In this document: positions 1-64,000 of the stretch, piece after piece | How the letters are laid out: each line of letters starts with the position of its first letter | How positions within the stretch are numbered: position 1 is the first letter of the stretch | From: Alphaproteobacteria bacterium | Lineage (GTDB): Bacteria > Pseudomonadota > Alphaproteobacteria > MPNO01 | Direction of reading: 5' to 3' | DNA: 64,000 nt | Assembly (NCBI GenBank): GCA_964291675.2 | Contig: OZ219866.1 | Span: forward strand, 96,001 to 160,000 | The notes under the pieces: generated by a model | Told to the model about the DNA's origin: nothing | Databases searched by the model: none | The model's input: the letters and a program-made list of their open reading frames with translations, nothing else | Program-made: the position numbers and the translations under genes

Positions 1-279
1 GTCGTTGCCTTCCCTGTCGGTGAAGCCGCGCGTTGCGATCCGGCCCTCGACCATCACCCGGTCGCCCTTGCGCAGCATCCTGCCAACCGCCTCCACCACG
101 GGGCCGTAGACCACGATCCTGTGCCACTCCGTTGCTTCGGCGGGGCGTCCCTCCGCGTCCGTCCACTTCTCGGTCGTGGCGAGGGTGAAGGTGGCCGCCT
201 TGCCGCCGTTCTTCAGATCCCGGATCTCCGGGTCCTTTCCGGCATGGCCCACCAGGGTCGCTCGGTTCACATTCAGCAT
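1..279 (-). CDS. ssb: Single-stranded DNA-binding protein (3' end runs off the window)
   Basis: Manual translation of the minus strand from ATG 279: MLNVNRATLVGHAGKDPEIR...TEWHRIVVYG...LRKGDRVMVEGRI, a classic SSB OB-fold. Absent from the ORF track because it is truncated. Confidence 0.93.
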   Translation of the reverse strand, partial: MLNVNRATLVGHAGKDPEIRDLKNGGKAATFTLATTEKWTDAEGRPAEATEWHRIVVYGPVVEAVGRMLRKGDRVMVEGRIATRGFTDREGND

Positions 280-282
280 GAC

Positions 283-987
283 TCAGTCCTCCTCTTCGTG
301 TCCTGTTCCCCGGATCGGGGTCCGGGGCAGGCCGGACCCCGATCCGGGATCGTCCCGGTCCTCGACCGGGACTTCCGTGATGCGCAGCCGCGGTCCCGCC
401 TGTTCGACCAGGCTCGGCGTGAAGCGGAGGCCCAACCGCGCGGCGAGGCGCCCGCCCTGGTCGAAGAAGAAAGGCCAGCCGTGGCGGCGCATCAGTTCGA
501 GCGGCCGTCCGGCGAGCAGCACGATCTTCGCGGGGCGGTCATGGGCGAGCGCCCAGGCGATCTCGGCCTCGAGCCGGCCGTCGACAAACAGCAGGTCGCG
601 GGCGAGCGTCATGCGTTCCAGCGGGTTCACCCGCGTGCCGGCCGCGGCGATGAGAACGCCGTCGGATGTACGGATGTCGCGTTCGACGCCGATGGCGGGA
701 TCGAACAGGCGGCTCCGCCGTTCCGTGGCGGGCGCGATGCCCGACACCGGGTCCGGTTCCTCCAGCTTCCGCCGGGCATTGGCGCGGGCCTCGCTTTCCA
801 GCCGCGCCAGCTCGCCCGAGCCCTGCATTTCGATCAGCCGCGCCTCGATCTGCGCCAGCAGGTCGGGCTCCGCCACCGGCCAGGTCGCGCCGCGCACGCC
901 GAGATCCGTCGCGGATGCGGGCGCGGCCAACGCCAGCGCAACCGCCACTGCCGGCGCCCACAGCCGCCGGAAGGCCGGGCGCGTCAC
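283..987 (-). CDS. traW: F-type conjugative transfer protein TraW
   Basis: C-terminal part of ORF 283..1836: signal peptide, then DLGVRGATWPVAEPDLL, FDP, GTRVNPL and FFFDQGG motifs. GTG at 987 overlaps the upstream stop (GTGA). Confidence 0.9.
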   Translation of the reverse strand: MTRPAFRRLWAPAVAVALALAAPASATDLGVRGATWPVAEPDLLAQIEARLIEMQGSGELARLESEARANARRKLEEPDPVSGIAPATERRSRLFDPAIGVERDIRTSDGVLIAAAGTRVNPLERMTLARDLLFVDGRLEAEIAWALAHDRPAKIVLLAGRPLELMRRHGWPFFFDQGGRLAARLGLRFTPSLVEQAGPRLRITEVPVEDRDDPGSGSGLPRTPIRGTGHEEED

Positions 988-1610
988 GACCGGTCTCCGG
1001 CAGCCGGGGGCGGTCCCCCGGCCGGATGCGGCAGGATCGTCGGGGCTCCGGTTTCCGCGTCCTCCGGCCCGGCCAGCGGCCCGTCGAGCCCGAGCCAGGG
1101 GATGTCGGGCATGGCGATCGCGCGCCCGAGGATGCGATCGCGCGGCACGAGGCCGATCTCCGCGTAGCGGCTGTCGTGGGAATCCGCGTGCTCGGCGGAC
1201 AGGTAGTAAAGTCCGGAAGGGATGACGCCCGGCGCGATGGCGTCCAGCGGCCGCCCGTCGAGCGCATGGCTCTTGGCCCGGCCCACCGGCTCCCCGTCCA
1301 GGAATACCGTCCGGTCTTCGCCGATCGTGACCCGCATCCCCGGCACGCCGCGCACGGTCTTGAGATACGGAACCGGCGAGCCCAGGGCTTCCGGGGGGTC
1401 GAACAGCACCCGGTCGCCGATTATCGGCGCCTCGCCGAACAGCGGGAGGGCGGCATAGCCCCACGCCCGGTCCGACCAGCTGGCGTTGACATGGATGCGC
1501 GAGGCCGCGCCCAGCCAGACGGCCGCCAGCACGACCATGACCGCGAGCCCGACATGCCGGCGGCGCGAACGGCCGGCCTTCCGCGCGAGTTGCAGACCCT
1601 GCGCGCTCAT
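984..1610 (-). CDS. S26-family conjugative transfer signal peptidase (TrhF-like, pilin maturation)
   Basis: TM helix, NASWS (Ser), YLKTVRGVPG (Lys) and SHDSRY motifs. ATG 1610 overlaps the trbI stop. Confidence 0.88.
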   Translation of the reverse strand: MSAQGLQLARKAGRSRRRHVGLAVMVVLAAVWLGAASRIHVNASWSDRAWGYAALPLFGEAPIIGDRVLFDPPEALGSPVPYLKTVRGVPGMRVTIGEDRTVFLDGEPVGRAKSHALDGRPLDAIAPGVIPSGLYYLSAEHADSHDSRYAEIGLVPRDRILGRAIAMPDIPWLGLDGPLAGPEDAETGAPTILPHPAGGPPPAAGDRS

Positions 1611-1969
1611 CGCGCCGCTCCCCGCTCCGCCAGGATCGCCGCGAGCGCGGCCTCGACCCGGGCCGTCGCGTCCGGCGCGCCGGCGGCCACGGCGCGGGCC
1701 GGCAGCAGGACCAGGCGATGACGTTCGGCCACCTGTCCGAGCGCCGCTTCGAGGGCCTCGCCCCAAGCGCGCACGTCCTCCGCGCTCTTGCCTTCGCTTG
1801 CGGCGCGCGTGGTGTAGGCCGCCGCGATCTCGGCAAGCCGCACGCCGGCGATACGCGGCGGCTCTTCCACGCCGTATCGGAGCGTCGCAGCCGCGACCGC
1901 CGCCGCCACGGCGCCCGACAGCAGCACCGCCGACACCATGACCGGCCAGCTCGACCCCTTCCGGCCCAT
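1607..1969 (-). CDS. trbI: F-type conjugative transfer protein TrbI-like
   Basis: N-terminal TM, C-terminal VLLPARAVAAGAPDAT motif, and position between traC and traW. Confidence 0.75.
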   Translation of the reverse strand: MGRKGSSWPVMVSAVLLSGAVAAAVAAATLRYGVEEPPRIAGVRLAEIAAAYTTRAASEGKSAEDVRAWGEALEAALGQVAERHRLVLLPARAVAAGAPDATARVEAALAAILAERGAAR

Positions 1970-1970
1970 G

Positions 1971-2630
1971 TCAGCCTTCGCCAGCAACTTGCCCCGGACC
2001 CGTTCCGGGGTCCGATCCGTCCGGTCGGGCAACCGCCGCGAAGCGCCGCTGCCGCTCCTCTTCCGGCCCGGCGAGCGCCCGGAAGCGGGCGAGCCAGCCG
2101 GTGGCGGCCTTGTCCGGTGGCATCGAGCGGATGCGCCGCTTCAGCGGCGGGAAGGCGACGCCGGTGCTCGCGGGGGCATCGTCCATGATGTCCCGGCGCT
2201 CGGCTGCCGCCGCCATCCGGGTGACGAACCGCAGGAGTTCCGCCTGTTCTTCCTCGAGAACGGCATCGAGCCCCGCCGCCTGGCGCACCGCGGTCTCGAT
2301 CCCGGTAGCGAGCCTTCCGGCGCGGTCCGCCGCGCGCTGCGAGTCCGGCAGGTGCCCCCGGAGCCAGGCGGACGGCGCATTCGCGACCAGCGCGTGCAGC
2401 GCGAGCCGCCGGCGGTCCTCGTCGCCAAGACCGTCGAGCGCCTCGATCTCCTCGCTGACGATCACCGCATGGGCCGCGACCGAGTGGTAGTGGCGGGTGC
2501 AGCCGCCCCGGCGGCAGGTGTTAGCGAGCACATGGGCCAGCGCCTCGAAGTCGATGTCGGCGCCCGTCACGTCCTCCGGATCGCCGGGCCAGTTGAGCGG
2601 CCGTTCGCCGCCCGGTGATTTCCGCGTCAT
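1971..2630 (-). CDS. HD-domain phosphohydrolase-like protein (YfdR/YfbR-like), catalytic HD motif degenerate
   Basis: DIDFEALAHVLANTCRRGG...HYHSVAAHAV matches the family N-terminus. The expected LLHDAxEAY reads LVANAPSAW. ATG overlaps the traC stop. Confidence 0.7.
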   Translation of the reverse strand: MTRKSPGGERPLNWPGDPEDVTGADIDFEALAHVLANTCRRGGCTRHYHSVAAHAVIVSEEIEALDGLGDEDRRRLALHALVANAPSAWLRGHLPDSQRAADRAGRLATGIETAVRQAAGLDAVLEEEQAELLRFVTRMAAAAERRDIMDDAPASTGVAFPPLKRRIRSMPPDKAATGWLARFRALAGPEEERQRRFAAVARPDGSDPGTGPGQVAGEG

Positions 2631-5160
2631 GCGCCTTCTCCCGTTTCGGATGGTTCGGAATGTCCGGCAGCGCCGGTTGCAAGCCGGTCGATGGCCTCGA
2701 CGGTCGTGAGCCCCTCGGCCTTGAGCCGCTCGACCGCCGCGAAGGCAGGGCCGCGCGACGAGAACAGCGCCACCGACCACGGATCGAGCACCAGCCGCGC
2801 CACCCGCCAGCCGTCCGGGCCGTGCAGCACCAGCTCGGCATAGCGGCCGTCCGCCGTTGTCAGGCTCTTGAGAGCGCGCTCCATGCCCGGGTCGCAGTGG
2901 ATGCGCTTCTCGGACTTCAGGAGCTCGACCGACTCGTCCTTCTGGGCGAGGAAGATCACCCAGTCCGAGTTCTCCCAGGCCGCCCGCGCCGCCGGGTTGG
3001 CGTAGTAGTCGTTGACACTCTGGGTGCCGGTGATGAGCGCGCCGCGGTATTTGCGGGCTCTTCTGGCGGCGCCTTCGAGGAATGCCTTCGAGTCCTCGCC
3101 CGACAGGAGATCCCAGGCCTCGTCGATGACGATGGCCTTCGCCCGCGTGCGGGGGCCGTGATACATGCGCTGGGTGGCGAGGAAGACCACCAGCATCAGC
3201 ACCACCGCCTGGACGTCGCCCCGGCCCTTGAGCTCGGCGAGTTCGAACACGGTGAGCGCGTTCTCCAGGTCGGGGACGTTCGAGCCCGCGAACAGCCGGC
3301 CCATGGCGCCGCCAGGACACCAGGGGCCCAGCGTGGTCGCCATGTCGGCGGCACGGCGGTCGTCCCGCTTCGCGAGATGGCCCCGCACCGTGCCGAGATC
3401 GGCGTCGTTGCCGGCCTCGTCCCAGGCCGCCGCGATGGCCTCCGCGATCAGCGCCGCCTCGATGTCGTCGATGGAACCCCGGCGCCGGGCCATGCGGCCG
3501 ATGACGCTGGCCAGCATGGCGAAGCACTCTTCCCTGTAGTCGCCGTCATGCTCGGCAGTGCCTGAGTCGATCATGGCGAAGGGATTGAGGCAGGCCGGGT
3601 CCTTGCCGAAGGCGATGAACGCTCCCTCCAGGGCTTCGGCCGTGTGCTGGAACGACCGGCCGTCGTCGATCACCACGGCCTCGCCGCCGGCGCCGATCAG
3701 CCCGGTGACCAGCTCCTGCATCAGCACCGACTTTCCGGAGCCCGACTTGCCGGTGACGGCGACGTTGTAGTTGCCGGCCTCGTTGGCGAAGGGCGACCAG
3801 CAGGCCGGCTGGCCGCGCCGCCCGATCAGGAACAGCGCCGGCGGGTTGTCCGGGTTCGCCGGCTGTCCCCGCCACTCGCCGTGCAGCGGGGCGAGGTTGA
3901 CCGCGCTCGACGTCAGCAGCGTCTTCATCCGGCCCATGCGTTCGAGATCGGCGTCGAGGCCCCCGGCCGAGCCATGGGGAGGCACGCCAGCCAGGAGGGA
4001 AGCTGCACGTAGCGCTCGGCGTTCACCCGCCAGCCCTGGCCGTGATAGATCGCGCGGACCGCCTGCTCGGCCTCGTCGAGCGCGTCCAGCGGCGCGTAGA
4101 CCGCGGCCATGTAGCAGGCCCGCACCAGCTTCTCGCCGTCCTTGATCCGGTCGGTGACCGCCTGCCAGTCGCGCGCCTTCTCGGGCAGGCCGGGGAGATA
4201 CTTGGCGATGCCGGTGCCGGCCTGTTGCGTCGCGCGGGCGGACTTGAGGAACGCCTTTTCGCCCGCCGCCTCGTCGCCGGTGACGACGGTGAGGCAGGTG
4301 AGCACCGGGCAGCCCGGTTGCAGAAAGTCGCGGTGGAAGTCGCCGATCAGGGCATTGCCGCGCCAGCCCGGCCAGACCTCCGGGAAGGCGATGGCGCTGA
4401 GCACCCGCACCGCAATGTCCTGCCCGTCCGGGTGATGGAAGGCGAGGCCCGTGGGATGGACCGAGAGCGCCCGCCCGGGGGCGATGCACTGTTCGTGGAG
4501 CGGGTCGCGCGGCGCCCAGCGGCGCGGCGGCCGTTCGGTGCCGCCGTCACGATGGCCGCCGATGTCGGGGCTGGTGAGCTCCGCCGCGAGCGAGAGCAAC
4601 CCATCGGGCTCCAGCCGCCGTATCTGCGCGCCGGCCGAGGCCAGCGTCCCCTCCAGCGCCCGGCGGAACGCGCCGAGCGCGGTCTCGGAAGCCGGGCCGG
4701 GCGGCCCGGCCAGGCTGGCGGTGACGAACACCCGGTAGTCGGCCAGCGTGAAGGGCGGCCCGCCCGAATGCAGGCGGCGCCAGCCGCCGGAGGCGAGCAG
4801 GGCGCGTCGCCCGGTTTCCATGCGGGCGAGCGCGCCGCCGCCGTCGCTTCGGGGTTCCGACCAGCTCCGCGCTGCCGCCCCGAACCTTGGGCTCGCCCAG
4901 TGGACGACCTGGACCGTGCAGCGTTCGGGCGCGGCGTCGGCCAGCGTGCCCGCCAGCGCGCCCAGCGTCTCGGCGTCGATGCCGGCGAAGGGCGGCAGCT
5001 CGACCACGAACCCGGTGCTGGCCGCGTTGACGTAGAGCTCGCTGGACTCGTCCCAGGCGCGCCAGGGCAGAAGCGCGTGCAGCTCGGCCGACATCGCCGG
5101 CGGCGACCAGGGTCCCGGCGCCTCCGGACCCTCGAACAGCTCCAGCAGGCGGCGGATCAC
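2627..5160 (-). CDS. traC: TraC (VirB4-family ATPase), split by a 1-nt frameshift near 3972
   Basis: ORF 3925..5160 (N-half) plus ORF 2627..4489 (Walker A GKSGSGKS, IDEAW, ARKY). The span is 2534 nt (3n-1); adding one G in ATG-G(G)C-TCG restores ...CLPMGSAGGLDAD.... Confidence 0.88.
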
Positions 5161-5843
5161 TCGACCCTCCAGCCCGCGGGCTCCAGCACGACCCGGACCC
5201 AGGCGGCCTCGCGGTACACCCCGTCCGCATCGACGAAGGGCGCGATCCAGATCCGCGCGACGACCTCCTCGGTGCGCAGATCGTCGGCGTCGGGGTCTTC
5301 CTGCGCAGACTCGCTCCGCACGCGGCCGGGATCGGCCGGAAGGGCGGCGGCTGCCGGTTCTTCCAGACGCGCAGCGTCCGGTCCCTCCGGGTGAGCCGAC
5401 GAGGCCGCCGTGTCCGTCTCCCGCGCGGTGCGGGCCGCTGGCGCGTCCCTCTCCGCGGCGGCACGCGCCGGTTCCGGCTCGCCGGCGGTGGCTCGCTCGC
5501 CGCCGCCATCATTGCCGTCACCGAACAGCCGCGCGAGCCAGGCGAGGGGATCGAACCCGCCGCATTCGGCCTCGCAGGACCGGCCCGCCCCCGGCGGCGC
5601 TCCGGGCGCCCGCTCCGCGTGGGGCCGCCAGAGCGGCTCGCGCAGCACGGTGTTCTCCCCGGCGGCCGGGTCCGGCACCGCCGGGTCGGCCTCCGCCACG
5701 CTGCCGCAGGACCCGCCCTTCGGCAGCGGGCACTGCCACTCGTCGCCCACATGGGTCGCCGCGCAGCCGGCGAGCAGCAGCGCGGCCAGCGCGGCGGCCG
5801 GGACCCCGGCCCGGCGCGGCGCAGGTGTCTTCGGATGCGTCAT
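5157..5843 (-). CDS. traV: TraV lipoprotein
   Basis: Lipobox LLAGC, Cys pair WQCPLPKGGSC, C-terminal RIWIAPFVDADG...W. Confidence 0.88.
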   Translation of the reverse strand: MTHPKTPAPRRAGVPAAALAALLLAGCAATHVGDEWQCPLPKGGSCGSVAEADPAVPDPAAGENTVLREPLWRPHAERAPGAPPGAGRSCEAECGGFDPLAWLARLFGDGNDGGGERATAGEPEPARAAAERDAPAARTARETDTAASSAHPEGPDAARLEEPAAAALPADPGRVRSESAQEDPDADDLRTEEVVARIWIAPFVDADGVYREAAWVRVVLEPAGWRVE

Positions 5844-5844
5844 C

Positions 5845-7113
5845 TCACTCTCCCTTGCGTGCCGTCAGGACGGGGCCGCGGCCGTCGATGCGGGCGCCCT
5901 CGAGGAACACCAGCGTCACCCGCGTCCCGGCCTGGAGCTGGATCACCGGCTGGTACTGCTCGGCGCGGCGGATCATGTAGTCGGCGACCTTCTGCCCGGC
6001 GGTGCCCGCGCCGGCGCCGAGACCGGCCCGCCCGATGTCGCTCAATCCCGTGTTCGCGACGGCGGCGCCGGTCCCGGTCGCCACCGCCTGGGGCTGGAAC
6101 GCCTGCGCCACCCCCTGGCCGAGGCCCGAGACCATGCCGGCGAGAAACGCCTTCTCCACGAGCGCGCCCTCGCGGCTCACGACGGGCCCGCGCACCCCGG
6201 TCTTGCCCGAGCCCGCGACGAACCCGGCGACGTCGGTTTCGACCACCGTGCCGGACTCAGGGCCGGCGCAGGTCATGGTGCGGAAGCGCACATAGACCTT
6301 CTCCGAGGAGAGGTCGCCGTGGGCGGCGCCGGTCACGGTGCAGCCCTCGACGTCGACTGCCAGGGCCGTCCCGTCCTCGGCGGCGGTCCAGGCAGGGCCG
6401 GTGATGCGCATGAGCACCGGGCGGGGATCGCCCTGGGAGGAGACCCCGGCCGAGGCGTCGACCCCGGCCAGCACCACCGCCTCGGCATGGGCGCCGGCCG
6501 GCAGCCACACCGAGACCGGCTTCGCCACCGCATCGGCGACCATCTCCGCGCCGCTGCGGGGGTCGTGCACCGACGACTGCGGCGCGCCTTCCAGCTCGAA
6601 GGTCTCGATCATCCGCCCCGGGAGCGGCGCCGCCGGTTGCGGCTGCCCGCCCGCCGGCGGCGCGTCGCCCTGCACCCGGAAATACTCGCCCGACCCCGGC
6701 GCGGCGCCCGGCGGCGGTTCCACGCCGCGCCGCAGCTCGTCGATGACCACCGCCTGGCGGTCGATGACGGAACGCGCGTCGGCGGCGTCCGCCTCGAGCC
6801 GGGCGCGCAGCCGCTCGTTGTCGGCGCGGAGCGTGCGCGCCTCCTGGCGCAGCTCGCGGAGCTGCGTCTCGATCCCCCCGAGCCTGGCCTCGGAGCGCCG
6901 CGTCCAGACCTTCTCGGCGGCGTCCGGTCCGGCGATCTCCGCCTCGATGCCGCCTCGCGGCGCGCGCTCCCCGCCGCCGCCCATGCCGAGCCAGGCGGCG
7001 AGACCGAGCAGCAGCACGGCCGCAACGACGGAGAACAGAAGCAGCTGGCGCCGCCTCACCGCCCCGGCGTCGCCGGGGTCCGCGCCGGTGCGGAAGTTCC
7101 GGCCCGCGCTCAC
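5845..7113 (-). CDS. traB: TraB (VirB10-like) pilus assembly protein
   Basis: TM and coiled coil, then GVDAS, GDLSSEKV, GVRGPVVSREG, ADYMIRRAEQYQPVI motifs. GTG 7113 overlaps the traK stop. Confidence 0.92.
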   Translation of the reverse strand: MSAGRNFRTGADPGDAGAVRRRQLLLFSVVAAVLLLGLAAWLGMGGGGERAPRGGIEAEIAGPDAAEKVWTRRSEARLGGIETQLRELRQEARTLRADNERLRARLEADAADARSVIDRQAVVIDELRRGVEPPPGAAPGSGEYFRVQGDAPPAGGQPQPAAPLPGRMIETFELEGAPQSSVHDPRSGAEMVADAVAKPVSVWLPAGAHAEAVVLAGVDASAGVSSQGDPRPVLMRITGPAWTAAEDGTALAVDVEGCTVTGAAHGDLSSEKVYVRFRTMTCAGPESGTVVETDVAGFVAGSGKTGVRGPVVSREGALVEKAFLAGMVSGLGQGVAQAFQPQAVATGTGAAVANTGLSDIGRAGLGAGAGTAGQKVADYMIRRAEQYQPVIQLQAGTRVTLVFLEGARIDGRGPVLTARKGE

Positions 7114-7865
7114 AGCGGCTCTCCCGCAACGGACTCGACGACCGCCACGCCGAGCCGTCCGCTCTTCGGTCCGGTGCCGGGCTCCGCCAGCCACAGCGCG
7201 GCGACTCGCCAGACACCGGGAATGCCGCCGATGGTCCCGGCGAGGCCCGCGGCGCCCTCCGCACCCTTGGGCGCCGGACGCGCGGCCTCGAACACGAGCG
7301 CCGCCAAGCGCGGACCCCGCCAGGTCTCGATGAAGCTCAGTCCGGCAGGCGCCGCTGCGCTCGCCGCATGGATGGAATATCCCGGCAGCGGCTCGCGCCG
7401 GGCGACGGCGCGCACCAGCCGCACCAGCGCCGCGACATGGGCACCGCCCGCCGATGCCGGGGCCACCGCCGCCGCGCCCGGCAATGCATTCGCGTTCCGG
7501 ATCAGGATCTGCGCCGAGTCCCGCGCCGAGGGCGTCAGGGTCAGACGGTAGGTGAAGCCCTTCTCGGTGCCGACGAAGAGCGTCACGGGGTTCCGGTCCG
7601 CGGAACCCCGGCCGGCAGGCCTCAGATAGAGGTCGCCCGAAACGGCGTCGTGCTCGACCGCAAACCCGTCCGGCGCGCGCACCGCCTTCGCGATCCGATC
7701 GCCGTGAAGCGCGATCCGGTTCACATGCGTCGCGGAGATCTCCGCCCGCAGCTCGGCATGGTCGGCCGCGTCGAGAATCTGCATCGCAAGCGCCGGCCCG
7801 GGCGCCGCGAGGACAAGGTGTATCGCAAGCAGCAGCCCGAGCCGCCGTTGGTGGGTGCGTGTCAT
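7110..7865 (-). CDS. traK: TraK (secretin-like) protein
   Basis: Signal peptide, ISATHVNRI, GDLYLRP, TLFVGTEKGFTY; lies between traE and traB. Confidence 0.85.
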   Translation of the reverse strand: MTRTHQRRLGLLLAIHLVLAAPGPALAMQILDAADHAELRAEISATHVNRIALHGDRIAKAVRAPDGFAVEHDAVSGDLYLRPAGRGSADRNPVTLFVGTEKGFTYRLTLTPSARDSAQILIRNANALPGAAAVAPASAGGAHVAALVRLVRAVARREPLPGYSIHAASAAAPAGLSFIETWRGPRLAALVFEAARPAPKGAEGAAGLAGTIGGIPGVWRVAALWLAEPGTGPKSGRLGVAVVESVAGEPL

Positions 7866-8434
7866 CGTTCACTCTCCATTTGTTCGAAGCGCAGGAGCCC
7901 GATCCGGCCCGCGTCGATGCGGAAGGCGAGCCGGTAGCGCCGGTCCTCGCGCGCGGCCTCTTCGCGGCCGATCCAGGTCACCAGCTCGCCCGCGACCTCG
8001 ACGCTGAGCCGTCCGGGGTCGGCGGTAATCTCCGCGGGGTAGAAGGCGCTCGCCATGTCGCGCCCCGCCATGCGCGCAGCCTCGGCCTCGACCCAGGCGC
8101 CGATCGCGCCCCTGGCCGATGCATGGCTCATCCGCGCCGCCGCGCTGCGCACGTGGGCCGCGTTCTCCGGGGTGAGCGTGAGCAGCGTCACCGTGACGGT
8201 GCGCGCCACGTCCTCCAGGTAGCGCGCGCCCGCGAGCCCGGCGCCGGCACCGCCGCCGCCGATCTCCCAGGCCGGCCCGGCCGTGGCCGGGACCAGCACG
8301 GTGACCGTCTCGCGTCCGGCGAACCCCACGGTGAGCGCCAGGTTCGCCGCCATCGACAGGATCAGCAGCCCGGCCAGTGCCAGGCGGACGTCCCGCACCC
8401 GGCGGATGGCGGAGTCCATGTCGGTGCGCCTCAT
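7862..8434 (-). CDS. traE: TraE conjugative transfer protein
   Basis: N-terminal TM, TVLVP, YLEDVA...LTLTPEN, SAFYP motifs; operon position. Confidence 0.88.
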   Translation of the reverse strand: MRRTDMDSAIRRVRDVRLALAGLLILSMAANLALTVGFAGRETVTVLVPATAGPAWEIGGGGAGAGLAGARYLEDVARTVTVTLLTLTPENAAHVRSAAARMSHASARGAIGAWVEAEAARMAGRDMASAFYPAEITADPGRLSVEVAGELVTWIGREEAAREDRRYRLAFRIDAGRIGLLRFEQMESER

Positions 8435-8441
8435 CGCCGCC

Positions 8442-8750
8442 TCACCCGGCGAACCGGCGCAGATGGCTCGGCGGCGTCGCCTTGAGACGCAGCACGAAGT
8501 CCGGCAGAAACCAGTAGAGCGCGTAGCGCGCGATGTTGGCCCCGCCGCCGCGCTTCATCCGGCGCAGCAGCAGCCAGCCCCCGACGCCGGCAATGAGCCC
8601 CGCCACGAACTGGTTCGCGGCCAGCCCGAGCAGGGCCGGGCCCATCAGCGCCGCCGCCTCGTCGACGGTCCAGAACAGCCAGCGCTCCGGATCGTCGAGC
8701 CGGCGGGGAATGACATGGCGGGCGGTGTCGTTCATCGCACGCCCCGTCAC
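8442..8750 (-). CDS. traL: TraL conjugative transfer protein
   Basis: IPRRLDDPERWLFWTVDE...YWFLP signature. Confidence 0.92.
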   Translation of the reverse strand: MTGRAMNDTARHVIPRRLDDPERWLFWTVDEAAALMGPALLGLAANQFVAGLIAGVGGWLLLRRMKRGGGANIARYALYWFLPDFVLRLKATPPSHLRRFAG

Positions 8751-9061
8751 ACGATCGCCGTGCCGACCAGGCCGGTGACGATGCCGACGCCCGCGCCCGC
8801 GGCGATGCCGACGCCGACCGCGCCCATCAGCTGCATCGCGTTGAAGCGCAGCACCGAACCGACCAGCGCGGCGCCGACGGCGAGCGCCGCGGCGAGCTGG
8901 CCGCCGGTGCCGCCGACGATGTTCTCCACCGTGTCCAGCGGCGCGCCGAAGGTCGTGTCGGTGGTCGCCAGCGCCGCGTCCGCGCCGGCCAGCACCGCAA
9001 GCGCCGCGAGCGCCGCCGCCCCGAGGGCCGCGCGCATCCGTCCCCGCGCCCGGCCCCTCAT
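8747..9061 (-). CDS. traA: Conjugative pilin (TraA-like)
   Basis: 104 aa: signal peptide plus two hydrophobic helices, directly upstream of traL. ATG 9061 overlaps the stop of the HTH gene. Confidence 0.8.
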   Translation of the reverse strand: MRGRARGRMRAALGAAALAALAVLAGADAALATTDTTFGAPLDTVENIVGGTGGQLAAALAVGAALVGSVLRFNAMQLMGAVGVGIAAGAGVGIVTGLVGTAIV

Positions 9062-9339
9062 CGCTCCGCTCTCCCCGGCTCGGAATCCTGCCCTCCAGGT
9101 TCGGGGGCCGGGGCGGGCGCCGGCCCGGGCCGCGGACCCGAGCCGTCGTCCGAGGTCGAACGCCGCCGCCGGGTCTTCGACCAGTGGTCGAGGTCCTCGG
9201 CCAGGTAGCGCACCGCCGTGCCGAACAGGTGGTACACCGGCCCGCCGCCCGTCACCCGGTAGCGGTCGAGCGTGCGCGCCGACAGGCCGAGATGCTCCGC
9301 CGCCCGGCGCGTCGACAGGTACTTGCTCCCGTCCGCCAT
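9058..9339 (-). CDS. Excisionase / recombination directionality factor-like HTH protein (RdfS/AlpA-like)
   Basis: YLSTRRAAEHLGLSARTLDRYRVTGGGPVY...VRYLAEDLDHW...RRSTSD. GGAGA SD upstream; first gene of the tra operon. Confidence 0.88.
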   Translation of the reverse strand: MADGSKYLSTRRAAEHLGLSARTLDRYRVTGGGPVYHLFGTAVRYLAEDLDHWSKTRRRRSTSDDGSGPRPGPAPAPAPEPGGQDSEPGRAER

Positions 9340-9427
9340 CTCCGTCTCCTTCTCCGAACTCCCCGGCGCCGCGCGGTCGCGGGCGCATGTGCGGGGCCAT
9401 CCAAGCGAAGACGGGCGCGCGGCGGCA

Positions 9428-9456
9428 GGGAGAAAAACAGGGCCGGAAATTCTCCC
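9428..9456. promoter_or_regulatory. Inverted repeat GGGAGAA-N15-TTCTCCC, candidate activator (FseA-type) box
   Basis: Perfect 7-bp arms about 90 bp upstream of the excisionase-like ATG. Confidence 0.55.
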
Positions 9457-9466
9457 CCCGGCAGGC

Positions 9467-9506
9467 GGCGCCTCACGGCGCCTCCCGCCGTCTGACGGTG
9501 CCTGAC
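9467..9506. repeat. Four tandem degenerate 10-mers (GGCGCCTCAC, GGCGCCTCCC, GCCGTCTGAC, GGTGCCTGAC)
   Basis: Read directly from the sequence; helical-turn periodicity. Confidence 0.5.
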
Positions 9507-9896
9507 GTGCGAATCCGCCAACTCGCCGCCTGCCGTGTCTGACCGCGCGATCGCGGGACGGACGGGCCGATACGCGCGAATCGGCGGACCGGCAACAAAC
9601 GGCCGGTCGCCCGGATTGCAGAGTGCCCGGTCCGAACCGGGCGGTGGGTCAGAGGTTGGCGATTCCGGTCCGGGCGGCACCTCGCGTGCCGGCCCGCCGG
9701 GGAACGGCGGACTCGGCATCGGGCGCCGACCGGACGCCGGCGCTCACCCGCCCGGACGGCGTTTCCCGATCGTTGCCGTCAAGGTGCGGCTTGCGGGCAT
9801 CGGTGGCCGCAAGATCGAGAACCCGTGGTGAAGCCGGTGAGAATCGGCAGCCGCCGAGACGGGCGCAATGGCTCCGCGCGGTGCGGCGCGAGACGA

Positions 9897-10633
9897 TCAG
9901 CCGCCGTCCCGCCGCTTCCGCTCGATCGCGCTCGCCTTGTCCAGCCGGTAGCGGACCCGGCCGCGCAACCAGTCGCTCGTCTTCCAGTGCTTCTCGACCT
10001 CGTCGAGGCCCCAATACGCGATCGCGATCTCGCGCTGCGACGCCACCTCCGCCCGGTTCAGCGCCAACACCATCAGCAGTTCCCGTTCCTCGCCCACCGA
10101 ACCCGCCCTTGCCGAGGGGCCGGACCCCCGGAGACGCTCCACAGATCCATCAGCCGGGCGATCTCAATCGGTAGTTCCAGCCCATAGTCGTGGTAGAGCC
10201 GGAGGCCGCCGCCGGCGAGCAGCGGACCCTCCTTCGTCACCAGGATCTGCACCGCCCGCCCGTCCTGCTCGATCTTGACGATCAGGGTCCCGTCGAGAAG
10301 CCGCAGCCCGTCGATGCGCGCGCCCGCATCCGCAAGCATCGGCAGGAACGGCCGCGCCTTCGACGACCCCTCGCCCTCCAGCGTTGGCTCGCCGGCCAGA
10401 AACGGCGAGGCCGGGCCGTCGCGCGCGAACGGGTTCTCCCACGCCGCGATCTGCCAGGGGTCGCGCGCCGCAAGGTCCGCTGCCGACTGGACGCGCACCG
10501 GAAAGGCGGTCTCCTTCTCATACGCCGGGGACTCAGAGTGCGCCTCGAACGCCTCCTGGTACGTCCGCAGGTTGCGCAGCAGCTTCCAGATGCGCGTGTC
10601 GCCGCCCGCCGCCGGCGCGCCCCCGCGCGCCAT
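9897..10633 (-). CDS. FseA-like transcriptional activator (DUF6499 N-term + DUF2285 C-term), split by a 1-nt frameshift at ~10075-10140
   Basis: ORF 10073..10633 has IWKLLRNLRTYQEAF and WQIAAWENP. ORF 9897..10142 has ASQREIAIAYWG..V.KHWKTSDWLRGRVRYRL (DUF2285-type). The span is 737 nt (3n-1). Confidence 0.7.
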
Positions 10634-10636
10634 GCC

Positions 10637-13600
10637 CTACCAGCGCGCCGTGAGGCCGAACCCGATGCGGTGCTCGGGCACGTCGCCGGCACCGTCGCGC
10701 CGCACCGCGTCGAGATGGAGCTCGAAGCCCCCGCCCCCCGCCGGGGCGAGCCGCCAGCCCAGGCGCAGCTCGCGCGCCGTGTCCGACAGCCCCATCCCGA
10801 CATGCGGCGTGCCCGTGAAGCCGCCGCCGAACAGCGCGATGCCGTAGCCCATCTCCGCGTCGAGCCGGCTCGACAGGGGCGCGTCGTCGTTCGCGGCCAG
10901 CCCGGACGCGTCCGGCAGCATCCACAGACGCTCCGAGCCGCCCGGGTCCGCGCCCCAGGACGGCGTGAGCGAGGCGGAGAGGCCGCGCCCGGCGGCGCCC
11001 GGCACCAGCCTGAGCGACCCCGACACGCCCCATTCGTCGTAGCCGCCCTCGGCATGCGCCGCGAGACCGTGCACCTTCAGCGCCATGTCGAGGCCCCGCG
11101 ACGGGTCCGCGTAGCCGAGGCCGGCCCCGAGCTCGAAGCCCGTCCCGGTCTCCGCGTCGCCCCCGTCATGGCGCAGCCCCAGCTCCACCGACGGCGTCAG
11201 CGCCGCGCCGCCCGCGAGCGCGAACGTCCGCGAGCCGTCGAGCACCGCCCGCAGCCGGCTCGCCTCGGCCCGCGCCGCCGCGAGGTTGCCCGCCTCCGGG
11301 GTCGAGACCGAGGCCGACTCCGTCCGCACCCAGAACGCGTCCGCCTTGAGCGCGAGCGCGAACCCGCCGGCTTGCGCCGGCGTCACGAGGTCGCCCCGCA
11401 CCCCCATCGCCGCCAGCGTCATCGAGAGGTCCGCGCCATAGCGCTCCGCCGTGGCGCCGTCGAGGTCGAGGGTGAGGCGCCCGGAGCCCGTCCCCGCGAG
11501 ACCCCACGCCGAGACCCGCTCCGAGAGCGCGACCCGCGCATAGGGCAGCATCGTCGTCACCGCGCTTCCCATGACATAGCTCCGGCCCGCGCCCCGCGCC
11601 GTGCCTTCGCCCAGGCTGTGGGTCATCGCGAACCCGGTCAGCAGACGGCCCCGCTCGTAGTCCATGCCCATCGAGCCGGTCGCGGTCTCGCCGCTCAAGC
11701 TGAGCCCCGGACCGGCGCTGGAGAACCGCGACACCGAGGCGCCCTGGCCCCAGCCCGTCCACTGCGACCCCGCGCCGCTCCCGAGCACCGCCCGGAACGA
11801 GGTCCCCATCAGCAACTCGCGCCCGCTCATCGTCCGTGAGGCGTCCCCGGACGGCTCACCGGACCACGACAGCCAGTCCGCGCCGCCGCGGCCGCCCGCC
11901 GGTGCCGGCGGCAGGCCGGACCCGGAGCCGTCGAGCGACAGGCGGTGCCCGCCCAGCGTGAAGTGCGAGCCCGCATCGCGCGGCGTCTCCAGCCGCGCCG
12001 TCACCGCCGCCACCGCGTCCGCCGCCGCCGCGCGCCCGAACCGCGTCAGCCAGTCCTGCTGCACGGGTCGGAGTTCACGATGGTGCCGGTCGCCTCGCCG
12101 TCGGCGATCGCCGCGCCCTTCGCCTTGCTCAAGCGCAGCGTGAAGGTCTCCGTGCCCTCGTCGTGCGCGTCGTCGAGCACCGGCACCGAGACCGTCTTCG
12201 CCGTCTCGCCCGCCGCGAAGGTGAGCGTTCCAGAGGCCTTGCTGTAGTCCTTGCCCGCCTTCGCCGTGCCGTTCTTCGTCCGGTAGCGCACCGTCACCTC
12301 ATCCGACGCGGCGCGCGAGAGCGTCACCGCGAAGTCGAGCGTCGCGCCCGCGCCCTCCTGCGCGCTGGCGTCCGCCACCGAGAGCCCGGGCGGTCCCTGC
12401 ACGGTGTGGGTCAGCGCGCTCCCGAGCTTGCGCCCGTCCGCGGTACAGATGGCCCCCGCGGCCGCGCAGTCCGCCGTCGCCGGCAGCGCCACCGTCACCG
12501 GCCCGTGCGAGGAAGGCTTCACCGTGAGCGCCCACCGGTCGCCGCGCCGGCCCACCTGCCGCACACGCTCCAGCGTCCCGCCCGTCACCCGGAACGCCGC
12601 CGCATCGGCGTTGCCCGCGACCGGGGCCGAGAACGCCACGCGCAGCGAGAACTTCCCCTTGCCACGGTGCTCCGACGGCGCCGCCTCGAAGCGCGCCGTC
12701 AGCGGCGCCAGTGCCTGCCGCGCCGCCGTCGCGTTGGTCACCGCCCGCCCCGAGATCCGCGCCACGTCGCCCCGGGGGCCGCGCAGCCTGCCCGGCCCCG
12801 AAGGCGGCAGGTAGTCCATCGTCACCGCATCGCCCGCGCTCACCGCCGGGCTCAGCGCCAGCGTCACCGTCCGACCGCTCACCGCCACCGACGAGACCGC
12901 GTGCTCGGCCCGCGTCGACTTCACCGAGAAGGCGCTGCCCGGCGGCACCGCCGAGGCGTCCAGGTCCGCGTCGAACGCCAGCGTCAGCGCCGCCCCGTCG
13001 ACCCGCGCCGACGACACGCCGGGCGGCGCCGACTTCTCGGGCGGGTTGCCCTGCTGCCCCGACGGCCCCCCCGGCGTGCCGGCAGTCGTCGTCACCGTCG
13101 TCTTGTAAGCCTCAATGTCCGGCTTGCCCTTCGGCCCGAGCACCAGCACCCGCACTTCGTACTCGGTGCTGTGACGGAGACCCGGCAGCGTCACCCGTGG
13201 GTGCGCCGCATTCGTCGAGTGCTCCTTGCTACCCCACCAGAGGGTATTGCCCTTGTAGCGCCACTCGATGCGATAGGCGCAGTGCTCGTGCGCGTTCGCC
13301 GCCCGCCACGTCACCTCCAGCGACGTCCGCTCGGCCAACGTGCCGTGTTGGTCCGTGTACCGGGTCAGCCCTCCCTTCGTCACCTTGAAGTCCGTGAGTC
13401 TCAGGCCGTAGATGAACTTGGTTGCCGTCAGGCGCAACGACACTCGCTGCCGGTCCTTCCAGCCCAGCCCGGTCCCCGCCCAATAAGCGCTATTACCCGA
13501 CGGGATTATGTCGTCGTAGGCAAACGGAACGCCATCCACCAACAGCGTCAGCCCGGCAAGTTTACTCCTGGCGTAAGCGCCAGAAATTCCCGTGAACCGA

Positions 13601-13986
13601 ATGGAAAAATCGCCGTTTGCTGAGGTCCAATAGAGGGCTTCTACGGTGAATGTGGTGCCTCCATGCGTGAACTCGTGGTCCGTGAGGGCAACCGAGCAGT
13701 CGTCTTGACTGGAGGCAGAGTCGTCGCAACCGTAGACGCCGAAGTCCCGGTCCACCGTCAGCGTCGTGGACCAGAGGGTCTGCGCCTGGGCCGGCGCGGC
13801 GGCGAACAGGGAGAGCGCGCCGAGCAGCAGAGCGAGGACGGGCAGGAGAAGGGCGAGGCGGGCGCGCCCGCCGCGCGGGTCAGGCCGGGAGCGGTCCCCG
13901 GGCGGCGTCGGTCCCGACGACGGACACCGGGACGGGGCGGAAGCGGCCGATCGGTGCGCGCCGGCCTCGCGCCGGGCGCACGTCAT
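10637..13986 (-). CDS. Large autotransporter/adhesin (signal peptide, FN3, SwmB-like, Calx-beta, C-terminal beta-barrel), split by a 1-nt frameshift at ~12064
   Basis: ORF 12046..13986 (AQAQ signal; FN3 LRHSTEYEVRV; Calx-beta GTAKAGKDY..GTLTFAAGETAKTV) plus ORF 10637..12064 (WLTRFGR, LGLRHDGGDAETG, terminal ARW). One added base gives NSDP-x-QQDWL. Confidence 0.85.
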
Positions 13987-14370
13987 GCCGCTGGGCCGCT
14001 GGGCCGCTGGGCCGCTGGGCCGCTGGGCCGCTGGGCCGCTGGGCCGCTGGGCCGCTGGGCCGCTGGGCCGCTGGGCCGCTGGGCCGCTGGGCCGCTGGGC
14101 CGCTGGGCCGCTGGGCCGCTGGGCCGCTGGGCCGCTGGGCCGCTGGGCCGCTGGGCCGCTGGGCCGCTGGGCCGCTGGGCCGCTGGCCGCTGGGCCGCTG
14201 GGCCGCTGGGCCGCTGGGCCGCTGGGCCGCTGGGCCGCTGGGGCTGGGCCGCTGGGCCGCTGGGCCGCTGGGCCGCTGGGCCGCTGGGCCGCTGGGCCGC
14301 TGGGCCGCTGGGCCGCTGGGCCGCTGGGCCGCTGGGCCGCTGGGCCGCTGGGCCGCTGGGCCGCTGGGCC
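13987..14370. repeat. Tandem octamer repeat (GCCGCTGG)n, ~48 copies, two imperfect units
   Basis: Read directly. A 7-nt unit at ~14186 and a 6-nt unit at ~14241; the array abuts the autotransporter ATG. Confidence 0.97.
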
Positions 14371-14372
14371 TA

Positions 14373-14404
14373 ATTATACCACCGGGGGACCCTGGCGAAG
14401 TCAA
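14373..14404 (-). promoter_or_regulatory. Candidate sigma70 promoter: extended -10 TGGTATAAT, with TTGACT 20 bp upstream
   Basis: Perfect TGnTATAAT at 14381-14373, placing a start site at the edge of the repeat. The -35 spacing is non-canonical. Confidence 0.55.
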
Positions 14405-14566
14405 CAGAAAACGCATGTGTGATCCACCCATCGAACCCTCCGCTCGCATGCTCAACGCCCCCCGTTGCACCCCGCTCGGGCCGCCGGACCGTTCCGACCG
14501 GGCCGGCCGCATCGCGGCGACCGGCCGGCTCCAACCCGAACCATAAGACAGTTGGCTGAAATCGTT

Positions 14567-14584
14567 CCTATCAATGCTGATAGG
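14567..14584. promoter_or_regulatory. 18-bp palindrome CCTATCA-ATGC-TGATAGG (lux-box-like CT-N12-AG)
   Basis: Perfect 7-bp arms in an AT-rich patch; 21 bp from TAnnnT hexamers on both strands. Confidence 0.65.
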
Positions 14585-14856
14585 TTTTGGTAAAAAATTT
14601 TGCGCTAATGTCTCGCGGCCCGCCGGCGCCCGCCTTGCCGCCGAATCGCCGCCATGCTCTTTGTCCCCCAGCAAACCCGCCACGAGTTGAACTTGCCGCC
14701 GCCAGTTTCGAGAATGGACACACCCGGTAGGGTCAAGTCGCGACGAATCGCCGTCGCCGGACGCCCGCATGTCGCAGGGGCGCCGGTCGCCCGGCCCGAC
14801 GCGGCGACCGAGCCTGCGCAGCCGACGAACGGAAACACCGCGCCGGGGGGAACGGC

Positions 14857-16008
14857 TTGAGCGAGCGCGACGCCTTCGACGCCATCCTGGCCGCCCTGCA
14901 CGAGGCGGCCCTCGACGACGCAAGCTGGCCGGCCGCCAGCGGGCTGGTCGACGAAGCCTGCGGGATCAAGGGCAACCTGCTGACCCATGGCGCGGGCGCG
15001 TCCCCCGACGACCACGTCGTCTACCTGCACCGCATCTGCTTCCGCGGCGAGCGCTGGCCGGACGCCGAGCGCGGCTATTTCGAGGAGTACTTCGCGCAGG
15101 ACGAGCGCGTGCCGCGCCTGCGGGCGCTGCCCGACAGCCGCCTGGTCCCCGCCGCCGAGCTCTTCACCGACGAGGAGAAGAAGACGTCGGCGGTCTGGAA
15201 CGAGGCGCTGCCGATCATCGGGATGCAGGACGGGCTGACCGTGCGCCTGGACGGCCCCGGCGGGTCGCGCATCTTCTGGAGCCTCGCCGACCCCGCCGAC
15301 GGGAACGGCTGGCCGTCCGCGCGGATCCGCACGGTCGAGCGTCTGCTCCCGCACCTGCGCCAGTTCGTGCGGGTCCGCAAGGCGCTGGCCGACGCCGACG
15401 GCCTGAACGCGTCGCTTGCGGCGCTGCTCGACAGCACCGCCGCCGGGATCCTCCAGCTCGACCGGCGCAGGCGGATCGTGGCGGCGAACGACCGCGCCCT
15501 CGACCTGCTCAGGGAGCAGGACGGGCTCCTCGACGAGGACGGCTTCCTGCACGCCCCCGCGTCGGCCGACGACCACCGCCTCCAGCTTCTGCTTGCGCGG
15601 GCCCTGCCGCCACTCCCCGGCGCCGGCGCCGGCGGCTCGCTGGCGCTGACGCGCCCGGCCGGCTCGCTCCCGCTCGTGCTGCACGTCATCCCGCTCGGCC
15701 CGCGCGAGGACGGCATCTCGCCCGCGCTGGCCGCGGCGCTCGTCCTGGCGGTCGACCCGGGCGCCCGGCCGCCGGTCGATCCCGCGCTGGTCCAGGCGGC
15801 GCTCGACCTCTCGGCGGCGCAGAGCCGGGTGGCGGCGCTGCTGGCCGAGGGCAGGTCCGTGCGCGACATCGCCGTGGCGATCGGGCGCAGCGAGAACACC
15901 GTGCGCTGGCACATAAGGCGGATCTTCGAGAAGCTGCACATCACCCGGCTGGCGCAGCTGGTCCAGCTGGTGCGCTCGCTCGCCGACCCCGCGGCCGCCA
16001 ACTCGTGA
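14857..16008 (+). CDS. LuxR-family transcriptional regulator with N-terminal sensory (GAF/PAS-like) region
   Basis: C-terminal LSAAQSRVAALLAEGRSVRDIAVAIGRSENTVRWHIRRIFEKL; PAS-like ILQLDRRRRIVAANDRA; TTG start. Confidence 0.88.
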   Translation: MSERDAFDAILAALHEAALDDASWPAASGLVDEACGIKGNLLTHGAGASPDDHVVYLHRICFRGERWPDAERGYFEEYFAQDERVPRLRALPDSRLVPAAELFTDEEKKTSAVWNEALPIIGMQDGLTVRLDGPGGSRIFWSLADPADGNGWPSARIRTVERLLPHLRQFVRVRKALADADGLNASLAALLDSTAAGILQLDRRRRIVAANDRALDLLREQDGLLDEDGFLHAPASADDHRLQLLLARALPPLPGAGAGGSLALTRPAGSLPLVLHVIPLGPREDGISPALAAALVLAVDPGARPPVDPALVQAALDLSAAQSRVAALLAEGRSVRDIAVAIGRSENTVRWHIRRIFEKLHITRLAQLVQLVRSLADPAAANS

Positions 16009-17270
16009 GTTCGATGCGCGAGACCGTGCGGTTCCTGCTCGCCCACGCGGCGACGGCGGGGGAGCGCCGGCGGACCGGCGTGGCCTGGAACCCGCTGTCC
16101 CCCAGCATGGCCCAGGACCCGTATCCCGTCTATGCCGTCATGCGCCGCCGCAGCCCGGTGCACCGCAGCCGGCTGGCGAACGCCTGGCTGTTCTCGCGCC
16201 ACGCCGACGCCGACGCGATCCTGCGCGACCATCGCCGCTTCGCCAGCGACCCGCGCAAGGGCAGGCTCACGCGCCGCCAGCAGGCCATGCTGCCGCCGGC
16301 GGAAGAGTTCACCATGCTCTCGCTCGACCCGCCCGACCACACAAGGCTCAGGGCGCTGGTGAACAAGGCGTTCACGTCGCGCGCGGTCAACGCCATGGAG
16401 GCGCATATCCGCGCGACCGCGGCCGCGCTCCTCGACGAGGCCGACGCCGCCCAGGGCTTCGACCTCATGACCGCGCTCGCCCAGCCCCTGCCGGTGATCG
16501 TGATCGCGGAGATGCTCGGCGTGCCGCCCGGGGACCGGGACCGGTTCAGGCTCTGGTCGGACCGGCGCGCCCGCCTGCTGGAGCCCACGGTCAGCGCCCG
16601 CGAGCGCGCCGTCGCGATGCAGGCAGGTCGCGACTTCGACTCCTATTTCCGGTCGATCGTCGCCGAGCGCCGGGCCGAGCCCCGCAACGACATCCTGAGC
16701 GCGCTGGTGCAGGCGGAGGACGAGGGCGAGCGGCTGACCGAGCGCGAGACACTCAACATGCTGCGCCTGCTCGTGATGGCCGGCAACGAGACCACCACCA
16801 ACCTGATCGGCAACGGCATGCTCGCGCTGCTGCGCAACCCGGACCAGCTCCGGCGCCTGCGCGACGACCCGGGCCTCATCCCCACGGCGGTGGAAGAGCT
16901 GCTGCGCTACGACCCGCCGGCCCAGGCGTTCTTCCGGCGCGCGGTCGCGGACTGCGAGGTGAACGGCTTCGCGCTGCGCAAGGGGGACAACATCATCCTC
17001 CTGATCGGCGCCGCCAACCGCGACGAGCAGGCCTTCGACGACCCCGACCGGCTCGACGTCGGCCGCGCCGAGTGCCCGCACCTGAGCCTCAGCCGGGGCA
17101 TCCACTACTGTCTGGGCGCCCAGCTCGCGCGGCTCGAGGCCCGGATCGTGTTCGAGATGCTGCTGGAGCGGTTCCCCGAGATCGAGCTGCTCGACGACCG
17201 GCCCCGGTTCCGCAGCGGCGTCGTGCTGCGCGGCCTCGAGTCCCTGCCGCTGCGAGGCGGCCGCGCCTGA
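16005..17270 (+). CDS. Cytochrome P450
   Basis: DPPDHTRLR, I-helix AGNETT, EELLRY (ExxR), heme motif LSRGIHYCLG. GTG overlaps the luxR stop (alternative ATG 16014). Confidence 0.95.
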   Translation: MSSMRETVRFLLAHAATAGERRRTGVAWNPLSPSMAQDPYPVYAVMRRRSPVHRSRLANAWLFSRHADADAILRDHRRFASDPRKGRLTRRQQAMLPPAEEFTMLSLDPPDHTRLRALVNKAFTSRAVNAMEAHIRATAAALLDEADAAQGFDLMTALAQPLPVIVIAEMLGVPPGDRDRFRLWSDRRARLLEPTVSARERAVAMQAGRDFDSYFRSIVAERRAEPRNDILSALVQAEDEGERLTERETLNMLRLLVMAGNETTTNLIGNGMLALLRNPDQLRRLRDDPGLIPTAVEELLRYDPPAQAFFRRAVADCEVNGFALRKGDNIILLIGAANRDEQAFDDPDRLDVGRAECPHLSLSRGIHYCLGAQLARLEARIVFEMLLERFPEIELLDDRPRFRSGVVLRGLESLPLRGGRA

Positions 17271-17455
17271 GCGCCTCGCGCAGACCGGCAATACCCCGTC
17301 AAATCTGGCCGTTCTCTGCGACCTCTATGGACATGTGCGGGCGCCCAAGACCACGCCGGTCAAGCGTCGTCTCAAACTCGGCCCTGGACGTTTGTCCCCG
17401 CACTCCGGCAACCGAAACTGGCGGGACTCCATTCGTCCCGGCGGGCGGTCGGCGA

Positions 17456-18727
17456 TCAGGCGAGTACCAGCCTGTCGAAGTCTATCGCTCCTCCCTCCGC
17501 AAGACACTTCAGGATACCTCGGCGGCACAGGTCACGGCCTTCATTGAAATTCTCCACATCCGATGACGATGGTTCGGAGTTGCGGTTGGCATGGACTACG
17601 TCCGACGCCTTGCCGTAGACCTTGTGGAGGAGCTTCCGGTAGCGAAGGCGCTCCTCAAAGCCGTTACCCAGATGCAGCGCTCCGTGGATCGATAGCCGGA
17701 ACTGCAACTCCCGGCCGTCGGCGTACAGAGCCTCCAAAGCGATCCTGAGGTCCACCAAGCGGTCGTTGTACGGCGCGCTGTCGTCACGCGCCTCGCGCCA
17801 GCGGTGAATCGCCGTGTCCAGCCGGTGGGCTCCCGCCGCCTCGCGATGTCTGTAGATGCTCGCCGCCTCGCTCAGCTTGTCCGCCGAGAGTTCGACGTAT
17901 GCCCCGCTGTGCGATGGAATGCCGTGGAATGACATGTTCGTAGGCTGGCAGACCTCCCGCAGTTCCTCACCGTAGTCCCACCAGCACGCTGTCCATCGAA
18001 CGCATTGGTCGTGAGCCAGCGACAGCGCCTCACAGAACCTGTCGATGTCGAAGTCGGGTATGGCGACCTGACGTTCGGGCGGCCAGGGCGCCGAATCGGC
18101 CACGGGTTTGCAGATTCCAGGCAAGGCCGACTGGTACTCGACAGTCAGGAGGACCTTCCCAAGGTACAAGTCGTAGGACTGAAGGAATGCGGCCGCCATC
18201 TCCGGGTACAGGCGGACAAGTTCATCCGTGGATCGGGGCATGACGGACAGCCTGAGGCCGTCCTGTCCCCGCACAGTCGCGGGGCTCCGATCGGCTGGAT
18301 GCGCGTTGAGGAGGTACAGCTTCCAGTACGAAAAAAGCTCACCGCCCATCCATCGGTGCAGCTCGTTGACCACCCACTCTGGTCCCAGGATCGCGCCGCT
18401 GCGAAGCAAGTGCTTGGCAAGTGCATTGAGTGGAATACTTGAGTGTCCCTGAACCGGGAGAATGAGGCCGAACCCGATGTGGTCCTCGTCGTCCAGATAG
18501 TCGGCGAGAAGATTGCGTAGCGCGTCGACCAGTTCAACCATGGCGGGATGGGTGTGTTCGATGTCGGTAATCAGGGCCCGGGGGCGAAGACCCGCCTGGT
18601 AACGCGTGCGCAGTGTCGTTGCGTCCACATACGACACCGGCGTCCCGTATTCGACGATGCCGAACCGGCATTGCGCGACGGCGGCCGCGAACAGTTCTGT
18701 TATCTCCGCGCGAGTGGGAATGGCCAT
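17456..18727 (-). CDS. ApeA-like HEPN domain protein
   Basis: C-terminal DLRIALEALY...ELQFRLS...VYGKASDVVH pattern typical of ApeA-type HEPN domains. Confidence 0.6.
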   Translation of the reverse strand: MAIPTRAEITELFAAAVAQCRFGIVEYGTPVSYVDATTLRTRYQAGLRPRALITDIEHTHPAMVELVDALRNLLADYLDDEDHIGFGLILPVQGHSSIPLNALAKHLLRSGAILGPEWVVNELHRWMGGELFSYWKLYLLNAHPADRSPATVRGQDGLRLSVMPRSTDELVRLYPEMAAAFLQSYDLYLGKVLLTVEYQSALPGICKPVADSAPWPPERQVAIPDFDIDRFCEALSLAHDQCVRWTACWWDYGEELREVCQPTNMSFHGIPSHSGAYVELSADKLSEAASIYRHREAAGAHRLDTAIHRWREARDDSAPYNDRLVDLRIALEALYADGRELQFRLSIHGALHLGNGFEERLRYRKLLHKVYGKASDVVHANRNSEPSSSDVENFNEGRDLCRRGILKCLAEGGAIDFDRLVLA

Positions 18728-19048
18728 GACGGTGTCCTCGGATGTTCCCGATCCGGATGGAGTCTCTTACACGGAAGGACGATGGTGGACCAATAGACGA
18801 TGGAGCGCCGCCCGTAGGCACCCGCGCCGCCTTCGGCCGGGGACTCTATCGCCTACGCGGTGCCTGCCCGAAGCTTGTCGGGAAACCCTGCTGACCGCCA
18901 AACGATTCCTCGTTCGCCAGTATCCGTTCGGCGGCCGGGGGATGCGATGCAAGACCGCTCGCTTGGGTCCGCCCCCAGGCACTCTTGATGACCCATCACC
19001 CGGCAGGCGAAGCCGGTTGTTGAAGCGCGATGCCGACCGGAGGTGGTG

Positions 19049-19459
19049 ATGCCCGGTGTCGAGGATCTGTACAGCGCGATCGATGCCGATGACGTCGACC
19101 GGATCGAGCGACTGCTGACGATGTAGCCCGGTTTCGTCAACTCCACCGACGAGGCGCCTCCTCCGATTCACTGGGCGATCTACCGAGACAGACGCGGAGC
19201 GGTGGAGGTGCTTCTGAACCATGGGGCGGATCTCGCGCTGCGGGATCGGGATCGCGATGCAACGCCGCTCGACTATGCGGTCGTGTACGCGCGAAGGGAA
19301 TTTATCGCGTTGTTGATCTCGCGTGGCGCCAACCTCGATAGCGGAATGCAGGTTGCGCTCAAAGGCGCTTCCGGCGGATTCGAGGAATATGCCGAGTTGC
19401 CGGACCGCCGACAGTATGAGACGATTGTTGACCTGCTTCGTGAACTTGGTTCGCCATGA
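19049..19459 (+). pseudogene. Ankyrin-repeat protein with in-frame TAG at 19124-19126
   Basis: GGAGG SD and ATG 19049. MPGVEDLYSAI..LLTM*PGFVN..PPIHWAIY..VEVLLNHGAD..TPLDYAV..LLISRGAN all in one frame. Confidence 0.8.
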
Positions 19460-19811
19460 CCTCGCGCCCTCCGGCAGGTTCCCCAATGTCAATCTGCAGC
19501 GGAGAGACCGCCCCGATGAACGGTCGCCGACTCGTCAATGCGCGGAGTGCGCCGCCATACCGTCCGCGCCATTGCTCGTCTGCGTCGGCTGAAACCGCGG
19601 TAGTGCCGGGACGGCAGGGCAAGGCTGGCCACCAAGCTCCGGCCGTTGCCGCATCCCCGGGAACCCGAACGCTTACGCCCGGGATAGTACGTGTTCGTTC
19701 AGCGAGTGATGGCGGTGACCAGACCACCGATCCCAACCGCCCGCGATCGGGCAGTACATGAAATCCGCGCCGGCGCGGCGATGTAAGCGATGCCGGAGAG
19801 CCACCCGGCTT

Positions 19812-21392
19812 TCAGCTTGACGGCGGGATGAAGTTCCAGGGCATGAGCTCGTCGATGCAGCTGTTCGGGTGGCCGTTGGCGATGGCTTCAAGGGTGGCCT
19901 TGAGCCAGGCGTAGGGTTCGATGCCGTTCAGTTTCGCGGTCTCGATGAGCGAAGCTATGCGTGCCCATGCGGCGGCGCCTTCGTCGTGACCGGCGAACAA
20001 TGCGTTTTTGCGATTCAGGGCAATCGGCCTGGCGAGATTCTCGACACTGTTGCTGTCCATCTCGACGCGCCCGTCGGCGAGGAAGAGTTGGAGGCCGTCC
20101 CAGTGGCGGGTGATATAGGCGAGCTTCTCGCCGAGCCGCGACTTGGGCGAGACGCGGGCGCGCTGCTGTTTCAGCCAGTCGCCGAAGGCCTGGACCAGGG
20201 GCGCGCTGCGCGCCTGGCGTTCGGCGAGGCGCTGCTCGGGCGCGCCGCCGCGGATCTCGGCCTCGATGGCGTAGAGTTCGGCGATCCGGCGCAGGCCCTC
20301 GGCCGCGATCTCCGAACCGCTGCTGTCGTAGATTTCGCGAAGCCGGCGCCGACAATGCGCCCAACAGTATGCCAGCCGCAGCGGCGCGCCGCCCTTGCGG
20401 CGCAGACCGGTCAGCCGGTTGTAGCCGGCATAGCCATCGACCTGCAGGATACCGTTGAAGCCGTCGAGGAAGCGCTCGGCATATTCACCGCCGCGCCCGG
20501 GCGCGTAGAAGTACACGACGCCCGGCGGATCGGGTCCGCTCCAGGCGCGGTCGTCGCGAGCCAGCGCCCACAGCCAGCCGGTCTTCGTCCTGCCACGGCC
20601 CGGATCGAGCACCGGCGCCCGGGTCTCGTCCATGAACAGCTTCGAAGAGCGTTTGAGATGCTCCGCCAGCCGGTCGGCCACCGGCTTCAGATGGAACGAC
20701 GCCTTGCCGACCCAACCGGCCAAGGTCGAGCGGTCCAGCTCCAGACCCGAGCGGGCGTAGATCTGTACCTGGCGATACAGCGGGGTGTGCTCGGCGTATT
20801 TGGAGACCAGCACATGGGCGATGGCGCCCTCGGTCGGCAGGCCGCCCTCGATCAGCCAGGCCGGCGCCATGGCCTGGGTGACGCCCTGCTCGCAAGTCCG
20901 GCAGGCGTATTTCGGCCGCACCGTGACGATCACCCGCAGCTGCGCCGGCACGATGTCCAGGCGCTCGCTCCGGTCCTCGCCGATCTTCACCATCTCCCCA
21001 CAGCCGCAGGGACAGAGCGTGCTCTCCGGCTCGATCACCTGCTCGATCCGGGGCAGGTGTTCCGGCAAATGGCCGAGATTGCGCGCCGGGCGAGGCCGCT
21101 TCGGCGAGCGGACCGGCGACAGATCTTCCGGCGCCGCTGCGGTCTCCACCTCAGCAGACGCGCCCTCCAGGTCCTCGAACGCCAGCTGGCGTTCGTCCGC
21201 CGACAGCTTCTCCGACCTCTTGCCATACACGACACGCTGTAGTTCGCGCACCAGATGTTCCAGACGACGGATGCGCTCGGACTGCGCCTCGTTCTCGGCC
21301 GTCAGTGTCTCCAGCGCTGCAAGCGCCTGCCTCGCGGCTGCCGCCTGTTCGGGCGTCAGCGTTCCGAGGTCGATCTCCGCAAGCGCTGCCAT
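19812..21392 (-). CDS. tnpC: IS66 transposase TnpC
   Basis: YGKRSEKL, CPCGC zinc finger, MDET, QVDGYAGY, CWAHCRR, DSNSVE, LMPWN. Confidence 0.96.
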   Translation of the reverse strand: MAALAEIDLGTLTPEQAAAARQALAALETLTAENEAQSERIRRLEHLVRELQRVVYGKRSEKLSADERQLAFEDLEGASAEVETAAAPEDLSPVRSPKRPRPARNLGHLPEHLPRIEQVIEPESTLCPCGCGEMVKIGEDRSERLDIVPAQLRVIVTVRPKYACRTCEQGVTQAMAPAWLIEGGLPTEGAIAHVLVSKYAEHTPLYRQVQIYARSGLELDRSTLAGWVGKASFHLKPVADRLAEHLKRSSKLFMDETRAPVLDPGRGRTKTGWLWALARDDRAWSGPDPPGVVYFYAPGRGGEYAERFLDGFNGILQVDGYAGYNRLTGLRRKGGAPLRLAYCWAHCRRRLREIYDSSGSEIAAEGLRRIAELYAIEAEIRGGAPEQRLAERQARSAPLVQAFGDWLKQQRARVSPKSRLGEKLAYITRHWDGLQLFLADGRVEMDSNSVENLARPIALNRKNALFAGHDEGAAAWARIASLIETAKLNGIEPYAWLKATLEAIANGHPNSCIDELMPWNFIPPSS

Positions 21393-21447
21393 GGCCCGCT
21401 CGATAGCACAGTGTCGGAAGGGAACAGGCCCCGATCAGGAGGATGAG

Positions 21448-21801
21448 TCACTCTGCCTCAGCCGGGCGCCGCGCCGACAGCGCCCGCACACGACGCCAGT
21501 CCAGGCCGGAGAACAGCGCCTCGAACTGCGCATGGCTCAGGGTCATGACACCGTCGCGGATCGCAGGCCATACAAAGCCCTGCTCCTCCAAGCGCTTGTA
21601 AACCATGACCAACCCGGTCCCGTCCCAGTAAACGAGCTTCAGCCTGTCAGCTCGCTTCGCCCTGAACGCAAAGACCGTTCCCGTGAACGGGTCCTTGCGC
21701 AACACGCTCTTTACATGCGCGACAAGGCCGTCGTGTTGGCGACGGAAGTCGACGGGCTTCGTCGCGACAACGATCCGTACCCGGTTCGACGGGAAGATCA
21801 T
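21448..21801 (-). CDS. tnpB: IS66 accessory protein TnpB
   Basis: PVDFRR..DGL, KLVYWDGTG...KRLE..FVWP. Confidence 0.95.
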   Translation of the reverse strand: MIFPSNRVRIVVATKPVDFRRQHDGLVAHVKSVLRKDPFTGTVFAFRAKRADRLKLVYWDGTGLVMVYKRLEEQGFVWPAIRDGVMTLSHAQFEALFSGLDWRRVRALSARRPAEAE

Positions 21802-22190
21802 GACGCTGCATTCAGCGCAGAGACGATCTCCGCCAGACGGCCCGCCGGCGTCCCGGCGTCGAGCCGGACCGTAACCCTCTCGAGAACCACTTCCAGACGC
21901 GCACTGCTCGCCTCGGCGACACCGTTCCCCTCCGCCCGGACCACCAGAGGCGCAAACTCCACTGCCTCGTCCGCCGCAGGCAAAACCAGACGGCCTTCCC
22001 GCGCCATGCGACGCCAGTCCGACAGATGGTTCGGGCGAATATCGTAACGCCGTGCTACCGAGGCCACCCTCGCGCCTGGCTCAAGCGTCTCCGCAACAAT
22101 CCGTGCCTTCAACTCGTCCGGCCAGCGACGGCGGCCCTTCACTCCACCAATCACCTCGACCGGGCTGAGAAACTCCGCAGTGCGCTCCAT
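21798..22190 (-). CDS. tnpA: IS66 TnpA (HTH)
   Basis: RRRWPDELKARIVAETLEPGARVASVARRY...LSDWRR. Confidence 0.92.
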   Translation of the reverse strand: MERTAEFLSPVEVIGGVKGRRRWPDELKARIVAETLEPGARVASVARRYDIRPNHLSDWRRMAREGRLVLPAADEAVEFAPLVVRAEGNGVAEASSARLEVVLERVTVRLDAGTPAGRLAEIVSALNAAS

Positions 22191-22362
22191 GGAGAAACTC
22201 CCCTACGTCCTCCCGAACGTAGCGGAGTCTCAAATCCTGACACCGAGCGGAAGGTGCCCCCGCCGCATCGCTTACGCGGCGATCGCATCACCCAATGACC
22301 GAACGAACACCCGGGATATCCTGGCAGGCGCCGCATGCGCCGCCTCCCGTTCGAATCAAATT

Positions 22363-22383
22363 GTTTGCCAATAGTTTGCCAAC
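22363..22383. repeat. Direct repeat GTTTGCCAA-TA-GTTTGCCAA, candidate integrase arm-type sites of the left element
   Basis: Two 9-mers 11 bp apart, about 65 bp from the att core. Confidence 0.5.
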
Positions 22384-22410
22384 TGACCGAATCTGCCCAA
22401 GCCGAAATAG

Positions 22411-22446
22411 AAAAGCCCCCGAAAACGTCAGTGTTTTCAGGGGCTT
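22411..22446 (-). terminator. Intrinsic terminator-like hairpin downstream of the displaced tRNA fragment
   Basis: Minus strand: AAGCCCCTGAAAAC-loop-GTTTTCGGGGGCTT followed by TTCTATTT. Confidence 0.7.
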
Positions 22447-22449
22447 CTT

Positions 22450-22494
22450 TGGTTGCGGGGGTAGGATTTGAACCTACGACCTTCAGGTTATGAG
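22450..22494 (-). repeat. att site: 45-bp copy of the tRNA-fMet 3' half (43/45 identical to 63001-63045)
   Basis: TGGTTGCGGGGGTAGGATTTGAACCTACGACCTTCAGGTTATGAG; identity ends exactly after the anticodon loop. Confidence 0.95.
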
Positions 22495-22615
22495 TTTGGC
22501 TTGAGTTCGTGGGCTGGAGGTGTCCCGGGGTCTCTGGAGGTTGATTTACCTTGCGTTTCTGCGCTTCCCTCGTGATGCGGAGAGGTCTAGAATGGCCCTG
22601 AGATTACTTTCAGCA

Positions 22616-22632
22616 GGTACCTATAGGGTACC
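22616..22632. repeat. GGTACC-N5-GGTACC arm-type site pair (left end)
   Basis: The same arrangement recurs at 62906-62922. Confidence 0.65.
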
Positions 22633-22659
22633 TGAGGTTAGGACGCAAGGATTATCGCC

Positions 22660-23805
22660 ATGCCGAAGATCACCAAGCGCACCGTCGATGCCCTGAAGCC
22701 TCACGAGCGCGAGCGCGTCGTCTGGGACGACGACCTCAAGGGCTTCGGGGTGAGGGTCCATCCCTCCGGGCGGAAGGTCTTCATCGTCAAGACGCGCTTC
22801 GGCGGCAGAATCATCAAGATGACCATCGGGCCTTGCACGGCCGTTTCCGCCACGTATGCCCGTGTGCGGGCCGCAGAGATCATCACCGACGCGAGGGCCG
22901 GGAAGAACCCTGCGGGGCGCAGGTCCAAGGCGCCCACCATGCGTGACCTGGGGAAACGGTTCCTCAAGGACTATGTGCCCGATCACTGCAAGGCGAGCAC
23001 GGCGGAGGAGTACCGCCGTTCGGTCGAGCTGTTCATCAACCCCCGGATCGGCAACCGCCGGGTGCCGGACGTTCAACGGAGCGACATTGCGACGCTGCAT
23101 CACGATTTGCGGGACACCCCCTATCAGGCCAACCGGACGCTGGGGGTCTTGTCGAAGATGATGAACCTCGCGGAGCTGTGGGAGCTCCGTCCCGACGGCT
23201 CGAACCCGTGCCGTCATGTGAAGAGGTTCAAGGAGGAGAAGCGCGAACGCTTCTTGTCGGACGAGGAGTACCAGCGCCTGGGCGCGGCGCTGAAAGAGAT
23301 CGAGCAGGAGCGCTCTGAGACGGCCTCCGCCATCGCGGCGGTCCGTCTGCTGATGCTGACCGGCTGCCGTCTGTCGGAGATCCAGAAGCTGCGGTGGGAG
23401 CATGTCGATCTGGACGCCGGCGAGCTCCGGCTCACCGATACTAAGACTGGCGCCAAGGTGGTGCATCTCGGCGACCCGGCGATCGCGGTGCTGCGGGGGA
23501 TCGACAGGAAGGAAGACAACCCGTGGGTGATCGCGGGCCGCAAGCCGGGGAGTCACCTAACTGACCTTCAACATCCCTGGCGACGCATCCGCAAGCGCGC
23601 CGGACTCGACGACGTGCGCATCCACGATCTGCGTCACAGCTTTGCCAGCGGCGGGCTGCTGGTCGGCGAGGGTCTGCCCATGATCGGCAAGCTCCTCGGG
23701 CACACCCAGGTCCAGACCACCGCCCGCTACGCGCACCTCGCCAACGATCCCGTCAAGTCGGCCGCGAACCGTATCGCCAGCCGTATCGCCGAGGTGGCGG
23801 GGTGA
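22660..23805 (+). CDS. Tyrosine recombinase/integrase with N-terminal arm-binding domain
   Basis: WDDDLKGFGVRV, TGCRLSEI (R), TKTG (K), HDLRH, LLGH, TARY catalytic residues. Confidence 0.96.
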   Translation: MPKITKRTVDALKPHERERVVWDDDLKGFGVRVHPSGRKVFIVKTRFGGRIIKMTIGPCTAVSATYARVRAAEIITDARAGKNPAGRRSKAPTMRDLGKRFLKDYVPDHCKASTAEEYRRSVELFINPRIGNRRVPDVQRSDIATLHHDLRDTPYQANRTLGVLSKMMNLAELWELRPDGSNPCRHVKRFKEEKRERFLSDEEYQRLGAALKEIEQERSETASAIAAVRLLMLTGCRLSEIQKLRWEHVDLDAGELRLTDTKTGAKVVHLGDPAIAVLRGIDRKEDNPWVIAGRKPGSHLTDLQHPWRRIRKRAGLDDVRIHDLRHSFASGGLLVGEGLPMIGKLLGHTQVQTTARYAHLANDPVKSAANRIASRIAEVAG

Positions 23806-24014
23806 GGCCGGAATCCTCGCCTCTATGAGAGGCGGAACGGCCTGACCCGACAGGCGCTTGCGCATCTCTCCGGTGTCGGGGGTGCGGGGGCTGGATTGGA
23901 GGCCGGGAAAGTCCCTGTGGACAAACCGATAAGCAATTGATAGAACAAACTAGGAACATCAAGCGGGACGGTACAATGGTGCGGAAGGGACCTATGTGGT
24001 AGGGGGGTGCCGAC

Positions 24015-24776
24015 ATGGCCGACAATTCCGCGATCGAATGGACGGACGCGACCTGGAACCCGGTGACGGGTTGCACGAAAATCACGCGCGGCTGCGATAA
24101 CTGTTACGCCGCGCGCTTCGCCGAACGTTGGCGGGGCGTTCCGGGTCACCCCTACGAGCAGGGCTTCGACCTGCGCCTCTGGCCGTCGCGGCTTGATCAG
24201 CCGGAGCGCTGGCGCAAGCGACGCATGATCTTCGTCAATTCGATGAGCGACTTGTTTCACAAACGCGTGCCGCGCGCGTTTATCGACGATGTATTCGACC
24301 GGATGGAAACGACCGACCGCCACGTCTATCAGGTCTTGACGAAGCGGAGTTCGCGTATGCGTGATTACCTGCGCCACAGATATTCCGACGGTGCGGCACC
24401 GGAGCATATCTGGTGCGGCGTATCGGTCGAGGACCGCTTGGGCGGGGCCAGGATTCGGCATCTGCAAGCCGCGCCGGTCACGGTCCGTTTCCTGTCGATA
24501 GAGCCGCTCCTGGGTCCAGTCGGCGAGATCGACCTGGACGGAATTTCCTGGGTCATCGTAGGCGGAGAAAGCGGTCCGAATGCGCGCCCGATAGAATACG
24601 ACTGGGTTTGCGAAATCCGTGACCGGTGCCGCCGCACCGATGTGCCATTCTTTTTCAAGCAATGGGGTGGGCCAACACCCAAGGCCAGAGGCCGCGAGCT
24701 CGAAGGCGTGGAGCACAACGCGATGCCAAGCCAAGCAAGTAAAGAAAGCGGCCATGCCCTTCGAATGGCATCCTGA
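24015..24776 (+). CDS. DUF5131 (phage Gp37/Gp68) family protein with Cx6CxxC motif
   Basis: SAIEWTDATWNPVTGCTKITRGCDNCYA, FVNSMSDLFH, FLSIEPLLG, WVIVGGESG, FFFKQWGG. Confidence 0.93.
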   Translation: MADNSAIEWTDATWNPVTGCTKITRGCDNCYAARFAERWRGVPGHPYEQGFDLRLWPSRLDQPERWRKRRMIFVNSMSDLFHKRVPRAFIDDVFDRMETTDRHVYQVLTKRSSRMRDYLRHRYSDGAAPEHIWCGVSVEDRLGGARIRHLQAAPVTVRFLSIEPLLGPVGEIDLDGISWVIVGGESGPNARPIEYDWVCEIRDRCRRTDVPFFFKQWGGPTPKARGRELEGVEHNAMPSQASKESGHALRMAS

Positions 24777-26004
24777 CGAACCTCCGCCAGAGATCGAGTC
24801 GCACAGCAAGGCAAAGCTGTCTGTCTTGCGCAGTTACCTTCGAGCCTACTTCGACAGACTCAACATCAATCCGAACCGGGACGCGTTCAAGCTGGATCTG
24901 GTCGATGGGTTTGCGGGTGGAGGCCTTTTCCTAGACAACGGTGATCCTCTAGCCGGAACGCCGCTGATCATGCTGGAAGAGGCCTCATCGGCAACCGAGA
25001 GGCTGAACCGAAACCGTATTAAGCGCCTGCATGTCGACTGCAAGTTCTATTTTGTCGACAAGGAAGCAGCGCACACCGACCACCTCCGGAGAGTCCTCAC
25101 CGAACGGGGACAAGAGATCGACGAAGATAGAATCGTTGTCCGAACCGGCCTGTTCGAGAACGAAATCGACGGTATTCTTCAATCGATTCATCGCAGGCAA
25201 CCTCGTGCAGGAAGGGCGATCTTCCTGCTCGATCAAACCGGGTTTTCTCAGATAGAACTGGCGATGGTCTCTCGTATTTTCGCGGAATTGCCGGCTGCGG
25301 AAGTTATTCTGACCTTTGCCGCTGACGCGCTCGTTAACCATCTGTCGGAAACACCGCAGATTGCCAAGGCGGTCGCGCCGTTGCAATTGTCGGAATCCCA
25401 AATCGAAGACCTTATTCGCCTTAGGGACGGCAACGGTGGACGAGCACTCGTTCAAAGACTGTTGCGAGATCACGCCCGCGTGGCAACGGGCGCAACATAT
25501 GACACTCCTTTTTTCATTCGACCGGGACGGTCGCGGCGTGCCCTATGGTTTCTCCACCTGTCCCGCCATCCCACGGCACGCGATGTCATGATTCAGCGGC
25601 ATTGGGATATTCAGAACACGTTCGAGCATTACGGCCCGGGCGATTTCGGCATGCTGGGTTGGGATGCGTTGAAGGATTCGACAACCCTCCCATTGTTCAA
25701 CTTCGATCAGATGAACCTCGAGCAAATGGACGCCCAGCTCTTGGAGTCGCTTCCCAAGGAACTATACGGTCTTGCGTCCGAGCAACCCGTTACCGTCGAT
25801 GCGATGCGGCACGCTCTGGCAAATCGGACAGCCGCTCGCTTTTCCGATTTGGACCGAATCATTCTCCACCTTGCTAGGGAAAGAGAATTCGATATCTTGA
25901 ACCCTGACGGACAAATTCGGTCGCGTTCGCTAACTCGACTGAACCCCACTGATCGAATTGCACTTCCGCTAAACTTGTTGCTGCCCGGGATTTCTCGTCT
26001 GTAG
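24754..26004 (+). CDS. tcmP: Three-Cys-motif partner protein (methyltransferase-like fold)
   Basis: HSKAKLSVLRSYL, VDGFAGGG, GTPL, FLLDQTGF; overlaps the DUF5131 gene. Confidence 0.85.
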   Translation: MPFEWHPDEPPPEIESHSKAKLSVLRSYLRAYFDRLNINPNRDAFKLDLVDGFAGGGLFLDNGDPLAGTPLIMLEEASSATERLNRNRIKRLHVDCKFYFVDKEAAHTDHLRRVLTERGQEIDEDRIVVRTGLFENEIDGILQSIHRRQPRAGRAIFLLDQTGFSQIELAMVSRIFAELPAAEVILTFAADALVNHLSETPQIAKAVAPLQLSESQIEDLIRLRDGNGGRALVQRLLRDHARVATGATYDTPFFIRPGRSRRALWFLHLSRHPTARDVMIQRHWDIQNTFEHYGPGDFGMLGWDALKDSTTLPLFNFDQMNLEQMDAQLLESLPKELYGLASEQPVTVDAMRHALANRTAARFSDLDRIILHLAREREFDILNPDGQIRSRSLTRLNPTDRIALPLNLLLPGISRL

Positions 26005-26088
26005 CGATGATCACTAGAGCGTATCCGTTTTAGACGGAACCGTATCCGACGCTTCGGATGTAGTTTGCTGCCGTCCCCACGGACGAGT

Positions 26089-28179
26089 TCACGATTCCAT
26101 CCGCAGATCGTCAAGGAACTCGGACGCGGGCTCGGCGCCGGTCACCAGCAGACGATCACGGGCACGTGTGCAGGCAACGTAGAGAAGCTGCCGTTCCGTG
26201 CTGTACGTGTCTTCCAGGTCGGCTTCGTCGGCCACGTTCTCGATGCGTGATTGCAGGGGCAAAACCTCGTCGTCGCACGCCATGACCGCCACTGCTCGGA
26301 ACTCCAGTCCTTTGGCGAGATGCATCGTCGCGACGGCGACCTTGCCTGATGCCCCGTCCGAGCGTTCGTCCAATTCGATCGAGCTTAGGTCCGCCAGGCG
26401 GACAGCCTCCCGTGCCCTCGCGATCTCGCCTTCGGATCGTACGAACACGGCGATCTCGTGCGGCGCAAAACCCTCCTGCCGAAGCTCCGCGAGCCAGTCC
26501 GCGACGGCGGCGGCCTCTTCGTCGGGCGATGCAAGAACCCCGATGCTGGGCACGGGTCCGTTGAAGGCGGAGACGGTGCCACCGCGCCGCTCGGTGATGC
26601 CGTCCACGTCGGACAGCTCGGGCGGCAGCAAGCGGTCCGCTTGCCTTCGTATCTGGTGGGAGGTCCGGTAGTTGATGCGCAAGGTGTGCGAGCGCCCGCG
26701 CACGTCGACGCCCAGCGCGCGCCAGGAGAAGGGCGTGAGGAAGATGCGCTGGCCGAGATCGCCAGCGAAAAACAGACTGTCGGGGCGGCCGCCACCGAGG
26801 GCCGCAAGAAAGAGCAGTTCCGACACGCCGATGTCTTGGGCCTCGTCGATGACGCAGAACTCGAACGGCGGATGCGCTCCCTCTGCAACATGCCGTTCCA
26901 CAAGCCGGAACAAGCGGGGCTCGGTGAGCAACCCCCGTTCGTCCAGGCCATCGCGCACCATTGCGAAGATCGACCAGAGCACCGCGCGCTGGGATTCCGC
27001 CAAGTGGGTTTTGCGGCCAAGCCGCGTGACATCCCGGTAGTCCTCCCAACTGTCGAGTTGCCACGCGTCGATCACCCGGCTCCACTCGGTCCACAGGAAG
27101 TGGGGGTTGAACGCGTGCACTTCGACCTCGGCGGCTGCCAGGTCGATCAGCGCCCGCACCTCACCTTCGGTCACCAAGGTAGCTGCCCCGAAGTTCGCCT
27201 CGTAAAGGCGCCGGCCGATGCCGCCCATCGAGTTCACCTCCAATCGCTCGGTGATGCTGGGCTGATTGTGGACCAGGCGTCCGAGCCTAACCCGCAGCGC
27301 GTTCGCCAGTGTGTCGGAGAAGGTGGTGAGGAGGACGCGGGCATCGGGATGCGCTCGGGCCAGATGAACGGCGCGGTGGAGCGCCACGATGGTCTTTCCG
27401 GTGCCGGCCGAGCCTGATACGCGGGCCGGGCCGCTGTATGCGGCCTCCACGATCCGCCGCTGCGCCGGGTGCAGGAAGACCGTCCACTTCTCCCACGGGA
27501 ATTCGAGCGCGCGCTCCAGCTCGTCGGCGTTCTCCACGAGGCGGAAGCGGCGTTGCGCGTCCGGATGCCCGAACGGGTCCGTATCGGCGGCGGCATGCGC
27601 CGGCCGGTCCGGTGTGCCGCCGGTTGCGAGCTCCAGCAGCGCCTCCGCCGCCTCGGCCGGTAGATGGTCTGCGAGATCGAGCAGCGAGTCCTCGTCCGCG
27701 CCGCGAACGTCCTCCAGCCACGTCTCGGGGACGCCGTAACCCAGCAACTCGTCGTCTGATGCTTCGGCGAAGAGCGCAGGCTTAGAGGCGGCCCGCGCAA
27801 CGGCAGCTGCCTTCACGACGATAGGGCGCGGGACTTCGATCTCGCGCACGGTCTCGCGGATTTCGACGATTTGAGCCGCGCCGGTCTTCGGATGCCGCTC
27901 GATCCGTCGTCGCTCCGCCCATCGGTACGCGGCATCGTGATGGTCGACATAGGCGAGCAGGACGCTCGATGCGGTGCGATGAACGATCAGGCGGATGTTC
28001 CGGCTGACCCGGACCGACCAGAAGTTCCGATCCTTTGCTCGATCCAATTTGTGAAACGAGTGCCCGGCCCCTGACGGGTCCATCTGCAGGTCGAAGGCCG
28101 TGGTCTTCACGGCCTTCTGTTCGTCACCGGTCAGCTTGGCGAGGCTGTCGGTGAAGGTGTCGGCGATACGGAATTCCAT
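26089..28179 (-). CDS. UvrD/SF1 helicase with N-terminal RelE/ParE-like domain
   Basis: GSAGTGKT, IDEAQD, NYRT, TMHLAKGLEF, LYVACTRAR; N-terminal FWSVRVSRNIRLIVH. Confidence 0.9.
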   Translation of the reverse strand: MEFRIADTFTDSLAKLTGDEQKAVKTTAFDLQMDPSGAGHSFHKLDRAKDRNFWSVRVSRNIRLIVHRTASSVLLAYVDHHDAAYRWAERRRIERHPKTGAAQIVEIRETVREIEVPRPIVVKAAAVARAASKPALFAEASDDELLGYGVPETWLEDVRGADEDSLLDLADHLPAEAAEALLELATGGTPDRPAHAAADTDPFGHPDAQRRFRLVENADELERALEFPWEKWTVFLHPAQRRIVEAAYSGPARVSGSAGTGKTIVALHRAVHLARAHPDARVLLTTFSDTLANALRVRLGRLVHNQPSITERLEVNSMGGIGRRLYEANFGAATLVTEGEVRALIDLAAAEVEVHAFNPHFLWTEWSRVIDAWQLDSWEDYRDVTRLGRKTHLAESQRAVLWSIFAMVRDGLDERGLLTEPRLFRLVERHVAEGAHPPFEFCVIDEAQDIGVSELLFLAALGGGRPDSLFFAGDLGQRIFLTPFSWRALGVDVRGRSHTLRINYRTSHQIRRQADRLLPPELSDVDGITERRGGTVSAFNGPVPSIGVLASPDEEAAAVADWLAELRQEGFAPHEIAVFVRSEGEIARAREAVRLADLSSIELDERSDGASGKVAVATMHLAKGLEFRAVAVMACDDEVLPLQSRIENVADEADLEDTYSTERQLLYVACTRARDRLLVTGAEPASEFLDDLRMES

Positions 28180-28228
28180 GGAGCGGTCAATGCGGCAACG
28201 CGCCACGCTTCGGTGAGGCTGTTGCCCG

Positions 28229-31024
28229 TTACACCCGGAACACCTTCATCGCCTCGTCGCCGAGGTGGTTGATGACCTTGACGGCGATGCGGCCGGAGGC
28301 GGGCTTGGGGAAGGGGCGGGAGGTGTCGCTGTTCAGCGTGGCCCAAGCGTCGAGGTCGACCTCCGCCTTGAGCGTCGTCTTCAGCGCCTTGTAGGGGTCG
28401 TTCGCGCCCAGGAAGTAGGCGTGGCGGACGAAGAAGCTCTCCTCGTTGTAGTCCGTGTCGACGAACCAGCAGGCGATGCCGTCGGCACCATCGCTCCGCA
28501 CCTCGCCGGTGTTGGGATGGAAGACGTCCACCCCGTTGATCCGCACCTGGATGGCGTCGTTGCCGTCGTCCTGGATGTCGATATCGGGCTCGCCGAAGAT
28601 GACGAACAGGTTGCCCTTGCCCGTGTTCTTGAGGTCGCCGGCCATGTGCAGATCGGCGTTCATGCGTGCCTTGAGCACCGGGATGCGTCCCAGCTTCTCG
28701 AACTCGGCGGCGTGGGCGTCGTAACTGAAGGCGCAGGCGATCAACACGTCGAAGCCGGCGTCGGCGGCCTCGCGCGCGGCGGCCACCAGATCAGGCCGCG
28801 CGACGGTGCCGAACTCCGGCCCGATGAAGACGCCAGCGCGGTGCGTGGCGCCCACCTCGCCGCCGCCCTCCACGTAGCGCCCCTCGGCGCAGACATAGTG
28901 GCCGGGCCAGGGTGTGAGCGCGCTGAATTCGATGCGGTCCTCCCGGTGCGCCTGCTGTACGCCGGCCGTCCTGAGGTTCTCCAGGATCATTTCGGTGAAG
29001 TTCGCCGCCTCTCCGTAGCCGAGCTTCCGATCAACGAGGGCGGAGAACAGCTCGTCGTTCTCGTCCACCGCGAGCATCCGGTGCGGCGCCAGGCTCTCGA
29101 CTGTGAAGGGGCCGGCGACACGGATGCGCGCGTTATCGGTGTAGGGCTTGTCGTAGAGATACTCGTGGTCCGCCTTGGCGGCGATGGAGCTATCGATCTC
29201 CTCCTGCCGCGCGATCCGCGCCTCCCACCACTCGGCGTGCGCAGCCGTGGTGTCGGCGGGCCAGTCGTCGCCTGCCTCGCGCGGGATTTCCCACTCCTCC
29301 CATTGCTTGCCGAGGGCGGCGTTGAGGCGGGCGCGGAGGGGCTCCAAGGTCTCCTGCCAGCGCTGCCAGATCACGTCGATCTCGGCATTGTTGGCAATGG
29401 ATTTCAGGGTAATGTGCGGCACGCGCTCGTAGACGAAACCTTGGCGGATGTCGCCGCCGGTCGGTGCCTCCGAAGGTGCTCGCTGCGTGATCTCCGCCTC
29501 CTTCCGCTGGCCCTCGAGGCTGTCGGCGAGCAGGTACCAAGGATATCGCGCGCCCATGATGCGGGCCCGTGCCAGCGCAAGCGCCACGCGGGAGGTGTCG
29601 ATGGTGATCCAGCGCCGTCCCCATTGCTCGGAGACATAGGCTGTAGTGCCGGAGCCACAGGTTGGGTCCAGCACGAGGTCGCCGGGATCAGTGGTCATCA
29701 GGATGCAGCGTTCAACTACGCGAGTGGCCGTCTGTACAACGTAGGTTTTCTCATCTCCAAATCCGCTCTGTCTCGTGTCGTCCCAAACGTCATTGTGGGA
29801 TTGAACATCGAAATCAGAAAATGGCCTAATAAACCGAAGTGTTTTTCCGATCCCGTAGAGACGTGACGCACGATGAAGACGTTCCATACCAACCAAGTTT
29901 GTTTTCCATCCGCCTTTTCCAGGCACATATCTGTTGTCATCAAGAGAATATTCGAAAAGCGTTGTGCTACTCGATGATTGTGAGGTCATCGGATTTGCGG
30001 CTGACACCTGTACTTCGTCGGCAATACTGTCGATCTGCTTTAGTTCATCCTTGGATAATGCTCGTAACTTTCCTACACCGTCTCTTCCAAAGCGGTAATT
30101 AAAATCATCCGATGGCTGTCTCCTAAAGTACAAAGTTCTATATTTCGTTTTGTTTGCATTTTTTGCATACCATACAACTGCATCATAAGTATTATCGAGA
30201 TACAATGATCCCTTTCCAGTGGTTTTTCTGACCACCGATTGACTAATGTAATTCGCTTCTCCGAACACTTCGTCCATCAGCGCCCGGACACGATGAACGT
30301 TCTCGTCGCCGATCTGCACGAAGACCGAGCCGCTCTCAGATAACAGGTCGTGCGCCACAGTCAGCCGGTCGCGCAGATAGCTCAGGTAGGAGTGGATGCC
30401 GTCGCGCCAAGTGTCGCGGAAGGCCTTCACCTGCTCGGGCTCGCGGGTGATGTGGGTGGCGTTGCCGTCCTTCACGTCACGGCTTCTGGTGGACCACTGG
30501 AAGTTGGAGTTGAACTTGATGCCGTAGGGCGGGTCGATATAGATGCACTGCACCTTGCCGCGCAGGCCCTCGCGCTCCGCCAGCGAGGCCATCACCTGCA
30601 AGGCGTCGCCGAGGATCATGCGGTTCGACCAGTTGGCGTCGTGCTTGTAGAACTCGGTCCTGGCGGCGCCGTCGGGCAGGCCGTTGAAATCGGCGAAGAG
30701 GTCCGGCGTATCATGCGCCTCCTCGTCGCGCCGTTCCTTCGTCTGCTTCAGCAGGTCGTCGATCAGGACCTTTGGGTGCACCTTCTCTTGGATGTAGAGC
30801 GGCGGCGCCTGGACGGCCAGATCGGATACGTCCTGCTCGTACTTGCCGCGCCAGACGAGCTGCGGGTCGAGGTCGTGGTTGCGGCGCTCGTAGGCCACGC
30901 GGACCGGCGCCTTGTCCTCCTCCGCCATGACGGGGTGGTACTCTGCCGTCGGGATGTTGCGCCGCGCCACCTCACCGTGCGTGAGCGTCTCGACCGACTT
31001 GGCCTTCTTCTTGCGGCGTGCCAC
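28229..31024 (-). CDS. mod: Type III-like R-M DNA methyltransferase (Mod, beta class)
   Basis: YIDPPY precedes VLDPTCGSGTT; low-GC target-recognition segment at ~29730-30260. Confidence 0.92.
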   Translation of the reverse strand: MARRKKKAKSVETLTHGEVARRNIPTAEYHPVMAEEDKAPVRVAYERRNHDLDPQLVWRGKYEQDVSDLAVQAPPLYIQEKVHPKVLIDDLLKQTKERRDEEAHDTPDLFADFNGLPDGAARTEFYKHDANWSNRMILGDALQVMASLAEREGLRGKVQCIYIDPPYGIKFNSNFQWSTRSRDVKDGNATHITREPEQVKAFRDTWRDGIHSYLSYLRDRLTVAHDLLSESGSVFVQIGDENVHRVRALMDEVFGEANYISQSVVRKTTGKGSLYLDNTYDAVVWYAKNANKTKYRTLYFRRQPSDDFNYRFGRDGVGKLRALSKDELKQIDSIADEVQVSAANPMTSQSSSSTTLFEYSLDDNRYVPGKGGWKTNLVGMERLHRASRLYGIGKTLRFIRPFSDFDVQSHNDVWDDTRQSGFGDEKTYVVQTATRVVERCILMTTDPGDLVLDPTCGSGTTAYVSEQWGRRWITIDTSRVALALARARIMGARYPWYLLADSLEGQRKEAEITQRAPSEAPTGGDIRQGFVYERVPHITLKSIANNAEIDVIWQRWQETLEPLRARLNAALGKQWEEWEIPREAGDDWPADTTAAHAEWWEARIARQEEIDSSIAAKADHEYLYDKPYTDNARIRVAGPFTVESLAPHRMLAVDENDELFSALVDRKLGYGEAANFTEMILENLRTAGVQQAHREDRIEFSALTPWPGHYVCAEGRYVEGGGEVGATHRAGVFIGPEFGTVARPDLVAAAREAADAGFDVLIACAFSYDAHAAEFEKLGRIPVLKARMNADLHMAGDLKNTGKGNLFVIFGEPDIDIQDDGNDAIQVRINGVDVFHPNTGEVRSDGADGIACWFVDTDYNEESFFVRHAYFLGANDPYKALKTTLKAEVDLDAWATLNSDTSRPFPKPASGRIAVKVINHLGDEAMKVFRV

Positions 31025-31027
31025 GGA

Positions 31028-31243
31028 TCAGCCAACCCTGGTCGAGCACAATGGCAGGGCCTCAGTCTCCAGCGTCGAGAAATCGAGGCGCCGGGACGCA
31101 TTGTCGATGTCGAAACCCACAACTTCGCCGTCCCCGTCGAGATCGACGTTCAGGCCGTCCGAGACCTCGCGCGTCTCCGCGCCCGGTCCAGCCTTGAACT
31201 CGACGTAGAGGCTGTCGGTCTCGGGATAGTAGTGCAGCTTCAT
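31028..31243 (-). CDS. DUF2283-family small antitoxin-like protein
   Basis: MKLHYYPETDSLYVEF...NVDLDGDGEVVGFDI. Confidence 0.85.
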   Translation of the reverse strand: MKLHYYPETDSLYVEFKAGPGAETREVSDGLNVDLDGDGEVVGFDIDNASRRLDFSTLETEALPLCSTRVG

Positions 31244-31490
31244 TCTTCGTCCCTCTTGAACCTTCGATCAAAGAACGCGTTGTAGACTGTCTCGCCGTCG
31301 GCCAGCGTCACCACACGGAGGATGCGCGGTGCGCCTCGCCAGCGCGTGTTACCTCACCCCAGAAGCGAATGCGGCCATCCGGCTGCACGTCGCGACGAAG
31401 GGGCCCAGCGATAACGGCAGCGCACCACGCCGGATCAATATAGGGTCTCTTGCGTCGTACCTGCTCCTCAAAGTAGCGCGTCGTCTTCAT
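31240..31490 (-). CDS. Small toxin-like partner of DUF2283, split by a 1-nt frameshift at ~31331
   Basis: MKTTRYFEEQVRRKRPYI...QPDGRIRFWG continues in the -1 frame as PRILRVVTLADGETVYNAFFDRRFK; the stop overlaps the DUF2283 ATG; span 251 nt (3n-1). Confidence 0.75.
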
Positions 31491-34400
31491 GCGGCAGCAT
31501 CTTCGGGAAGATAGCTGCTGACAAGCGCGCCGAACTCCGATTCAAACTCGTAGACATCCGTGAATTCGGCGAAAGACCAGCGGCCGAAGGTGCCGAGCGC
31601 GTTCACCCCCGGCACCCAGTAGGTCTCCATGGTTGCCTTCTTGACCTTGGCGTCCGCACGCCGGTAGCCCTTGATCTCGACGATCAGGTGCAGTGGGTCG
31701 TCGTCGCCCCGCCCATCGTCCACCAGCACGATGAAGTCGGGGATGTAGGTCCCTGCCTCGCCGCCGAGACGGTATGGCACCTCCAACCCGAGCCCGTGGT
31801 TCTTCACGTAAGCGCGGACGCGGGGGTGTCCCTCGGCGACAGGACAGAACACAGCCTCCCAGTCGCTGTCGCAGACGATATAGTTGATGTGGCAACAGCG
31901 CGCGTCGGTCTTGTAGACCGTTTTCGAGGTCGTGAAGTGGACATGCCTCGTCGAGCCTGCTGCGTTGTATGGGTCGAGCACGGCCTTGACCGGGCGTTCA
32001 TCCACATGACGCTCGACGATGCCCCGCGTGATGCGCTCGCACGCCATGTCGGCAAGCGTCAGATACATCAGCTGCGCCGGGTAGGTGCCCCCCTTGCAGA
32101 CCAGGTGATTGTCGAGCCACTGGCGTGCGACCCGCTTGAGTTGTCCGAACAGGTGCAGCCTTGGCTCCTCGCCCGGGTCGCGCCATTTCGTCTCTAGCAG
32201 GCGCTTAGTGAGGTGAAACAACAGGGTCGAGTGCCGAAGGTCGCGCGTGTGCACTAGGTTGAGGTCAACCCCTTCGCCGATGATGCCTTCATTGCGGGTG
32301 ACGGAGGGGCCGACGAGGTCAGGAGTCAGCACCAGTGTGTCATCGTCATTGAAGGCCGCCTGAAGACGCTCCTCCGGCAACTCCACGCGGTAGCCCTGGA
32401 CGCGGGGGAAGCGAATTTCGCAACGGTCACGCTCCGGCGTGACCGCCTTGACCTGCACGGTCCGGCGGGGCGGCTGCGGCCTGGCGATCACGGGCTTCGC
32501 CGTGAAGTCGAAGGGGATGCCGAGCACGTCGGCGTAGTCGACCGGAAAGAATCCATCCTCGCCTAGCTCGTAGGACTGCCGGCGCAATGCCCGGCCCACC
32601 GCCTGCTCGCACAGGAGCTGCGTGCCGAAGGCCCGCACGCCGAGCACGTGGGTAACGGTGTTGGCGTCCCACCCTTCCGTCAGCATCGAGACCGAGACGA
32701 CGCAGCGGATCGTCTCACCTAGTTGGTCTTTCTTGCCGACGGTATTCATCACCTCGCGCAGCAGGTCCTGGTCGGAAAGGTTGTCGCCGGCCCGGATGTC
32801 GCCGGTGCGCTGTATGCGTTCGCGGCGGAAACGGTCGATTTCATCTGCCGCCATGGCGCGGAAATCACGATCAAGTGCCTCCCCCGACTCAAGCTGGGTG
32901 CTGTCGATCAGCAGCGTGCGTGGGCGCGCGATCGCGTTGCCGTAGTCATCGAAATTGCGGAACAGCTCCAGGCGGCCATTCTCCAGCGTCGTGGAGCCGT
33001 CCGGGTTCTCGCGGTGGAAGCCGGCGATGTAGTCGTAGATCAGCTTCGAGGTCGAGGTGTTGTTGCAGACAACGATGAAGCAAGGCGGGACCTCGATGTC
33101 GGCGTTGTCCCACAGCGCGAAGGTTTCTTTGTAGTGTCCGTAGAGGGCTTGCAGAGCCGTCTGCAGCGTCACAGGAATCTGCAACGGATCGAGGTTGGCG
33201 GCCTTGCCGCGGCCCTTCCTCGGCATGTCCCTCCGGATGTGCTCCCACAGGTTGCGAAATTTCGGCATGTCGCCGCCGGGAATGTTGTCGGCCACCGGCA
33301 CCCGGGGCAGCTTGACGATGCCGCACTCGATGGCGTCCATGAGCGAGAAGTCGCTCATCGTCCAAGGGAAGAGCGTCCCTTCCGCGTAGCCCGAGCCGCG
33401 CAGGAAGAACGGCGTCGCCGAGAGATCGATCACCCGGGCGAGGCCGAGCCTCTGGCCAACCGCTTCCAGCCCGGATATCCAGAGCCTCGCGGCCTCTCGA
33501 TTCTTCTCGGCTTCCTTGCGGTCCTCGCCCTTCAGATCGCCTTCGTCGTCCTCGCCGGGCTTTTCGCGGTAGCAATGGTGGGCCTCGTCGTTCAGCGCCA
33601 GCACGTTCCTCATGCCCATGAGCTCGGGCATGACCCGCTGGAGCATCTGTCCTTCGCTCTCGGTCGACTTCAGGTCGGGACCGCGGCCCTGGAGGAGGGC
33701 ACGACCGCCCCTGGAGACCTCCATCGTCTCGCGGCGCTTGAAGGCGTGGAAGTTGGTGATGACGATCTTCGCTCGCTCGAGATCGCCCAGCATGTCGCCC
33801 GGCACGAGTTCCCGGCTCCGGTAGTAGCTGTCCGGGTCGTTGGGCTGGAGTACGCGGAGCCGGTCCTTGATGGTGATGCCGGGGGTGACGATCAGGAAGC
33901 CCCGTGTGAAGCGCCGGCTGCCGGGGCGGCGCACCGCATTGATCGTCTGCCACGCGATGATCATGGCCATGACTGTGGTCTTGCCGGCCCCAGTGGCGAG
34001 CTTCAGCGCAAGCCGGCTCAGGTCGGGGTTCGCCTCATCGTTGGCTTGGCCGAGGTGTTCTAGGAACTGCCGTCCGGCACCGAGATTGGGCGCGACTTCG
34101 GTCAGCCAGATCACCGTCTCCACCGCCTCGACCTGGCAGAAGAACGGGCGGATGTCGTTGAACCTGTGGTGACGCCAATGGTGCAACAGCCGGGCCGTCT
34201 CCGGCGTTACGCGCCACTCGCCGAGGTCGGTCAGCGCCCGCCAGCGGTCGACGGCGTTGCGGACGCTGTTGATCGTCTGCGCCAGCTCGTATTGCTGGTC
34301 CTCGGTCGCGACCCGCTGTGCCTCCTCGTCGAACCCCAACGCCTGCTGACCTTGAGCGGCTTTGCCCTTCTTCGGCTTGGGGATCGGAGTGATGAACGAG

Positions 34401-34534
34401 ACTTGGCGCCGTCGATCGAGGATGCGGTTGGTGGGCTGGCCGCTCTGGTCAAGCTCCCAGTGCCGCGCCGGATACTCATAGGGTGAATTGAGGATCGGGC
34501 GGTCGAAGAACTGCTCGTTCGTGTCCATGTCCAT
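31487..34534 (-). CDS. res: Type III-like restriction endonuclease/helicase (Res)
   Basis: LATGAGKT, DEAHH, SAT, MLTEGWD; C-terminal YIPDF...IVEIKG nuclease. Confidence 0.92.
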   Translation of the reverse strand: MDMDTNEQFFDRPILNSPYEYPARHWELDQSGQPTNRILDRRRQVSFITPIPKPKKGKAAQGQQALGFDEEAQRVATEDQQYELAQTINSVRNAVDRWRALTDLGEWRVTPETARLLHHWRHHRFNDIRPFFCQVEAVETVIWLTEVAPNLGAGRQFLEHLGQANDEANPDLSRLALKLATGAGKTTVMAMIIAWQTINAVRRPGSRRFTRGFLIVTPGITIKDRLRVLQPNDPDSYYRSRELVPGDMLGDLERAKIVITNFHAFKRRETMEVSRGGRALLQGRGPDLKSTESEGQMLQRVMPELMGMRNVLALNDEAHHCYREKPGEDDEGDLKGEDRKEAEKNREAARLWISGLEAVGQRLGLARVIDLSATPFFLRGSGYAEGTLFPWTMSDFSLMDAIECGIVKLPRVPVADNIPGGDMPKFRNLWEHIRRDMPRKGRGKAANLDPLQIPVTLQTALQALYGHYKETFALWDNADIEVPPCFIVVCNNTSTSKLIYDYIAGFHRENPDGSTTLENGRLELFRNFDDYGNAIARPRTLLIDSTQLESGEALDRDFRAMAADEIDRFRRERIQRTGDIRAGDNLSDQDLLREVMNTVGKKDQLGETIRCVVSVSMLTEGWDANTVTHVLGVRAFGTQLLCEQAVGRALRRQSYELGEDGFFPVDYADVLGIPFDFTAKPVIARPQPPRRTVQVKAVTPERDRCEIRFPRVQGYRVELPEERLQAAFNDDDTLVLTPDLVGPSVTRNEGIIGEGVDLNLVHTRDLRHSTLLFHLTKRLLETKWRDPGEEPRLHLFGQLKRVARQWLDNHLVCKGGTYPAQLMYLTLADMACERITRGIVERHVDERPVKAVLDPYNAAGSTRHVHFTTSKTVYKTDARCCHINYIVCDSDWEAVFCPVAEGHPRVRAYVKNHGLGLEVPYRLGGEAGTYIPDFIVLVDDGRGDDDPLHLIVEIKGYRRADAKVKKATMETYWVPGVNALGTFGRWSFAEFTDVYEFESEFGALVSSYLPEDAAA

Positions 34535-34694
34535 CCACGGTCCCGGTCAGGAATTCCATGGGCTGTGAGGGTCGCGACTGCAACACCTTCAAGCTACAGC
34601 AGCCAATCGGACCATTCTAGGTGAGGCTTATGACTTCGGTTCGAGCATGGCGTGCCATCGCCCTTGTCGGCGGAGCAGGGCGCGGTGAGCAAGA

Positions 34695-34934
34695 TCCGCA
34701 CTCTCCAGGGTGCGCGAAGTGCTGGCGGAGGACGACCGGCACATGGCGGAAGCCCTGGTGCCCGAGCGCAAGGGCGATGATCCGCGCCGGAGGCAGGAGC
34801 GCATCGCCACCCTTCTCGACGACCCGGAGAAACTGCGCGAGCTGTACAAGCGTCAGATTGAGCGGAGGGAGGCGCGCAAGGCCGCCCGGCACCGGCGCAA
34901 GGGGCGCTACCGGGTTAGAGGCATGCGTATGTAG
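34695..34934 (+). pseudogene. Orphan 3' fragment of a paralogous relaxase
   Basis: SALSRVREVLAEDDRHMAEALVPERKGDDPRRR...YRVRGMRM* closely matches the last ~79 aa of 47336..52258, in inverted orientation. Confidence 0.88.
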
Positions 34935-35163
34935 ACCGACCGGGACGGGACCGCAACGAGATCATTCCCTCCCTGCCCCAGCCTCCGTGGTCTTGCTCAT
35001 CGTATCCAGCGCTGCGAACAAGGGCGACGGCACCCTCGATGTCGGATCCCTGTCCTGCATCGACTGATGGACAGGGTTACTTTGGTCGAAGGTCGCTCGC
35101 CCCCGCAGGTGTTGACAGATATCTTCCAGGCGTCTGATAGGCGATAAGGAAGGTTCAGGAACG

Positions 35164-36093
35164 ATGAACCGCCAAGACCCTTCAGGCGCTCCGTGCGCCA
35201 TGGCTCCCGGGCTGTTTCCATCCGATGCGGCGTGGGCTCGAACGCAGGTTCTCGATGCCGAGGCGACCGGGGTGGGCGAATTCGATCTCGATGAATTCGG
35301 GCGATATCGCCGCATCCGGATCCTCACCTACTCTTCGAGCACGCAGATGCTGAGCACCGTTCTCGAGCGGTTCGAGGAAGCACGCGTCGAGTGTGTGCTC
35401 GGCTATTCGCGGGCCGTGAACGACATGGCCGCGATCATCGCCCTGCAGACCGCCGCGATGGAGGATGTCCGCAGTGCCCTTCGCGGCCTGTCCGCGCCGC
35501 GCCGCGATAAAGTGCTCCTGCGGGTTCGGGAAGGACGCCTGCAGGTTCGGGTGGTGGAAGGACATGTCTCGCACGCGAAGATCTTCCTTCTTTCGGAGGG
35601 GCCGGACGGCGACCGCTACGTGCTGACGGGCTCCGCCAACTTCTCGACATCGGCGCTGCTCGGCGACCAGCACGAGGTGCTCATCCGGTTTCGCGACGAC
35701 CGCGCCTGGAAGCACTTCGAAGGCCAGTATCTGGAGGTCCGGGACCATGCCTCCGCCGAAGTGCCGATCGCAAGGCTTGCGGAGGATCGGGTCGACCCGG
35801 CCAAGGAGGTGCCGCCGAAGGCAGCGCCGGTGTTGGCTCCCGGACGCGGCGCGCAGGTCGTACAGCTTGCTCAGCCGACGGAGTCGGATGACTCCGTGGA
35901 GCGCGGCCGTCGGGTGGAGAAGCGCTACGATGTGGTGCTGCCGGCGCTGCCGAAGGAGACGCGGGGCACCGGAAAGGCGACGCTCAAACTCGACGGGACG
36001 ATACGAAAACACTTCTCCGGGCTCATCCGGCACCAGACTCGGCGACTGGACCCCACCCATCCGACCTTTTCCCTGGATACGGCGTCGCAGTAA
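35164..36093 (+). CDS. Phospholipase D-family nuclease domain protein, probably 3'-truncated
   Basis: SHAKIFLL...GSANFS...E motif; ends abruptly at an AT-rich junction. Confidence 0.7.
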   Translation: MNRQDPSGAPCAMAPGLFPSDAAWARTQVLDAEATGVGEFDLDEFGRYRRIRILTYSSSTQMLSTVLERFEEARVECVLGYSRAVNDMAAIIALQTAAMEDVRSALRGLSAPRRDKVLLRVREGRLQVRVVEGHVSHAKIFLLSEGPDGDRYVLTGSANFSTSALLGDQHEVLIRFRDDRAWKHFEGQYLEVRDHASAEVPIARLAEDRVDPAKEVPPKAAPVLAPGRGAQVVQLAQPTESDDSVERGRRVEKRYDVVLPALPKETRGTGKATLKLDGTIRKHFSGLIRHQTRRLDPTHPTFSLDTASQ

Positions 36094-36320
36094 TTCCTCA
36101 GACATTGAGAACCCTTCGTTACTATGTAAACAGAATTACTAAATATGGCTGAGGTGTGACATGACAGATAAGCAAAGCTCTCTGGAGCAAAATATCGAGG
36201 TGCCTAAGGTCAGTTTGACCCATATTCGAGGTATTGATTCCGATGAGCCAATGGTCAGCTTCACTTGGAGTAGGCCAGACTGAATGCCCAGGATCTTTCG
36301 GAACGACAGGTCGGGCAATA

Positions 36321-37169
36321 ATGATCAGACTCGTCAGCTGGAATATCGACAAGCAGTCGGAGCCGTGGTGTGAGCTGGCGGAAATGGCGCGCCGCGGGGA
36401 GGCGGATGTCGCGCTGTTGCAGGAGGCCGGTCGACCGCCCGACGACGTGAGCCATCTGCTCCACTATGAGGACGACGTCTTCTGGGACCGGTCCTTTTAC
36501 GACCGCTGGCCGCTGGTCGTACAGTTGTCCGATCGGGTCGAGGTCGAGTGGTTCCGGCAGGTTCCGCCGTTCAGCGAGTTGGACGAGCGCGATATCGGCG
36601 TGACCGGCATCGGAACGATCGCCGTCGCGAGAGTGACACCGCGGGGCCAACCGCAGGAAGCGTTCGTGGCCGCGTCCATGTATGCGCGGTGGATGAGGGC
36701 TCATCCGTCCGCCGGAAAACGTCCCGGCCTCTCCGCCGACGGCTCGGCGCACCGCATCCTCTCGGACTTGATGGCATTCATCGACTACGACGATCCATCC
36801 CGCCACCGCATTCTTGCCGCGGGCGATCTGAATCTGATCTACGGCTCGACCGGTCGAACCAAGACATATCTTCAGCGCGAGCGCACGGTTTGGGACCGCT
36901 TCGAGGCGCTCGGCCTGGCGTTTCTCGGGCCGCAGGCGCCGAACGGCCGGCCAGCGTCGTCGCCCCAGCCGGCCGTTGCAACCGACACGCGGAACGTCCC
37001 CACGTACCACACCTCTTCGCAATCTCCAGCCACGGCCGACCGCCAACTCGACTACGCCTTCGCGTCGCGCGGATTTCACGAACAGATAAGGGTTCGCGCG
37101 ATGAACGGGGTCGACGAATGGGGATCGAGCGACCATTGCAGGCTGCTGATCGAGATCGCCAACGGATGA
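36321..37169 (+). CDS. Endonuclease/exonuclease/phosphatase (EEP) family protein
   Basis: LVSWNI, LLQE, AGDLN, LDY, SDH motifs. Confidence 0.9.
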   Translation: MIRLVSWNIDKQSEPWCELAEMARRGEADVALLQEAGRPPDDVSHLLHYEDDVFWDRSFYDRWPLVVQLSDRVEVEWFRQVPPFSELDERDIGVTGIGTIAVARVTPRGQPQEAFVAASMYARWMRAHPSAGKRPGLSADGSAHRILSDLMAFIDYDDPSRHRILAAGDLNLIYGSTGRTKTYLQRERTVWDRFEALGLAFLGPQAPNGRPASSPQPAVATDTRNVPTYHTSSQSPATADRQLDYAFASRGFHEQIRVRAMNGVDEWGSSDHCRLLIEIANG

Positions 37170-37579
37170 CGTAAGACCTTCGTCTTCCTGCCGATCGCGG
37201 TCTCGCTTATGGGCTTGGCCTGCTTAGAAAGTGGGAGATTTCGTCAGCGACAACCCCGAAGGGTGTCGTGTCCTTCAAGTCTTCTCCCATAACGTGTCGG
37301 ACCAGCCGCAACAGCGTCGGCGCATCGATTCTTCGATCCGAAGCCCGGCAGACACGCAGATTTGCCTCATGACCGCCGCAGTCATTGCAGCGGGCGTCGT
37401 CGTCTCTCGATGGCACGAACAGCCACCCACAGTCGCTCTTGCATTCTTTCAGCTTCATTTTCCACTCCCATTTATCGGGCTGATCTAGGCCCACCAGCTT
37501 GCGCGCCTCTACCGCGGCCGCTAGACGCTGACCAACACTTTCTTACGGCCGCGACTGGCTACTGTCACCTCGCCCCAAA

Positions 37580-38092
37580 TGCAGCGCATGTCCGTCACGC
37601 CGATCGCCAGCCATACCCGAGTCGAGGATGGGACCGGGATCATCCGTCCAGCGCCCGCACCACCCGGCACAGCGCCTCCACGTCGAACGACCTGCTCGCG
37701 CTCACCCGGTGACCGCTCGGCAGCGCAATCTCGATCCGACCATCCGACGCCGAGGCCGGCTCCGCCACTACCGGCAGGAAGGACAGCGCACCCCCCACCA
37801 TCCTCCGTCGGCCGGTAGCGCGGATCGCGGCGCCACTTAAAGATCGGGTTGGCGTTGATGTCGTAACGGCGCCCAACCTGGGACACCGAAACTCCCGGCG
37901 CGTAGATCTGCGCCACGATCCGGCGCTTCTCATCCTCCGACCAGAAACGGCGTGTCCGACGCGCCACCGCAAAGCCTCCTCCGATGGTGCCCACTAACCG
38001 ATGGTGGACACCATCGACCTCCGAACCATCCCGTCGGAAACTGAAGTTTCAAACAGATACGCCGCAAGGCCAGTCACGCCAGACGGTCTTAC
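37580..38092 (-). mobile_element. Degenerate IS66 remnant (frameshifted tnpA, first ~20 codons of tnpB)
   Basis: RRFWSEDEKRRIVAQ..PGVSVSQVGRRY; MIPVPSSTRVWLAIGVTDMR; IR-like GTAAGACCGTC at 38092. A possible partner GTAAGACC at 37171 has no target duplication. Confidence 0.8.
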
Positions 38093-38132
38093 ATCGATAA
38101 TGCCTGACTCTCGATTCCACCGTAGGACGGAC

Positions 38133-38652
38133 TCAGATCTCAAGTAACATGTCCAATGTCTGTTCTTCGATACTCTCCAGCGCACCTAAATCCACGACCA
38201 CGGAATAGTCTGCTCGCATTAAGAGTGCTGTCGGCAAACTTTCCCGATAGGCCCCTTCCACTCCCGGGACGATGTTACCTGCCCATGCCCGATCCAATTG
38301 CTACACGCCGGTCCACCTCCTTATTCCACAACACCCTCAGCGCCTCCGCTTCAACTATTTGGTTTGCTCCGGCTTTGCGATTGACCTCCAACCATGCGGA
38401 TAGGTCCGCATCGTGAGTCGCTCCGAACCACTGCGCCCAGATATTCCACTGGTTCCATTCGTCCCTCGCGGTTGGTCCAAAGTTAAAGAGACTTACCCAA
38501 CCACGCGCGCTGACAAACGAACTCCGGTGTCGGTTTCCTGGCTTGATAAATCCGTCCCGCTTGATCCCCCGAAGTCCGTCCACGCTTGTCGCATGCCATA
38601 GTCTCCCGTCCAGTACGGCCCAGGCTCCAGGTCCACATCCCGGATCTCTCAC
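38133..38652 (-). pseudogene. Hypothetical protein with ADP-ribosyltransferase-like first motif, apparently frameshifted at ~38280
   Basis: LWHATSVDGLRGIKRDGFIKP...VSLF; +1 frame continuation GNIVPGVEGAYRESLP. Confidence 0.4.
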
Positions 38653-39027
38653 AGATTTCGTTCCTCTACTTTCTACTCAGTCTTCAGCCCATCCGAAACT
38701 GTGCCAGGTACTGCGGAGGTCCATGCACTTGCAATGTGGATGAGACCGGAACTGCGGACTTCGTACCACCTTTGCCGCGACCTATCACGCCCGAACAGAA
38801 TCGACGCTCCCGCCCTCCGTCGTGATCCCGACAGAGTCGCCCACGCGAGTTCACTCCTTTAGCGAACGGTCACCTTAGGGCCGGAAGTCAATATGCATCC
38901 GCCGAAGACCGCAGAGGTAGGTAGGTCGATGTTGAGATGCAAGCAGGTGCGGGGCGGATTGCCACCGGCCGTGGCCCGAATTGCGTTCGAAGTCGGAGCC
39001 CTGGAGACTGCGATATAGGGCCGGACA

Positions 39028-39948
39028 TCAACTCTTGCCCAGAACATCGGTCAGCTTTCGCGCCTTCTGCAGGCGTGCGAAGGATGTGTAGCGCGGACCC
39101 TGCATGGCGCCAGGATGGGCGTCTCCATAAGGTATGGGCCCGATGGGCTTGGCGCTCTCCGAAAACACGACCTTGTACTTGCCGCCTTCACCATAGGGCT
39201 CGATACGGGATACAGGGGCGTAGTGCGTGATGGCCGAAACAGGTTGCGTGCGGTACGCGGCGATGTACTTGATCTTGTCGAGCATACCGCCCGAGATGCG
39301 GATCGCGTACCAACAGTCTTCGCCGAGGAACGTCTCCTCAAACCCGTCCTTCTGGGCCGGGACGATGATCGTGTCGCGCTTGCGGCTGCTCGGCTGTGTA
39401 CCGGTCAGAGGATCGGTGGCGAGCGGAGCCGCTACCGCCTTCGGGAATTCAAATGCGCGCAGGCCGACGAGGGGCAGGATTTGCAGGATTTCCTTCATGA
39501 ACCCTTGGGTATCGGCTTTCTCCGCTTCGGTCAGAGCAGGCTCCTGGGGCGCGTTGCCGTTGTCCAGGTAGCAGCGCCTTGTCTCCGTGGCCCTCTTGAC
39601 AAGGGCATATTCGAGCCAGGTGACGTGAGCCCGGTTCAGGCCCCCGCTGGTCGAAACGAATACCGCGGCCCAATCCCAAAATTCCTTGTCCTTGTGGTGT
39701 GAGTCGATGCGCCCCCTAACGCCGTCGGCTTGCCCGACATAGAGGGTAGGCAAGTCATCGATCTCATCGCGGTAGCCGACGAGAATGTAGACACCGGTGC
39801 GCTGCATCTCACCGCGCTTGCGAACCTTGGACCAGTCGGACCTGCGAAGTACCAGCCCAAGACCGGTCCAGTTCATGCGATCGATCAGGCGGACCCCTTC
39901 CGGGTCGCCGTCGGGGACAAAGATGCGGATGGTGAACGGATCGGCCAT
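39028..39948 (-). CDS. GIY-YIG nuclease family protein
   Basis: GVYILVG...LYVGQA..VRGRI..H...LE; start overlaps the stop of the upstream gene. Confidence 0.88.
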   Translation of the reverse strand: MADPFTIRIFVPDGDPEGVRLIDRMNWTGLGLVLRRSDWSKVRKRGEMQRTGVYILVGYRDEIDDLPTLYVGQADGVRGRIDSHHKDKEFWDWAAVFVSTSGGLNRAHVTWLEYALVKRATETRRCYLDNGNAPQEPALTEAEKADTQGFMKEILQILPLVGLRAFEFPKAVAAPLATDPLTGTQPSSRKRDTIIVPAQKDGFEETFLGEDCWYAIRISGGMLDKIKYIAAYRTQPVSAITHYAPVSRIEPYGEGGKYKVVFSESAKPIGPIPYGDAHPGAMQGPRYTSFARLQKARKLTDVLGKS

Positions 39949-41138
39949 CACTGCCTCGCAACGAGCGACGCCGAGTTTGTGTCGTATCGAAACCGGATAA
40001 TGGTTCCCTCCCGGATCTTCTCGACCGCCTCGTCGATGGCGTCGAGAGGGGCTAGGAACCACTCGCGCGGGACGACGGGATTGCCGAAGCGGTCCTCGAT
40101 CTCGATGTCAAGACGCGCCGGAGCGAAGATCCGATGGACCAGCTTTTCGAGCTTGGCGCGATCGATATTATACAAACTGTAAGTGGCGACGACTTCGACC
40201 TCAGCCATCAGGAACGTCGGATCGAGCCGCGCGCCGGCTATGCGCGCCTCCACCTTCGTGGTGGTGACACCGATCTTGTGCACGAGGTTTCGGTTCTCGG
40301 TGACGAACGGAATGTCCGCCTTGCTCCGCAGCACATAGATCGTACCGCTGGCCTCGTCGTCGTCCGCAGTCGCATTGGCGAACAGCGGACCTGCGGATGT
40401 CTCCAGTATCCGCCTGCCCGTCTCGTCCTTGTGGAGCGCGCGCTGGAGCGAGCGCCTGAGCATGTTGCTCTCAGTGCCGTTGTCGAAGATCACGCGCAGC
40501 CGCGCATCCCGGTCGCCGTAGCTTTGCGTGAACTCATCGCCCATCTCGGCCACATAGGCTTTCTGCCCGCCGACGATGAAGAACCGGCCGGGCTCAATGT
40601 CGGACTGGATGCCCAGCGGACGGGTCTCCCGGAGCCCGGCGTCCAGCTCCTTTTGCACCTGCTCGAAGAGCGGTCGGAACTTCTCGAAATCCCCGCACTT
40701 GCTGCGCGTTGCGATTTCCTCAGCGGTGCGTTTCTCCGCGCTCGACCGGACGTGGCGAAGGTTGGTGATGTCAGATGCTCCGGCCTCAACGCCGAGTTCC
40801 GCCAGCAAGGCGGCGTCGTCTATGGTATCCGGTGAGGCGGGCGCGGCTTCGCGTTGATGCTCCAGAAGCTCCTTACTGTCGAAAGGGGCTAGCAGTGCGC
40901 GGCATTCGTCCTGCTCGCGGATGCGGTCCAGGCGCACGGCATAGAGGCGTTCGAAGATGTCGCCGTCCTCGCCGTGGCGCGGGGCGCGGCCATGCGTCTC
41001 TACGAAACGCTGGATCTCCTCGAAGCCCGCGATGATCCGTTCCTCACGCGGCGTGCGGCCTACCGTCCTTTCGGGCTCGACGTCGACACCCAGTTCGGCG
41101 AGCAAGGCGTCGTCCTCGTCGGTGAACGTCCTAGCCAT
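39948..41138 (-). CDS. YeeC-like GIY-YIG (T5orf172) protein
   Basis: GTIYVLRS...KIGVT...LEKLVH...PREWF. Confidence 0.88.
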   Translation of the reverse strand: MARTFTDEDDALLAELGVDVEPERTVGRTPREERIIAGFEEIQRFVETHGRAPRHGEDGDIFERLYAVRLDRIREQDECRALLAPFDSKELLEHQREAAPASPDTIDDAALLAELGVEAGASDITNLRHVRSSAEKRTAEEIATRSKCGDFEKFRPLFEQVQKELDAGLRETRPLGIQSDIEPGRFFIVGGQKAYVAEMGDEFTQSYGDRDARLRVIFDNGTESNMLRRSLQRALHKDETGRRILETSAGPLFANATADDDEASGTIYVLRSKADIPFVTENRNLVHKIGVTTTKVEARIAGARLDPTFLMAEVEVVATYSLYNIDRAKLEKLVHRIFAPARLDIEIEDRFGNPVVPREWFLAPLDAIDEAVEKIREGTIIRFRYDTNSASLVARQ

Positions 41139-43170
41139 CGGCGACCTCCGCCTTCATGCGGGCGAGGAAGGCCACGCCTTCCGCCATGCGCCTCTCCCAG
41201 GGGTCCTGCGACGTGATCGACGGAAGCCGGCCCCGCTCCTGCTTGAACCTGAGGGCGCGGCGCGCGAGATCGCGCGCCTCCTCGGGCGTGAGCTGAATCT
41301 TCTTCGCGGTGATAACGGCGGCGACCTGCTTCAGGCTCTCCTCGCTCATCGTCTTGGCCAGGATCGCGTAAGCCTCGCCGAAGGGGTTGATCCTGTCGAT
41401 CAGGTCGATGTCGAGATCGCGCACGTCCATGGCGAACTTCCGGACGCCGTCGATCAGCGCTGTGCTGCCGTTCGTCTGCGCTTCCGTCTCGTCGAGCACG
41501 GCCTCCTTCGCCTTCTGGGTCAGGTTCAGAGCGGCGACGGCGTGCTGACGCACCGCCTCCCGGTCCTCTTCGGAGAGTTCCGGGTACCGGTCCTTAACGA
41601 TCTTACCCATGCGAACCTGGGTCAATTCCTCGGGCACGAGCTCCTCGTCGAACAGCCCACGCTCGACGGAAGTCTTGTCCTGCGCGAACGCAGCGATCAC
41701 CTCGTTCAGGTCTTCCCGGCAGATCCGCTCGGCCTCCTTCCCCTTTGGCGCCGCAAGCCCCTTGATCTCGATGTGAAACTGGCCGGTTTGGTCGTTGAAA
41801 CCGACGTTGCACTTCTCGGGGTCGTAGCCCCCCTCGCCATAGTCGGTGCCCTCGACGGGACCGCTGTCCGGCTTCTTCGGGGTGAAGTTGAAGCGGGGCG
41901 CGAGCACCTGTTCCATCAGCAAGCTCGCTGCGATGGCTTTGAGCGTGTCGTTCACGGCCTCGGTGACCGCTTCTTCCGAGGCGTCCGGCTCGGCGATCAG
42001 GTTGGTGAAGCGGGCGCGGGTCTTGCCGGGCGCGTCGCGGGTCGCGCGGCCGATGATCTGCACGATTTCGGTGAGGCTGGAGCGGTAGCCCACCGTCAGC
42101 GCGTGATCGCACCAGACCCAGTCGAAGCCCTCCTTGGCCATGCCGAGGGCAACGATGATATCGACATGGTCGCGGTCGTCCATCCGGTTTTGATTCCTAA
42201 GCGCGGCCGCGACCCGCTCCCGCCTGCCGGGGTCGTCATCGACCAGGTCGGCAATCCGAAGGACCCGGCCCTTGGGCGTCCTTACCAACTGGAATCCGGT
42301 CGCCGGATCGGCGCCCTGCCACTCGCCGAGCTCCTCAATGATGTGCTCGACCTCGCGGATCTTGTCCTTGGTGCTCTCGCGCGAGTTGACGCTGGGGATG
42401 TGGACGATCGTCTTCTCGTGGGGATCGAGTACCCGCAGAATGTCGTCGGCATAGTTCCCCGTGTAAAAGAAATAGCCGATGTCGAGCCGCTTCAGATACT
42501 CGTAGCCGTTGAGCTGCTCATAGTAGGTGTAGGTGACGGTCTCGAACCTCGCCTCGTCATGGGGCATGAGCACGGGCTCGGCATCACCCCGGAAATACGA
42601 TCCCGTCATGGCGACGATATGCGTCCGGTCGCGCGCGATGAGCTGCCCCACATGCTCGCCCAGGCGGTTGTCGGGGTTGGCAGAGACGTGGTGGAACTCG
42701 TCGACCGCGATCAGCCGGCCGTCGAAGGCGTCCACGCCGAACCGGTCGATGGAGAAGCGGAAGGTGGCGTGAGTGCAGACCAGGATCCGGTCTTCACTTT
42801 CGAGGAACGCCTTGACCGAATTGACCTTGCCGCCGTCGGTGCCCGGCGCGTTGCAGAGATTCCATTTCGGGGAAACGGTCCAGTCGGCCCAGAAGCCGAA
42901 CTCACTCAAGGGTGCGTCGGCGAAGCTCGCGCCGATGGTCTTCTCGGGCACGACGACGATGGCTTGGCGGAGGCCTTGGTTGTACAGCTTGTCCAGCGCG
43001 ATGAACATCAGCGCCCGGCTCTTGCCCGATGCCGGCGGCGACTTGATCAGGAGATACTGCTCGCCCCGCTTCTCCCAAGCCCGCTCCTGCATCGGACGCA
43101 TGCCGAGTTCGTTCGGGCCCGCCGTTCTGTCGTTCTGGGCATAGGTCACAGTGATGGATGGGGTAGTCAT
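41131..43170 (-). CDS. YeeB-like SF2 (DExH) helicase
   Basis: PPASGKS, DEFHH, MTGSYFRGD, MAKEGFD, QIIGRATRD; alternative start 43200. Confidence 0.9.
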   Translation of the reverse strand: MTTPSITVTYAQNDRTAGPNELGMRPMQERAWEKRGEQYLLIKSPPASGKSRALMFIALDKLYNQGLRQAIVVVPEKTIGASFADAPLSEFGFWADWTVSPKWNLCNAPGTDGGKVNSVKAFLESEDRILVCTHATFRFSIDRFGVDAFDGRLIAVDEFHHVSANPDNRLGEHVGQLIARDRTHIVAMTGSYFRGDAEPVLMPHDEARFETVTYTYYEQLNGYEYLKRLDIGYFFYTGNYADDILRVLDPHEKTIVHIPSVNSRESTKDKIREVEHIIEELGEWQGADPATGFQLVRTPKGRVLRIADLVDDDPGRRERVAAALRNQNRMDDRDHVDIIVALGMAKEGFDWVWCDHALTVGYRSSLTEIVQIIGRATRDAPGKTRARFTNLIAEPDASEEAVTEAVNDTLKAIAASLLMEQVLAPRFNFTPKKPDSGPVEGTDYGEGGYDPEKCNVGFNDQTGQFHIEIKGLAAPKGKEAERICREDLNEVIAAFAQDKTSVERGLFDEELVPEELTQVRMGKIVKDRYPELSEEDREAVRQHAVAALNLTQKAKEAVLDETEAQTNGSTALIDGVRKFAMDVRDLDIDLIDRINPFGEAYAILAKTMSEESLKQVAAVITAKKIQLTPEEARDLARRALRFKQERGRLPSITSQDPWERRMAEGVAFLARMKAEVADG

Positions 43171-43199
43171 TCTAGCCTTATCCGAAGTTGGTAAGCTCA

Positions 43200-44294
43200 T
43201 CAGAACACACCCCACTCCCGACCACTCGCCATTTTGAAACCTGCGTCGATAGCCTTGCTCTTTTTTACCCAGCTTGCCTTTTCCGCTTTACTCCCAATCG
43301 TCAACCTGAACACGTGCGAGGAAATCTGGCTGAACAGCAAATTTTGTTTGTCATATGCTGCTGGTCCTATGGCACCAGGCATAGGAAGATTTAGCTTGTC
43401 CATCTTATTGTCACTGTATGAGAGTGTATACGCGTGTATTGGCCCTCCGTTAAAACTGATACTGACGCTACCCAACGAGGTATTCTTTGGAACCGCAACC
43501 GGCTCGAATCCAAAAAACACTCTGGACAGTCGTTTCATCATAAGCTGATTTCCTGGAAGTCCCGGGCCTCTATTCCTGGTGATCTTTCCAGCTTCAATCC
43601 AATAGTTGCAGCATACTCTTAGCTTTGTCAAATCCTTACTGCTGAGAGCTCTTCGCGTGTTCTCGCCGCTGGCTAAGTCATCTTCGGTGGTGGTTGGATG
43701 GGACAGATTGGGCACACTTTCGAAGAGCTTAGTGTATCTCTTCAGTACAGCATGATCCAATGGAGTCGCTGCCTTCCAAACGCTGGAATACCACTTCCTC
43801 AACGCCTTCATGGACGCCGCAGAGGTCGGTTCGGTTGGATTTTTGCGCTTTACTGCAAGAGCTAATCCGACCTCCACGCCCTTTGACAAACCGGAGCGGG
43901 ATAGATTTCCTGAGCCCGCGAGGGCAAAGTCACGGTCCTTTCCTCGGAACAAGAATGCCTTGGGATGAAAAGGTAACTTGGGGATCCCACTATGCTCGAG
44001 ACAGAATTTTGCATCATGGACACACACCGACGAAGCAGGAAGAGACAACAAAGTTTCTAGCGCTACCGGTTGAGTGCGGCAATAGTCGAATGAAGTTATC
44101 CAGCGCTTCCTAATACCTTTCCAACTTCCTGGAAGAGCGGCGTCCATCGTATGCAGTAGGTCATGCAATCCGCTAGAAGTGATATAGGCGGCTGCGATGT
44201 CCAGGCTGGTCAAGTGGCCCGCCTTGGCAATGGTTTTTATAGCGTCAAGTGTCGTTCGCGACGCTGGTTGGGCGATGAAGTCTACCGTCTTCAT
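43200..44294 (-). CDS. PLD-family nuclease with C-terminal putative DNA-binding domain (BfiI/NgoFVII-like architecture)
   Basis: AAAYIT, FHPKAFLF...GSGNLS...E; lower GC than its neighbours; start overlaps the MTase stop. Confidence 0.78.
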   Translation of the reverse strand: MKTVDFIAQPASRTTLDAIKTIAKAGHLTSLDIAAAYITSSGLHDLLHTMDAALPGSWKGIRKRWITSFDYCRTQPVALETLLSLPASSVCVHDAKFCLEHSGIPKLPFHPKAFLFRGKDRDFALAGSGNLSRSGLSKGVEVGLALAVKRKNPTEPTSAASMKALRKWYSSVWKAATPLDHAVLKRYTKLFESVPNLSHPTTTEDDLASGENTRRALSSKDLTKLRVCCNYWIEAGKITRNRGPGLPGNQLMMKRLSRVFFGFEPVAVPKNTSLGSVSISFNGGPIHAYTLSYSDNKMDKLNLPMPGAIGPAAYDKQNLLFSQISSHVFRLTIGSKAEKASWVKKSKAIDAGFKMASGREWGVF

Positions 44295-47086
44295 GGCTGT
44301 CTCCTTACGCTAGGAGTTGTTAGATCACCGGGCCGGCTTCCGTTCTGACCAAGCGCATATAGAGCGAAGAGCTTTTCGAGACGTTCCGTATCGTTCTTGA
44401 ACTTCCGTCCAATGTAGATTCGATCGACTGCTTCGTCGTTTCGTTCATGCGCCTGCTTCAACAAGGAGAACTCGTTATCCATCCGGTCTGGATCGTACAT
44501 TTCCCCTATCGTCGCAGGGTAGTAATGCTCTCGTGCGAGCAGTATTTGGCTGGCTGACTCGATTAAGTCGGACTTGTTTTTGCTAGTAATTTTAGGTACA
44601 GGAAAAGTATTCCAGCCCAATGTGTTAGAATATCGATAGTCTGTCTTTAGTTTGCCGCAAACGGCCGCAATCCAAACTAGATGTAGGCGAGAAGCGATAA
44701 CGGCCATGTTCCAGAGCTGCGCGTCATAGAGAGCAAACGCGCTGTCGGCGATCACCGCATTTTCATCGAGCAAGCCGACCGGAAGGTAAGAACGGCGCTC
44801 GGAACTCACGCGCGGGACGATAAGGGTATTGTGTCTCGCGGTGCCTTGGATTTGTACAAAACGATAAGGATCATTCGAATAGTGGCGCGTGGAGCTTGCT
44901 TTGCTTGCCAGACGCATCTTTCTAACAGCCTTCAACCGTCGTGCAACCAAGGGTGACTGCAAGGCGGCGTCACACTGTTCGCGCTCTATCCAAAGGCAAT
45001 ATCGAGTTTTTCCTTGGATAAAATCCTCAGAGCCAAGGAACGGTCGCAGGTAGCGTTGAAAGATTGGGTCAGTCCGGCCGACTCGAATCTTTTCCTCATG
45101 TGAGACAATCAAGTGGCCGCCGTCACGAGGCATATTACCAAAGAGCATAAGCGCGAAGCCCTTCGGTGGTGCACGCCTACTTTGTACGACCAGACTTGGT
45201 CCTTCAACAAGGTAAGGATTGATGTTGTCACACACTTTTTCGAGTACCACGCCATGGGAGTCAAGCGAGTAGAGGCGTTTCGGGCCGCCTCGCTTGTTGG
45301 ATATTCCGACCACAATGACGGTGACGCCCGCATTGTGGCTAGCCAAGTTTGCCCACTTGAAGGATGTATGGGCAAACTTAATTTCGTGTCCTGTCTTAAA
45401 AAGGGCAGGCCAGAGAATCGGTACTTGTTGGCCTTGGCACAGAGAATTTGTTGTTACAAATGCGGCGACGGCATCGGTTTCCGTACCGTAATCCGCAGCC
45501 TTCATTAGCCAAGCAGCAACGTAATCAAGAGATTTCCACCCTTCAACTCGACCGTGGAATACGGCGCGGAGATCGTCCTTTTGGTCCTCCGATTGCAACT
45601 TGTTTCCCAAATAGGGCGGATTGCCGCAGATATAGGTTTCGCCCCCTTCGTTCTCGAAATCGATCTCGGGCTGGGCGAGCGGCGTTTCAAACAAGTCGCC
45701 GGCGGTGTACTTGACGCCGGTGCCTGTCGGCGGGCAGATGTCCAACCAGTCGAGACGCAGCGCATTGCCGCAGGTGATCCAGTTCATGGCGTCGAGCGGC
45801 AGAAACTCGGCGAGAGCTTCCCGTTGGCCGCGGTAGAGGACATCGCACTGATACTCCGCGATGACGAGCGCAAGCCGAGCGATCTCTGCCGGAAAATCGC
45901 GCAACTCGATGCCCCGGAAGTTGGTCAGCGGGATGACCGACCTGCGCCCGATTTCACGTCGCCTCTTGTTGATCTCCGCTTCGATGTCCCGCAATTCCTT
46001 GTAAGCGATGACCAGAAAGTTGCCGGAACCGCACGCCGGATCGAACACGCGGATACGGGCCATGCGGTTGCGCAGGTTCAGGAGTTTGCGGGAATTGGTG
46101 CCGGCGTCTTCCAGTTTCTCGCGAAGATCGTCGAGGAATAACGGGTTGAGCACCTTCAGGATGTTCGGAACGCTGGTGTAGTGCATGCCGAGCGCGCCGC
46201 GCTCCTCGTCGTCGGCGACGGCCTGGATCATCGACCCGAAGATATCGGGGTTGATCTTCTTCCAGTCGAGGTTGCCGATGTGGAGAAGGTAGGACCGTGC
46301 GATCCGGCTGAACCGGGGCACGTCCGTCGACTCCGAAAAGAGCCCTCCGTTCACATACGGAAACGAACCGGCCCAGCGGGGGATGTCAGCATCCTTTCGT
46401 GCGTCGGTATCCGTGTTCATGGCACGGAAGATCTCGCCGATCACCTCGTGAGTGTTCGAGCTGTCGGCTGCACTCATCCGTTCGATCGTGTCCGTGAATA
46501 GACCCGAAACGTTGAAGATGTCGGTGTCCTCGGCGAAGAAGCAAAAGATGAGCCGCGCCATGAAGTGGTTCATTTCGGGGCGGCGGTCGGTGGCGCCCCA
46601 TGCCGGATTTTCCTTCAGCAACTCGACATAGAGGCGGTTCAGGCGTCCGGTCGCTTTGATGTCGAAGGCGCTCTCGCGGATCTGCCTGACGGTCGTGATG
46701 CCGGCGAGTGGCAGGAAGAACCCGAAATGCTCGGGGAAGTCGGGATAGTCACAAACGACAACGTCGCCGCTGTTCAGATCCTCAGCGTGGAAATCCCTCC
46801 CGTCGGTGGCAAGGATGAACTTTGCCTTCGCGCGCGCCGTTGCCGGACTGGCTTTGAGCGCCGCCAGAGTGGCCGCCACCTCGCCCTCGGGGCACACCTT
46901 GATGTGGATGTTGCTGCGCTGGAGTACGCCGCCAAGGTTGGAGCTGTTCGATGCACCCGAGCGCAGGCGCTTGATCGTCGTCTCCTTGTTGCCGAATGTC
47001 CGTAGGAACGCAAAAGGAAAGTCCTTGGCCTCGAACGGTCGTTCGGCCAGCGCTGATATCGCTTCCTCGATCTCAACGGCGTTCAT
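44291..47086 (-). CDS. YeeA/MmeI-like N6-adenine DNA methyltransferase (gamma class) with C-terminal TRD
   Basis: FPYVNGGLF, GMHYTS, DPACGSGNFL, GNPPY, YRYSNTLGWNTFPVP. Confidence 0.92.
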   Translation of the reverse strand: MNAVEIEEAISALAERPFEAKDFPFAFLRTFGNKETTIKRLRSGASNSSNLGGVLQRSNIHIKVCPEGEVAATLAALKASPATARAKAKFILATDGRDFHAEDLNSGDVVVCDYPDFPEHFGFFLPLAGITTVRQIRESAFDIKATGRLNRLYVELLKENPAWGATDRRPEMNHFMARLIFCFFAEDTDIFNVSGLFTDTIERMSAADSSNTHEVIGEIFRAMNTDTDARKDADIPRWAGSFPYVNGGLFSESTDVPRFSRIARSYLLHIGNLDWKKINPDIFGSMIQAVADDEERGALGMHYTSVPNILKVLNPLFLDDLREKLEDAGTNSRKLLNLRNRMARIRVFDPACGSGNFLVIAYKELRDIEAEINKRRREIGRRSVIPLTNFRGIELRDFPAEIARLALVIAEYQCDVLYRGQREALAEFLPLDAMNWITCGNALRLDWLDICPPTGTGVKYTAGDLFETPLAQPEIDFENEGGETYICGNPPYLGNKLQSEDQKDDLRAVFHGRVEGWKSLDYVAAWLMKAADYGTETDAVAAFVTTNSLCQGQQVPILWPALFKTGHEIKFAHTSFKWANLASHNAGVTVIVVGISNKRGGPKRLYSLDSHGVVLEKVCDNINPYLVEGPSLVVQSRRAPPKGFALMLFGNMPRDGGHLIVSHEEKIRVGRTDPIFQRYLRPFLGSEDFIQGKTRYCLWIEREQCDAALQSPLVARRLKAVRKMRLASKASSTRHYSNDPYRFVQIQGTARHNTLIVPRVSSERRSYLPVGLLDENAVIADSAFALYDAQLWNMAVIASRLHLVWIAAVCGKLKTDYRYSNTLGWNTFPVPKITSKNKSDLIESASQILLAREHYYPATIGEMYDPDRMDNEFSLLKQAHERNDEAVDRIYIGRKFKNDTERLEKLFALYALGQNGSRPGDLTTPSVRRQP

Positions 47087-47335
47087 CGATCATTCCATAT
47101 CCGCGTCGAGGATACGCAATCAGGTGTGGCAATCCCACTGCCGGGCGGGCTTTCGGGTGTTGTGAACGGGAATTTGTGAGGCCACCTTGTCACCATATCG
47201 GCAGCCTACTTCGGATGTGGGGGAGGCGATGGCCGCCAGGGAGTGGTGTTCGGACGGTCCCGTACGGGCCCGCGTGCGCTGGCACTGATGAACAGCCGCA
47301 ACAGGGCGCCGGTGAGCAGCGGTTCATGATACACC

Positions 47336-50300
47336 CTACATGCGCATGCTGCGAACCTGGTGGCGCCCCTTACGCCGCTGCCGGGCGGCCTTGCGCGCCT
47401 CCCTCCGCTCGATCTGGCGCCTGTGCAGCTCTCGCAGCTTTTCCGGGTCGTCGAGAAGGCCGGCGATGCGCTCTTCCCTCCGGCGCGGGTCGTCGCCCTT
47501 GCGTTCGGGCACCAGGGCTTCCGCCATGTACCGGTCGTCCTCGCGCAGCACCTCGCGCACCCTGGAGAGCGCGGACCCGAGACCCTCGCCCCGGTGCGTC
47601 AGGCCGTCCAGGTGGATGTCGTAGACCCTCCGGTTGGCGAACTCGATCTCGGCCTCGGCCACCGCCCGGTCGACACTGTCCCGCCACGCGTCGTAGCGCC
47701 TGGCGTCGGGAGCGGGCCGCGTGTCCCAGGCAGACACATGGTCCAGCATGTCGTCGCGGCGCTCCAGTTGGATCAGGACGGCATCGCGGTGCTTCTCGAC
47801 GTGCCCGCGGAGCTCCTCCGGAGCATCGAGCAGGCCGATGACACGGTCGATCTCCGAGCGGGCTCCCTCGGCCAGGTACGGATCGTCACGGGTGGCGGAG
47901 CTCATCTCCCTTCGCAGCGTCCCGTAGCCATCGGTGTAGATGACGTGGACGCCCTCCTTCTCCGCACGGTCCACCTGCCGGTCCCAGCGCTCCCTGAGGC
48001 TCTCCCAGCGTGCGAGCGAGGCCCGCGTCCCGGCTTCGGTCGCGGCCTGCCTCTCGCTCTCCGCGAGGCGCCCGTCCCAGTCGTGCACGCGCCGCAGCCG
48101 CCAGAGCGTCCGCCGCGCCAGCGTGTCGTCGTCCCCGGCTCCGGGCCGAGACGGTTCGGCCCCGATGTCCGGGGCGGTCACCGGCGCGAACCTGAGGCGG
48201 GCCAACGCCCGGGTCAACTGGCCGCGCAGGTACGCTTCCCGCCGGGTCTGCGCCAGCTCCTCATCGTCCTTCCTGATCGCCTCGCCAAGGCCGGAGAGTG
48301 CCATCTCCGCGCGTTCGCGGGCGGCGGGGATATTGTCGAGGTGGGGGCCGCAGGTGTCGCGGTCGGCGAGGATCGCCTTGCCCTCCTGCAGGAGGCGGTC
48401 GGCAGTCCCTCTCCACTTGCCGTATCCGGGCGCCTGCGTGACCGCCACGCTGGCCTGGTCCGCCGCCTCTTCGAGAGCGGCCCGCCGGTTTCCGTGCCGG
48501 TGGGCGTCATCGACGAACTGCTCGACCCGCTTGCGCGCGGCGACGTGACGCTCCCGGTTCTCCAGCGCCAGGACCAGAGACTCCCGCCTGTCGGCCGGGA
48601 CGTCCGGGTTCTCCGTGAGCTCCCGGATGCGCGGGATCAGTTCCGCATAGCCGGCGGTGTAAAACGCGATCGTGCCCGACTGCCGGGCACGATCGATCAG
48701 CGCGTTCCACTCGCCGACCACCGGCTCCCAGGCGGAGCGCCAGTCGGGTTTCGGAGGCTCCGGGGCCTGTGGCGCCAGGTCCTCGAGCGCTCCCCACGCC
48801 GTTTCGGCGCGGATCTCGGCAAGGTCCTCTTCGGTCGGTGGCGGGACGGAAGCGAACCAGTCGGGCGGTACCAGGGACGCCGCATCGACGGCCTCCCCGT
48901 GCGCGGGCCGCACGTCCTTGTACGTCTCCACCCGGGACACCTCGCGTTCGGTCTCCCGCCTAGCCCGATGCGTCTTGCGCATGGTCGCGGAGCGGCGGTG
49001 GCGGCGGGCCCGGTCGTGAAGTTGCTCGAAGTCGTCGAGGTCGACGCTGCGGATGCCGGCGCGTTCAGCCAGCAGCGGGGCGAAGGCCTGCGGGCGCGCC
49101 CGGAAGGGCACGGCCTGCTTGAGCAGCGCCGCGTGGCGGTCGAGGGTCTCGCGGTAGGTGTCGCCCAGGGCCACCGCGTCGCCCTCGGCACGGCTCCTCT
49201 CGCGCAGCTCGTCCCACGCCGCCACCACCTCCTGCCTGCCGGCGGCGAAGGCGTCCACCGCCGCGCCGTGGCGCCAGGCGAAGGCGGTCCGCCGCATGTC
49301 GTGCGCGATCCGCGCCATCGCGTTGTCGTTGGCCGCGGCGCGGACTTCGTCCCCATCCTGGAGACCGGCGCCGACGGCCTGGCCCCGGCGCACGTTCCCG
49401 GCGAGATCCTCCCATTCGCCGTCCCCGAGGTAGTCGAGCGCCGCCTCCTTGGGCCTGGCGCGCGACCAGCGCTCCGCAAGGTACGTCCTGATCTCCCCGT
49501 CCATGACAGGCGCCTCGCGGTCGCTGTCCGCGCGCCGGTCCGCCACGTCGAGCGCCAGCGGAGCGCGGTTGACATAGACGTCGATCTCCTCGCGATGGCG
49601 GGTCGCCGCCGGGTAGATCGTCTCCCGCGACGGGCGGTCGTCGGCCAGCAGGTAGGTCTTGTCCACCGTCAACCCCTGGGCGGCCGCTATGGTCAGCGCA
49701 TAGCCGTGGTCGAGGCGGACGTTGCCGTACCAGTCGCGGATCTCGTCGTGGCGGAACGCCACCCTGCGCCCGTCGTAGGTGCGGGCCGCGATCTCGACCG
49801 GAGCATCGTCCACCGGCCTGTCCCGCGCCTCGCCCGATGTCGGACCCTCCCGCTCCCGGCCCTTCGGATCCGTTCCGGCCGCGCGCGGTAGCACCTCCAG
49901 ATCCTCCACCGTGACCACGGTGCCGTTGAAGAGCTGCTTCTCCCAGCAGGTGGCGCCGATGCGGAGCCGGTCGCCGACGGCGATCTCGAGCGGCGAGACC
50001 GTCCTGTCGTCCTCCGTCCCCCGGCTCACCATGACCGTGACGCGCTTGATCTCCTGGCCGTCCATTTCTCCGCGTCTGGCGAAGCGCTTCTCGCGCATCA
50101 GGTGCGACAGCGCCCGTACCTCGGCGCGGGTGCGCGCCAGCACTACGGCGCTTTGCTCCGGGTGCTGCCTCGTGTAACGCTCCCAGTCGTCCACCAACGA
50201 CGCGAGGGTCTTCTCCTCGTTGTAGCCGAGATGGAACCGGCCCCGCTCGTGCCACGCCTCGATCGCGTCGGCCGCGTCGCCGTCCCTCAGCGCTTCCGAC

Positions 50301-52258
50301 ACGTTGACCTGCCAGGGTGTGAAGGCCGGCCTGTCGGCCATCGCCTCGTAATCGGCGAAGATGCAGGCACGTTCCTTATCGCCCATCAGCCCGCCCCGGA
50401 ACCGCGCAGCCGACGGCGTCTCCCCATGCACATGGATCAGGATGTCCTCGAGGTCCGGCTTCTGGCGCCGGATGCGGTCGACGCGGACGCTGCCCACGGC
50501 ATCGCGGATCAGGCGCAAGCCCGGACCCGCCTCCACCGGCTGCTGCTGACGGGTGTCGCCCGCGAACACCACCCGCGCGCCGTGGCGCTCGGCAAGCCGC
50601 AGGACGTGATGCGCCTGCCTCGTGGACAGCATCCCCGCCTCGTCCACCACGATGGTGCTGCTGCCGTCGATCTCGATGCCGTTCTTCGCCGCGAGCTTCA
50701 GCAGCTTGTCCACGCAGAAGGGGCGCGCATCGAGGTCGTTGCCGAGCGCCACCGCCGTGCGCCACGCCACCGCGGTGGCGATCACCGTGCCCCCGTGCTC
50801 GCGGCATAGATCGGCGATAGGTCTCAGCGTCGTGGTCTTGCCCGAGCCGGCCGCACCCTCCACGATCGCCACCCGGCCGCCCGCGCCGGCCACCGCGCGG
50901 ATCGCCGCGATCTGCTCCTCGCTCAGCGGATAACCTTGTTCCAAGAGCGATGCGATCTTCTCCTCGATCGCCTGGGCGGGGATGCCATGGCCGCTCTCCG
51001 CCGCCATGCCGGCGGCCATGTCGCGCAGCGCCTGCTCCATCTCCAGCGTGCGGCCCGTAGTGTAGAGCCTGGTATGGGCCATGTCCGCGCGGCCCTCGGC
51101 GGAGCGGGGGATGCGGGTCAGCCGCACCACCTCGGGATGGCGCATGACGCGCTCTGTCGTGGTCACCGCCGCCTCCCGGCCGAGCAATCCCGCCGTGGCG
51201 TTGCTCACGCGCTCCACCACGTCCGGAAGCCGGAACACCGCCTCTTCCCGGGTCAGACGCTCGGGCAGTGTCTCCAGCACGGCGGTGAGATCACGGATCT
51301 GCTCCTGTGTGATGTCTTCGGCCGTGTTCAACAACTCGGCGATCAGCGTCTCGCGCTCGCAGAAACCCTCGGCCTCGCCACGCCAGCGTCCGTGCCTGAT
51401 CTCCGGGTCGTTGTCCGGCGATTTGCCTGCCCGCGTGATCTTGTTCGCGGCCGCCGCACGCGCGGCGTTGCCCTCGACCTTGAACCCCAAGTCGTTCGCT
51501 GCATCGACGATCGCCGCCCGCCGCTTCGACCAGTGCGCCGCCAGGTCTTCCGGAACGCCTCCGATGCGGCTGAACTCCCCGTCCCGTCCGTATTGCTCCA
51601 TCGGCAGACCGAGTTGCCGCTGGAGGTTCCAGGCCAGCGCGTTCCGATAGACCGCGCCCGCCGCCTTCACCCAGCCGTAGACCGGGTGCTGATGCATGGC
51701 CCGCCACTTGCCGTCCTCGTGCGTCTTCGCGGCATTGAAGATCACGCAGTGGGTATGAAGCTGCGGGTCGTTGTCGCGGCTGGTGCCGTGCTGGAACATG
51801 GCCACCGCAATGTCGGCGGGCAGCACCTGAATCTGCCCGTCACGATCACGGATACGGGTCCAGGCGCAATGGCGGAACACCGTTTCTTCCAGCGCCACCC
51901 GCGCAGCGTCGTTGTGTGCAGCCTCGATCCGCGCCCTCAGTTCGGGATCGGCGATGGCCCATAGAGCCGAAATGCTCTTGTCCGCGCTGAAGGTCATGTC
52001 GAGGCCGGGCGAGCGTTTCTCGCTGCCCGCGTTCCGCGTCAGCTTACCCGAGCCGTCCGGCGCGAAGCCGTGGTAGAGGCGGTGGAAGTCCGCGCCGTCG
52101 ACCTTGCCGCCGTCCTCCAGGCCGAACAGGCCTTTCGGGTTGAACCATACTCCGTCTGGCTCCTCGCCGGCGGTGTAGTACTCGTTCGGATGGCGGAACG
52201 AGCGCTGGCTCTCCAGGTAATACGCGGCCGATGCGGCTTGGGCGAGGGTGGCTACCAT
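47336..52258 (-). CDS. MobF (TrwC-like) relaxase-helicase
   Basis: AAYY..EYY, DMTFSADKS, HGTSRDNDPQLHTH, GAAGSGKTT, VDEAGM, AQGLTVD; basic C-terminal tail. Confidence 0.95.
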   Translation of the reverse strand: MVATLAQAASAAYYLESQRSFRHPNEYYTAGEEPDGVWFNPKGLFGLEDGGKVDGADFHRLYHGFAPDGSGKLTRNAGSEKRSPGLDMTFSADKSISALWAIADPELRARIEAAHNDAARVALEETVFRHCAWTRIRDRDGQIQVLPADIAVAMFQHGTSRDNDPQLHTHCVIFNAAKTHEDGKWRAMHQHPVYGWVKAAGAVYRNALAWNLQRQLGLPMEQYGRDGEFSRIGGVPEDLAAHWSKRRAAIVDAANDLGFKVEGNAARAAAANKITRAGKSPDNDPEIRHGRWRGEAEGFCERETLIAELLNTAEDITQEQIRDLTAVLETLPERLTREEAVFRLPDVVERVSNATAGLLGREAAVTTTERVMRHPEVVRLTRIPRSAEGRADMAHTRLYTTGRTLEMEQALRDMAAGMAAESGHGIPAQAIEEKIASLLEQGYPLSEEQIAAIRAVAGAGGRVAIVEGAAGSGKTTTLRPIADLCREHGGTVIATAVAWRTAVALGNDLDARPFCVDKLLKLAAKNGIEIDGSSTIVVDEAGMLSTRQAHHVLRLAERHGARVVFAGDTRQQQPVEAGPGLRLIRDAVGSVRVDRIRRQKPDLEDILIHVHGETPSAARFRGGLMGDKERACIFADYEAMADRPAFTPWQVNVSEALRDGDAADAIEAWHERGRFHLGYNEEKTLASLVDDWERYTRQHPEQSAVVLARTRAEVRALSHLMREKRFARRGEMDGQEIKRVTVMVSRGTEDDRTVSPLEIAVGDRLRIGATCWEKQLFNGTVVTVEDLEVLPRAAGTDPKGREREGPTSGEARDRPVDDAPVEIAARTYDGRRVAFRHDEIRDWYGNVRLDHGYALTIAAAQGLTVDKTYLLADDRPSRETIYPAATRHREEIDVYVNRAPLALDVADRRADSDREAPVMDGEIRTYLAERWSRARPKEAALDYLGDGEWEDLAGNVRRGQAVGAGLQDGDEVRAAANDNAMARIAHDMRRTAFAWRHGAAVDAFAAGRQEVVAAWDELRERSRAEGDAVALGDTYRETLDRHAALLKQAVPFRARPQAFAPLLAERAGIRSVDLDDFEQLHDRARRHRRSATMRKTHRARRETEREVSRVETYKDVRPAHGEAVDAASLVPPDWFASVPPPTEEDLAEIRAETAWGALEDLAPQAPEPPKPDWRSAWEPVVGEWNALIDRARQSGTIAFYTAGYAELIPRIRELTENPDVPADRRESLVLALENRERHVAARKRVEQFVDDAHRHGNRRAALEEAADQASVAVTQAPGYGKWRGTADRLLQEGKAILADRDTCGPHLDNIPAARERAEMALSGLGEAIRKDDEELAQTRREAYLRGQLTRALARLRFAPVTAPDIGAEPSRPGAGDDDTLARRTLWRLRRVHDWDGRLAESERQAATEAGTRASLARWESLRERWDRQVDRAEKEGVHVIYTDGYGTLRREMSSATRDDPYLAEGARSEIDRVIGLLDAPEELRGHVEKHRDAVLIQLERRDDMLDHVSAWDTRPAPDARRYDAWRDSVDRAVAEAEIEFANRRVYDIHLDGLTHRGEGLGSALSRVREVLREDDRYMAEALVPERKGDDPRRREERIAGLLDDPEKLRELHRRQIERREARKAARQRRKGRHQVRSMRM

Positions 52259-52259
52259 C

Positions 52260-52660
52260 GTGCGGGCCGCGGAACGGCACAATTGGCGTTGGCGATGCGC
52301 CCGAGCGACGGTTTCTTGCCTGAGACCGGAGCGACCGTAATCGCCATCGAAGAGAAATTCCCCATGAATGTCAGGGCGTTACCCGGACTGGCCAAACGGA
52401 GCGTCTCGGAGCCGTCTATACAACCGGCGATACATGCCTGCATCGCGCACTTTAGTGCAGAGGTGTGAGAGTCTTGCATATTCTCAGGATCGCTTGCTGA
52501 AGGCATCGTCAGCATATATCACGGCTGATGTGCAGGGCACAAGGTATTGTGGCGGTTGTTACGTGAATCTCAACATATATGGGTTGACGCGTTGACATGG
52601 CTGGTGGCCCGGTCGATCATGTGCCGGCTACAAATTGAGGTATACGGCGTAGGAGGCTCG
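52260..52660. other. Probable oriT / divergent promoter region
   Basis: Lower-GC intergenic region between the divergent relaxase and accessory gene, with short IRs (GCACT-TT-AGTGC). nic site not identified. Confidence 0.45.
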
Positions 52661-52664
52661 TATC

Positions 52665-52967
52665 ATGGTCGCGAGGCGCTTCAACGAATCCGACATCGAC
52701 TTCGACGCCATAGACGCAGATCTGGCAAAGCTGGCACCGCCGAAGCTGAGCCTCAAGGATGTGCTGGACCGCCTTCGCGAGCGGATGCTCGAACAGAGGG
52801 CCAAGGGCGTCACGGTGACGCAGATGCACGAAGTGCTGAAGGCGCGAGGCATCGAGATCGGGGAACGGAGCCTGAAGACGTTCCTGGACAAGGGAGAGCT
52901 GCCGGGGAGGAAGGCGAGGACGGCGGCGCAGGCGGCGATGGCGGAGCCGGGCCAGGATCCATTCTGA
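52665..52967 (+). CDS. Small mobilisation accessory DNA-binding protein (MobC-like)
   Basis: AGGAGG SD; helical HTH-like GVTVTQMHEVLKARGIEIGERSLKTFL; divergent from the relaxase. Confidence 0.6.
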   Translation: MVARRFNESDIDFDAIDADLAKLAPPKLSLKDVLDRLRERMLEQRAKGVTVTQMHEVLKARGIEIGERSLKTFLDKGELPGRKARTAAQAAMAEPGQDPF

Positions 52968-53116
52968 GACCGATGCCGGAAACACGGATCGTGGCGGACA
53001 CGTAGAGGCACCGTGCCGTGCAATGGCAACACCGGTGACGGAGTAAGGGAAGCAGGTGCGTCGTCCTGTGCACGGCTGACATTGGCCCGCACGATTAAGA
53101 CGCGGGAAAGCGCGAC

Positions 53117-54475
53117 ATGCTCTGTCTGGTGACCAAGTACAGACTGTGCGTCGTGCGGGAGCTCTCGGAAGCAGAGGCCGAGGCGGTCAGGGATCCGCTA
53201 CGTGACGACTCGACGGCGGCGTTGGCGCTGGCCGTTCTCAGGGAGGGGAGGGAGAACGATCTATGGCTCCGGTGCGACTGCCGGATCGACATCGACGACG
53301 ATCCCCTCCTGGCACCGTGCCGCATGCCAATGGGCGCCGGGTACTCGTGGCGAAGGCTCCAAGGCGAAAACCGTCCGCAGCATCGGGAGGGCTGCGAATT
53401 CTACCGGGAGAGCCGCGAGGAGCGCGCCCAGGGGAACTGGCTCCGGGCGGCGCGCACGCCGCCGGAGGGGTATTTTGCGGCGCTGTGCGCCCGCAAGGGC
53501 GGCGAATCGGCGGAGTTGGATACTGACGAGGACGGTACGGCGTTGACCGATCCCCTCCATGCGCCGGAGGACGGGGACAGGGAACCGGGGAAGCGGCAGA
53601 TGCCGGCAGTGCGTGGGCTCTTGTGCCGGTTGCTGGAGACGGCCGGCCTCACGCGGGTGCGGGCGAACGAGCCCCCACCGGGTATCGTTGGGTGGACGGA
53701 AGGCATGAGTGCCGCGGCGAAGACAATCGAGGTCGCGCCCGGACATCCGTTGGATGGGCTCCTGTTCCCGTGGCGCACCGGCTGGGACCGGGAGCGCGTG
53801 CATGCGCGGGTTCGGGAGGCCGCGTGGGACTTCCCGCAGGGCCACGTGCCGCAGGGCTTCGTGTGCTTTCCGGTGCTTAAGGTGGAAGAGAAGTCACTAC
53901 CGGCGACCAGCAAGTACGGGGAGCTGGAAGTGGTCTCGCCGATCAGGCGGCCGACGATCGGCGGGCGCGCCGTGTCGGGCCCCTACCTGTTCTTCGGTGT
54001 GGTGGCGCTGATCACCAGGCGGCGCGGCTACGAGTGCGTGCGGGGCTGGGCGCAGCCCATCGTGTCGGTCCACCGTCCCGTGCCGGTGGACTCGGACTAC
54101 GAGCGCCGGGCCTTCGCTACACTCACGACGACGCTGTCGATATTGGACAGGGAATTCCCGGATGCCGGGTTCACGATGGAGAAGCCGGTGTTCGATATAG
54201 ACACTGAGCAAGGGCCGTGCCGGCCGGACTTCCTCATCAGGGCGCGGCGAGAGGGTGAGGTGCGAACCTGGGTGGTCGAGGTGATGGGCTTCGAGCGGCC
54301 GGACTATCTCGCCGGCAAGGAGGTCACGCACGAGCGCATGGAGGAGCTGGGACCCGTCATACTCATGGACGGGAAGCGGTTCGAACGAGATCTGACCGCC
54401 GAAGGCCGCAGGGTGACGGAACGGATTCGCGCCGACATGGAGGCGGAGTGGCCTGGGCGAGGCCAGGAATGCTGA
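53117..54475 (+). CDS. DUF1173-like protein (CxC..HxxxC zinc site + C-terminal PD-(D/E)xK-like nuclease)
   Basis: WLRCDC...QHREGCEFY; VDSDYER; RPDFLI...VVEVMG. Start uncertain. Confidence 0.6.
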   Translation: MLCLVTKYRLCVVRELSEAEAEAVRDPLRDDSTAALALAVLREGRENDLWLRCDCRIDIDDDPLLAPCRMPMGAGYSWRRLQGENRPQHREGCEFYRESREERAQGNWLRAARTPPEGYFAALCARKGGESAELDTDEDGTALTDPLHAPEDGDREPGKRQMPAVRGLLCRLLETAGLTRVRANEPPPGIVGWTEGMSAAAKTIEVAPGHPLDGLLFPWRTGWDRERVHARVREAAWDFPQGHVPQGFVCFPVLKVEEKSLPATSKYGELEVVSPIRRPTIGGRAVSGPYLFFGVVALITRRRGYECVRGWAQPIVSVHRPVPVDSDYERRAFATLTTTLSILDREFPDAGFTMEKPVFDIDTEQGPCRPDFLIRARREGEVRTWVVEVMGFERPDYLAGKEVTHERMEELGPVILMDGKRFERDLTAEGRRVTERIRADMEAEWPGRGQEC

Positions 54476-54627
54476 CACGACTTGGACTGGTCGTCCGGCC
54501 TCGGCGCGTCGATTGCGGAGAGAATTTTGTTGGCAGGGCCCAAGCCAGAAGCTGACCGTAAGGTATTCTGGATTGCTTCAAATTGCGGGCTTCGACTACC
54601 ACGAACCGGAGACACAGGAAGAAAGGT

Positions 54628-57600
54628 ATGTACGCTCGATCGCTCTGTACGTGGCTGAACGCAAACCAAGAGATCGTCGCCCATTCGCTCGGCGAGGTGC
54701 GGTCGTTCCTTGAAGAACTCAAGCACGGTACGAAGAAGTACAAAACCATCGCGAGTCTCAGCGGACAGATCGCAGAAGCCTATCGGGGCAGATGTGTGCT
54801 GGAACTCCTGCAGAACGCTCACGACGCACTGACGGATTCGCTGGCAGATGATCCCGGACGAGTCACCTTCTTGCTGGAGACCGGGCCGAGCCCGCTACTT
54901 CTTGTGGCCAACAGTGGTCACGCGTTTGAGCGAAAGGACTTTAAGGGCCTTTGTCAGCTCGGACAGAGCCCGAAGGACCCGAACAAGAGCGTCGGTAACA
55001 AAGGGCTGGGTTTCCGCAGTGTGCTGGAAGTGGCATCGGCCCCGGAGATCTGGTCTACGGCGGCCACGGAGGGAGACCCCGCATTTGTCTTCCGCTTTGA
55101 GCCGGGCGTTCGCGAGAGGGTAGCCGCTGCGCTCATCGACTTAAACGCGAACGGAGTCGATGCCCGCTCGCCGTTCGACAGCTCGGAGCGGTTGGTCGAC
55201 TGGACAGAGGATCAGCTTCGAAGGTACCGAGATCGGCTGGCAGAAGAGGGCTTGGACGGTCCCGAAGAGGCAAGAGCCTTCCTGTCGCCCTATGACATCC
55301 CCCTGCCGATAAATGAGCGACGAGATGTAGTGGACGAATTGCTGGGCGACGGGCACGTGACCGTCGTGTGTCTGCCACTGGACGGTGGTCGAACCGGCGA
55401 TCGTCAGGCCGCGGTAGCCTCCGTGCTGTCCCAACTCGAAGGTCTCCTTGATATCTCGACTACGCTGTTTTTGCCAAAGCTAAGAAAACTCGTCGTCGGG
55501 ATCGACGACGAAAGGACCGTAGTGCAACGGACGGTGGAAGCGGATAGCGCGTTCGGCGGATACGGACGCGGCCGATATCAGGGGGTGGAGATTTCGCGCA
55601 CGACTCCGACTGATGAAATCCAAACGGGTCGCTTTCGCGTTTGGACACGAGGTCTTGGCGGCAAAGGTGACGCACGGTGGGCAACACGCATTCGCGAGGC
55701 CGTGCAGCACCTCCCGAACAAATGGCCCGAAGTAGACTCTGTAGAGGTGGGGGTGGCCGTCCGGGAGGGAGAAGAAGGCACGGAGGGACGCTTCGTGATT
55801 TTCCTGCCGACTGAGATGGCGACGGGGACGGGAGCGCATATCAACGCGCCGTACTTCGGTTCGCTGGACCGCCGTCGGATTCAGTTCAATGACGAGTATA
55901 ACCGGATGCTGCTCGAATGCGTGGTCGATCTGTCACTGGACGCAGTCCGCGATTTGGCGGCAGGGGAACCGGAGGACGCGGGCGGGCGCGCGATAGTCGA
56001 CATTCTCGCATCACGCGGCGACGTAGGCGAGACCGGCAAGAGCATGCTGAGCATGTTATGCGAGCGGGCAGCGAGCGGGGGCACCCCACTCAATGAACAG
56101 CAGCTATTTCTGTGCGATGGTGGCTGGACTACCTCTGCCGACGCGAGATTGATGCCTCAGGTCGCCGACGGACTGGCGATTGGTGCGGACGAATGGCGAC
56201 AGGCGGCGGAGTTCGCAGTGGTATCCAGCACTCTGGATGGACGCGAGTCGGAGGTCAACGGGCTGCTCGAGAGTCTCAGTGGTTCGGCGGTGCCCACAAG
56301 CACCGAGTGGACACGGACGGTGGAACGAGTGGCGCTGCGCGTGCAGTCGGGTGAGATCGAGGCGAGCTGGGACGGCTTCCTTACAAGCGTGCTGGAAGTC
56401 CTTCCGTGGGATCTCAAGCGGGAACCGAAAGGCAGTGCCGGGGATGCGCTTACGTCGGCGAAATTTTTGCCGGACCAAGACGAGCGCCTGATCAGCGCTG
56501 ACGACGCGGTCCGGGTCTTTTTCCAACCGATCGTTGGGATCGACGACGCGGCGGAGCTAGTCGACACCGTGCCTGATTCCCTCAAAGAGCGGATTGCGTT
56601 TATCCACGGCGAGGTCCGAACACACGAGGAAGGCACGCGGCGAAGCACGGAGGTGCATAAGTTCCTCGACGGCCGGTTCGCAAGAGGGTTCAGGCGCGAG
56701 GAGATCGTGCGCGACGTGGTCTTGGCGGCGCTGCCGTCGATGCCCGCGGCGTTGGAGAGCGCCGATGCATGGCTGTGCGGGGAACTGTTGGGTTGGACGC
56801 TTGGGCTCCTCGGAGAGGAGCCGTCGGAAGCACTGGTCATGATGCTCAAAGATCTCCCGCTGGCGTGCCACGGCGGCTGGCGTCCGGCGCGGGAGGCCAG
56901 CTTCGGACCCGGTTGGACGGGAGAGGCCGGTGAGGACCTGTGGGCACTCTGCGAGGAACTTCCTGGGGACGCAGCGGTGCGACTGCGCGAGACGGTGTTG
57001 CTGAATCCGGGGGATCCCCGATGGGGGCTAGACGTTGAAGGGCGGGATAGCCTGTTCGCGCGCGTCGGGGTTGCAAATGGCCTTCGGCTCGCACCGGTGG
57101 ACGATGTGCGGTTCGATATGGCCGCACACGAATACGAACTGCCGAAGTCTGCGCCGGCCGGTGTCGACGATACCGCGTGGGAGCATTGGCGAATGGCGAT
57201 CAGCCCTCAGGCCAAGCCCTACCATGTCGGTTGGTTCCAATATTCTCTGGAGCGCGTCTATCAATTGACCGAACTCCACGACTTCGCCGGGTTGAGTCAG
57301 CGAGGGCGCCGAGCGTTTTCAAGGCTTGTGCTCAACTCGATACGTGGCTGGCCCGAGGGATGGGAGAAAGCCAGCATTAGGAAAGTGAATGGTGAATGGA
57401 GGACTTGGTCGATCACATCGCCGTTGAAGCATTGGTTAAGCACAATTCCTTGGTTATCGGACGGAGCCGCCGGGGAGCGGGTGCTTTGTGATCGCTGGCT
57501 CGTGCCGAATTCTCTTCTTCGTGGCCAGCGAGAACGGTTTAGTCACTTGCGTCCTCTGTCGCTAAATTTGTCGCGGTGGCTTGAAGGCGATTCGGAGCTG

Positions 57601-64000: not shown

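Follow-up and report, generated by a model that had tools for sequence, protein, structure and literature searches.

A conserved −1-frame split in a putative FseA/RovC-family activator gene ahead of an F-type conjugation operon

Results

The window (the whole stretch of 64,000 nucleotides that was analysed) encodes, ahead of an F-type conjugation operon, an activator which by its family profiles is a divergent FseA/RovC-family protein and which is split over two reading frames. What appears to be new here is the conserved −1 frame relation of the two parts, which differs from the +1 site reported for FseA, and this pattern points to a programmed −1 frameshift. Since the activator gene is always divided at a conserved slippery site, a rare −1 slip of the ribosome probably keeps transfer in check; we give the whole explanation of a frameshift-gated activator a probability of about 0.6. 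The interval holds the regulatory part, at one end, of an F-type integrative conjugative element, which is chromosomal (its contig, C2, is 3.66 Mb) in an alphaproteobacterial host with a G+C content of about 75%, and sponge metagenome runs also contain the window's DNA. An earlier note on this DNA had proposed a signal-responsive cascade running from a LuxR/P450 pair through an adhesin and the activator to the operon. Every feature that it listed was found at or near the place given, and its interpretation is partly supported.

The activator gene and its family

9897-10633, minus strand: two-frame activator gene, ORF1 plus ORF2
10073-10633, minus strand: activator ORF1, DUF6499-like helix and middle domain, 186 aa, frame 0 (family profile A3)
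9900-10115, minus strand: activator ORF2, 72 aa, with the DUF2285/RovC DNA-binding domain, in the −1 frame with respect to ORF1 (sub-threshold PF10074 match, E 1e-3)

The stop codon of ORF2 is at 9897-9899, and the joined product would contain ORF1 as far as 10115, followed by ORF2. The gene is assigned to its family through profiles and paralogues, and the window copy itself stays below the Pfam cut-offs: it scored 19.9 bits against DUF2285/PF10074 (cut-off 26.4), the Pfam profile search gave no match to DUF6499/PF20109, and ORF1 had no Pfam match of its own. The ORF1 family profile A3 matched only residues 12-83 of RovC (E 7e-6), its sole match in the PDB, and the ORF2 family profile A2 matched residues 193-250 of RovC 6xz5 (E 2.9e-15), i.e., the two profiles align to the N- and C-terminal parts of one chain of 252 residues. 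PF10074 was matched by 18 of 29 ORF2 relatives and PF20109 by 2 of 23 ORF1 relatives; the paralogue L001 matched PF20109 above the cut-off, and L040 has the exact AWEFLRRN motif. The earlier assignment to DUF6499/DUF2285 holds as an FseA/RovC-like gene recognised through family profiles and paralogues, and not as a Pfam-level call on the window copy.

The frame split and the proposed shift site

10115-10118, minus strand: C_CCU, proposed as the −1 shift site, with CCU read as an ORF1 codon; in-frame NCCCT[C/T] at 34 of 37 unique related loci
10082-10108, minus strand: four G3 tracts (G-quadruplex motif), candidate frameshift stimulator, with its start 6 nt past the shift codon

The DUF2285 part lay in the −1 frame in 36 of the 37 unique related loci, in the +1 frame in one and in frame in none, although these loci are kin and such counts overstate their independence. 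The earlier note had treated the activator as needing repair; the split proved to be a conserved feature instead. The junction carried an in-frame C_CCU in 34 of the 37 loci and C_AAA_AAA_G in two. CCT makes up 2.1% of the 27,961 proline codons in this genome, whose tRNAPro set consists of CGG, GGG and UGG, and in L005 and L015 ORF1 ends right after CCU CGG. C_CCU differs from the canonical X_XXY_YYZ heptamer, and none of the characterised bacterial −1 sites known to us looks like it.

Purifying selection changes frame at the shift site. Among 15 close relatives, pN/pS in frame 0 rose from 0.22-0.55 immediately ahead of the site to 1.1-1.5 immediately past it, and in frame −1 it fell from 1.05-1.96 to 0.51-0.64; the high frame −1 values of 0.7-3.9 at +48 to +84 nt, which count against this reading, arise where synonymous change is nearly absent. 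Between the upstream stop and helix 1, eight of the 37 loci have no ATG, GTG or TTG in the second frame. Natural in-frame fusions were found in 3 of 254 relatives (P0134, P0142 and P0172, the last with a junction reading ...PPAPSS...), and the tail after the match was at most 37 residues in 122 of the 136 relatives with a full-length ORF1 match.

The G-tract cluster begins 5-6 nt downstream of the junction in related loci, and 23 of 36 related sites have a G-quadruplex motif in the next 60 nt versus 476 of 58,316 background windows (0.8%), an enrichment to which coding may contribute in part, since the same tracts specify a linker rich in glycine. The minimum-energy fold contained the quadruplex when G-quadruplex energies were allowed. 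G-quadruplex RNA is able to stimulate −1 frameshifting, according to the cited sections of one report (PMC3919603). The rare CCU, the downstream G tracts, the switch of selection, the loci devoid of a start codon and the occasional in-frame fusions all argue for a programmed −1 frameshift.

The rdfS homologue, its promoter and the tra operon

9399-9456, minus strand: promoter region with candidate activator box, conserved in the upstream-region alignment
9058-9339, minus strand: rdfS homologue at the head of the tra operon, an HTH_17 winged-helix recombination directionality factor (PF12728, 26.9 bits)
8747-9061, minus strand: traA-like pilin precursor (weak TrbC/VirB2 pilin match, E 0.21)
8442-8735, minus strand: traL (PF07178 TraL, E 1.6e-30)
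7862-8434, minus strand: traE (PF05309 TraE, E 9e-31)
7110-7865, minus strand: traK (PF06586 TraK_N, E 1.8e-18)
5845-7872, minus strand: traB, VirB10/TrbI-like (PF03743 TrbI, 99 bits, residues 457-659)
5157-5843, minus strand: traV lipoprotein (PF09676 TraV, E 5.7e-8)
2636-5160, minus strand: traC, F-type ATPase (TraC_F_IV, 273 bits for 3925-5160)

The gene described earlier as excisionase-like is a real RdfS homologue: a phmmer search of the PDB matched it to RdfS 8dgl_A (E 3.1e-15, 59.5 bits), with residues 3-69 aligned to 15-81. As had also been claimed, it heads an F-type tra operon, and a conserved inverted repeat stands in front of it. This repeat, GGGAGAA-N15-TTCTCCC at 9428-9456, is just upstream of a conserved core, GCTTGGAT, at 9399-9406; other activator clades have different inverted repeats at the same place, so that the arm sequence varies by clade. 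The activator gene is found about 560 bp further upstream of the rdfS homologue.

The TGA of the rdfS homologue overlaps the ATG of the pilin-like gene (ATGA). In related loci traA is invariably flanked by the rdfS homologue and traL, and TraA is 83-96% identical across those in which it is intact. The open frame of traB overlaps traK, so the true traB start is probably near 7100. TrbI_Ftype is also among the F-type T4SS genes, beside TraL, E, K, B, V and C. In this assembly traC is in two frames, with a break at about 3961-4021 that is absent from orthologues; when the intact TraC of L003 (859 aa) was the tblastn query, its residues 1-406 fell in one frame and 388-854 in another.

According to the mechanism that we propose, most ribosomes would complete ORF1 and release a protein without the DNA-binding domain, and a minority would slip back one base with peptidyl-tRNAPro on the rare CCU, which is preceded by C, so that the slipped tRNA could re-pair with CCC. 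The G tracts or G-quadruplex 5-6 nt downstream probably assist the slip. The product would be a full-length activator of about 245 aa, which would bind the inverted repeat and turn on rdfS and the mating-pore genes.

The adhesin and its octamer array

10637-13986, minus strand: surface adhesin with passenger, C-terminal helix and large outer-membrane beta-barrel (Pfam)
12046-13986, minus strand: repeat-rich passenger of the adhesin (fn3, SWM_repeat, Calx-beta)
10637-12064, minus strand: C-terminal outer-membrane barrel part of the adhesin (barrel model)
13987-14370, strand not assigned: octamer array of 48 tandem copies (CCAGCGGC, gene strand; TRF score 747, 98% matches)
14374-14379, minus strand: adhesin promoter −10 box, TATAAT, just ahead of the array

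The barrel part ends 3 nt before the activator ATG, and the activator gene is probably co-transcribed with this large gene ahead of it. The barrel model (pLDDT 70) matched outer-membrane barrels, and Pfam, NCBIfam and structure-model searches recognised no classical autotransporter domain in the barrel part; of the autotransporter suggested earlier, the surface adhesin with an outer-membrane barrel is retained and the classical autotransporter domain is not. The adhesin frame is broken at about 12046-12064 in this assembly and not in its orthologues, which are single ORFs of 788 to more than 3200 aa, and contigs of three runs have one extra letter at 12063. With traC and the adhesin both broken, the copy could be an inactive one, or indel errors could have entered the assembly.

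The array after the adhesin promoter is hypervariable. TRF counted 48.4 copies here, in the stretch that separates the −10 box from the start of the adhesin gene, and the same octamer is present in about 3.5 copies at the same position in L010 and in 29 copies at a second site of this genome. TATAAT is conserved in all three array copies, and in L010 it is preceded by TTGACA.

Synteny and the LuxR-P450 pair

14857-16008, plus strand: LuxR-family regulator, PAS and GerE HTH (GerE E 8.6e-10, PAS_8 E 5e-5)
16005-17270, plus strand: cytochrome P450 (PF00067, 99 bits), overlapping luxR by 4 nt
14567-14584, strand not assigned: 18-nt palindrome CCTATCA-N4-TGATAGG, candidate LuxR-type box in an AT-rich divergent intergenic region

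The order barrel-ORF1-ORF2 was kept in 11 of 12 reference-genome loci, and rdfS-traA followed the activator in 10 of the 12 and likewise in distant paralogues. The adhesin-activator linkage seen by the earlier note is indeed tight in most related loci. Its conserved circuit of luxR-P450, adhesin, activator and rdfS-tra was not borne out, since LuxR-P450 adjoined only one of the 12 loci (L003), and there in another arrangement. Adhesin-activator-rdfS-tra is a conserved module and LuxR-P450 variable cargo. Beyond the adhesin, the seven loci whose 10-kb flank extends that far contained a LuxR-type gene, a GAF-histidine kinase-receiver-OmpR hybrid, an RTX protease, another surface protein (Ig/fn3) followed by a LysR gene, Tc-toxin-like genes (two loci) and integrases.

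The proposal of a non-AHL LuxR agrees with its domains, GerE and PAS_8 only: Pfam found no Autoind_bind domain in the window's LuxR and no match to it across the 93.7%-complete genome. For the window's P450 all NCBIfam P450 models were below their cut-offs. In L003 a different palindrome of the same design is repeated upstream of luxR and of the adhesin. Because the pair is mostly absent from related loci, we would only infer LuxR control of the adhesin/activator operon, for which these repeated boxes are the one hint.

Discussion

ORF1 and ORF2 could be separate, translationally coupled products, with ORF2 started from the GTG before helix 1 and no frameshift at all; the two would then be non-covalent partners, or the small DUF2285 protein would be a QseM-like antiactivator. 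We regard these two variants jointly as rather doubtful. The GTG, with AGGG 8 nt upstream, is conserved throughout the window's clade (it lies 6 nt before helix 1 in the 16 loci with an SVGEE-type junction), so that an independent start of a 66-aa DUF2285 protein is possible there, and ATGA/TGATG overlaps also yield a −1 offset. A DUF2285-only protein can bind DUF6499, as the cited sections of PMC10359603 describe for QseM and the DUF6499 helix of FseA. But the eight loci without a start codon have none for a second protein, L005, L009 and other loci have lost the ATG located at the ORF1 stop, and natural in-frame fusions occur. Separate subunits would also leave unexplained the rare CCU, the A6 run that can stand in its place and a switch of selection that lies 21 nt upstream of the GTG, and in L001 PF10074 already matches from the A-run onward, ahead of helix 1.

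The breaks in traC and the adhesin, both absent from orthologues, and the extra letter at 12063 might suggest that the activator is likewise a pseudogene or an assembly indel. This is highly improbable and is contradicted by the comparative data, because the −1 relation recurs in 36 of 37 unique loci at 33-79% identity and in many assemblies, including short-read ones, both parts are conserved as protein with selection following each frame around the junction, and an independently assembled contig of run X1 spans 10072-10214 without gaps. Upstream of the activator, the earlier note had a non-AHL LuxR induce the adhesin-activator operon and thereby rdfS-tra, in a conserved signal-responsive cascade whose ligand would be made or destroyed by the co-transcribed P450. 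The 4-nt overlap of luxR and P450 and the palindrome within the divergent intergenic region are consistent with this, as is L003, which keeps a 46%-identical LuxR and a P450 adjoining the adhesin and has one and the same box in front of luxR and, in two copies, in front of the adhesin; L004 and L005 have another kind of regulator upstream of the adhesin. The cascade is nevertheless unlikely, given the single locus of 12 that has the pair, the P450 of L003 that is divergent from luxR and so not co-transcribed, and a window palindrome that is single and about 190 nt from the adhesin −10 box. Moreover, the pair is at the edge of a low-G+C insertion with IS66 and an integrase, and nothing links P450 chemistry to the PAS domain.

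The closest known system is FseA (Msi172-Msi171) of ICEMlSymR7A in Mesorhizobium, which in the cited sections of its reports (PMC10359603, PMC4755241, PMC11963761) has the same DUF6499-middle-DUF2285 family, an activator gene in two frames, and a target promoter whose inverted repeat closely precedes an rdfS at the head of transfer genes. As given there, the frame change of FseA is +1, on UUU, right after DUF6499 at WGL/UUU_C, whereas here it would be −1, on CCU or an A run, and would fall after the middle domain and before DUF2285, so that the unshifted product would keep the middle domain. The RdfS proteins of the two elements are direct homologues (E 3e-15). Unlike ICEMlSymR7A, whose mating pore is labelled Trb-type in the earlier note, the present element has an F-type pore and an adhesin gene directly ahead of the activator, and neither a TraR/AHL system nor QseM was found. 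RovC is an activator of the Yersinia T6SS, not of conjugation. It is the only solved relative (PDB 6xz5); the family's N- and C-part profiles align to its two ends, but it is one uninterrupted chain.

In the F plasmid, TraJ acts on PY ahead of traY-traA-traL-traE-traK-traB-...-traV-...-traC. The window likewise has an activator gene upstream of a small DNA-binding accessory gene, the same pilus and pore order and an F-type T4SS; it differs in that the activator is FseA/RovC-like and not TraJ, the operon opens with an HTH_17 RdfS homologue in place of the ribbon-helix-helix TraY, and the element is chromosomal. Surface proteins of Neisseria and Haemophilus phase-vary through simple-sequence repeats. 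The perfect short array at the adhesin promoter and leader, in 48, 29 and about 3.5 copies, resembles these, as does a pentamer array at the same place in L003, although the array here follows the −10 box and precedes the start codon and is not between −35 and −10 or in the reading frame. The −1 frameshifts of dnaX and IS elements also draw a second product from one mRNA with a stimulator 5-9 nt downstream, according to the cited part of PMC5009743, and two paralogues of the present family have the A-run variant C_AAA_AAA_G; here, in place of an X_XXY_YYZ heptamer and a hairpin or pseudoknot, we propose a single-tRNA slip on C_CCU with a G-tract cluster as candidate stimulator.

Gene order and setting of the element

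The gene order described in the earlier note was confirmed, and every feature that it named was read in the window.

Features of the element in the window
8747-9061, minus strand: pilin-like gene, preceding the TraL-to-TraC set
9058-9339, minus strand: HTH_17 gene of 93 aa, whose stop overlaps the pilin ATG
9897-10633, minus strand: two-frame regulator gene, upstream of the HTH_17 gene
10637-13986, minus strand: large surface protein (the adhesin), upstream of the regulator gene
13987-14370: octamer array, 48 copies
14567-14584: 18-nt palindrome within the AT-rich intergenic region
Plus strand: PAS-GerE LuxR-type gene and P450 gene, with a 4-nt overlap between the two
19812-22190: IS66 set, in the low-G+C stretch
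22660-23805: tyrosine integrase, in the low-G+C stretch
44291-47086: MmeI-type enzyme, in the low-G+C stretch
47336-52282: TrwC-type relaxase, in high-G+C DNA after the low-G+C stretch

The proposed F-type conjugation operon also holds: TraC, TraV, TraB, TraK, TraE and TraL are encoded on the minus strand with Pfam matches all above the cut-offs, and with an F-type TrbI they form the set that identifies an MPF-F conjugative T4SS. In this assembly traC (2636-5160) is split over two frames, with the break at about 3961-4021, and its orthologue at the related activator locus L003 is a single 859-aa ORF. The traC split may be an assembly indel error or may mean an inactive pore ATPase.

The contig carrying the window is 3.66 Mb long, and the element is therefore integrated; megablast of window 1-20000 against the PLSDB plasmids returned short tra and transposase fragments only. 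The G+C content is about 75% over the first 17.3 kb of the window and falls to 53-68% across 17300-47100, between the P450 and the TrwC relaxase. This stretch has the appearance of a defence island that entered the element by insertion. Its other genes encode a UvrD-like helicase, an N6/N4 methylase, a ResIII endonuclease and PLD-type nucleases.

The window DNA, or that of a near relative, occurs in sponge metagenome runs, one RNA library among them. Contigs of this library are near-identical over 9323-9530, 9696-10047 and 10173-10604; contigs are no proof of transcription, and DNA may have been carried over. The genome of the window holds several more copies or remnants of this element type, on its contigs C1 (258-262 kb, loci L002/L037) and C2 (3.236-3.240 Mb, L001/L046; 3.050-3.064 Mb, L062; and 20 kb). 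A copy on the second contig has the barrel, a split activator (40% identical), rdfS and traA/traL that are 91-93% identical.

Profile searches place the split gene in the RovC/FseA family

The earlier note had described a DUF6499/DUF2285 gene beside the adhesin, which profile searches bear out for the DUF2285 part at the level of the family and not for the window copy itself. In the window, the first frame of the gene (ORF1) has 186 aa, no Pfam match and a degenerate motif, IWKLLRN, and its -1-frame partner (ORF2) scores 19.9 bits for PF10074 (formerly DUF2285), below the cut-off of 26.4. Among the relatives, PF10074 is matched by 18 of 29 ORF2 sequences (best E 3e-13), which places a C-terminal extended-turn HTH of this type in the family. 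PF20109 (formerly DUF6499) is matched by 2 of 23 ORF1 relatives, and the exact AWEFLRRN hallmark motif is present in one related locus, L040. Both domains are found above the cut-offs in L001, a paralogue in the same genome. The ORF2-family profile matches RovC residues 193-250 (E 2.9e-15), and the ORF1-family profile matched one PDB sequence, which is again RovC, at residues 12-83 (E 7e-6), marking ORF1 and ORF2 as, by homology, the two ends of one RovC/FseA-type chain. The complex prediction for ORF1 and ORF2 scored 0.02, which is evidence in neither direction, and the AlphaFold model of ORF1 alone (pLDDT 55) was too low for a fold search.

The two domains lie in different frames at all 37 related loci

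Related loci were gathered from reference genomes (12), metagenomes (9) and 78 genomes of the same order (30), and 37 loci with both parts remained once duplicates had been removed. In the search of the same-order genomes, members of the activator family turned up in 2 of the 24 genera, and a single genome held as many as 10 copies, as in the relative G024. At the DNA level none of the 37 unique loci has the two domains in one frame: relative to ORF1, the DUF2285 part sits at -1 in 36 loci and at +1 in the remaining one (L036). These loci are related to one another and not independent. Close ORF1 relatives (n=107) are nearly all 103-204 aa long. Four ORF1 relatives of 233-244 aa were read individually as candidate fusions and none was clean; the 278-aa frame at L002 is merely an open frame in G+C-rich DNA. 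The ORF1 of L013 is interrupted by a 2.5-kb insertion.

We consider that the split activator gene is probably read through a programmed -1 frameshift (probability about 0.6), and from the sequence comparisons we infer a joined ORF1-ORF2 polypeptide. The evidence for this comes first from selection around the site, for which NG86 pN/pS was calculated on the ungapped core in 15 close relatives. The stretches compared were the 33 nt preceding the site and the 21 nt following it. From the first to the second, pN/pS rose from 0.22-0.55 to 1.1-1.5 in frame 0 and fell from 1.05-1.96 to 0.51-0.64 in frame -1. Selection thus switches frame at the site. The alternative is that ORF1 and ORF2 are two coupled genes whose products act as two subunits, and the clade of the window, in which a GTG located 6 nt ahead of helix 1 and an AGGG 8 nt upstream of this GTG are invariably present, could in this way make a separately initiated 66-aa DUF2285 protein; that the slippery sequence C_CCU is not a canonical heptamer also counts against a frameshift. 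Against the two-gene reading, the frame -1 signal already begins upstream of the first possible start codon, and at 8 of the 37 loci the second frame offers no start codon (ATG, GTG or TTG) from its upstream stop to helix 1. Moreover, the PF10074 match of L001 starts at its A run, and natural single-frame fusions exist in 3 of 254 relatives, one of which (P0172) reads ...PPAPSS... at the predicted join of the shifted product. Reinitiation at the TGATG of the window, where an ATG overlaps the ORF1 stop, was rejected because this ATG is not conserved. We regard separate translation of two coupled genes as unlikely, and the -1 frameshift is favoured by the switch of selection, the loci lacking a start, the position of the L001 match and the natural fusions.

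Synonymous change is almost absent in the DUF2285 frame at 10031-10067 (+48 to +84 nt from the shift site; pS 0.04-0.07). This stretch spans helix 1 to helix 2, and the low pS suggests constraint at the nucleotide level.

The proposed shift site and a candidate G-quadruplex

The proposed site in the window is C_CCU at 10115-10118 (minus strand). At the junction, an in-frame CCU preceded by C is found in 34 of the 37 loci and C_AAA_AAA_G in two (L001 and L040); L038 has neither. The junction C_CCU_C departs from the canonical X_XXY_YYZ heptamer and would involve re-pairing of one tRNA. CCU is a rare codon in this genome: in 950 confident ORFs it makes up 2.1% of the 27,961 proline codons, and AAA makes up 7.7% of the lysine codons. 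The tRNAPro set consists of CGG, GGG and UGG, so that a tRNA reading CCU by wobble would, once it had slipped back by one base, be fully paired with CCC. The place of the shift is bounded on the 3' side by L005 and L015, whose ORF1 terminates directly 3' of CCU CGG, and on the 5' side by the -1-frame stop of the window, which lies 88 nt upstream of the ORF1 stop. The sole locus with its DUF2285 part in the +1 frame (L036:1465-2300) has the junction CCC_CCU_CCC, at which a +1 slip of tRNAPro is conceivable; equally, it could be a mutated copy.

Downstream of the site, four tracts of at least three G with loops of 1-8 nt start 5-6 nt after the CCU at 23 of 36 sites, as compared to 0.8% of 58,316 G+C-rich background windows, and the sites average 3.5 G3 tracts per 45 nt, the background windows 0.9; this enrichment is to be read with caution because the G tracts also code for a glycine-rich linker and the loci are akin. 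The two A-run sites have 0 and 1 G3 tracts. When G-quadruplex energies were allowed, the minimum-energy folds contained a three-layer quadruplex at this position in the window and in three distant paralogues, and RNAalifold gave no convincing conserved Watson-Crick structure around the site. In engineered constructs, G-quadruplex RNA is reported to be able to stimulate -1 frameshifting (PMC3919603). The quadruplex predicted here is a hypothetical stimulator of the same kind.

The rdfS homologue and its promoter

The gene called excisionase-like in the earlier note deserves the name: its product matches RdfS of ICEMlSymR7A (PDB 8dgl_A) with E 3.1e-15, residues 3-69 aligning to 15-81. By this match, the HTH_17 gene is a direct RdfS homologue of the winged-helix type with a putative role in excision, and it heads traA-L-E-K-B-V-C. 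In ICEMlSymR7A, FseA binds as a dimer to an inverted repeat that lies immediately upstream of PrdfS, and bound FseA turns on rdfS and the downstream transfer genes (PMC11963761, PMC10359603). The 200 nt upstream of the rdfS homologue are conserved across the related loci and contain an inverted repeat, GGGAGAA-N15-TTCTCCC, at 9428-9456, and a conserved GCTTGGAT core about 22 nt further on. At the same promoter position, elements with more distant activators have repeats of their own, for example GGGTCGTTTT-N8-AAAACGACCC at L036 and CGTTTTC-N7-GAAAACG at L037. Such clade-specific repeats are the pattern expected of activator/box pairs diverging together, as far as comparative evidence can tell. 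Just upstream of the inverted repeat, GGCGCC-GTGA-GGCGCC (9471-9486) could form a 6-bp stem with a GNRA-type loop and is partly conserved among related loci.

Activator-rdfS gaps of at least about 2 kb hold a conserved convergent gene of about 217 aa (L005, L008, L011 and L014) or about 275 aa (L007, L009 and L013). These genes had no Pfam match and are absent from the window, and they are possible extra regulators. The gap of L008 also contains a Mu-type transposase and a HigB/HTH pair.

The adhesin, its repeats and the LuxR-P450 pair

The order barrel-ORF1-ORF2 is kept in 11 of the 12 reference-genome loci, and rdfS-traA follows in 10 of the 12; the same genes follow in paralogues whose activators are 33-44% identical and whose TraA/TraL are 91-96% identical. 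The linkage of adhesin, activator and transfer genes claimed in the earlier note stood, and that of the luxR-P450 pair did not, as the pair was found at 1 of the 12 related loci (L003), with the P450 divergent from luxR. In the seven loci whose flank extends past the adhesin, the following genes lie there: a LuxR-type gene (L003), a GAF-kinase-receiver-OmpR hybrid (L004), another Ig/fn3 surface protein followed by a LysR gene (L005), an RTX protease (L006), Tc-toxin-like genes (L008 and L011) and integrases (L010). Tc-toxin-complex domains (ABC_toxin_N and TcA_TcB_BD; Pfam) were found upstream of the adhesin at L008:2-5251 and L011:5143-5625. On these sequence comparisons the cascade is not supported as a conserved unit; a looser possibility is that each element plugs its own sensor in upstream of the adhesin. 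L003 carries one palindrome upstream of luxR and two upstream of the adhesin, of the same design as that of the window but of another sequence, and these palindromes are the sole hint that such regulators might feed the adhesin-activator operon. Three copies of a GATACCTCCC-type box were seen around the L003 luxR and adhesin.

The LuxR-type regulator of the window was rightly taken to be non-AHL. It contains PAS_8 and GerE only, and Autoind_bind (PF03472) had no match in the genome under conditions in which the E. coli control matched, so the regulator lacks the domain that, together with a LuxI partner, marks an AHL-responsive LuxR. The search of the genome for PF00765 also gave no match, but its control matched nowhere and the result is uninformative.

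In orthologues a single ORF, from 788 to more than 3200 aa long, encodes the adhesin. The window adhesin is broken near 12046-12064, and contigs of three runs have one extra letter at 12063; the frame breaks of traC and of the adhesin may be assembly indel errors or decay. The model of the C-terminal part (pLDDT 70) has an N-terminal helix and then about 20 long strands, and its best structural matches are LptD and TonB-dependent receptors (TM 0.2-0.45), the beta-domains of BrkA, Hbp and EspP aligning to part of the barrel only. The 12-strand Autotransporter beta-domain (PF03797) that defines type Va had no Pfam, NCBIfam or PDB-profile match, and the profile of the barrel domain gave chance matches only among PDB sequences. 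The label 'autotransporter' is, on these models of an outer-membrane barrel, plausible in function, and membership of the class is not established.

A TATAAT box directly precedes the octamer array; box and octamer unit recur before the L010 adhesin (about 3.5 copies) and at a second site of the same genome (29 copies). Such repeat arrays at adhesin leaders would fit a repeat-mediated tuning of expression. In L003, a pentamer array (GCCGA, about 17 copies, 2363-2445) occupies the corresponding position upstream of the adhesin.

Comparison with FseA

FseA is the textbook example of self-limited conjugative transfer, in which the element holds itself back through ribosomal frameshifting. The FseA site is described as a +1 slip of tRNAPhe on UUU_C beside the WGL motif right after DUF6499, present in about 61% of 4709 curated homologues (PMC10359603, PMC4755241). 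In contrast, the WGL region is read through in one frame in the window's clade, with no +1 shift at a UUU_C next to WGL/UGGGGG. The break comes about 80 codons further on, ahead of DUF2285, and is -1 instead of +1. No such -1 site is mentioned in those parts of the FseA literature that were searched, and the curated list of 4709 homologues may contain members of the clade (PMC10359603).

As a tentative and on balance doubtful extension, a C_CCU single-tRNA slip with an RNA G-quadruplex 5-6 nt downstream might form a clade-wide second throttle independent of the +1 site, with co-resident elements keeping separate activator/box pairs and repeat-tuned adhesins. To our knowledge, no natural bacterial -1 frameshift signal of this type was known earlier. 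If this picture is true, frameshifting has come to control one regulator family twice, the two sites differing in domain boundary and being opposite in direction, and numerous F-type elements that share a genome and have near-identical pilins each retain an activator/box pair and an adhesin of their own. A second frameshift of a different mechanism in the FseA family would show that what selection favours repeatedly is a translational brake on ICE activation, and not merely one sequence; direction, domain boundary and slippery codon all differ. It would also enlarge the small set of bacterial recoding signals by a non-heptamer -1 site, possibly stimulated by a G-quadruplex. The clade would escape gene callers and curated FseA sets keyed to the +1 site. 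Here the FseA/RdfS logic would be coupled to an F-type pore and to a linked adhesin tuned by repeats, in bacteria with DNA that occurs in sponge metagenomes, which would widen the known reach of this logic.
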